This document shows, in pieces, positions 1 to 36,193 of a stretch of DNA of 36,193 bases. Origin of the DNA: Bacteriovoracia bacterium (GTDB lineage: Bacteria > Bdellovibrionota > Bacteriovoracia > Bacteriovoracales > Bacteriovoracaceae); NCBI GenBank assembly GCA_046570105.1, contig JBKHVI010000026.1, positions 1 to 36,193 of the forward strand. The letters are read 5' to 3'. The notes beneath the pieces are model-generated. The model had not been told where the DNA came from and made no database searches. It saw only the letters and a list, made by a program, of their open reading frames with translations. Numbering within the stretch: the stretch's first letter is position 1; each line of letters starts with the position of its first letter. The translations under genes were made by a program, and so were the position numbers.

Positions 1-312
1 GCTTTACGCCACAATGATTCTCCGACAAAAGATTCGGGCCTGCGCGCCCTCTGGCAGTTCATGACTCCCAGACTTAAAACCCAATTGCGTGATAAGGCCC
101 TGGTGAGACCGTTTCTAACAGATGATATTTGGGGAGCGTTGGTGGATTTTGATGATTACAAAATTACCCGCGAAAAAATTAACGAGAATGAGGCCAATTT
201 TGAGGTTTCGTTTATTTCCAAAAAACGCCTTGAGCGACGACTGATCGTGTCCTTACAGAAAAAAGAAGATCTGTGGTTGGTGGAAATGTTGGCGAAGAAA
301 TCACAACCCTAG
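1..312 (+). CDS. 3' part of a hypothetical protein, possibly DUF4864/NTF2-like (5' end outside the window)
   Basis: Frame 1 is open from base 1 (ALRHNDSPTKDSGLRALWQF-MTPRLK...) to TAG at 310-312. The 'L..ND.P..D.G....W.F..P' pattern and the C-terminal beta-strands ending 'W.V' resemble DUF4864 proteins. Confidence 0.45.
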   Translation, partial: ALRHNDSPTKDSGLRALWQFMTPRLKTQLRDKALVRPFLTDDIWGALVDFDDYKITREKINENEANFEVSFISKKRLERRLIVSLQKKEDLWLVEMLAKKSQP

Positions 313-326
313 CGAGAGCGATTTGT

Positions 327-1559
327 TTATTTGATCAATCGAAACACGATTGTGGTTTTCAAAAAGCTTAGACCAAAAGCCAATAAACTATAATTCAGTA
401 CCATGCTTTCTGAAGAGGAGAAGCGAATCAAAAATAGAAAGCTTAGTTTGATCGCTAGTTCAAAAAGCTCAAGATTTAACTGAAGACGTGATCTATTAAT
501 GAAGCGCAAAAAGTTGGTTGTAGGTGTGACAAAAAGAATACTCATGAAATAGGGAATGAGGTTTTTTACCATCGGAGCGGCTCCAAGCCATTTTTCTCCT
601 AGCACGGGGATGAAAAAATCAATCGTTCCCCAAATAATTATGCCAATCGCCGATGATATAAAAAGGGAGAAAACTACAATTTTGAGATAGAAATGTCTCA
701 AGTCTGAAGGATGATCTTTGAGTTCACTAAAACGCTGAATGGTTACGTTAAAAAGCGTTGAACCAACCATCTCCAAAGGGGCCTGAATAAGTCTTTGACC
801 GAGAGCGAAGAACCCCACGGTCGCTAGGCCGTAACTTCTTTCAAGAAAAAAAATAATGATATTATTCGATAAAGCCAAACAGAGATGGTGAGGGGTCACG
901 TAGAGAATATTATCGGAATGCTTTTTGAGAAATTTCAACCAACCGGAAGTTGCGTTTCTCAAATTAATTGAACGAAAATAGCTTTTAATATGTACAAAAC
1001 CACCGACGAAATCACCGATGATTCTTCCCGAAATTAGCCAACTAAAAGTGGGATTAATCCAACCACCGAGAAGTTGAAATATTAAAACAAACAAACTTTT
1101 ATAGATCACTGCCGCTGAAGATATTCTGAGCTCGTCGTATCGAAATGGAAGTTGTTTCGAATTAAAAAAGAAATTATAGCCCCAGCACCAAACCACAAAA
1201 GGAAAAAAGAAAGAGGTAATCTTTTGCGCAAAGCTCCATGGAAGAAAAAAACAGGCAAGACAGAAAAGTGTGCAGGCCAAACCTGATAAAATCGTCGACT
1301 GCAAAAAGACTGTCGCCGACTCATCTTTATCTGCTTGAATGATAGCTAAATCCAAGCGGAAGCTCAGTGTTCCAGCGATGATTGAAATGAGTGCCGTGAG
1401 AGTTCCCAAAAGGCCTAGGTCCTCAGGCGTAAAATAGGCGGTTATGACGAAGGAAGTTACGAAAGTGATAAGTTGAGACATCATAGTCCCGACAAAGACG
1501 ACCTTTGACCTATTGATTAATTTCGACTGAAAGACTTTCTCAATGAAATTTCCACGCAT
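327..1559 (-). CDS. wzx: Wzx-like polysaccharide flippase (MATE/Polysacc_synt family)
   Basis: 410 aa with about 10-12 hydrophobic segments. It has the N-terminal 'GTMMSQLITF...FTPEDLG...SFRLDLAI' and mid-protein 'YGLATVGFFALGQRLIQAP' flippase patterns, and it sits in a glycan cluster. Confidence 0.85.
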   Translation of the reverse strand: MRGNFIEKVFQSKLINRSKVVFVGTMMSQLITFVTSFVITAYFTPEDLGLLGTLTALISIIAGTLSFRLDLAIIQADKDESATVFLQSTILSGLACTLFCLACFFLPWSFAQKITSFFFPFVVWCWGYNFFFNSKQLPFRYDELRISSAAVIYKSLFVLIFQLLGGWINPTFSWLISGRIIGDFVGGFVHIKSYFRSINLRNATSGWLKFLKKHSDNILYVTPHHLCLALSNNIIIFFLERSYGLATVGFFALGQRLIQAPLEMVGSTLFNVTIQRFSELKDHPSDLRHFYLKIVVFSLFISSAIGIIIWGTIDFFIPVLGEKWLGAAPMVKNLIPYFMSILFVTPTTNFLRFINRSRLQLNLELFELAIKLSFLFLIRFSSSESMVLNYSLLAFGLSFLKTTIVFRLIK

Positions 1560-1642
1560 AGAGTTAAAACTCTATGCTATTTCGGATAGGTAAGTCACTG
1601 TTAAAGATTTTCGAATGGAGCCTCATAGATTAAATTTAATAG

Positions 1643-2713
1643 ATGAAGCCGAAGCTCATTTTTCTCACAAAATACTCACGTAATGGCGCAAGCTCTCGCA
1701 TGCGTTCATTTCAGTTTGCTCCATATTTTAGTGAAAAGTTTGATGTGAGTTATCTCAGTCTATTTAGTGAAGCTTACATCAATCAGAAATACCTGGGACA
1801 CAGCACACTTTGGGAAAGTCTGAAATCATACTTAAGGCGCTTTACTGATATTCTAAAACTTCGATCAGCAGACGTCGTTTGGATGGAAAAAGAGGCTTTT
1901 CCCTTTCTCCCCTCTTTCTTCGAAAATGCAGTACGACTCGTCTCAAAAAAACTCATCGTTGATTATGACGATGCCATTTTTCACAACTACGATGATCACA
2001 GATTGAGCATAGTAAAAATGATTCTAGGTAACAAGATAGACCAAGTCATGGCCTCGGCAGATCTCGTGGTGGCCGGAAACGATTACATCGCTCAAAGAGC
2101 TCTTTCGGCTGGCGCTACAAAAGTACAAATTGTTCCAACAGTGATACCCAGTAGTCGCTATCCGGAAATTAAAACTCATCCCACGAACTCTCCTCCAGTG
2201 ATTGGTTGGATTGGAACTCCGATGACACAAAAGTTTCTAGTCGAAATAGAAGCTGTCTTCGATGAGCTTATTAAGACACATCCATTCACGCTGCATTTGA
2301 TCGGGATCACAGAGGATTTTTGGAAAAACAAGAGCTATCGAAAACGGATTGCCTGGACGGAAGAGAGCGAGAGTAGCGAATTAGCAAAGATCGATATCGG
2401 CATCATGCCTCTGACAAATAATAAATTTGAACAAGGCAAATGTGGCTTTAAGCTTATCCAGTATATGGGTTGCTCGAAACCCATACTGGCTTCACCCGTC
2501 GGAGTTAACACCATGATTGTCAATCCGGGAGTCAATGGCTTCCTGTGCACAACTCAGAGTGACTGGAGCAACAGTTTTAAGTATCTACTGGAGAATCCAG
2601 AGATGAGATTGAAAATGGGACAAGCAGGCCGCATGGATTATATCGAAAAATTTACTCAGGAAGCCTGGGGACCAAAACTCGTGGGCTTCGCTGAGAAATT
2701 ATTAGAGGAATGA
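1643..2713 (+). CDS. Glycosyltransferase family 4
   Basis: Motifs GASSRMR, VDYDDAIF, IGWIGT and DIGIMPL...GKCGFKLIQYMGCSKP, typical of GT4 (GT-B fold). Confidence 0.9.
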   Translation: MKPKLIFLTKYSRNGASSRMRSFQFAPYFSEKFDVSYLSLFSEAYINQKYLGHSTLWESLKSYLRRFTDILKLRSADVVWMEKEAFPFLPSFFENAVRLVSKKLIVDYDDAIFHNYDDHRLSIVKMILGNKIDQVMASADLVVAGNDYIAQRALSAGATKVQIVPTVIPSSRYPEIKTHPTNSPPVIGWIGTPMTQKFLVEIEAVFDELIKTHPFTLHLIGITEDFWKNKSYRKRIAWTEESESSELAKIDIGIMPLTNNKFEQGKCGFKLIQYMGCSKPILASPVGVNTMIVNPGVNGFLCTTQSDWSNSFKYLLENPEMRLKMGQAGRMDYIEKFTQEAWGPKLVGFAEKLLEE

Positions 2714-2714
2714 G

Positions 2715-3659
2715 ATGCCAGTAAAATATGAACTAGAAACTGTTAACTGCCTCTCTTGTGACTCCTCATCTTATGAGTTCTACCTCAGAGCAAAGGATCT
2801 AATCAGTCACACGGGAGAAGCCTTCACGGTGGTGAAGTGCAAGGTGTGTGGTCTCAAGTGGACGAACCCAAGAGTGAAAGCAGAGCACATCGGCCAATTT
2901 TATCCTGAGAGCTACGGGCCCTATGCCATCGGGAAAGCCAGAATAACATTTGGTGATGTTTCTCGAAGAATATCATCTCACATTATCGTCTCCGGTTTCC
3001 ATGTCCCAAAAGACAACTACCATGGAAAAAAAATTCTAGAAATTGGATGCTCTTCTGGAGCTTTTTTAAAAAAACTCCAGGACCTAGGTGCTGAAACTCA
3101 GGGGATAGAGTTCTCGGAGTTTGCCGCCCACCAAGCACAGGAGAAAGGTCTTAAGGTTCACGTCGGAACCCTAGATGATTTTAGATCTGCGGATACATTT
3201 GATTACGTATTCGGCTGGATGGTACTAGAGCACCTCTATGATCCCAAAAAAGATTTGAGCTCAATCCGAAAACGGCTAAAACCGAAGGGGATCTTCGCGT
3301 TTTCTGTGCCCAACATTAACTCGCTCGATTTTTTCTTGTTTCGAAAGTACTGGTATGCTCTACAGGTTCCAACGCACATCACTCATTTCGATAAAAAATC
3401 CATAAAAAAAATGCTCCAGGATCAAGGGTTTCGAGTCATTCTTCTCGTGGATCACGTGAGTGCGACGAATTATATTTTTTCTTTAAAGAACTACTTGAAC
3501 GAAAATGGAATTCGACTGTTTGACAGATTCATTCACGCATTCGTCTATAAGAAATGGTTCATGCCACTGCGAAAGAGTATTGATCTATTGATACGCCTTA
3601 CTCACCAATCAGGACGCATGACTGTGTGGGCACAAAAAAATGACCAAGGAGATTTATGA
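2715..3659 (+). CDS. Class I SAM-dependent methyltransferase with N-terminal CxxC...CxxC zinc ribbon
   Basis: CLSC...CKVC; motif [23 protein letters not shown]. The stop overlaps the rmlA start (ATGA). Confidence 0.85.
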
Positions 3660-4531
3660 AAGGAATTATTCTCGCAGGAGGATCTGGAACAAGGCTCTAC
3701 CCCGCGACCCTGGCGATCAGTAAGCAGATGCTTCCCATACATGACAAACCGATGATTTATTATCCGCTCTCTGTTCTGATGCTGGCCGGGATCAAAGAAG
3801 TACTCGTGATCTCGACTCCAAGAGACATCGTCTTCTTCAAAGAACTTCTCAAAGACGGCAGTCAGTTTGGGATCTCGATTGAGTATGCTGTACAACCCAA
3901 GCCTGAAGGCATCGCTCAGGCCTTCATCATTGGCGAAAGCTTCATCGCTGGAGACTCTTGCTGTTTGATCCTCGGTGACAATATTTTTTACGGCCACGGA
4001 TTATCTGAGAAATTAGTTGAAGCATCTAACATAAAAGACGGCGCCGTTATTTTTGCCTACCATGTAAACGACCCTGAGAGATACGGTGTGGTTGAGTTCG
4101 ATCATGCCAAGAAAGCTCTCAGCATCGAGGAGAAGCCAAAAGCTCCGAAATCCTCGTACGCCGTCACTGGCCTCTACTTCTACGATAAAAACGTCGTGAA
4201 GATCGCTAAAGAAATTCAGCCATCCGCTCGCGGCGAACTAGAAATCACGGATGTGAACAAACGGTATCTAAAGGATGATACCTTGAGTGTAGAAATACTC
4301 GGACGAGGTTTTGCCTGGCTTGATACCGGCACCCATGAAAGCATGCTGGATGCCTCGAATTTCATTAGCACGATCGAAAATCGCCAAGGCATCAAAGTGT
4401 CTTGTCCCGAGGAGATCGCCTATCGTAAAGGTTGGATCGATGCCAGCACACTCCGCGAGCTCGCACTTCCGATGCAAAAAAACCCATACGGCCAGTATCT
4501 TTTAAAAATCATTCAAGACAAAATATTCTAA
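3656..4531 (+). CDS. rmlA: Glucose-1-phosphate thymidylyltransferase
   Basis: [41 protein letters not shown]. Confidence 0.97.
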
Positions 4532-5073
4532 TGAAATTAATCAACGAACCCATGCCCGGACTTAAAGTGCTTGAACCAAGAATCTTCGGTGATAGCCGAG
4601 GGTATTTCATGGAGAGCTATAATCAGAATACGTTTAAAGACCTCGGTATCAAGGACTCTTTCGTTCAGGATAATTTATCGCTGTCGGGGTACGGAACGAT
4701 TCGAGGATTGCATTTTCAAAAAGGCGAATACGCCCAGGCGAAACTTGTGACTGTCGTTCGAGGAGCAGTGATTGATGTGGCCGTTGATCTGAGACCCAGC
4801 TCACCGACCTTTAAGAAATTTTTTGCGATCGAATTGTCTGATCAGAACAAGCTCATCATGTATATCCCACGTGGCTTCGCGCATGGCTTTGGCGTGCTGA
4901 GTGAAAATACGCTTTTTTCCTACAAGTGCGATAATTTTTATTCTCCGACGAACGAAGGTGGCATTCGCTTTGACGATGCGAGCCTCGGAATAGATTGGAA
5001 CATACCAAAAGAGAAAATGATCGTTTCTCCGAAAGACTTACAAAACCCTCTCCTCGCGGAGATCTCCTTATGA
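4531..5073 (+). CDS. rmlC: dTDP-4-dehydrorhamnose 3,5-epimerase
   Basis: DSRGYF, QDN.S.S, RGLHFQ, GFAHGF, YKCD. Start re-assigned to ATG 4531, which overlaps the rmlA stop (TAATG). Confidence 0.96.
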   Translation: MKLINEPMPGLKVLEPRIFGDSRGYFMESYNQNTFKDLGIKDSFVQDNLSLSGYGTIRGLHFQKGEYAQAKLVTVVRGAVIDVAVDLRPSSPTFKKFFAIELSDQNKLIMYIPRGFAHGFGVLSENTLFSYKCDNFYSPTNEGGIRFDDASLGIDWNIPKEKMIVSPKDLQNPLLAEISL

Positions 5074-5936
5074 GAGTTCTCGTCTTTGGGGCCAGTGGTC
5101 AGTTGGGAAAAAAAATACTTGAAACCGCACCCGCGTGGGCAGAGCTTGCTGCTTTCTCTCGCGTGGACGTTGATGTCTCCTCGATGAGCTCTTTAGCTGA
5201 GGTGTTTAACAAACACCAACCAAGTATTGTGATCAATTGTGCGGCCTACACTGCGGTTGATAAAGCTGAAGTCGAGGCAGATCTGGCTTATCTGATTAAC
5301 CAAGAGGCCGTGGATTTCTTGGCGAAGCTCTGCCTCAGTCACAACGCTTTTCTTGTTCATTATTCAACGGACTATGTTTTCTCCGGCAATCAAAGCTCAC
5401 CCTACACAGAAACCTCACCCCTCTCCCCCATGAATGTTTATGGCAAAAGCAAGGCCCAGGGAGAATTAAAGATCCAACAGAGTGGATGTTTTCATGCCAT
5501 CATCCGGACATCCTGGCTATATGGCGAACATGGTAAAAACTTTCTTCATACGATCGCCACAAAGCTGGCCTCAGGTGCGATGGTTAAAGTCGTGGCCGAC
5601 CAAATTGGGAGTCCCACTTATGTCGGAGATTTAGCCGCCGCAACCTGGGAGCTCCTGGCCGATGCGAAACATTTGAAGATGAAAGAAATATTTCATTATT
5701 CAAATGAAGGAGTCGCCTCTTGGTATGACTTCGCCTTTGAAATCGGTATCCTGTCTCAAAAATCGTCTGCGGTTTTACCAATCCGCTCAGATGAATACCC
5801 TACTCCCGCTCGACGCCCTCCCTACAGCGTCTTTGATAAATCAAAGATTAAAACAAAGCTCAAAAGCCCCATTCGCCATTGGAAGCTCGCTCTGAAAGAG
5901 AGTTTCATAAAATATCAGGAAATACATAGAATATGA
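5070..5936 (+). CDS. rmlD: dTDP-4-dehydrorhamnose reductase
   Basis: GASGQLG, AAYTAVDKAE, STDYVF, YGKSK, DQIGSPT. Start re-assigned to ATG 5070 (ATGA overlap with rmlC, GGAG upstream). Confidence 0.96.
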   Translation: MRVLVFGASGQLGKKILETAPAWAELAAFSRVDVDVSSMSSLAEVFNKHQPSIVINCAAYTAVDKAEVEADLAYLINQEAVDFLAKLCLSHNAFLVHYSTDYVFSGNQSSPYTETSPLSPMNVYGKSKAQGELKIQQSGCFHAIIRTSWLYGEHGKNFLHTIATKLASGAMVKVVADQIGSPTYVGDLAAATWELLADAKHLKMKEIFHYSNEGVASWYDFAFEIGILSQKSSAVLPIRSDEYPTPARRPPYSVFDKSKIKTKLKSPIRHWKLALKESFIKYQEIHRI

Positions 5937-6943
5937 AAAACATCATCATCACTGGTGCCGCTGGTTTTATTGGCAGTAATTTCATTAAAAAAATTGCACT
6001 CGCTCCTGAAGCGAAGGATAAGTACCACTTCATCATTCTTGATGCGCTAACCTACGCCGGTGTTTATGAATCGATCCAACCAGACATTGAACAGGCAAGT
6101 AATCTTGAGTTCCATCACATCGACTTAAGATCCGTCGCTGAGCTTGAGAAATTTAAAACGATGAGCATCAGTGGCATCATCCATTTCGCTGCTGAGTCTC
6201 ACGTTGATAATTCTATAAAAAACCCTAATATTTTCGTTGAGACGAATGTGCTAGGAACGCTGAATCTACTAAACCTGGCTTTAGTTTTTCAGCGAAAAGA
6301 TAAAAATTTTAGATTCCTCCACGTGAGCACTGACGAAGTTTATGGCAGTCTCAAAGAATCAGATCCGGCTTTCACCGAACAAAATCCGATTCAACCCAAT
6401 AGCCCGTACAGCGCCTCAAAAGCGAGCTCGGACCTGATGGTCAGATCTTATTTTGAAACCTTCGGATTAAATGCTGTCATCACAAGATGCTCTAATAACT
6501 ATGGTGCTTTCCAGTTCCCAGAAAAACTTATTCCTTTGATGATTGGTCGCGCCCTCGCAAATCAGCCTCTCCCCGTCTACGGAGATGGACGAAACATTCG
6601 TGATTGGATCTACGTCGATGATCACAACTCCGGCGTATGGTCGGCATTCGTAAAAGGCAAGAGTGGTGAAGTTTATAATTTTGGAGGTAACTCAGAACGA
6701 AGAAATATTGATGTCGTAAAGAGTCTCCTGAAAATTCTGAATAAACCTGAAAGTTTAATTTCTTACGTTGAAGATCGCTTAGGACATGATTGGCGGTACG
6801 CAATGAATTCGCAAAAAGCTGCCAGAGACCTTGGGTGGCATCCTACTGTTTCCTTTGAAGAAGGGCTCGCTAAAACAGTAGATTGGTATCTCCATAACCA
6901 ACGCTGGATTGAACTCGTGACTCAAAGAAAAGCTAAGAAGTGA
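5933..6943 (+). CDS. rmlB: dTDP-glucose 4,6-dehydratase
   Basis: TGAAGFIGS, HFAAESHVD, STDEVYG, YSASKA, CSNNYG, DRLGHD.RY. Confidence 0.97.
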   Translation: MKNIIITGAAGFIGSNFIKKIALAPEAKDKYHFIILDALTYAGVYESIQPDIEQASNLEFHHIDLRSVAELEKFKTMSISGIIHFAAESHVDNSIKNPNIFVETNVLGTLNLLNLALVFQRKDKNFRFLHVSTDEVYGSLKESDPAFTEQNPIQPNSPYSASKASSDLMVRSYFETFGLNAVITRCSNNYGAFQFPEKLIPLMIGRALANQPLPVYGDGRNIRDWIYVDDHNSGVWSAFVKGKSGEVYNFGGNSERRNIDVVKSLLKILNKPESLISYVEDRLGHDWRYAMNSQKAARDLGWHPTVSFEEGLAKTVDWYLHNQRWIELVTQRKAKK

Positions 6944-6947
6944 TCGT

Positions 6948-7991
6948 TTACGATTTGATTTTGCGGGTCGCTAACAACCACATCGTAAAAGCTGTGGGGA
7001 TCAACAGAAGCACTGCGATCTGAAGTTCACCGCGAATACCTTGTGCGTAATAAGCTGCCACAATCATCAATGTATTAAACACCACAAGTATCGCCGTTGA
7101 TTGCATGTGGGTTAGCCCACGATCCACTAATAAGTGATGTATGTGACTACGGTCGGCACTAAACGGTGATTTTTTATTTAGCATACGAACAAGGAACACT
7201 CTGAGCGTGTCATACAGTGGCACAATCAAAACCGAGAGCGTAAAAACTGGTACCGTGAGAATTTTATGCGGATGAGAGCGCGGCAGGATGCGGATACTAT
7301 CGATGAACTTAATCGCCAGAATGGCAATAATTAGTCCTACAAGCATCGAGCCGGTATCCCCCATAAAAATTTTTGCCGGGGAGCGATTAAACCAAAGAAA
7401 CCCAAGTAGCGCACCGATCAAAGCAAAACTCAGAATCGCATACTGAGTCATGCCTAAGGCATAGTACCAACTGCCAAAAGTCGCAGCTCCCACTATTCCT
7501 AATGAGGCCGCCAATCCATCGATGCCATCAATCAGATTGAAAGCATTCGTGATGACAATAATTGTGAAGACACTAAAGAAATAACTCACGGGCAGCGACA
7601 TCGTCTTAAGACCAAAAAGCCCATAAAAAGTGGTGAGCTTAATGCCTGCCAAGTGAACAAGAATCACAGCGGCTAAAATTTGACCGGCGAGCTTCTTCCA
7701 GGCCCTGAGATCAATCAGATCATCTTTGATCCCAAGAAAGAACAAAATCAAAAGAGCGCAGATAATATATTGAAGCTCGACGATCTCGGCTTGATTGGTC
7801 CAAAACGTTACAGAAAATAATAGGCCCGCAAAAATCGCCATTCCGCCTAGAGTCGGTACACTTTTTTTGTGGTGCTTGCGCTCACCAGGAACATCAAAGA
7901 GCGACTTCAGTTCGGCCACACGGATGATGCTAGGGATAGCAAACATTGTGACGATGAGGGCCGTTAAAAGACTGAGGATGTAATTTAGCAT
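6948..7991 (-). CDS. wecA: Undecaprenyl-phosphate HexNAc-1-phosphate transferase (WecA/MraY family), probable initiating transferase
   Basis: RKHH..VPTLGG, G..DD, NAFNLIDGIDGL, FN..PAKIFMGDTGS, DRSHIHH; multi-TM. ATG 7991 is preferred over the track's TTG 8021. Confidence 0.88.
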   Translation of the reverse strand: MLNYILSLLTALIVTMFAIPSIIRVAELKSLFDVPGERKHHKKSVPTLGGMAIFAGLLFSVTFWTNQAEIVELQYIICALLILFFLGIKDDLIDLRAWKKLAGQILAAVILVHLAGIKLTTFYGLFGLKTMSLPVSYFFSVFTIIVITNAFNLIDGIDGLAASLGIVGAATFGSWYYALGMTQYAILSFALIGALLGFLWFNRSPAKIFMGDTGSMLVGLIIAILAIKFIDSIRILPRSHPHKILTVPVFTLSVLIVPLYDTLRVFLVRMLNKKSPFSADRSHIHHLLVDRGLTHMQSTAILVVFNTLMIVAAYYAQGIRGELQIAVLLLIPTAFTMWLLATRKIKS

Positions 7992-8007
7992 GTGAGGTAA
8001 AATAGCA
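7992..8007 (-). promoter_or_regulatory. Candidate extended -10 (TGcTATTTT) 7 nt upstream of the wecA ATG; possibly leaderless
   Basis: Minus strand reads TGC-TATTTT-acctcac-ATG, with no Shine-Dalgarno. Confidence 0.35.
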
Positions 8008-8088
8008 TTTTTCAGGGTCAAGCGAGTAGTAATAGTTTAAACATAATGCTACGCCTCAATAAAAATCGCACAATGATACTTTCTGTCA

Positions 8089-8126
8089 GCCCCAAAGTAG
8101 CTGGGCACCTTTTGACACTTTTTGGG
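8089..8126. repeat. Direct repeat copy 1 flanking the AAA cassette (GCCCCAAAGTAGCTG-ggCACCTTTTG-acactttttggg)
   Basis: The 15-bp core at 8089-8103 is identical to 10717-10731, and both copies are followed by CACCTTTTG. Confidence 0.8.
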
Positions 8127-8130
8127 AGAT

Positions 8131-9303
8131 TTATACCAAGTTATCGTTGAGGGACTGCCATATTTCTGAGAATGAAATTGTCTTCGCATTAGCAAATTTT
8201 GGGCCTTCAATAGGTGAGAGGATCCACTTTTCTTTAATACGAATTCCTAAACTATCTAGCACCTTCAATTGCTGCTGGGTAAAATCCTGTGGCTTCGCCT
8301 TCACTTCAGCTGCGATATAAACTTGGTTGGGGAGTTGAATTAAAAAATCAATCTCAACTTGATCTTTTGTCCTTATGAAATAAATCTGTGCTGACTCTCC
8401 GCGATTAGAGAAAAATCGAATGATTTCTCCTAAGGCCATATTTTCTAGCAGATGCCCAAAAGCTGGCGACACTTGTAATGGGCCATAGTCATTCCACCCC
8501 TGCAACCTCGCAGCGAGGGCCACATCTAAAAAATAATATTTTGGTGTTTTGATCAAGCGCTGATTAAGGTTAGAAGCATAGGGCATCAATGAAAAAACAA
8601 TCGCGTTTTCTTCTAATAACCTTAACCACGATTGTACCGTGAGAACCTCAACACCTACGTTTCTCGCAATGTCAGAAGCATTAAATAATTGTCCCACTCT
8701 GCCCGCAGTCAGTTGAAGACACTTACTAAACGCTGCTGTCTTTTCAATGCCTGCCGCTGAAACAATATCTTTCTCTATGAAAGTTGCAATTAAATCATTC
8801 AAGTAGCGGACAGGATTGAGCTCTGGTTTTATATGTAACTCCGGCCATCCACCTCTCATCATGTAAACGCTCAGGTCGATTGAATTAAGTTCATGCAGAG
8901 AGAGTGTATTAAGATCAAAATAACTCGCTCGACCGGCCAAAGATTCTCGTACATCTCGTTGCAAGAGAGTTTGATTAGAGCCCGTAATCCAAATATCTAA
9001 TTTTTTATTTGTAGAACTGCGTCGTTCTTGATCTAGCCGACGCTTGAGTTCAGGAAAAATCTCTGGTGACAAGCTGGCCTCGTCCAAAACGAGGGGCCCA
9101 GATAACTGATCAAAAAATAGTTTTGGATTTTCTTGGGCAAACTGACGCACCGATAGGTCATCAAAATATATCATCTGATACTTTTGAAGTTTCGCCAGCA
9201 AAGATGTTTTACCACATTGACGAGGTCCCTTAAGAACCTTAATTGGCAGCAACTCTTCCTGGCCCTGAGTAAAATATTCTAAAAAATCTCTATGATACCA
9301 CAT
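8131..9303 (-). CDS. AAA_14 ATPase with DUF4143 and C-terminal PD-(D/E)xK-like nuclease motif
   Basis: Walker A GPRQCGKT, Walker B LVLDE, ITGS, ESLAGR, GGWPE, KTPKYYFLD, GHLLEN, EIDF...AEVK. Confidence 0.88.
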   Translation of the reverse strand: MWYHRDFLEYFTQGQEELLPIKVLKGPRQCGKTSLLAKLQKYQMIYFDDLSVRQFAQENPKLFFDQLSGPLVLDEASLSPEIFPELKRRLDQERRSSTNKKLDIWITGSNQTLLQRDVRESLAGRASYFDLNTLSLHELNSIDLSVYMMRGGWPELHIKPELNPVRYLNDLIATFIEKDIVSAAGIEKTAAFSKCLQLTAGRVGQLFNASDIARNVGVEVLTVQSWLRLLEENAIVFSLMPYASNLNQRLIKTPKYYFLDVALAARLQGWNDYGPLQVSPAFGHLLENMALGEIIRFFSNRGESAQIYFIRTKDQVEIDFLIQLPNQVYIAAEVKAKPQDFTQQQLKVLDSLGIRIKEKWILSPIEGPKFANAKTISFSEIWQSLNDNLV

Positions 9304-9340
9304 GCTTGGCTAGTTTACACTTAGACTGTAAATCAGTCAA
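9304..9340 (-). promoter_or_regulatory. Sigma70-type promoter TTGACT-N17-TAAACT-N8-ATG overlapped by inverted repeat TTTACA-N7-TGTAAA
   Basis: -35 at 9335-9340 and -10 at 9312-9317 on the minus strand. Inverted-repeat arms are at 9314-9319 and 9327-9332. Confidence 0.6.
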
Positions 9341-9358
9341 GTGGCAGACCTTGGGATG

Positions 9359-9414
9359 CTGACCAAAAACTATAGTAAGACTGACCAAAAATTACGACAG
9401 GACTGACCAAAAAT
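9359..9414 (+). repeat. Three direct repeats of CTGACCAAAAA at exact 22-bp period
   Basis: Cores start at 9359, 9381 and 9403. Copies 2 and 3 extend to GACTGACCAAAAAT. Confidence 0.9.
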
Positions 9415-9431
9415 GATATACTCTCTTAAGT
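9414..9431 (+). promoter_or_regulatory. Extended -10 (TGaTATACT) 9 nt upstream of ATG 9432
   Basis: TG at 9414-9415 and TATACT at 9417-9422, with no clear Shine-Dalgarno. Confidence 0.5.
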
Positions 9432-10589
9432 ATGGAATATTTCTGGGAAAAATCTAGTTGGGAAGCAACAGATCCGCACCTTAAAAAGATGCGAGACATG
9501 CCTTTTAAGCGCGAATTCCCGTTTATTCCCGAGAAAGAGGGCCTCTACATCATTCGCGGTCCTCGCCAGGTGGGTAAAAGCTCCTGGCTCAAAACTGTGC
9601 TTCAGCATTATGCCTCTCGTGAGAAATGCTTTTACTTGAGTTGCGAAAATATCCAGGATCATCGAGAACTCGCAGAAATCTTGGCGAGTGTTCGTCACTG
9701 TAAGATTGTTCTTTTAGATGAAGTGAGCTTCGTTAAAGATTGGGATCGCGCCGTGAAGCATGAAGTTGATTCGGGCCATACTCATATCCTCATGCTCACC
9801 GGTTCACATGCTCATGACTTAAAAAAAGGCTCAGACCAAATGCCTGGCCGCTTTGGTGCAGGCGGAGAATTCCATCTTCTCCCCATGACATTTGATGAGT
9901 TTTTTGAAGCAAGACTGCAAGCAGGCTGGGCCAGTGATGACCGAGTTCAAGAACTAGAAGCGTATTTTAGAGTAGGAGGATTTCCTACCGCCGTTGCTGA
10001 GGCAGGAATTGATGCTCAATTCCCCCACATGGCAATGGAAACATATTGGAAGTGGCTCAAAGGCGATATTATTAAGCTCGGCAAACAAGAAGTATTTCTC
10101 ACTGAAATCCTCATTCAACTGGCCACGACACTGACCACTCCCATCAGCTTCCAGACTCTTGCGAAAAAAACGACGATTGGCTCGCATAACACTATTCAAG
10201 AATACATCTCAGTTCTTGAATCATGTTTTGCTGTCAAAATTCTTTATGCCATCGATATCGACTCAGGCTCCTATCGTTTTAAAAAAGATCGCAAACTCTA
10301 TTTTACCGATCCTCTTATTTTTTGGATTGCCCATAAATTAAGCGGAAAAAAAGTAAACAATGATTATCTTCCAAAAATTGCCGAAATGGTCGCTCATGAA
10401 GAATTAAGTCGTGCCAACCAACGCTTTGGCTACTTCAGTAATACTCATGGTGAAGTAGACTTTTTGCTGCCAAATGAATGGGCGGTTGAAGCTAAATGGA
10501 GTGACTCAGCTCAAAATCTATCAAAATCTTATCTCAACTTGAAAATGCTTAATAAGAAAGTTTGGACGAAGAGAAATTTTTTGCTGTAG
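9432..10589 (+). CDS. AAA_14 ATPase with DUF4143 and C-terminal PD-(D/E)xK-like nuclease motif (second, divergent subtype)
   Basis: Walker A GPRQVGKS, Walker B VLLDE, LTGS, PGR, GGFP, RKLYFTDP, EVDF...VEAKW. Confidence 0.87.
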   Translation: MEYFWEKSSWEATDPHLKKMRDMPFKREFPFIPEKEGLYIIRGPRQVGKSSWLKTVLQHYASREKCFYLSCENIQDHRELAEILASVRHCKIVLLDEVSFVKDWDRAVKHEVDSGHTHILMLTGSHAHDLKKGSDQMPGRFGAGGEFHLLPMTFDEFFEARLQAGWASDDRVQELEAYFRVGGFPTAVAEAGIDAQFPHMAMETYWKWLKGDIIKLGKQEVFLTEILIQLATTLTTPISFQTLAKKTTIGSHNTIQEYISVLESCFAVKILYAIDIDSGSYRFKKDRKLYFTDPLIFWIAHKLSGKKVNNDYLPKIAEMVAHEELSRANQRFGYFSNTHGEVDFLLPNEWAVEAKWSDSAQNLSKSYLNLKMLNKKVWTKRNFLL

Positions 10590-10600
10590 CTAATATCATG

Positions 10601-10664
10601 TGACCATATTTCGATGAATCCTAAAAAAGTCATGACTATTTCGCGATTCATCATAAAAAAGTCA
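10601..10664. repeat. Imperfect palindrome between convergent genes, centred on AGTCATGACT
   Basis: 10613-10652 pairs at 16 of 20 positions (GATGAATC.../...GATTCATC). Outer TGAC (10601) and GTCA (10661) also pair on the same axis. Confidence 0.7.
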
Positions 10665-10690
10665 GACTGCAATCATTTAACTTCAAATAC

Positions 10691-13600
10691 TTAGGTGTGC
10701 GAGTGGGCATGAGACGGCCCCAAAGTAGCTGACACCTTTTGGGTGAAAAGTGAGTCATAAACGGCCAGAAGCTTCTGCTCCACAATCTCACTAGAGAACT
10801 CAACGCGTACCATTTGGTAGGAAGCCTCGCCAAAGCGCTCTCGTAAATCTCGATCTAAAAGTAATTTTTCAAGTGCCTCAGCTAATTTTTGAGCATCAAG
10901 TGGTGGTACTAGAAACCCATTACCTTTTATCACTTCGCGGCAACCTGGAACATCAGTCGTCACCAGAGGTCTGCCGGTCGCTGCGGCTTCTAGCATCGTG
11001 AGTGGAAGACCTTCGCCGTAATTACTTGGGAGACAGACAATATCGGCTTCTTGATAAAACTTGGGCATGTCACTCTGACGACCCATCCACTGTAAAAGTC
11101 CTTTGCTTTCCCATTCCTTGATCACTTTTGGATTTGCACTCTCCGGATTAAGACTATCCGGCTCACCGACGACGACGAGATTAAAAGGAATATTTCGCGC
11201 ACGAAGAATTTCTGCGGCCTTAACGAGCTCTCTAATTCCCTTGCTCCATAACAATCTACCGACATAGAGAATGGTAGGGATTTCGGTTTGAGGCAAAGGC
11301 TTCTTGCTAAATTTCTGCATATCAACGCCTGAGCCGCGAATCAAAACAGTTTTTTCAGCATCTACTAATTTGTGATCGAGAAAGTATTTTCGATTATCAG
11401 GATTCTGAAAAATGACTCTGATGCCAGGCAAGGCCAAGGCATTTCGATACATCATTACGGCAGCAAAATGAACAAGCTCTCCCTTAAATCCTTTCCTCGA
11501 AAAAGCGTAACCTAAACCATTTACAAGATTCACAATGCGCTTGAGACCTACAATTGTTCCAGCGGTTGAGCCGTAGATAACAGGTTTAATGGAAACATTG
11601 TGCAAAATATCCGGACGAAGCTTCGCGAGAAGAAAAATCAATTTTATAAATGAACCAAAATCAGCAATCGGATTAAGTCCCCCTCGATTCAAATCAAGTC
11701 GATGGTGGATAAATCCATAACTCATCAACTTTTCCACATGGCCAGTGTCGCTTGATAAAACATGAACCTCATATCCACCCTTAAGTGCAGCTTTTGCCAT
11801 CACTAAGCGCTGAACAATAAAAGTTATATCGTCTGGCACCAGGAAGACGAGACGCTTCTTACTGCGATTCATTTCTGGCGGATCAACCCACATTAATAAT
11901 CGGCCTGGCCATGTCAGTCGCGAGCTAGCCCATAGTGCGGAGAAGCCTGCTAATTTAATTAATAACAGAAATGGAAAGCGATAACGATTGATCGCACCGA
12001 TGTTGGGTACGGAGTATCCCAGAGCTATCAAGAAAGGGAGAGCGATAAACAGGCAAATGAGAACTTCAGCTCTCAAAATATTTCGACCGGACAGAATTAA
12101 AAAGAGAAGTAAGAAGTAGAACAAACCCATTTCTAATTGCAGAGCAAAGAAGACGATACCCCTGGCTAAGCCATCATCCCATTTCGAATGCCAAGGACCC
12201 GGCTCAACAAACGCCAGTTGCATGGCCCTGGGAAAGAATGACAAAGCCTCCCAGGAACTATTGATTCTATGCTCCGGCATGAAATTGGTATCGCCATGAG
12301 ATCTCTGAAATAAAAATCTCTCACGCGTATAGATCATGCGCTGAAACGGAACATCTAAAATTCGTGGTCCACCAAACCCTTCCCAAGTGGCCGCAGCTGC
12401 TTGATGCCTTGGCAATTCTGCCACTTGGTCTGTCGGCAACTTTGTTTGATTGGCGTTTTCAACACCTACACCGTAATTTTTCCCAAAATGAGAAACGGCC
12501 AACAATGAAATGAGTACTGTTAGGAAAAGCGAAGCTGTTCCCATGCGAGCCAATGTAGTTTTTTGTCTTAAAATCCCAAAGGGCATTCCCAGCAGAACTC
12601 CAGCGGCCATGATCTGAGCAAAATAAGACTTATCACCTAGAAACAGCCAAAGACCAAGGGCCACTGCCAGAATATGTCTAAAGCGAGGACGTCTGACTGA
12701 AGAAGCGAGCATTACCCATACGAGCATCAAGATACCAGGAATAATAAAGGCATCTTTGTGGGGATAAATCATCCAAGAAAATGAAGTCGGCGTGACAGTG
12801 AAAATCACGGCAATCATCAAAGGCCACCAGCGCCCTCTGACACCCAAGATATCAAGTATCGCTGCTTGCAGACGAATCGTGAGACCCGCAAGAGCTGCTA
12901 ACACCGGCAGAAACATAAACGGACGCTCGATGCCTGTTACACGATAGATGAAAGACATGATCCGACTAGCTACATGAGTCGAGGCACTCCACCAATCGCG
13001 CCAACTTAAATCCGCCAACTCCATCGCCCAACGATGATAGCTATGAGGGTCATCTAAGAACAAAGTCATTCCATCGCGGAATTTCTCCGGGAAGAATTCT
13101 GGCAATATTAAATGGAAAATTAATCCAGCAATAAGAACAAAATAAAATCCTACCCAAAATGGAGAGAAGACCCAGCGGGCGGCTTCTTCAATTGGCTTTC
13201 TACCCTCCTCAGCGATCCGTACATATTTCTCAGCGAGTGAATCATAAGTATGATGAGCTTCAAGATACTTTCTTCCAAGTGCTCCCATTTGTGCTAACTG
13301 AGACTGAGATTTTGCCTTTAGCTCTAAAATGGCATTCGCGATATCTTCTGGCTTACAACTCGGAACTGACAGGCCCGCTTGAGCATGGCCAACAATGTCA
13401 TCTTCAGTATCAATCGCCATCACAATGGGCTTTGAAGCTGCGAGATAATCAAACAATTTATTAGGTGAGATTCCATGCTTAAAAAGAGGGCTCTTCATAA
13501 GTCCGATATAACAAACATGAGCATGACTCAATATCGCCGGGATATGTTTTTTAGCAACAGAATCGAGCACTGAAACATTTCCAAGACCTGCTGCTTTCTC

Positions 13601-14419
13601 TTCCAGCTTCCTTTTGTGAGGGCCGTCACCTACTAATACAAAATGTAAACCAACCACATCTTTTAAAAGCTTGGCCGCATCTAGCAGTTGATCAAGGTTA
13701 TTCGCTATCCCTAAACTTCCGGTATAGATAACTGTGAAATTCTTTGATGCAATTTCTGCAACCTGTCGTGAAACATTATTCTCAATAACCTCTAATGACT
13801 CTAACGCCACTCCATTAGGGATATAAGAAAACTTAGCAGCTAGCATTCCACGAGACTCAAAGTGACGATTCGCAAGTGCCAATACCGAAACCACTCGATC
13901 ACTGGCCAAATAAGCAAGTCGCTCAAAGAATTTCAAAAGAACAATAACTGGATGAAACCGACTCACGCCTCCGAGCTTTTCAATTGTAAGTGGCCAAATA
14001 TCTCGCACTTCGTAGACTAACGTTTTGCCAAACCAGCGCGACCAAAGCCATCCATTTATAATTGGCACATGGGGAGGACCAGAAACGATTATAGTATCTG
14101 GCTTTGATAGTCGCCAAAAAGGGAAAAAGAGCAGCAAAAATGGAAACAAGAATATTGAAAACAATCTTCCAAGACTTCTAGATTGTGTATAACGGGGCAT
14201 CCTAACCCACCAATACTCAATTCCATCGATCATTTCACGAGTAAATAGACTTTTGGTTTCTGGATGTTTTGTGAAGTTATGAAAATATGACGATGAGATG
14301 ATGATCGCGCGATGCCCTTGATTCACCCATTCCTTAGCAATATAATAATTGCGATAAACCATCCCATGATAGGGAGATCCCGCCGTTTGATTAATAATCC
14401 AGAAGGTTTTTGAACTCAT
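10691..14419 (-). CDS. Three-domain fusion: GT4 (WbuB-like) + ~10-TM Wzy/GT-C-like membrane domain + GT4 (CapM-like)
   Basis: Uninterrupted 1242-aa ORF. aa ~1-405 has YEVRDIWP, YTGSLG.AN and SPNKLFDY. aa ~415-830 is hydrophobic, with DDPHSY, PHKD and NIGAINRYR. aa ~854-1230 has IKPVIYG, FQNPD, GSGVD, GRLLWSKG, EGLP..MLEA and TTDVPGCRE. Confidence 0.85.
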   Translation of the reverse strand: MSSKTFWIINQTAGSPYHGMVYRNYYIAKEWVNQGHRAIIISSSYFHNFTKHPETKSLFTREMIDGIEYWWVRMPRYTQSRSLGRLFSIFLFPFLLLFFPFWRLSKPDTIIVSGPPHVPIINGWLWSRWFGKTLVYEVRDIWPLTIEKLGGVSRFHPVIVLLKFFERLAYLASDRVVSVLALANRHFESRGMLAAKFSYIPNGVALESLEVIENNVSRQVAEIASKNFTVIYTGSLGIANNLDQLLDAAKLLKDVVGLHFVLVGDGPHKRKLEEKAAGLGNVSVLDSVAKKHIPAILSHAHVCYIGLMKSPLFKHGISPNKLFDYLAASKPIVMAIDTEDDIVGHAQAGLSVPSCKPEDIANAILELKAKSQSQLAQMGALGRKYLEAHHTYDSLAEKYVRIAEEGRKPIEEAARWVFSPFWVGFYFVLIAGLIFHLILPEFFPEKFRDGMTLFLDDPHSYHRWAMELADLSWRDWWSASTHVASRIMSFIYRVTGIERPFMFLPVLAALAGLTIRLQAAILDILGVRGRWWPLMIAVIFTVTPTSFSWMIYPHKDAFIIPGILMLVWVMLASSVRRPRFRHILAVALGLWLFLGDKSYFAQIMAAGVLLGMPFGILRQKTTLARMGTASLFLTVLISLLAVSHFGKNYGVGVENANQTKLPTDQVAELPRHQAAAATWEGFGGPRILDVPFQRMIYTRERFLFQRSHGDTNFMPEHRINSSWEALSFFPRAMQLAFVEPGPWHSKWDDGLARGIVFFALQLEMGLFYFLLLFLILSGRNILRAEVLICLFIALPFLIALGYSVPNIGAINRYRFPFLLLIKLAGFSALWASSRLTWPGRLLMWVDPPEMNRSKKRLVFLVPDDITFIVQRLVMAKAALKGGYEVHVLSSDTGHVEKLMSYGFIHHRLDLNRGGLNPIADFGSFIKLIFLLAKLRPDILHNVSIKPVIYGSTAGTIVGLKRIVNLVNGLGYAFSRKGFKGELVHFAAVMMYRNALALPGIRVIFQNPDNRKYFLDHKLVDAEKTVLIRGSGVDMQKFSKKPLPQTEIPTILYVGRLLWSKGIRELVKAAEILRARNIPFNLVVVGEPDSLNPESANPKVIKEWESKGLLQWMGRQSDMPKFYQEADIVCLPSNYGEGLPLTMLEAAATGRPLVTTDVPGCREVIKGNGFLVPPLDAQKLAEALEKLLLDRDLRERFGEASYQMVRVEFSSEIVEQKLLAVYDSLFTQKVSATLGPSHAHSHT
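10717..10743. repeat. Direct repeat copy 2 (GCCCCAAAGTAGCTG-aCACCTTTTGGG), inside the 3' end of the fusion gene
   Basis: Matches 8089-8114. It forms a CCCAAA...TTTGGG mini-hairpin and encodes TQKVSATLG of the fusion tail. Confidence 0.8.
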
Positions 14420-14426
14420 GAAGGGC

Positions 14427-15488
14427 TTAGACTAACATGGCCTCAACGATCTTTTCACCCGCTTTCCCGTTACCATAGAGAGCTTCTGGAAATTTAACTC
14501 CCGAATGCTTGAAGGCCTTTACCGCAGAGACGATAGCATCCGTCTCTGTACCCACAACCATATTTACTCCCGTCTCAACTAACTCGACCCACTCAGTCTC
14601 GTTTCTAAAAGTAACGCATGGCTTCTGGCTTAAGTAGGCCTCTTTCTGAAGGCCTCCGCTGTCAGTCAGTACAATTGAGCACCCCTTGAGAAGCTGCAGC
14701 ATGTCGTAGTAGCCCACAGGATCGATAATATTAATCTTGGGATTTAATCCGAGGTCTTTTAACTTTCCCTTCGTTCTTGGATGAAGTGGCAAATACACAG
14801 GTGTTTCAATGTTCACGATCTCAAGAGCACTGATGATCTTTTTTAAGCGGACAGGATCATCGGTATTTTCCGCCCGATGAAGAGTTGCAAGAGTGTAAGG
14901 TTGAGCCGGTGGGGTTTTAAAAAGCTTTGCCTCTACACACGCGATCTTTTGGTAGTAATAGAGGGCATCCGCCATGACGTCACCCGTGCGAATTACTCCC
15001 TTAGTCACTCCTTCATTCTGCAAATTTTTTACTGCAGCATCGCTCGGGCAAAAGAGCAAAGTCGAGACCCGATCAGTAAGAATGCGATTAATTTCTTCTG
15101 GCATTTTCATATTAAACGACCGTAGGCCCGCCTCAACGTGAGCGACAGGAATATGGAGCTTCGCTGCTGCCAGGGCCCCGGCCAAAGTTGAATTAGTATC
15201 ACCATAGACCAAAACCCAATTCGGTTTTTCCTTTAGGAGTACTTCCTCAATTTTCTCTAGCATGCGGCCTGTCATAGCACCATGGCTCAAGCCCGCAACT
15301 CCTAAATTATAATCTGGTTTAGGAATTCGCATTTCGTCAAAGAATACATCACTCATCGAGGCATCATGATGCTGACCTGTATGAATCAGAACCTCTTGAA
15401 TATTGCTTTTTGCTTTAAATGCACGTGAAACGACGGCGGCTTTAATGAACTGTGGTCTTGCGCCGATAATAGTTACAATCTTCTTCAT
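14427..15488 (-). CDS. wecB: Non-hydrolysing UDP-N-acetylhexosamine 2-epimerase (WecB/WbpI family)
   Basis: GARPQFIK, HTGQH, YGDTNST, HVEAGLRS, PEEINR, TLHRAEN, TDSGGLQKEA. Confidence 0.9.
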   Translation of the reverse strand: MKKIVTIIGARPQFIKAAVVSRAFKAKSNIQEVLIHTGQHHDASMSDVFFDEMRIPKPDYNLGVAGLSHGAMTGRMLEKIEEVLLKEKPNWVLVYGDTNSTLAGALAAAKLHIPVAHVEAGLRSFNMKMPEEINRILTDRVSTLLFCPSDAAVKNLQNEGVTKGVIRTGDVMADALYYYQKIACVEAKLFKTPPAQPYTLATLHRAENTDDPVRLKKIISALEIVNIETPVYLPLHPRTKGKLKDLGLNPKINIIDPVGYYDMLQLLKGCSIVLTDSGGLQKEAYLSQKPCVTFRNETEWVELVETGVNMVVGTETDAIVSAVKAFKHSGVKFPEALYGNGKAGEKIVEAMLV

Positions 15489-15525
15489 AGTGTTCAGCTT
15501 AATCTGCGCCCCACTTCTTTAGCAA
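15489..15525 (-). promoter_or_regulatory. Candidate internal promoter TTGCTA-N18-TAAGCT-N7-ATG for wecB and the fusion gene
   Basis: -35 at 15520-15525 and -10 at 15496-15501 on the minus strand, with no Shine-Dalgarno. Confidence 0.35.
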
Positions 15526-16490
15526 CTTTTTGAGACATCCGAATAGACTGATAGAATTTTATTTGTTGCTGTGACGGATGATAAACTAATGAGATTGGCA
15601 TGCCCCCTAGGTCTGTCTTTTAAAATTTTCCTCGCGCTTGCTAAAAAAGAATCTTCGTCACCTAAAGCGACACAGGTAGAACATTTATCCAATTTCAAAA
15701 CTTGCAAAACATCACCTACTTCATGAGCAACAACTGGTACGCCAAGCGCTAAAGCCTCTTTTACCACGTTAGGAGAACCCTCCCGCTCGCTTGTCATAAA
15801 CACGACATCTGAGGCTCCCATCATTTTGCAAGCTAATTCTGGAGAAGTTTCGCCTCTTAAAACGATAAAATTTAGATTATGAAATTGTTTCTTTAACTCA
15901 GAAAAATAATATTCAGCTAAATCTAAACGCTTATTTAAAGGCTCTTTACCAGCATTAAAATAAATATAAAGTGCATTTTTTTTCCATCCTAACTCTTCAC
16001 GAATTCCGTCTACAGATGCTTTTTGATACAAATTTAAGTCAACGCCACTTGGAATAACAACAGCCTTAGATGATTGAAATATTTTTTTTGCCTGATGATC
16101 AGAAACGAGAATGATTTTTTTAGCGATTACAGTAGAGAATTGGGATAAAAAAACTGAAATATTCCTCCGAAAGAAATTGCCGCCTCTGGGACTCGGATCG
16201 ATATCACTCCCACGTAAATTCATCACCAAGGGTACAGATGGTATCATGGCCCCTAAAAATGAAGTCACTGTTCCGTATTGGGCATGAATTAAGTTTGGTC
16301 GAAACTTAAAGCACAGAATTAGCAAGTTTATATAATCTTGCATTAAACTAAATGGATTTAAGCGAGATTTAATGAAATAGATTTCTGCTTCAACATATTG
16401 TGACAAATCGTTTACTTGGCGTTTAGCAAACACCATGCTTACGGGGTCAATTTCAGAACCTGGAATTAGGTAAACAATGCGATCTTTCAT
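15519..16490 (-). CDS. Glycosyltransferase family 4
   Basis: IHAQYG, RGSD, IPSGVD, KR, and S.REGSPNVVKEALA (EX7E motif). Confidence 0.88.
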   Translation of the reverse strand: MKDRIVYLIPGSEIDPVSMVFAKRQVNDLSQYVEAEIYFIKSRLNPFSLMQDYINLLILCFKFRPNLIHAQYGTVTSFLGAMIPSVPLVMNLRGSDIDPSPRGGNFFRRNISVFLSQFSTVIAKKIILVSDHQAKKIFQSSKAVVIPSGVDLNLYQKASVDGIREELGWKKNALYIYFNAGKEPLNKRLDLAEYYFSELKKQFHNLNFIVLRGETSPELACKMMGASDVVFMTSEREGSPNVVKEALALGVPVVAHEVGDVLQVLKLDKCSTCVALGDEDSFLASARKILKDRPRGHANLISLSSVTATNKILSVYSDVSKSC

Positions 16491-16492
16491 TC

Positions 16493-18316
16493 TTATTCCC
16501 AGAGTCTTGGGATTCCATTAACCACCTTAATTACTTCTTTAAAATCCATATTCAACGCATCCAGATACCAACGAATATTTGGATAGCGTGGCTGGTTTTC
16601 TTCTTCGATCAACCTTAAGGCTTCTTCTCTGGAAATTTCGCCCTCACGGATTTGATTGCTTCTGAATGTATCATGCTCAGTAAAGCCAGCGACTGTGTAA
16701 TAAACGTAATTGTAAAATCCAGCAGTACCGTCTCCGATTCTCCAGGTAGTTTTTGTATCTATGGCCCTTTCCCAATCATAAGTGTTGAACAAAGTATCCT
16801 CAATAATATTTTCATCCCACTTCCAGTAATCAAAGACATGAAAGTAATCATCCTTCTTTGTGAAACTTCTGTAGTATTCACCCGATAAAGTATCCCAAAG
16901 GGATCTGTTAAAATAACCAGGGCTTTCTAGCATCGCCCTAAATCTCTTGCTGTGATAATTTAATTGTTTTCTGAATCCATTCGCGTAGACCATTTTCTCC
17001 TCAAAGTCCGGCTTCACTCCTAAAAAGCCTGCTTTAAAGTGCGTCACTTCCAGTGGGTTTACTCCCCACAAATTTAAATTAATACCTGTCTGCTTTTTGA
17101 TGGACTCTACATATTTAAAAAAATGTTTATCACCAGCAGTAAGAATACTAATCATCCCTAAGTTAGGAGCTTTTAACCAGGCTGATAAATTCATCGCAAT
17201 ATTTTTGCGTTTTTTAGAAATATCATCCGCGACAACGATGTTTTCGACGCCTAACTGTGAGCACATTCTGCTGATGTTTCGTCTGCCTAAATCTGTAACC
17301 ATTCCCCAGTCGTAGGTATAGGTCACAGGCTTCATTTTTAGTTCATTTGTAATCAAATGAAGTGCGTAGCAACTATCTCGGCCGCCAGAAAATGGAACAA
17401 TACAGTCGAGTTCAGTCCCCGCCTTCCTATACTTTTCAACAAGATTGAATAGTTGTTCCTTGGGTTTTGGACGATTTCTCATTTTATAATTTCTACAAAA
17501 ATTACAAATTCCAAACGTATCAAATTGGATGTGAGGCATCGTCTCAGGCAAGATACATCTTGTGCACCTTCTTAAGGTGAATTTTTTATAAGTGAGTAAA
17601 TCCTCTTCCGTCTTATTAAACTGAAGAGATGGAATCAAATTCTCATTTCTCGAACGAAAGTCACTTACTGCAAATGCTGTTTGAGAAGCCGGTACATCAA
17701 AGACTACACCCTCTTTAACTTGCTTAATATTTTTACAAGAAATTAACTCGAGAGCATATTTCTCGGACGCGAAATAGCTCCCATTTGAGTTTTCCCCGAT
17801 GTAGAGACTCCCATTATTTGAAAATAGAATCAGCTTCCCATGCTTTGGTATTAAAAGAGCACAAGCAACAACGCCCTTACATAGAGATATAATTCTTGAA
17901 CTCAGCGATGAATCAACAGGGTGGCCCTCTGCTAAATAATCTAGAGCGATGCCAGCAATAACTTCCGAGTCTATTTTTTGATTACGTTGAACTTTTAACT
18001 TTTCCCAGAGATCATCGTCGTTAACAACAATCCCGTTGTGAACCAAAATGATATCCTCTTTTACGACTGGCTGATTATCTTCCAGCCCATTCGTGATTAA
18101 ACGACTGTGACCAAAGATGAATTCCGAATCATAAGGCTTTATTTTTGCCATTAACTTTTCAATTCTATAATCGGCTCTATCAACTAGGTATTGATCATTA
18201 AAAAAGCGAACAAGACCACTAGAGTCCATTCCTCTTTGCTCTGAATGTTTTGAGATGGTATCGATGTCCTCGTTAGACAATCGATTGGCCACAATTCGTC
18301 CAAAAATCCCGCACAT
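16493..18316 (-). CDS. Class II (Ntn) glutamine amidotransferase fused to a WbuX/WbpG-type PP-loop N-acetyl-sugar amidotransferase
   Basis: Start re-assigned to MCGIFG (ATG 18316, AGGGG upstream). Glutaminase motifs RGMDSSG, GHSR, NQP, HNG and DSE are followed by CTRC...CNFC and SGGRDS. Confidence 0.85.
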   Translation of the reverse strand: MCGIFGRIVANRLSNEDIDTISKHSEQRGMDSSGLVRFFNDQYLVDRADYRIEKLMAKIKPYDSEFIFGHSRLITNGLEDNQPVVKEDIILVHNGIVVNDDDLWEKLKVQRNQKIDSEVIAGIALDYLAEGHPVDSSLSSRIISLCKGVVACALLIPKHGKLILFSNNGSLYIGENSNGSYFASEKYALELISCKNIKQVKEGVVFDVPASQTAFAVSDFRSRNENLIPSLQFNKTEEDLLTYKKFTLRRCTRCILPETMPHIQFDTFGICNFCRNYKMRNRPKPKEQLFNLVEKYRKAGTELDCIVPFSGGRDSCYALHLITNELKMKPVTYTYDWGMVTDLGRRNISRMCSQLGVENIVVADDISKKRKNIAMNLSAWLKAPNLGMISILTAGDKHFFKYVESIKKQTGINLNLWGVNPLEVTHFKAGFLGVKPDFEEKMVYANGFRKQLNYHSKRFRAMLESPGYFNRSLWDTLSGEYYRSFTKKDDYFHVFDYWKWDENIIEDTLFNTYDWERAIDTKTTWRIGDGTAGFYNYVYYTVAGFTEHDTFRSNQIREGEISREEALRLIEEENQPRYPNIRWYLDALNMDFKEVIKVVNGIPRLWE

Positions 18317-18389
18317 AACAACCCCTAGCACCTTCACTATTTACAGGCATATAGGCAATCTCGTACCATCACTCAGTGAGGGTATAACT

Positions 18390-19481
18390 GTGAAAATTGC
18401 CTATATTATTGATATCAGCAAAGACGGTAAAAGTATTGGCGTTTTGAAGAAAATTGACGCGCAGATTAGCGAATGGAGAAGACAAGGTCATGATGTTCAA
18501 GAAATTTATACCTCTGACTTCTATCCGAGCCTCGAATATAACCTGCGTTTTTTCCCTAAGAAATTCGCTTCATTTTTAAAAGTTTACATTAACAGCTACG
18601 CTCTACGACAATTTCTAAGAAATAAAACCTACGACGTGGTCTATGCGAGGGCTTTGATTTTCAGCCCTTTTCTCCGTTTTTTAAAAGCATTCAATTTCAT
18701 AATGGAGCTGAACGCCAATGAGCTTGATGAATACAAGAAAACCACTATCCCCCTCTACATCTACTCGCTCTTAACGCGCAAACTCGCATTCTCTTTACCC
18801 CGAGGTTTTGTCGCAGTAAGTAATGAGATCAACGCATATTACTCTGAATTCAAAAAGCCATCCGTTGTTATTGCTAACGCATGTCCTAATTTAATTGTTC
18901 AGCGAACGCACCAGCAAAACAAAAGACCGATTATTGGATTTATTGGAGCAAAAAAATATATTTGGAATGGTAATGAGAAGGTCTTAAAGCTTGCAGAACA
19001 ATTTCCACAGTATGATTTTGAGATTATCGGTTTTGACTTAGACGATTGTCCACCCAACGTTAAAACGCATGGCTTTTTAAAGGAAGAGGACTCTATTGAA
19101 ATCATGAAAAGATGGAATGCTGCAATCTCCACTCTTTCACTCTATGAACAAGGACTGACTGAAGCGAGTCCATTAAAGTCCCGACTATACCTTGCCATGA
19201 ACATACCATTTATCTACGCCTATGATGATACCGACGAGCCCTTCTCGCATTGTCTAAAAATCCCTAACTCTCCAAATAATGTTGATTCAAGTCTAGAGAA
19301 GATTGCTGATTTTTTCCAAACGACTTTCTCACATAGCTCAATACAAGTTAATCATCAGTGCCATTTAAATTTAAAAGAAAAAAAACGTTTAGATTTTATG
19401 GCGAGCACAATTGCTCAAAAATCTTCCAATCCTCATAAGTCGAAAGCAGACTATTATGCCAAAGAAATAAACTCACCTTGA
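18390..19481 (+). CDS. Glycosyltransferase, GT4-like (GT-B)
   Basis: Start re-assigned to GTG 18390 (GAGGG upstream). Motifs GVLKKI..QI..W, ELN, IGFIG...WNG and ASPLKSR.YLA...P. Confidence 0.75.
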   Translation: MKIAYIIDISKDGKSIGVLKKIDAQISEWRRQGHDVQEIYTSDFYPSLEYNLRFFPKKFASFLKVYINSYALRQFLRNKTYDVVYARALIFSPFLRFLKAFNFIMELNANELDEYKKTTIPLYIYSLLTRKLAFSLPRGFVAVSNEINAYYSEFKKPSVVIANACPNLIVQRTHQQNKRPIIGFIGAKKYIWNGNEKVLKLAEQFPQYDFEIIGFDLDDCPPNVKTHGFLKEEDSIEIMKRWNAAISTLSLYEQGLTEASPLKSRLYLAMNIPFIYAYDDTDEPFSHCLKIPNSPNNVDSSLEKIADFFQTTFSHSSIQVNHQCHLNLKEKKRLDFMASTIAQKSSNPHKSKADYYAKEINSP

Positions 19482-19496
19482 CTCAATGTGGAGACT

Positions 19497-20900
19497 TTAC
19501 ATAAGCCTTTCTAAGTTTTTGAAGAACTCTTTTTTGCAAAAGAACTCATCATCTACCTCTATCGGTTTTGTGAAATGCTTATCTAGATATCTAATCAAAT
19601 CTGATGACTCATACAATAAGTCAGAATAACCACTGCGAATAATTGGCTCCATTATCTCAGCTCCGGCCATCGCTAGTACCAATGTCGGAGTTCCAATTGA
19701 GAGTGAATCATAATGGCAAGCAGAGGCAATACTTAAATGCAGATCTGAAAGAGCTATTAATTCAAAAGTACTCTTTCCCTCATTCCCAGATAAAATGGTA
19801 ACTCTCGAATCAAGAATTTTTAGTTCATCATAGGCGGATGAATTGGGGTCATATGAGGGATGTAACTTAAAAGTAATTCTTAAGTCTCTAGAGAAACTTT
19901 TGAGAAAATCTTTGAAAAAAATAATTATCTTTTCTCTCTCAATTCCCTGAGTTGTAACAATTATTGATATGCTATCACTATTCTTGAATCTCTCGATTCG
20001 CATTTTCTTATATTTTTCTAGCGAAAAATTACCCAATACATTTAAAATTTTTCTTTGATCAAAGATAGTCCCCCTTAATTCGCTCTCCCAAAATTTTCCA
20101 TATAGTCCTATAACGTCAGGAAATATCAGCTTTTCCGTCAGCGATTCGGAGAGGAGAGGCAATGTGTAAGCATGATGCTTTGAAAAAATACCATGTTGAA
20201 ATTCAATCGAACGAATCTTTTCTTTTTTTGATGCATGTATAAGAGCAAACTCATTTGTTCCTACGAAAATTACTTTTTTTGGCTTTAATAATTTCAAGAT
20301 TATTCGATAGAATCTAGAAATCCAGAAAAAGCGACTCACTTGTATCTGTACAGAAGCGCTCGTGAAGTGTTCATGCCCTAGTAGCTTATTGGCTAGTTTT
20401 GTAACCTTCTCATAGACTGCATCCTTGTCTTGGATTGGAGCAACTCGAGACAATAAGCCAGCAGCTTTTTCAAACGTACTAATGTCATAGAGCGGCTTAA
20501 TTCTGGCCTGTTTGATATTGTTTCTGAAACCGCGCGCATCGATTCTTGCTATCTTAACTCCACCTGGAAAATTATCTAATATATGATCAAACCATATATC
20601 TTCGTACCTACCCAAGTGAGAGTTTCTGTAACCAGAGTAATTCGTAAATGCACAATACTTGACACCTCTATTTTTCAACAATTTTATGAAACTAAAAAAA
20701 TCTGCATAAGCCAGAAATCTTTCTATCTTAGGAATAGAAGCTTTTTCCAATTGAGCATTCTGTAATTTACTTGCTATGCGAGGTCTCAATATCTGCCAAA
20801 CAGATACATCATTTACCCATAAATTATACGGATTATGTTTTGACTCAAAATCAGACAAAAGATCGAAAACTTCTCGTTCACTCAAATATTGTCCAGACAT
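19497..20900 (-). CDS. Hypothetical GT-B-like protein, candidate CMP-nonulosonate transferase
   Basis: EFQHG, FKLHP and C-terminal SIASA..D.L..G.P, resembling the HP and S/T-S motifs of sialyltransferase-like proteins. It is the last gene of the Leg operon. Confidence 0.5.
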   Translation of the reverse strand: MSGQYLSEREVFDLLSDFESKHNPYNLWVNDVSVWQILRPRIASKLQNAQLEKASIPKIERFLAYADFFSFIKLLKNRGVKYCAFTNYSGYRNSHLGRYEDIWFDHILDNFPGGVKIARIDARGFRNNIKQARIKPLYDISTFEKAAGLLSRVAPIQDKDAVYEKVTKLANKLLGHEHFTSASVQIQVSRFFWISRFYRIILKLLKPKKVIFVGTNEFALIHASKKEKIRSIEFQHGIFSKHHAYTLPLLSESLTEKLIFPDVIGLYGKFWESELRGTIFDQRKILNVLGNFSLEKYKKMRIERFKNSDSISIIVTTQGIEREKIIIFFKDFLKSFSRDLRITFKLHPSYDPNSSAYDELKILDSRVTILSGNEGKSTFELIALSDLHLSIASACHYDSLSIGTPTLVLAMAGAEIMEPIIRSGYSDLLYESSDLIRYLDKHFTKPIEVDDEFFCKKEFFKNLERLM

Positions 20901-20906
20901 GTAAAC

Positions 20907-21917
20907 TCATGCCCAACTAAATTTTCGTTTTAGATCTAAGCGATTTAAGCCAACTGGAGCGTTCCCATTCTCATTTGATGTATGAGCAGCCACTAAAGCC
21001 GACAGAGCATGACGGCCACATTCGCCATCTGGGTAGTTTTCTTTAGCAAGGAGTGCCTTCCAAACACTTTGTGTCGGCGCAATCACTTCTACGGGAGCGA
21101 TTTGAAAAGTAATCTCATCACATGGCATTCCATAACGCGTGGTCGGTTCTTGACGATGTTCTGGTTTGCGCACGATCGCTCTGACAAGACCTGCAATTTC
21201 ATCAACAAATACTTGTCCGTTGCGGCAACCATAAATTACTTGAAGTCCGTGACCTTGGTCACCTCCAAGTTCCATATAAAGTCGCTTTCCAGATTCAGTA
21301 GTTGCACGGATCTGACCAGACAAATCAGAGTATTGAGCACCACGAGGATTGGGCACTTTTTCTTTGTCGGCCCAGAATTGAACATCTCGAATGGTTTCAT
21401 TAGTCATATAGCGAAACATTTCAAAATAGTGAGAAGCATTCATTGCCAAGCCAAAATTAGACGCTGCTACAGTGACACTCTTGAGACCGCCAAAACTCTC
21501 TGATTCACACATCTCTTTTATGCGTGTGTATTGCTCCATAAAGCGCATTTGGTGATTTATTGCGAGCAAAGCTCCGTGTTTCTGGCAAGCAGCCAACATG
21601 GCGTCACATTCTTCCAAAGATGCTGCCATTGGTTTTTCACAGAGAATATATTTAGCACCGGCCTGGGCTGCCAAGATTGAATATTCAGCATGACTTGGAC
21701 CAGTCGAAGAAACGACCACGCCTGAAGGACGAGTCTTTTCGAGCATGAGCGCTGCAGATGTAAAACATTGCTCCTCTCTGACACCATTATTGGCCACCGC
21801 TAACTTCATGGCTTCAGGCATGGGATCAAAAATTCCAACAACATTCATTCCTAAGCCGCGAACGGCATCGATGTGCCTGCGACCCATTCTTCCTGTGCCA
21901 ATTACACAAACATCCAT
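20907..21917 (-). CDS. Gfo/Idh/MocA family oxidoreductase
   Basis: IGTGRMGRRH, LCEKPMA, NHQMRF. Confidence 0.9.
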   Translation of the reverse strand: MDVCVIGTGRMGRRHIDAVRGLGMNVVGIFDPMPEAMKLAVANNGVREEQCFTSAALMLEKTRPSGVVVSSTGPSHAEYSILAAQAGAKYILCEKPMAASLEECDAMLAACQKHGALLAINHQMRFMEQYTRIKEMCESESFGGLKSVTVAASNFGLAMNASHYFEMFRYMTNETIRDVQFWADKEKVPNPRGAQYSDLSGQIRATTESGKRLYMELGGDQGHGLQVIYGCRNGQVFVDEIAGLVRAIVRKPEHRQEPTTRYGMPCDEITFQIAPVEVIAPTQSVWKALLAKENYPDGECGRHALSALVAAHTSNENGNAPVGLNRLDLKRKFSWA

Positions 21918-21926
21918 GCTCTATCC

Positions 21927-23150
21927 TTAGTCGTCAAGGCCTGCGCCCCAAACATTATGTCTTAACTTCCATTGATCAGCGCTATCCTTGCCCCAAAGAT
22001 GAGGAGAACGGAATTGATCACATAGCTCATGAAATCTTTCAGGCTTGAGCTCTAGATAGTCCATGACTTCATTAAAGTATTTATCTGGAAACTCTCCATC
22101 AAATTTCTTAACCAGTGCTACACCCTCTTCACGAGTGATGTGCTTATTGCGAATCTCTTGAGAAGCATCGTATGTGGCACGGCCAATGCCAAATTTAATA
22201 TAAGTTGTGTAGTAATGAAGATCATCAATCTTATCATCGATACTGTTGTATTTACTGTACGTACCTTGGGTTCGGAACGGGCGGGCCTTAAAGCCCGTAT
22301 TATCGACGGCGTAATAATAAACTTCTTGCGGTGTCCATTTAAGGTAATAACCTAAGTAGTGAACTTCAATATTTGTTCGTGCCATCTCGTCAGCAGGTAA
22401 CGGCAAGAATGAAGCAAGATCCCCTTCTTTCAATCCATACTTTTCTTTTAATTCTTTAACTGAAACGCCACCCAGATAAATTTCATCCAAGTTTTTAAAA
22501 CTATAGTATGACTTATCTCTAAGTGATGTTGTGTTATCTGCTATGGGATTTCCATATTCCGCCTCATTCTCTCCGTAAAAGATTAGCGGGATACCAAACT
22601 TAGCAGCTAACTTGGGGCCAAGATTTTTTTGCCCCAAAATGAAAGTTTGAAATGGATGCATAAGGTTCTCAATCGACAAGCGAGTAAGAAGCTTCATAAC
22701 TTTTCCATTACGAGTGAAAGTTAGATTATCAAAGCCACTATCAACCCAGTTCTTCCAATTCTTGTAACCGTATTCAGTATAGAGAATAGGTGGCCAAGTC
22801 ACTGTTAACGGATTCATTCCGTATTTATATTTCAACACATGAGCTTGATAAGCACTGTCTTTACCGCCACTGCCAGGAACTAAGCAGTCATAAGAGCCAT
22901 CTTTGCTTCTATGTTTGTCGAGTAGCTGAAGCAATTGTTCTTCGCGAGCTTTCCAATCAATGGATTCTTTTTGCTCAGCTGTGCGACAAGCATCACACAC
23001 GCCAGAGCTATCGATTTTCATGGTGGTTTTTTTACTTTCAATTGTATGTTTAAACTCGATCGCTGAAGCAGGACGCTGATTAGACATCACACAACGAGAA
23101 CAGAAGCTTACATTCTCCGGTAAACCGTATTTAACTTCAAACTTGCCCAC
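21927..23150 (-). CDS. N-acetyl sugar amidotransferase (WbuX/PseA-like)
   Basis: CSRC...CDAC, PP-loop SGGKDS, YGEN.AEYG, KFGIGRA. Adjacent to hisH/hisF paralogues; GTG start. Confidence 0.9.
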   Translation of the reverse strand: MGKFEVKYGLPENVSFCSRCVMSNQRPASAIEFKHTIESKKTTMKIDSSGVCDACRTAEQKESIDWKAREEQLLQLLDKHRSKDGSYDCLVPGSGGKDSAYQAHVLKYKYGMNPLTVTWPPILYTEYGYKNWKNWVDSGFDNLTFTRNGKVMKLLTRLSIENLMHPFQTFILGQKNLGPKLAAKFGIPLIFYGENEAEYGNPIADNTTSLRDKSYYSFKNLDEIYLGGVSVKELKEKYGLKEGDLASFLPLPADEMARTNIEVHYLGYYLKWTPQEVYYYAVDNTGFKARPFRTQGTYSKYNSIDDKIDDLHYYTTYIKFGIGRATYDASQEIRNKHITREEGVALVKKFDGEFPDKYFNEVMDYLELKPERFHELCDQFRSPHLWGKDSADQWKLRHNVWGAGLDD

Positions 23151-23151
23151 G

Positions 23152-23790
23152 CTAGATTCCTTGTTGAATTTTCTTTAACCAATTTTTATAAATGTGCAAT
23201 CCTGCCGCAGCGCTCTTTTCTGGATGAAATTGAAAAGCCCAAATATTGTCTTTAACGACCGATGAAGTGTACCTAACACCCCCATATTCAGTCCAGGTCA
23301 ACTCAACAGAAGCATCTGTTGGAACAACATAGTAGCTATGAACGTAATACATATCTGACTTATCTTCGATTCCATCTAATGCAATGTGTTTTTTGGCAAA
23401 ATTTGTCGTTGACCACCCCATATGAGGTATCCGCACACCTTTTGGGATGAAATCGGCAGGAAACTTAACTACTTTCCCCGAGACCAAACCTAGCCCTTTG
23501 TGTGATCCAAATTCTTCGCTCTCGTCAAACAGCAACTGCAATCCAAGACAAATTCCCAATAAAGGCTTATCCGCCCTAACCCAATCCTTAATTACGGTAT
23601 CAAGTCCCTGCGTCTTAAGCTCTGACATTGCTTGCCCAAAAGCTCCGACACCCGGCAAAACAAGGCCCATGATTCCATCAGTGTCGGCCAGGGACTTAAC
23701 CAGTTTTGTTTCAAAGCCCTCGGACTTGAATGCCTGCATGACACTAAAAATATTTCCAAGTCCAAAATCGATAATACCAACGACCTTCAT
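23152..23790 (-). CDS. HisH-like class I glutamine amidotransferase subunit (WbuY-like, LPS paralogue)
   Basis: PGVGAF, GICLG, PHMGW, VHSY, QFHPEKS; catalytic triad intact. Confidence 0.92.
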   Translation of the reverse strand: MKVVGIIDFGLGNIFSVMQAFKSEGFETKLVKSLADTDGIMGLVLPGVGAFGQAMSELKTQGLDTVIKDWVRADKPLLGICLGLQLLFDESEEFGSHKGLGLVSGKVVKFPADFIPKGVRIPHMGWSTTNFAKKHIALDGIEDKSDMYYVHSYYVVPTDASVELTWTEYGGVRYTSSVVKDNIWAFQFHPEKSAAAGLHIYKNWLKKIQQGI

Positions 23791-24641
23791 ACAAGTGTCC
23801 TTACGGGAAATCCTGCAGCTAATATTCCAGCTTTAATTTCAGCCAAGCTAATTGGTGTAATTTTGGCGAAAGATCGATTCTCTGATAAAAATCTAGTATT
23901 ACCCTCTTCTCGTTTCTGGTCTCGACTAACTTTGCCATTTGCCAACGCTTGGTAGTGTAAAACTGATGCAATGGCTACCGCATCAGCACCTGCCTTGTAG
24001 CCGGCAACAACATCACTTATCTTTCCAACCCCACCATGAGCAACAACAGGAACAGGAACTTTGCGACTAATTAAGTTTATTAAATCTAAATCGAGCCCTT
24101 CTCCAGTTCCCTCTCGGTCAACCGAAGTGATGACAAGTTCACCAACTCCTATGTGAACAAGTTTTTGGGCCCACTCCAATACTTCAAGGCCAGTTTCTTC
24201 CCGTCCGTTATCGACGACTGCAAAGTATTTACCATTTGATTGCTTAACACACTCGATTGCTGCAACGATGGTCGATGAGCCATAGCTCTCAGAAGCTTGG
24301 CGAATGAGTTCCGGTGATTTCACAGCTCCTGTATTGATGCAAACTTTGTCTGCTCCTGCACGAAGGGCTTGTTTTATATCGGCAAGACTTCGGATCCCAC
24401 CACCTACAGTGAGAGGAATAAAAATTTCCTTAGCTGTCTTACTCACAAGCTCAGTAAGGCCATTTCGTTCATAAAGACTTGCAACGACATCCATATAAAA
24501 AAGTTCGTCAATACCTTCGAGATAATACATCTTAGCGAATTCGGCAGGATCGCCCATGACCCTTAGGCCCTCAAGATGAATACCCTTCACAAGATTTGGG
24601 CCTTTAATATCTAGCCGTGCAATCACTCGTTTCTTCAACAT
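23787..24641 (-). CDS. HisF-like cyclase paralogue (WbuZ-like ammonia-channel subunit)
   Basis: ARLDIKG..LVKG, PLTVGGGIR, GADKV.IN, SVDREGT.EG.D. Confidence 0.9.
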   Translation of the reverse strand: MLKKRVIARLDIKGPNLVKGIHLEGLRVMGDPAEFAKMYYLEGIDELFYMDVVASLYERNGLTELVSKTAKEIFIPLTVGGGIRSLADIKQALRAGADKVCINTGAVKSPELIRQASESYGSSTIVAAIECVKQSNGKYFAVVDNGREETGLEVLEWAQKLVHIGVGELVITSVDREGTGEGLDLDLINLISRKVPVPVVAHGGVGKISDVVAGYKAGADAVAIASVLHYQALANGKVSRDQKREEGNTRFLSENRSFAKITPISLAEIKAGILAAGFPVRTLV

Positions 24642-25372
24642 GAAGTAAATCCTTCCATCAGCTTGAGAGCTGCTGCTTTCTCTACGGCACTCTTTTCAGT
24701 AAATAAAAACTCGGCAATTTTAAAATCTAAGAGATCGTCTATGTCCACGCTTTGATTTCTCTTCATTAACCAAGGAGTTAATCTTTTTGGATAAAAAGTT
24801 TTCTCTTCCATTAAGGTCGATTTCTTCACTAACCAACCATGTCCATAACTCGCAAGATATTGTTCTGCCGCTTGCCTCTGAGCAGTATTAAACAGTGACG
24901 TAAAGCTCAGTGAGTCATTGTTGCTAATCATAGCAATGTTTGGTGAGGGCTTCATGCTCGCCACGGCGACCACGGCATCAAAATGTTCATATTGTTTTAT
25001 AAGTTTTTCGATCATTCCATCAATGTCGCTTACATCACGTAAGGGTGAAGTTGGTTGAAGCAATAATACGGCATCAAACGTTTCACCGCTTATTTCAAGC
25101 TCTGCTAAAGCATGAATGACAACATCAAGAGAAGTTGCACTGTCTGTCGCGAGTGCTTCAGGTCTCATGAAAGGAACCATCGCTCCATACTTTCTTCCCA
25201 CTTCAGCGATTTTCATGTCATCAGTACTCAAAATCACTTTGGTTATTTTGCTGCTGCAACAGGCTTGGCGTATTGTCCAGGCGATGAGTGGATGTCCATG
25301 AAAGTTACGAATATTTTTCCCGGGCAAGCCCTTACTTCCACCTCGAGCTGTGATGAGAGCAAGAATTCTCAC
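24635..25372 (-). CDS. neuA: CMP-nonulosonate synthetase (acylneuraminate cytidylyltransferase, NeuA/LegF-like)
   Basis: ARGGSKGLPGKN, STD, RP, LQPTSPLR, DIDD. Confidence 0.88.
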   Translation of the reverse strand: MRILALITARGGSKGLPGKNIRNFHGHPLIAWTIRQACCSSKITKVILSTDDMKIAEVGRKYGAMVPFMRPEALATDSATSLDVVIHALAELEISGETFDAVLLLQPTSPLRDVSDIDGMIEKLIKQYEHFDAVVAVASMKPSPNIAMISNNDSLSFTSLFNTAQRQAAEQYLASYGHGWLVKKSTLMEEKTFYPKRLTPWLMKRNQSVDIDDLLDFKIAEFLFTEKSAVEKAAALKLMEGFTSC

Positions 25373-26430
25373 AACTGCTTACCCTTTTCGAAATTACTTA
25401 TATCCGCGTGAGCGCGTTCGAGATCGTCCATACGCCCAATATCAAGCCAATATTCGTGGATAGGAAATGCTTGCGCTACTTTCTTTGATGCAATGACTGA
25501 CTCAATTAACTGCGGCATATCAAAGAACTCACCAGGAGGCAGGAGACCCAAACAATCTTTTTCAATTACATTAATACCCGCGCTAACCATAAAATTGTAA
25601 TTAGGCTTTTCTTCGATTCCTTTAATTTGTCCATTTTCTGACTTCACTACACCAAATGGAATCTGGAAATCATATTTTCGAACAGCAGCGGTCACGGCTG
25701 CTTCTTTTTCTTCATGAAACTCCATCAGTTTACTGAAATTCACCTTGGTGACGATATCACCATTCATTACTAACAATGGACCGTCTGTATCCATAGGAAT
25801 TAAACTTAAAGCACCTGCAGTGCCCATTCGTTTAGTTTCATGAACGTAGACAATATTTATTCCAAACTCTGCACCATTACCAAAATGGGACTGAATGACA
25901 TCTGCTTTAAAGTTCACACAAAAAATAAAATTTTTAAAACCATGGTCTTTAAGATTTTCAATAATGATCTCAAGAACAGGTCTTCCACCAATCGGCAGCA
26001 TCGGTTTTGGACAATTTGTGGTGAGTTCACCAAGCCTTGACCCCAATCCACCTACCATCAACACGGCCGTTCTATGTTTTTCGACTAGCGCTACACGCTC
26101 ATCTATGCTCACCAAAGATGTTACTCTCCCGTGAGTATCTAACAATGGAACGTGAGCAATTCTCTTTTCTGTTAAAAAAGATATCGCCTCAGAACGTGAC
26201 ACTGAATCAGATAGATATCTTGGGTGAGTGTTCATGATCTCTGCCACAGGTGCGCTCAAGGGGACATTGTTCAAAATCCCTCTGCGAACATCTCCATCCG
26301 TTACAACACCGAGCAGTTTTTTTGTTTCATCTAGTACCATGACAAATTGTGTACCAGCTCCATCGATAATTTTCATCGCTTCCAAGATGGAAACTTCGGG
26401 TGATACGACAATTTTTTGCCAATTATTCAT
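25369..26430 (-). CDS. CBS-domain nucleotidyltransferase (PtmE-like)
   Basis: N-terminal CBS pair (GVVTDGDVRRG), then GGLGSRL...PKPML, GTAG, NGD, EKP, WLDIG. Confidence 0.9.
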   Translation of the reverse strand: MNNWQKIVVSPEVSILEAMKIIDGAGTQFVMVLDETKKLLGVVTDGDVRRGILNNVPLSAPVAEIMNTHPRYLSDSVSRSEAISFLTEKRIAHVPLLDTHGRVTSLVSIDERVALVEKHRTAVLMVGGLGSRLGELTTNCPKPMLPIGGRPVLEIIIENLKDHGFKNFIFCVNFKADVIQSHFGNGAEFGINIVYVHETKRMGTAGALSLIPMDTDGPLLVMNGDIVTKVNFSKLMEFHEEKEAAVTAAVRKYDFQIPFGVVKSENGQIKGIEEKPNYNFMVSAGINVIEKDCLGLLPPGEFFDMPQLIESVIASKKVAQAFPIHEYWLDIGRMDDLERAHADISNFEKGKQL

Positions 26431-27577
26431 AAAACCTCTTCGACAAATCCTGGGGAATTTGACTACTTGCTAAAATGTTAACAATTTTTTTTGCGACACC
26501 TGCTTGCCCAAAGGGATGTCCTTTTTTTGACAAGTCTGCTTTGAAACCTGGCACAAGCGCTGTTGAAAGTGCTTGGGTTATTTTTTCAACGTTGAATGGA
26601 ACATCAATGATAGCACTGGATCGCACCCTACCGTCCTGGCGAGTTCCAATATTGACTGCCGGTGTCCCAAGTATGGGAGCTTCGATTACTAAACTTGACG
26701 AGTTTCCGATCGCTACGTCAGCAAGCTTCACCAGACCTAAGTAGCGCTGATGCCCCAGGGATGAAACCAGTAAGGCATTATTTTTACCTTTAACATACTC
26801 TTCCAGACACTCGTTAATTATCGCACCCTCTTGATCTGCATTTGCTTTCGTGAAAATAACTGTTCCAAGCTTTGCTTGTTCAATAGCTTGCAGCATGCAC
26901 TCTGCATGTTCGCGAGCTTTTCCAGGAGATCTCGTTTGAGGATGCAATGTAACGACAGCAATGGGCGAAACCAAGGATCGCCCTAGGAATTTTTCAATTT
27001 CTTCTTTATCTGCCAATACTGTGCTTAGTGCGTCGAGCGCAGTAGTTCCTACGTTAAACACATGCTCTGGGTCTTCTCCAAGTCGAATAACTCGACATCG
27101 ATACTCTTCAGCAGCCGTGAAATGCCACCAGGCCATCTTTGTCATCGAATGCCTAAGTGCATCGTCCACTGCACCTAAGGTCAACTCTCCTCCGTGGATA
27201 TGAGCGACGGGAATATTTGATAGAGACGCCGCCACCGTAGCAGCGAATGATTCATAACGATCACCTAGTACCACTAGAATGTCAGGATTCTCGAGCTTAG
27301 TAATTTTGCCCATTCCATCAAGAGTCTTGGCCGTGATACTTGTGATGGCTTCATTCTTAATGGCTTCATCAAGGATCGGAAGACGATGAGCGATTGGAAA
27401 ACCGTCAGCCTCTATTTCACTAACAGTCATCCCAAGTTTACTTGAAAGATGAGATCCAGTTACCACCAGACAAAGAGAGAGTTTAGGATTCGCATGAATT
27501 TCAGCAATAGTATGTTTGAGCAAACCATAGTCTGCTCTTGTACCTGTCACGACCATGATTTTTCTTTTTAGATTCAT
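26423..27577 (-). CDS. neuC: Hydrolysing NDP-diacetamido-sugar 2-epimerase (NeuC/LegG)
   Basis: TGTRADYG, GSHL, GDRYE, HIHGGE, GNSSS, G.RQ.GR. Confidence 0.92.
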   Translation of the reverse strand: MNLKRKIMVVTGTRADYGLLKHTIAEIHANPKLSLCLVVTGSHLSSKLGMTVSEIEADGFPIAHRLPILDEAIKNEAITSITAKTLDGMGKITKLENPDILVVLGDRYESFAATVAASLSNIPVAHIHGGELTLGAVDDALRHSMTKMAWWHFTAAEEYRCRVIRLGEDPEHVFNVGTTALDALSTVLADKEEIEKFLGRSLVSPIAVVTLHPQTRSPGKAREHAECMLQAIEQAKLGTVIFTKANADQEGAIINECLEEYVKGKNNALLVSSLGHQRYLGLVKLADVAIGNSSSLVIEAPILGTPAVNIGTRQDGRVRSSAIIDVPFNVEKITQALSTALVPGFKADLSKKGHPFGQAGVAKKIVNILASSQIPQDLSKRFYE

Positions 27578-28587
27578 AGTGTGTCGATTAAATCGTCTGC
27601 TTCATAATTCTTCGAAGACGGTTTTCCAATATAGTTCTCCCACTGCATCGGAGAGACACCACTACCTGGCCGCTTACAAGTTAAGTTTTTCTCAGTAAAT
27701 AAATCGCCCTTAGTAATACTTGTGGCCGCTACCAAACTCTTTCTAGCGGCATGGCGATTTTTGGCTTCAGAGCGAGTGAGTCCTTTGTGAGGAATACCTA
27801 AACACGCACTTATGTTTCTAATGCCGCTGACCATCGCCTTAAGCTCACTTGGCTCTAACGAAGCCATATGATCAGGCCCGGGCAAGCTACGATCTAATGT
27901 AAAATGTTTTTCAATAACACTCGCCCCTAAGGCGGTTGCTGCAAGTGATACTTCGATTCCGGCAGTATGGTCTGAGTAGCCGACGGCTACTTGGAAGGTT
28001 TCTCGTATTAACTGCATCGCCCGTAAATTCACATCTTCCATAGGAGTTGGATACTCCGTATTACAATGCAGGACTGTGATCATATCTTTGGGTAGACCGT
28101 GCTTGAGCAACGTTTCTAGACACAACCGGATATCTTCTAAGTCTGACATCCCGGTAGAGAAAATTGTTTTATGCTTCAAACCAGCGATGTGTTTCAGGTA
28201 GGGATAATTGGTAATTTCACCCGATGGAATTTTAAGGCGAGCAACTCCTAACTTATTGAGAAAATCAGCACACTCCGTATCAAAAGGAGTCGACATAAAT
28301 TCGATGCCACGACTATTTGCTAATTTCTTTAATTCTAGATGTGAATCCCAAGAGAGTTCTAAGCGCTTGAGCATTTCGAACTGTCCTTCTGAGTTTCCAG
28401 TTCGCTCCACTTGATATTGTGCTTTGGCGGTATTTCTTCGAACTAAGTTTTCGGCTTTAAAAGTTTGAAACTTTACAACGTCGGCTCCCGCATCTGCAGC
28501 AGCATGGACAAGCTCACGCGCAAGCTTCATATCACCGTTATGATTAACTCCGGCCTCAGCGATGATCAGCACATTTTCACCAGACAT
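27574..28587 (-). CDS. neuB: Nonulosonic acid synthase (NeuB/LegI)
   Basis: IAEAGVNHNG, KFQTF, KIPSGE, HCNTEYP, YSDHT, EKHFT and a C-terminal antifreeze-like domain. Start re-assigned to ATG 28587 (GGAGG upstream). Confidence 0.94.
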   Translation of the reverse strand: MSGENVLIIAEAGVNHNGDMKLARELVHAAADAGADVVKFQTFKAENLVRRNTAKAQYQVERTGNSEGQFEMLKRLELSWDSHLELKKLANSRGIEFMSTPFDTECADFLNKLGVARLKIPSGEITNYPYLKHIAGLKHKTIFSTGMSDLEDIRLCLETLLKHGLPKDMITVLHCNTEYPTPMEDVNLRAMQLIRETFQVAVGYSDHTAGIEVSLAATALGASVIEKHFTLDRSLPGPDHMASLEPSELKAMVSGIRNISACLGIPHKGLTRSEAKNRHAARKSLVAATSITKGDLFTEKNLTCKRPGSGVSPMQWENYIGKPSSKNYEADDLIDTL

Positions 28588-29170
28588 GTTTCCTCCCGAT
28601 GAATTGACCAGCTTGAACAAAAGCCTTGCTTGGGATCTCTATGCCCTGACATGTAACACTGTTACTGCCCAAGAAAACATCACTGGAAACTTTCACGTCA
28701 CCGTTTACAACAGCCGCAGTGGCAACATGTACAAAATCGCCGATGCGAGCACCATGTTCGACCAGTGACTTCGTATTTAGAATACTAAATTCACCAACAA
28801 CAGCATTCGGCCCTACGTAAGCATCATGCATAACGATCGTGCCCATTCCTACATGAGCAGTAGGTGAAACATAAGATCTAGGCGAGACAACAGTAGGAAA
28901 ATCAGCGCCTAAGTCTTTTAGTTTTTTTACAAGACTGCGTCGGAGATCAGAGTTTTTTACTTGGCCCAGTCCTAACACGACTAACGTAGATTTTTTTATC
29001 AATTTTGGTAAATCATCATCAGTGCCTAAGAATGGTACCCCTTCCCAAACTCCACCAACTGAACCCGGAGCGTCCACATAACCAATGACCTTGAAATTCG
29101 CTAGACTGCGAATAACGTCTAAACACGATAGTGCATGTCCGCCACGACCAATCAAAATGATTTCCTTCAT
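28577..29170 (-). CDS. neuD: NeuD/PglD-family hexapeptide-repeat acetyltransferase (LegH-like)
   Basis: G.GGHA, hexapeptide repeats, VEH. Confidence 0.85.
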   Translation of the reverse strand: MKEIILIGRGGHALSCLDVIRSLANFKVIGYVDAPGSVGGVWEGVPFLGTDDDLPKLIKKSTLVVLGLGQVKNSDLRRSLVKKLKDLGADFPTVVSPRSYVSPTAHVGMGTIVMHDAYVGPNAVVGEFSILNTKSLVEHGARIGDFVHVATAAVVNGDVKVSSDVFLGSNSVTCQGIEIPSKAFVQAGQFIGRKHVW

Positions 29171-30309
29171 GAAATGACTCCACTAGGTAAGTTCACTAAT
29201 CGATTGGTAAGTGCTCGAGCGACTTCGAGACTATCGCGAGAACAATTTGCATACATCGGCAAATCACTCATCAGCTCCCATACCGGACGAAGCATAATGC
29301 CTTGAGCGTTCGCTTCTTTTAGCCACTGATCACGCATCACTCGGTCTCGTAATAATACAGCATTTAGCCACCAGTTCGGCTTTGTGCCCGGACGAGCTGA
29401 GATGAATTTCACATCATTCTGAGTCGCAAAGAACTGCTCATAAGCATTCGCAAGCTTGGATTTGACGGCGAGAAACTCTGGTAGGCGTTTTAATTGAGCG
29501 CACCCCAGAGCAGCATTCAGATTAGGCATCCGATAGTTGTATCCCACTTCATCATGGTAAAATTCCCAAGTATGAGCTCGCTTCGCTGTTGTTGAAAGAT
29601 GCTTTGCCTTAGCAGCCAGGGCTTCATCTCGAAACAGAAGTGCTCCACCGCCGCCAGTGGTTATAATTTTATTTCCGTTGAAACTTAAAGCTCCAATCGG
29701 CGCAATACTTCCAAGCTTCTTATCATTAATTTCACTACCAAGTGCTTCAGCAGCATCTTCAATAAGTGGTATTCCCCACTCATTACACACATCCATGATT
29801 TCTAGAATTCTGACGGGATGGCCAAACACATGCATGGCTACACAGGCGGCAATCTTTTGACCGGAAGACTTAAGGTAAGCTTTGCCGTCTTTTTTGATTG
29901 CTGAGTGAGAGAGAAAATTCGCGAGAGCTATGTGAGAGAGCCCAAGAGTTTCCGGATCTGAATCGAGGAAGATGGGCTTGGCACCCAAGTAACTAATGGC
30001 ATTCGCAGTGGCTACAAAAGTCAGTGCCTGGGTGATGACAGCATCTCCAGGTTGCACCCCAGAAACAATCATCGCCATATGAAGAGCAGCTGTCCCATTA
30101 ACGACCGCTACGGCCTTGACTGCACCGGTGGCCTTAGCAAGTTCCTCTTCAAACTTAGGCACATGAGGGCCAACTGAGGAAACAAAACCTGAATCAATCG
30201 CTTCGAGTACACCTTCGCGATCAAAATTATTTAAAACGGGAGCATGAAGCGGAATCGCATCGTTTGTTTTGTATTGGCCACGAATGAACTTTATGAGTTC
30301 ATCAAACAT
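29167..30309 (-). CDS. legC: LegC-family PLP aminotransferase
   Basis: IPLHAP, VSSVG, NGTAALH, EDAAEALGS, SFNGNKIITTGGGG, GYNYRMPNLNAALG. Confidence 0.92.
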   Translation of the reverse strand: MFDELIKFIRGQYKTNDAIPLHAPVLNNFDREGVLEAIDSGFVSSVGPHVPKFEEELAKATGAVKAVAVVNGTAALHMAMIVSGVQPGDAVITQALTFVATANAISYLGAKPIFLDSDPETLGLSHIALANFLSHSAIKKDGKAYLKSSGQKIAACVAMHVFGHPVRILEIMDVCNEWGIPLIEDAAEALGSEINDKKLGSIAPIGALSFNGNKIITTGGGGALLFRDEALAAKAKHLSTTAKRAHTWEFYHDEVGYNYRMPNLNAALGCAQLKRLPEFLAVKSKLANAYEQFFATQNDVKFISARPGTKPNWWLNAVLLRDRVMRDQWLKEANAQGIMLRPVWELMSDLPMYANCSRDSLEVARALTNRLVNLPSGVIS

Positions 30310-31279
30310 TGTAGATATCCGTTTTGTAATGCTTCAAGTTCGCCGGCTCCGTAAACCAAGCAATCGTTCTCTTAAGACCTTCTTCTAGACTTACTTTGGG
30401 AGTGTGACCCGTTAACTTCTCTAGTCGTGAGCGATCACAAACTAAACGCATGACCTCTGAGTTCTCAGGACGAATACGTTGATCGTCTTGAACCAACACC
30501 GCTTTAGTGCCCATCAATTTTTGAATGAGATGAAAAGTTTCTCCAATTGAGATCTCGGTACCGGATCCTACATTGAAAGTTTCACCGGCCACACCATCCG
30601 CAACGGCCACATCCCAGAACCCACGACAGGTATCTTCGACGTAATTGAAATCTCTCGTAGGTCGTAGATCGCCTAACTGAATTTCTTTTTTCCCAGCTGC
30701 TAATTGAGAAATAATTGTGGGAATTACCGCACGCGCTGATTGACGAGGACCATAAGTATTGAACGGTCGAACAACCGTTACGGGAAATTTAAATGAATTA
30801 TAAAAACTCAAAGCCATCATATCAGCTGCAATCTTAGAGGCGCTATAAGGTGATTGAGGTTGCAATGGATGGGTTTCTGGAATTGGTACCTGGCGAGCGG
30901 TTCCGTAAACTTCACTGGTCGATGTATGAAGGAATTTTTTTACACCCGCATCCATGGCTGCCGAAACCATGTTGAGAGTTCCCTTGATATTGGTATCAAC
31001 ATAACTATCTGGCGCACGATAAGAGTAAGGAATGGCAATCAATGCAGCCAAGTGCATAACCACATCAACACCTTGAACGGCTTCACGGCAAAAACGCGGA
31101 TCTCTCACATCGCCGGTGATGACTTCAACTTTATTCTTGCTAGGGCTTGAATCAAGCCACCCCCAAGAGTTGAATGAATTGTAGAGACATACGGCACGAA
31201 CATCGACGCCTCTACTGACTAAAAATTCTGTGAGATGTGAGCCAATGAAGCCGTCAGCACCCGTAACTAAATAACGCAT
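30302..31279 (-). CDS. legB: LegB-family NDP-GlcNAc 4,6-dehydratase
   Basis: TGADGFIGSHL, YNSFNSWGWLD, LAALIAIPYSY, STSEVYG, YSASK. Start re-assigned to ATG 31279. Confidence 0.92.
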   Translation of the reverse strand: MRYLVTGADGFIGSHLTEFLVSRGVDVRAVCLYNSFNSWGWLDSSPSKNKVEVITGDVRDPRFCREAVQGVDVVMHLAALIAIPYSYRAPDSYVDTNIKGTLNMVSAAMDAGVKKFLHTSTSEVYGTARQVPIPETHPLQPQSPYSASKIAADMMALSFYNSFKFPVTVVRPFNTYGPRQSARAVIPTIISQLAAGKKEIQLGDLRPTRDFNYVEDTCRGFWDVAVADGVAGETFNVGSGTEISIGETFHLIQKLMGTKAVLVQDDQRIRPENSEVMRLVCDRSRLEKLTGHTPKVSLEEGLKRTIAWFTEPANLKHYKTDIYNV

Positions 31280-31352
31280 AAAGCACCGCACAATAGAGAG
31301 TGAATGAAGTGATCATTTTTCCCACAAGTGCTGCCATTTCTCCAATCAAAAC

Positions 31353-32291
31353 TCAGTTTTCAGAGTAGATCTCGGCGACCAGCTCCATGCTTTTGTACGC
31401 ATCCCGCAATGTCGGCATTTGATTAGGCTCCCCTTGAGCAGCTTTAATCATTTCCTCAGCCTGAAGTCTTAGACCTGGCTTGAAATCTTTGTCCCACGAA
31501 TGAAGCTCTAGGGGCTCAAGCTTTCTTTCACCAAACTTCTGCATAGCAATATTTTCAATGGGTCGCATCTCAAAACGAGCCTCATCTGTTGTAACGTTGA
31601 TGCTCCAGGGGCCAGCCCTATTCCAAGCTGCCTCATACAAGGCGACATCTCCGGAAGAGTAGGTCAATTTTGCGACCACATGCCATGGATCAGTAGAATT
31701 CCAAGGCAGAACTCTTTCAACATTGACAATTTCTCCTCGACCCAAAAGTTGCAAATAATCGATGAGATGTATGGAGTTTGCGAACATCCAATTTTTTACT
31801 ACGAGTTCAGGTTGACCAAATTTAAGTGCCGAAATTTGATCTTCCTGATCTAAAATATGAATGAAACGTCTCCCTGATTTCCCAGCTAATTCGCTTACTA
31901 ATTTTCGAGTACTCGAATAATGACGACGATTGAGCGCGACATAAACTTCAGATTGATTTACGTCTGCCAACTCAAGAATATTTTTCGCATCTTGCAAGTC
32001 ATAGCCTGCGGGCTTTTCAAGCAGAATTTTCCAAGGAAATTTAAAAGCGCTTTCACAAACCTTGGCTAACTCAAGCTCAGGAACTGAAATTATTACGATA
32101 TCGGCATGTGTCTGCTGATAAAGCTCTTGTATGCTTTGCGCAACAATGAGCTGGGGGTACAGTCCAGCTAGCTTCACTGACTTTTCAGATGATCTGCTAA
32201 ATATTCCGCTGAGTAGACAGCCTGATAAATCGTTAAAAGCCTTAAGATGCTCTGTCGTCATATAGCCAGCGCCAATAAATGCGATTTTCAT
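31353..32291 (-). CDS. Gfo/Idh/MocA family oxidoreductase
   Basis: IGAGYM..EH, LLEKP, NRR.Y, NSIH.ID, D..FKPG. Start is ATG 32291 (AAAGGA upstream) or 32306. Confidence 0.85.
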   Translation of the reverse strand: MKIAFIGAGYMTTEHLKAFNDLSGCLLSGIFSRSSEKSVKLAGLYPQLIVAQSIQELYQQTHADIVIISVPELELAKVCESAFKFPWKILLEKPAGYDLQDAKNILELADVNQSEVYVALNRRHYSSTRKLVSELAGKSGRRFIHILDQEDQISALKFGQPELVVKNWMFANSIHLIDYLQLLGRGEIVNVERVLPWNSTDPWHVVAKLTYSSGDVALYEAAWNRAGPWSINVTTDEARFEMRPIENIAMQKFGERKLEPLELHSWDKDFKPGLRLQAEEMIKAAQGEPNQMPTLRDAYKSMELVAEIYSEN

Positions 32292-32378
32292 TTTATTTCC
32301 TTTCATGAATCGAGGAGATTTACTTTACTCCGAGTATCGCGAAGAATAAAATTCTCCTCTGCTAATTCAAAGGTCTTT

Positions 32379-33443
32379 ATGTCACAACTATCTTACGAAG
32401 ACTTGTGGAACAATGAAATGCAAAAGTTCCACCGTTCGCTTTTTGACGAGCGCACACAAGAATTGCGCCCTGAATTTAAAGAAGAAACGACCTGTCCGGT
32501 TTGTCACTCTCCAAAATCAAAGCTGCTATTTTCCAAGGACTTTTTTAAATATTTTCGCTGTGACACGTGTCACTTGGTCTACATGAATCCACGCTTGAAT
32601 AAAGCCGCTACGCTTGGCTTCTATAATTGTGACCTCAATAAGGTCTACAATATTAATAAATTTGATATTGATGACCCTCACTCTCCTGATAACGTAACCA
32701 ACACAAAGAACTTCGTTTTACTTAGAGAGCATTTAGGTACCAACTCGGGAGCAAAGAAAATCCTAGAAGTCGGTTGTGCTAAAGGACATTTTCTTAGTAT
32801 CGCTCAAAAAGCAGGCCATGACGTTTATGGCGTCGAACTCAACTCAAAAAATGCCGACATAGCACGAAGCCGAGTAGGTGATAGAATTTATGAGCAGGAT
32901 ATTTTTGAGCTTGCTTTAGCTACTGATAGCTTTGATGTCATTTACAGCCGAGATCTTATTGAGCATATCCATAACCCAGATGAATTCCTAAGAGAAATTT
33001 CTAGAATTTTAAAGACCGATGGAATTTTATTTTTTGAAACTCATAACATCGAAAGCCTGGCAAATTGTATAGTCAAAGAGAAGCATACTGTGATTTTTGG
33101 TTTTGAGCATCCAGTTCATTGGTCTCCTAAAACTCTTTCTAATGCTCTCGCAAGACACCAAATCTTTCACGAAAAGACCTACTTTGAATCCAAAGACTTT
33201 ACCCTCAAAAAAATTCTGAAATATTATCTCGCTTCTACATTTACTACCGTTTACCGTTGGGAAGCCCCTAAAAAGAGGCAATTTCTAATCAAATGCCTTA
33301 TTAAATTCCTAAACCTACCTATTATTAAAACGATTGATGATAAACTCATACCCCTGCTTGCCAATTTTTTAGGGCGAGGTAGCACGATGAAGCTTGTGGC
33401 TCGGAAACATACAAAAAAAGATATCTCTTATGTTGAAAAGTAA
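32379..33443 (+). CDS. Class I SAM-dependent methyltransferase with CxxC...CxxC zinc ribbon
   Basis: CPVC...CDTC..VYMNPR, ILEVGCAKG, LIEHI.NP. Start re-assigned to ATG 32379. Confidence 0.85.
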   Translation: MSQLSYEDLWNNEMQKFHRSLFDERTQELRPEFKEETTCPVCHSPKSKLLFSKDFFKYFRCDTCHLVYMNPRLNKAATLGFYNCDLNKVYNINKFDIDDPHSPDNVTNTKNFVLLREHLGTNSGAKKILEVGCAKGHFLSIAQKAGHDVYGVELNSKNADIARSRVGDRIYEQDIFELALATDSFDVIYSRDLIEHIHNPDEFLREISRILKTDGILFFETHNIESLANCIVKEKHTVIFGFEHPVHWSPKTLSNALARHQIFHEKTYFESKDFTLKKILKYYLASTFTTVYRWEAPKKRQFLIKCLIKFLNLPIIKTIDDKLIPLLANFLGRGSTMKLVARKHTKKDISYVEK

Positions 33444-34389
33444 AATTTCTATTTTTCAAGAGTACTACACTCCACAACCCATCACTGATCGTTATGCTCA
33501 TGATCCAGCTAGTGCCTTAACTGTTATTATTCCAGTTATTCATACAAATGAACTTTGGGAACAAAACCTCATTTCAATCTATCGAGAAATCCCAGTTGCT
33601 GAGTTACTTATTGCTGATGGCGGCTGTGTTGATAATTCTCTCGAGGTCGCAAAAAAGTTTCCACGCGTACGTATATTGAACCATCATCAATATAAATCAC
33701 TTGGCTACAGTATTCGCCTAATGATTGAGGAAGTAAAAACTGATTGGTTTGCTTACTTGCACTCAGATGTGTACTTACCAAACGGCTGGTTCGATCAAAT
33801 GAAGTGCTATCAAGGCACTTACGACTGGTATGGCTGTCGTATGCAGCATACCTTGATGGTGGAGTACGATCTAGATTATGGCGAAAGACCATATGCTGGA
33901 GCACAACTTGGCAAAAGAAAAGTCTTTGAACAGCACGTCTCACGGGTTGATGATGATTATGTTTATAGGCAAGAGGATTTTGTTTTTTCAGATATCGTAA
34001 AACGCGGTGGTGGGATCGAAGGTCGAATAGATGATGTGTTTCATTACCATCAAACCATGCATAAAGTTTCGCCCACCGGGCGAAAGATTACCGGAGTGCG
34101 TATCTCTGTTGAAATGAATGATGCAGAAAAAGTACGCTCGGCCGAACAACAACTGAAAGGTATTGTGAAGTACTTGAAGCCTAATTCTCCCTGGCTTATA
34201 AATAGTGCTATTGCTAGCTTTGACCAACTAACGACTAACGGGATGATTCAAAAAAGTGAACTAATCTCTTGGATAAAGACTACGGATTCTCAATGGTGGC
34301 CAATAATCCGTAGAGGTGTATTTAAAACTCGCTTCAAACGTCGTTTGATAAATATTCAGAATTGGTTTAAATCCATTTCTGGGTTTTAA
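33430..34389 (+). CDS. Glycosyltransferase family 2 (GT-A)
   Basis: TVIIPV, IADGGCVDNS, YLHSDV, ED. Start re-assigned to ATG 33430, overlapping the upstream gene. Confidence 0.75.
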   Translation: MLKSKISIFQEYYTPQPITDRYAHDPASALTVIIPVIHTNELWEQNLISIYREIPVAELLIADGGCVDNSLEVAKKFPRVRILNHHQYKSLGYSIRLMIEEVKTDWFAYLHSDVYLPNGWFDQMKCYQGTYDWYGCRMQHTLMVEYDLDYGERPYAGAQLGKRKVFEQHVSRVDDDYVYRQEDFVFSDIVKRGGGIEGRIDDVFHYHQTMHKVSPTGRKITGVRISVEMNDAEKVRSAEQQLKGIVKYLKPNSPWLINSAIASFDQLTTNGMIQKSELISWIKTTDSQWWPIIRRGVFKTRFKRRLINIQNWFKSISGF

Positions 34390-35798
34390 GCTAACTCGCT
34401 TAGAAGTTTTAAAATTCTCTCATTAGTTTTCCCATCAATGAGAGCATACTTTGACATATCTTTTAGTTGGTTTTCTTTGAGCTCTTTGTAGAAACCATCC
34501 TGCATCGAGAGATTGTGGATGGCATTCTCAAACTCAATCATTTCATGCACAAGATAAACTCCAGGGAACGATTTGTAGTCTGAGTAGTGGAAGCGGTAAA
34601 CATCATAGTTGATGACTGGGACTCCACAAGATATTGCAATCCCTATCGTCGCAGAAACGCAGGCAACATAGGCATCCGCGAGTGGGATTAGCTCCGTAAT
34701 TTTTTCATCTGCAATGCTAGCTCCATATTCAGAAACAAAATCAAGGGTGGTTCTATCAGTCGATGGATGAACGCTGACTATTACATTAAATTTAGAATCT
34801 TTGCTTACCACCTGCATCCAATAACGAACCATGGTTACATAATCTTGAAAGTCACATTGCGGACATTGTGGTACACCAGAAATTGGATACAAGAAGTCTG
34901 GTGGTATCGCGACTAGTAATATTGGTTGATCAACTTTAAAACTATACTTTTCGAATAGTTTATCTTTATTTTGCCTCTTATTTCTAAGGGTCTCAAAAAT
35001 ATCATCATGGAAAGGTGCTCCTGTTGCCACAAGCGCTTGAGAAGGCAACCCCATCCTTTTCGCTCTATCCAGCATGTTGCTACCTTCAACTGCAATTTTG
35101 TCTGCTCTTCCCTGGTGTAATACCCATGGATTTTTAGATGAGAGTCCCAGCAACTCAAGGGCCAAGACTTGATATGCAGGTAGCCTTATTACCGTTTGAC
35201 CCTCTTTAGCATAAGTCCACTTCGACAACCATATCTTAACAAAACGTGCCAACATCCCTCGTATTTGGTGATCGGGGTTGGCAAGATACATCGTCGCCCC
35301 TTCGTGCTCCCCTAGCCAATTAACAAAAAGTACAGAAGGTACCTTTAAACTCTTGGCTGCTTTAATTAATAGCGAAGTATCGGTCCCAACAATTTCTCCA
35401 CCGGTAATCACTAATTCAATCTTATTTGTCTTGATTACTTTTTTAAATTTTTTGAGTTCTTTTTTCGTTTTCCTAAAGCAAGTAAAAAACAAATATATGG
35501 TTTTTAAATTGTGCCTCAAAGATCCAGTCTTTTGGGGAGTGTACTTATTTTTGCTCAATTCTTTAGAAGTCATCTTATGTACGCCACTTACCCAAGGCTC
35601 ACCTAGAGGATCCAAAACTTTAACGCCAAGTGATTGAACTAGTCTAACATGGGACTCAACACCATTGTAGGATAGAGGAAATATAACCACAGACTTGTAG
35701 CCTGCAGCAGTGTTAAGGAGTTTTAGGACTCCATACAAATTCTCAAAATAAGAATTGTAATTAAAAGATAACAGGACATTTTTAACAGACTTATCCAT
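34386..35798 (-). CDS. Hypothetical GT-B-like protein, candidate nonulosonate or phosphosugar transferase
   Basis: TGAP..D, VSVHP, SAT...A...GVPVI; resembles the capsule-biosynthesis/TagF-like and sialyltransferase-like fold. Confidence 0.45.
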   Translation of the reverse strand: MDKSVKNVLLSFNYNSYFENLYGVLKLLNTAAGYKSVVIFPLSYNGVESHVRLVQSLGVKVLDPLGEPWVSGVHKMTSKELSKNKYTPQKTGSLRHNLKTIYLFFTCFRKTKKELKKFKKVIKTNKIELVITGGEIVGTDTSLLIKAAKSLKVPSVLFVNWLGEHEGATMYLANPDHQIRGMLARFVKIWLSKWTYAKEGQTVIRLPAYQVLALELLGLSSKNPWVLHQGRADKIAVEGSNMLDRAKRMGLPSQALVATGAPFHDDIFETLRNKRQNKDKLFEKYSFKVDQPILLVAIPPDFLYPISGVPQCPQCDFQDYVTMVRYWMQVVSKDSKFNVIVSVHPSTDRTTLDFVSEYGASIADEKITELIPLADAYVACVSATIGIAISCGVPVINYDVYRFHYSDYKSFPGVYLVHEMIEFENAIHNLSMQDGFYKELKENQLKDMSKYALIDGKTNERILKLLSELA

Positions 35799-35933
35799 AA
35801 GGTATTTCTCAACCTGGATTGATATTATTACTCTTTCTTGAGGAGCGCCGCACCAACACCAACTCGTTCTTGTAGATCAACTTAGGTAATAAGAGAATAA
35901 TAGAGCATTATATAATAATAAGACAGGTTAACT

Positions 35934-36193
35934 ATGAATTTTTGTAATCAAATTTACCTAAGATACAAAGACCTAATTTTAATTTGTTCTTTATATCTAC
36001 TATCTCATTTTGGGTTATTTTTGATATCTGACTCTGTCTTTTGGGATGACTGGACTCTTTATAACACCAGTCCTGAACTTATCTTTCAAACATTCGATCA
36101 GGCTGGCACTATACTCGGTGGTGTAAGAAATCTTGTGTAAATTCTGATTTGGCCTAAGCATGGCCCTCTCCATAGAATTGGTTTGCTTCAACT
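35934..36193 (+). pseudogene. N-terminus of a GT-C-like membrane protein interrupted by TAA at 36138-36140 (pseudogene or sequence error)
   Basis: One TM helix followed by FWDDW, with TATAAT and AGG upstream. It stops at codon 69, and the frame stays open after the stop to the window end. Confidence 0.35.

Follow-up and report, generated by a model that had tools for sequence, protein, structure and literature searches.

Comparison with described systems

WadA of Brucella (PMC9938171, PMC10920833) combines in one polypeptide a nucleotide-sugar transferase of the cytoplasm with a GT-C domain that faces the periplasm; in the accessible parts of these reports it consists of one GT25 domain and a WaaL-type GT121 ligase (GT-C_B). 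The DNA analysed here (the window, 36,193 nucleotides of contig JBKHVI010000026.1 from a Bacteriovoracia bacterium) encodes a fusion that, unlike WadA as described there, has two GT4 domains flanking a domain of predicted GT-C_A fold, called domain X below, and a separate WaaL exists. Domain X has its fold in common with ArnT (GT83), AglB/PglB/STT3 (GT66), PMT (GT39) and GT136, over about 290–340 residues with Z 15–17, rmsd 4.3–5 Å and identity of 6–13%. These enzymes and domain X have an acidic residue after the first helix and an acidic second loop, but domain X has 10 helices, no WWD domain and its own NxGxxxRxR motif. GT4 domains are not known from ArnT, AglB/PglB/STT3, PMT or GT136.

The Wzy polymerases (GT120 and GT122–GT135; PMC10920833) resemble domain X in their genetic setting (wzx/wecA/waaL or wza/wzc clusters), in having about 10 helices and conserved outer Arg/Lys residues, and in their long late loop. 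Domain X differs from them in its predicted GT-C_A fold, in being fused to GT4s or MurJ-like flippases, and in that no co-polymerase was found in the fusion genomes; it matches none of PF14897, PF14296, PF04932 and E. coli WbbH, and GT120 and GT122–GT135 were compared by description. The lactococcal GT-C proteins WpsI, which polymerises, and WpsJ, which transfers en bloc, act on lipid-linked oligosaccharides after a Wzx-type flippase (PMC9574508); as presented in the accessible part of that report they differ in being Gram-positive, using an Und-P carrier and being separate genes, and they are likened to domain X by description, not by sequence. Finally, PglA (PDB 8dvz, 8dqd, 8dvw), which adds the second sugar onto Und-PP-sugar, resembles the C-terminal GT4 of the fusion over its whole length; PglA stands alone and acts after PglC, whereas the C-terminal GT4 is fused and its initiator is WecA-like.

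A conserved GT4–membrane–GT4 fusion

10691..14419, minus strand: GT4–membrane–GT4 fusion ORF, 1242 aa in one stop-free frame
13205..14419, minus strand: N-terminal GT4, aa 1–405; best NCBIfam match the WcaI family, below cut-off
11921..13162, minus strand: membrane domain X, aa 420–833, with 10 predicted helices and a predicted GT-C_A fold; unnamed family
10745..11860, minus strand: C-terminal GT4, aa 854–1225, PglA-like, with the E-x7-E motif intact

The fusion is real and conserved. The first-pass annotation had described a single 1242-aa ORF with two complete GT4 domains; the frame is indeed open throughout, and both terminal domains have Pfam matches and a two-lobe fold. The same layout occurs in 24 of 40 homologue clusters (43–94% identity; Bacteriovoracaceae, which are predatory bacteria), and these 24 full-length clusters read open through both junctions. 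They give the stronger proof of the ORF. A contig of run X1 spans 10976–15600 without difference, and since it is possibly the source of the window it is not independent; a contig of run X4, about 90% alike, covers the second junction. No Shine-Dalgarno-like internal start stood out by eye at the junctions. In the tree the 40 GT4-fused rows group together on a single branch (support 99), and a model of aa 1–1200 (pLDDT 85.8, pTM 0.60) has three folded domains joined by low-confidence linkers, with no fixed packing between them.

Topology, conserved residues and fold of the membrane domain

13049..13051, minus strand: D457, first outer loop, predicted catalytic Asp
12752..12760, minus strand: H554-K555-D556, second outer loop; D/E at 556 in 137/137 rows
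11978..12004, minus strand: N806-x-G808-x-x-x-R812-x-R814, last outer loop

The AlphaFold2 model of aa 410–845, built on a 138-row alignment (mean pLDDT 95.1, pTM 0.93), has helices that we interpret as 10 membrane segments (aa 420–442, 500–523, 532–551, 557–575, 581–595, 600–618, 624–645, 753–776, 784–803 and 815–833). Lys+Arg per residue is 0.13–0.27 in the four short inner loops of 25 fused members and 0.14–0.19 in those of 112 stand-alone members, against 0.06–0.13 in the outer loops. By helix reading and charge bias the domain would be N-in/C-in, and both GT4 domains are therefore predicted to be cytoplasmic, in agreement with an earlier count by eye of about 10 helices. The loop holding D457, PHKD, DKSY, a 107-aa loop and NIGAINRYR are predicted to face outward, much as first proposed. 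A DDxxSY motif named at the same time survives in part: D457, an aromatic residue at 461 and H462 are conserved, the other positions are not.

Position 457 is Asp in 112/112 stand-alone and 23/25 fused rows (Glu in the other 2), and a catalytic role is predicted for it by comparison with GT-C_A enzymes (PMC11127046). G808 and R814 are invariant across 138 rows. Six conserved outer basic residues (K555, K597, R699, R731, R812 and R814) would fit pyrophosphate-linked substrates, by analogy with those discussed in PMC10920833. The proposal of conserved periplasm-facing Asp, Lys and Arg residues is thus borne out by the alignment and the predicted topology.

No Pfam or NCBIfam family matches aa 410–845. 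In a structure comparison (VIA) the top match was ArnT (Z 17.2, rmsd 4.3, 289 aligned), with AglB at 17.1 and PglB at 15.8; 20 GT-C-type chains, all non-Wzy, lie at Z 8.7–17.2, and unrelated chains at 7 or below. Domain X, as modelled, is of the GT-C_A fold. A resemblance to GT-C polymerases and oligosaccharyltransferases had been suggested from motifs; the GT-C fold stands, and the match is to GT-C_A enzymes (ArnT, AglB, PglB, PMT), with no WaaL, RodA or Wzy chain among the VIA matches listed at Z≥8, an absence that does not amount to exclusion. With Foldseek nothing reached E<0.001, the best rows were all STT3/PglB/DPY19, and the FtsWIQLB chain gave TM 0.22.

The family profile had no match among PDB sequences at E up to 1; hhalign gave 0.8% against 12 WaaL-like proteins, and a profile comparison with WbbH gave 0.6%. 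Neither domain X nor any of 103 family members matches WaaL/Wzy_C (PF04932) or the Wzy families EpsG (PF14897) and PF14296; seven of the 103 match PMT_2 weakly. The nearest ESM Atlas clusters, to be taken as leads only, are hypothetical or carry PMT_2/STT3 on <20% of members. Plasmid tblastn with five members and one E. coli blastn returned nothing and therefore led to no member with an annotation or serotype. Bordetella wlbJK was entertained as a family member and dropped, no supporting paper having been found.

The gene cluster around the fusion

14427..15488, minus strand: wecB-type UDP-GlcNAc 2-epimerase (TIGR00236, above cut-off)
6948..8021, minus strand: WecA-like initiating transferase (PF00953)
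327..1559, minus strand: Wzx-type flippase (PF13440)
1..312, plus strand: 3′ part of a gene that the contig end cuts in two, whose 5′ part opens contig C35

The wecB-type gene lies 7 bp upstream of the fusion, which has the same neighbour in G008, and a WecA-like gene is the next one after the fusion in G008, G002 and G233. The window has no stand-alone waaL, as noted at first pass, because the contig ends there; waaL lies just over the break, at 1422–2615 of C35. This canonical waaL adjoining the cluster already covers O-antigen ligation, and ligation by domain X is not supported. The idea of a one-protein machine also fails: beside wecA and wzx the cluster holds at least five further glycosyltransferase-like genes, and the substrate must leave the protein for flipping.

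All four fusion clusters compared (G000, G008, G002 and G194) have wzx, wecA and waaL. No other Wzy-like ORF was found in these clusters, three of which are cut by contig ends, and neither PF14897 nor PF14296 was found in the four genomes. Nor was a co-polymerase (Wzz/Wzc) found in G000 (88% complete), G008 (99%), G002 or G194; Wzz (PF02706) was likewise not found in five relatives of G000, nor Wzc in 79 metagenome loci.

The wider family

Domain X belongs to a large, uncharacterised family unnamed by Pfam and NCBIfam. Its 448 representatives mostly stand alone and are often joined to a MurJ-like flippase, the two forming one chain in 45 of the 79 metagenome loci; a second flippase, of Wzx type, is present in nine loci that carry the MurJ fusion. 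Paralogues share one cluster in G371 (3), G036, L057 and L103, and a Wzy-like ORF, recognised by eye, lies near the family gene in L036, L083, L044, L082, L059 and L086. A recurrent gene order is domain–GT4–sugar transferase–PglD–DegT–PglF.

A more distant homologous clade aligns with the family over 248 columns (hhalign 98.4%, E 1e-14), with KD, R, E and NxGxxxRxR in register; control profiles of WaaL, Wzx and O-antigen polymerases gave <1%, and PMT_2 11%. Of 12 loci of this clade, 7 have a Wzc-type kinase and two more have Wza/SLBB alone, in each case no more than about 5 kb away.

Proposed polymerisation of Und-PP-linked repeat units

The first-pass annotation had suggested that the protein may link cytoplasmic assembly to periplasmic polymerisation or ligation. 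Coupling to the Und-PP repeat-unit pathway is supported and ligation is not; from gene context we infer, at about even chances, that domain X polymerises lipid-linked (Und-PP) repeat units on the periplasmic side, both GT4s being predicted to be cytoplasmic. WecA would load HexNAc-phosphate on undecaprenyl phosphate, as established for its family; the PglA-like C-terminal GT4 would likely put on the second sugar, and the N-terminal GT4 and the cluster's other transferases would likely supply later ones. Wzx would flip the unit by the established pathway. From conservation and sidedness, domain X would then join units, with D457 as base and K555, K597, R699, R731, R812 and R814 holding the pyrophosphates, and the separate WaaL would attach this chain to lipid A-core. 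The fusion likely tethers the GT4s at the membrane and co-inherits the polymerase with the enzyme making the sugars that it recognises; direct hand-over within the fusion is unlikely, since the flippase acts in between.

Several observations favour a polymerase. The four fusion clusters have the partner genes and no other Wzy-like ORF was found in them, while three of six family-member clusters without the domain have a Wzy (PF14296 over cut-off, in one) or a Wzy-like ORF judged by eye (in two). In 7 of its 12 loci the homologous clade sits beside Wzc, and no match to another polymerase was found; four of the 12 hold a GT4 30–38% identical to the C-terminal GT4, and in L184 the domain is followed by a MurJ-like flippase in the gene order of the fused loci. 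An initiating sugar transferase lies within four ORFs in 26 of the 46 loci having 3 kb downstream, and the outer basic residues and the PglA-like GT4 point the same way. Against a polymerase, all 20 matches at Z≥8 are non-Wzy GT-C enzymes, and Wzz and Wzc were not found in the genomes and loci given above. The shared paralogues, Wzy-like neighbours and second flippases count against it as well, as does the Wzc-linked clade being one set of kin far from the fusion. The cut clusters also weigh against it, together with two unclassified 6-helix ORFs in G008, and Wzy genes are often missed by Pfam.

Wzy polymerases are difficult to identify, and the CAZy scheme places no polymerase family in GT-C_A and leaves two polymerase clans without a fold class (PMC10920833, Table 1). 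If the family polymerises, domain X would represent a type of polymerase not yet described, the missing wzy slot would be filled in hundreds of clusters, and an oligosaccharyltransferase fold would be shown doing chain growth; with block ligation or protein glycosylation instead, it would still be an uncharacterised GT-C family. The natural flippase and GT4 fusions offer single-gene constructs for glyco-engineering and for work on the coordination of unit assembly, flipping and linking.

A less likely alternative is that domain X transfers a whole lipid-linked oligosaccharide to another glycan (an O-chain or core branch or cap), as WpsJ does. The GT-C_A fold is that of ArnT/AglB-like branch transferases in the accessible part of PMC9574508, and the paired flippases, the several paralogues per cluster, the Wzy-like neighbours and the negative search for Wzz in G000 and five relatives would all suit such transfer. 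However, no second backbone pathway or initiator was seen in the fusion clusters, and the loci of the Wzc-linked clade offer no further candidate for a polymerase.

It is rather improbable that domain X is a minimal PglB/PMT-like oligosaccharyltransferase moving Und-PP glycan onto proteins. The top fold matches include AglB, PglB and STT3, a gene for STT3 was not found in five genomes, and the recurrent gene order resembles the Pgl order pglB-pglA-pglC-pglD-pglE-pglF. The C-terminal GT4 is PglA-like, and in L098 and L106 the domain gene is next to ABC exporters that match PglK weakly. But such a cassette ends many O-antigen clusters, and the exact pglB-pglA parallel is weakened because the GT4s following the domain in 39 metagenome loci are 23–39% identical to the C-terminal GT4 (one at E<1e-30). 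Moreover, WWD-x-G is absent from all 187 members and PF02516 does not match the domain; the tail past the last motif has a median of 30 aa (122 members <700 aa), hence no STT3 periplasmic domain, and the Wzc linkage also speaks against this role.

Addition of single sugars from Und-P-sugar, as in three-component systems (GtrABC, ArnT, GT136), is very unlikely. ArnT heads the VIA matches, flippases of the MATE type work in such systems (PMC11127046) and one GT2–domain–MurJ fusion exists (P0082), yet the partners are GT4s and PP-forming initiators and the GT2 encoded in the window lacks a membrane anchor. A GtrA-sized multi-helix ORF is absent from the 79 loci and the window, with the proviso that MATE-type flippases can substitute and the genes may lie elsewhere. 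That domain X serves as an anchor without catalytic activity, or that the fusion is an assembly artefact (the latter already largely refuted), is hardly credible: the low-confidence linkers, the pTM of 0.60 and the variety of joined neighbours would allow it, but the fused clade retains catalytic-type residues, and the 24 full-length clusters are independent and the fused rows a single branch.

The terminal GT4 domains

13250..13810, minus strand: C-lobe of the N-terminal GT4, aa 204–390, of two sequence types

The C-terminal GT4 matches PF13477 at aa 859–992, and PF00534 has two stretches in the fusion. Its closest solved relative is PglA (8dvz, E 4e-42; next unrelated match E 6e-14), and its EGLPLTMLE (E-x7-E) is kept across 25 compared rows, as is PNKLFDY in the C-lobe of the N-terminal GT4; we take both to be donor-binding motifs of GT4 C-lobes. 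The N-terminal GT4 matches PF13579/PF13439 at aa 19–207. It is missing from 11 apparently complete X–GT4 proteins and one truncated one, and is a dispensable module.

By GT-B convention the C-lobe binds the donor, and in the N-terminal GT4 its two types appear to have been exchanged between lineages. Coming back to polymerisation, we tentatively picture, at somewhat less than even chances, a widespread, unnamed family of polysaccharide polymerases of PglB/ArnT (GT-C_A) fold that is repeatedly welded to a flippase, giving Wzy and Wzx in one chain, or, in Bacteriovoracaceae, to unit-building GT4s, one of which has its donor lobe swapped by recombination, changing the surface glycan.

Reality and distribution of the fusion

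The protein discussed here is a GT4-X-GT4 fusion, in which X denotes a membrane domain (residues ~410–845 of the window protein, whose numbering is used throughout). It lies near wecA, and the relevant features are as follows:

10691–14419, minus strand: fusion ORF, 1242 aa, a single stop-free frame
8131–9303, minus strand: AAA_14 + DUF4143 ATPase gene, between the fusion and wecA
9432–10589, plus strand: second, divergent AAA_14 + DUF4143 ATPase gene, in the same interval

Pfam places one GT4 domain at either end (termed WbuB-like and CapM-like in the first-pass annotation), and residues 410–845 have no Pfam or NCBIfam match. A search with residues 410–850 among proteins of 683–2174 aa retrieved 40 clusters, 24 with the complete layout (X identity 43–94%), 12 with X-GT4 (one truncated), two with GT4-X (one truncated) and two with X fused to a MurJ-like flippase. 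Given the 24 complete clusters, the fusion is not an assembly error; it is real and conserved, and the single 1242-aa ORF with a GT4 at both ends described in the first-pass annotation stands. Assembled contigs also match the window at the junctions, and this adds little weight since the contig spanning both is possibly the window's own source. Both homologue loci that carry a name come from Bacteriovoracaceae MAGs; G008, one of the two, belongs to the same genus as the present genome (G000, 88% complete). Members of the X family occur in 13 of 237 Bacteriovoracaceae genomes, where open frames of ~1250 aa are found in two (G000 and G008) and the X-GT4 form in three. We also note an assembly ambiguity in one X-GT4 gene (genome G194, locus L009, ~10400–10430), where ambiguous bases at the YPHKD motif are translated as the unspecified residue "X".

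Topology and fold of X

We read ten membrane helices in the AlphaFold2 model of X (pLDDT 95.1), and on this reading Lys and Arg are richer in the short inner loops than in the outer loops, in fused and stand-alone members alike. The predicted topology is thus N-in/C-in with both GT4 domains cytoplasmic, as had been counted by eye. A model of residues 1–1200 shows three folded domains; with its low-confidence linker (residues 410–414) and pTM of 0.60, it indicates no fixed packing of the three.

When X was compared with 48,161 PDB representatives, the 20 best matches were all GT-C-type chains (Z 8.7–17.2, with unrelated rows from Z 7), led by ArnT (Z 17.2, rmsd 4.3, 289 aligned) and including AglB (Z 17.1) and PglB (Z 15.8). 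Such chains are GT-C_A in the part of PMC10920833 available (Table 1), which assigns WaaL, SEDS and one Wzy clan to GT-C_B and leaves two further Wzy clans without a class. The earlier guess of a GT-C fold is supported, as a predicted GT-C_A fold, and its WaaL side finds no counterpart among the matches listed; WaaL and RodA are absent there, an absence that excludes neither.

The X family

The family comprises 448 representatives (E ≤ 0.001), named in databases "hypothetical" or after the fused partner only; among the 150 members listed, the stand-alone form (400–560 aa) is the majority. An architecture scan of 38 members (28 longer ones and 10 of stand-alone size) found a MurJ-like domain in 18, three of which have an added epimerase and two a GT2. 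Conserved residues are D457, H462, K555, D556, K/R597 and Y599, together with R699, R731, E763, N806, G808, R812 and R814, all predicted to lie on the outer face. In the "DDxxSY" motif singled out previously D457 is conserved, and the first Asp and the Ser vary.

A FastTree tree of 200 X domains places the 40 GT4-fused rows on a single branch (support 99), with six stand-alone rows beside it. Members that have the N-terminal GT4 and members that lack it are intermixed, making X together with the C-terminal GT4 the stable core. X-MurJ-like fusions (45 of 79 metagenome loci, L041–L117, e.g., L101:5815–8679; proteins P0082, P0101, P0130, P0159 and P0187), at times with an added epimerase or GT2, are scattered on the tree and have possibly been fused or split many times; these 79 loci were retrieved using a pattern built on 17 rows and so are biased to the MurJ-linked clade.

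Bifunctional transferases acting across the membrane are already known, and the fusion partners of X vary freely. In Brucella WadA a cytoplasmic GT is joined to a periplasmic GT-C ligase (PMC9938171 and PMC10920833, in the parts available). A search of full-text literature, judged by the papers it listed and covering few subscription papers, gave nothing on the GT4-X-GT4 architecture, the X family or a Wzy-Wzx fusion; further related literature is PMC11127046, PMC12502699, PMC12004945 and PMC9574508.

The two GT4 domains

The best solved relative of the C-terminal GT4 is PglA (E 4e-42), which adds the second sugar onto Und-PP-sugar, and wecA lies directly 3′ of the fusion in G008, G002 and G233. 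The N-terminal GT4 has a WcaI family match below cut-off and none in the PDB. Its C-lobe is a mosaic across homologues: homologue P0004 matches the window protein at 93% identity over X and at 45% over this lobe, where it is 68–70% identical to P0012, P0016 and P0023, whose X domains are only 46–51% identical. The P0004-type lobe occurs in seven of 25 rows and requires six changes on the X tree; as the group is defined by the lobe itself, only this scatter is informative. Recombination is the simplest explanation of this pattern, and that the exchange switches the donor is a guess.

The gene cluster and the proposed function

We put the chance that X polymerises Und-PP repeat units at about even. 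WecA, the fused GT4s and other transferases would build the repeat unit, Wzx would flip it, X would link the flipped units and WaaL would ligate the finished chain. It is somewhat less probable that X is a polymerase family on a GT-C_A fold. The sugars adjoining Und-PP and those at the acceptor end are reported to constrain polymerases most (PMC10920833), which may be why X travels and fuses with the second-sugar transferase.

The ligase reported missing is indeed not in the window; it lies beyond the contig break. The single PF04932 match over cut-off in G000 is waaL on contig C35 (1422–2615), and the starts of C35 and of the window's contig, C26, are halves of one gene that also precedes waaL in G002. 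A terminal waaL is likewise present in G008, G002 and G194. All four fusion clusters have wzx, wecA and waaL; a further Wzy-like ORF was not seen in these four, three of them cut by contig ends, and that of G008 has two unclassified 6-helix ORFs. EpsG, PF14296, STT3 and Wzz profiles have no match in the four genomes (G000, G008, G002 and G194). Among six clusters without X (G013, G014, G022, G024, G026 and G005), Wzy is over cut-off in one and a Wzy-like ORF is seen by eye in two more.

Metagenome loci (gene labels verified with one representative each) usually run X, GT4, initiating transferase, then PglD-, DegT- and PglF-like genes, with the initiating transferase within four ORFs of X in 26 of the 46 loci with 3 kb downstream. 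The pgl order is pglB-pglA-pglC-pglD-pglE-pglF. A distant clade homologous to X (hhalign 98.4%, E 1e-14) has a Wzc-type kinase no more than ~5 kb away in seven of 12 loci (L182, L184–L188 and L199), and in two others (L189 and L192) only a Wza/SLBB gene at such a distance, with no other polymerase match. The loci of this clade are kin rather than independent cases. The polymerase reading is weakened by X paralogues sharing one cluster (G371, G036, L057 and L103), by Wzy-like neighbours seen by eye in six loci, by a second flippase in nine, and by the finding of no co-polymerase near the core family in the metagenome loci.

Transfer of an oligosaccharide en bloc onto another glycan is the foremost alternative, and we consider it unlikely. 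Protein glycosylation by X is a weaker candidate still; PglB and AglB are among its fold matches, and a WWD motif was found in none of the 187 X members scanned. Single-sugar modification appears improbable; in its favour ArnT is the top fold match, and against it a GtrA-sized ORF is absent from the 79 metagenome loci and the window. That X is an anchor, or the fusion an artefact, is hardly credible.

Other features of the clusters

The ATPase gene pair at 8131–10589 looks like an insertion; in G008 and G002 wecA is right next to the fusion. Two small ORFs of 96 and 121 aa, missing at the same place in G002, separate the split gene from waaL (C35, 426–1078) and are by eye a candidate toxin-antitoxin-like pair. 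Window positions 21927–31291 carry WbuX amidotransferase (TIGR03573) and HisH/HisF-like genes, by eye a candidate legionaminic-acid pathway, and a similar block is present in G194 and G008. Opposite-strand genes interrupt the otherwise co-oriented cluster (1643–2713, 18255–19481, 31353–34389 and others) and likewise the related clusters L008, L009 and L026, as though individual genes had been inverted where they stand. In genome G371, locus L174 (C74, 25130–32110) has three X-family paralogues within 7 kb alongside an ABC exporter, with Wzx not seen in the surrounding 20 kb. A cluster with wecA and wzx and without X (L121:9328–11475, G014) encodes a 715-aa GT4-GT4 tandem fusion. Finally, the last 31 bases of the window (~36160–36193) are found again close to where contigs C17 and C23 end, and the terminal ORF of C17 is transposase-like by eye; thus a repeat probably broke the cluster at the window's right end.
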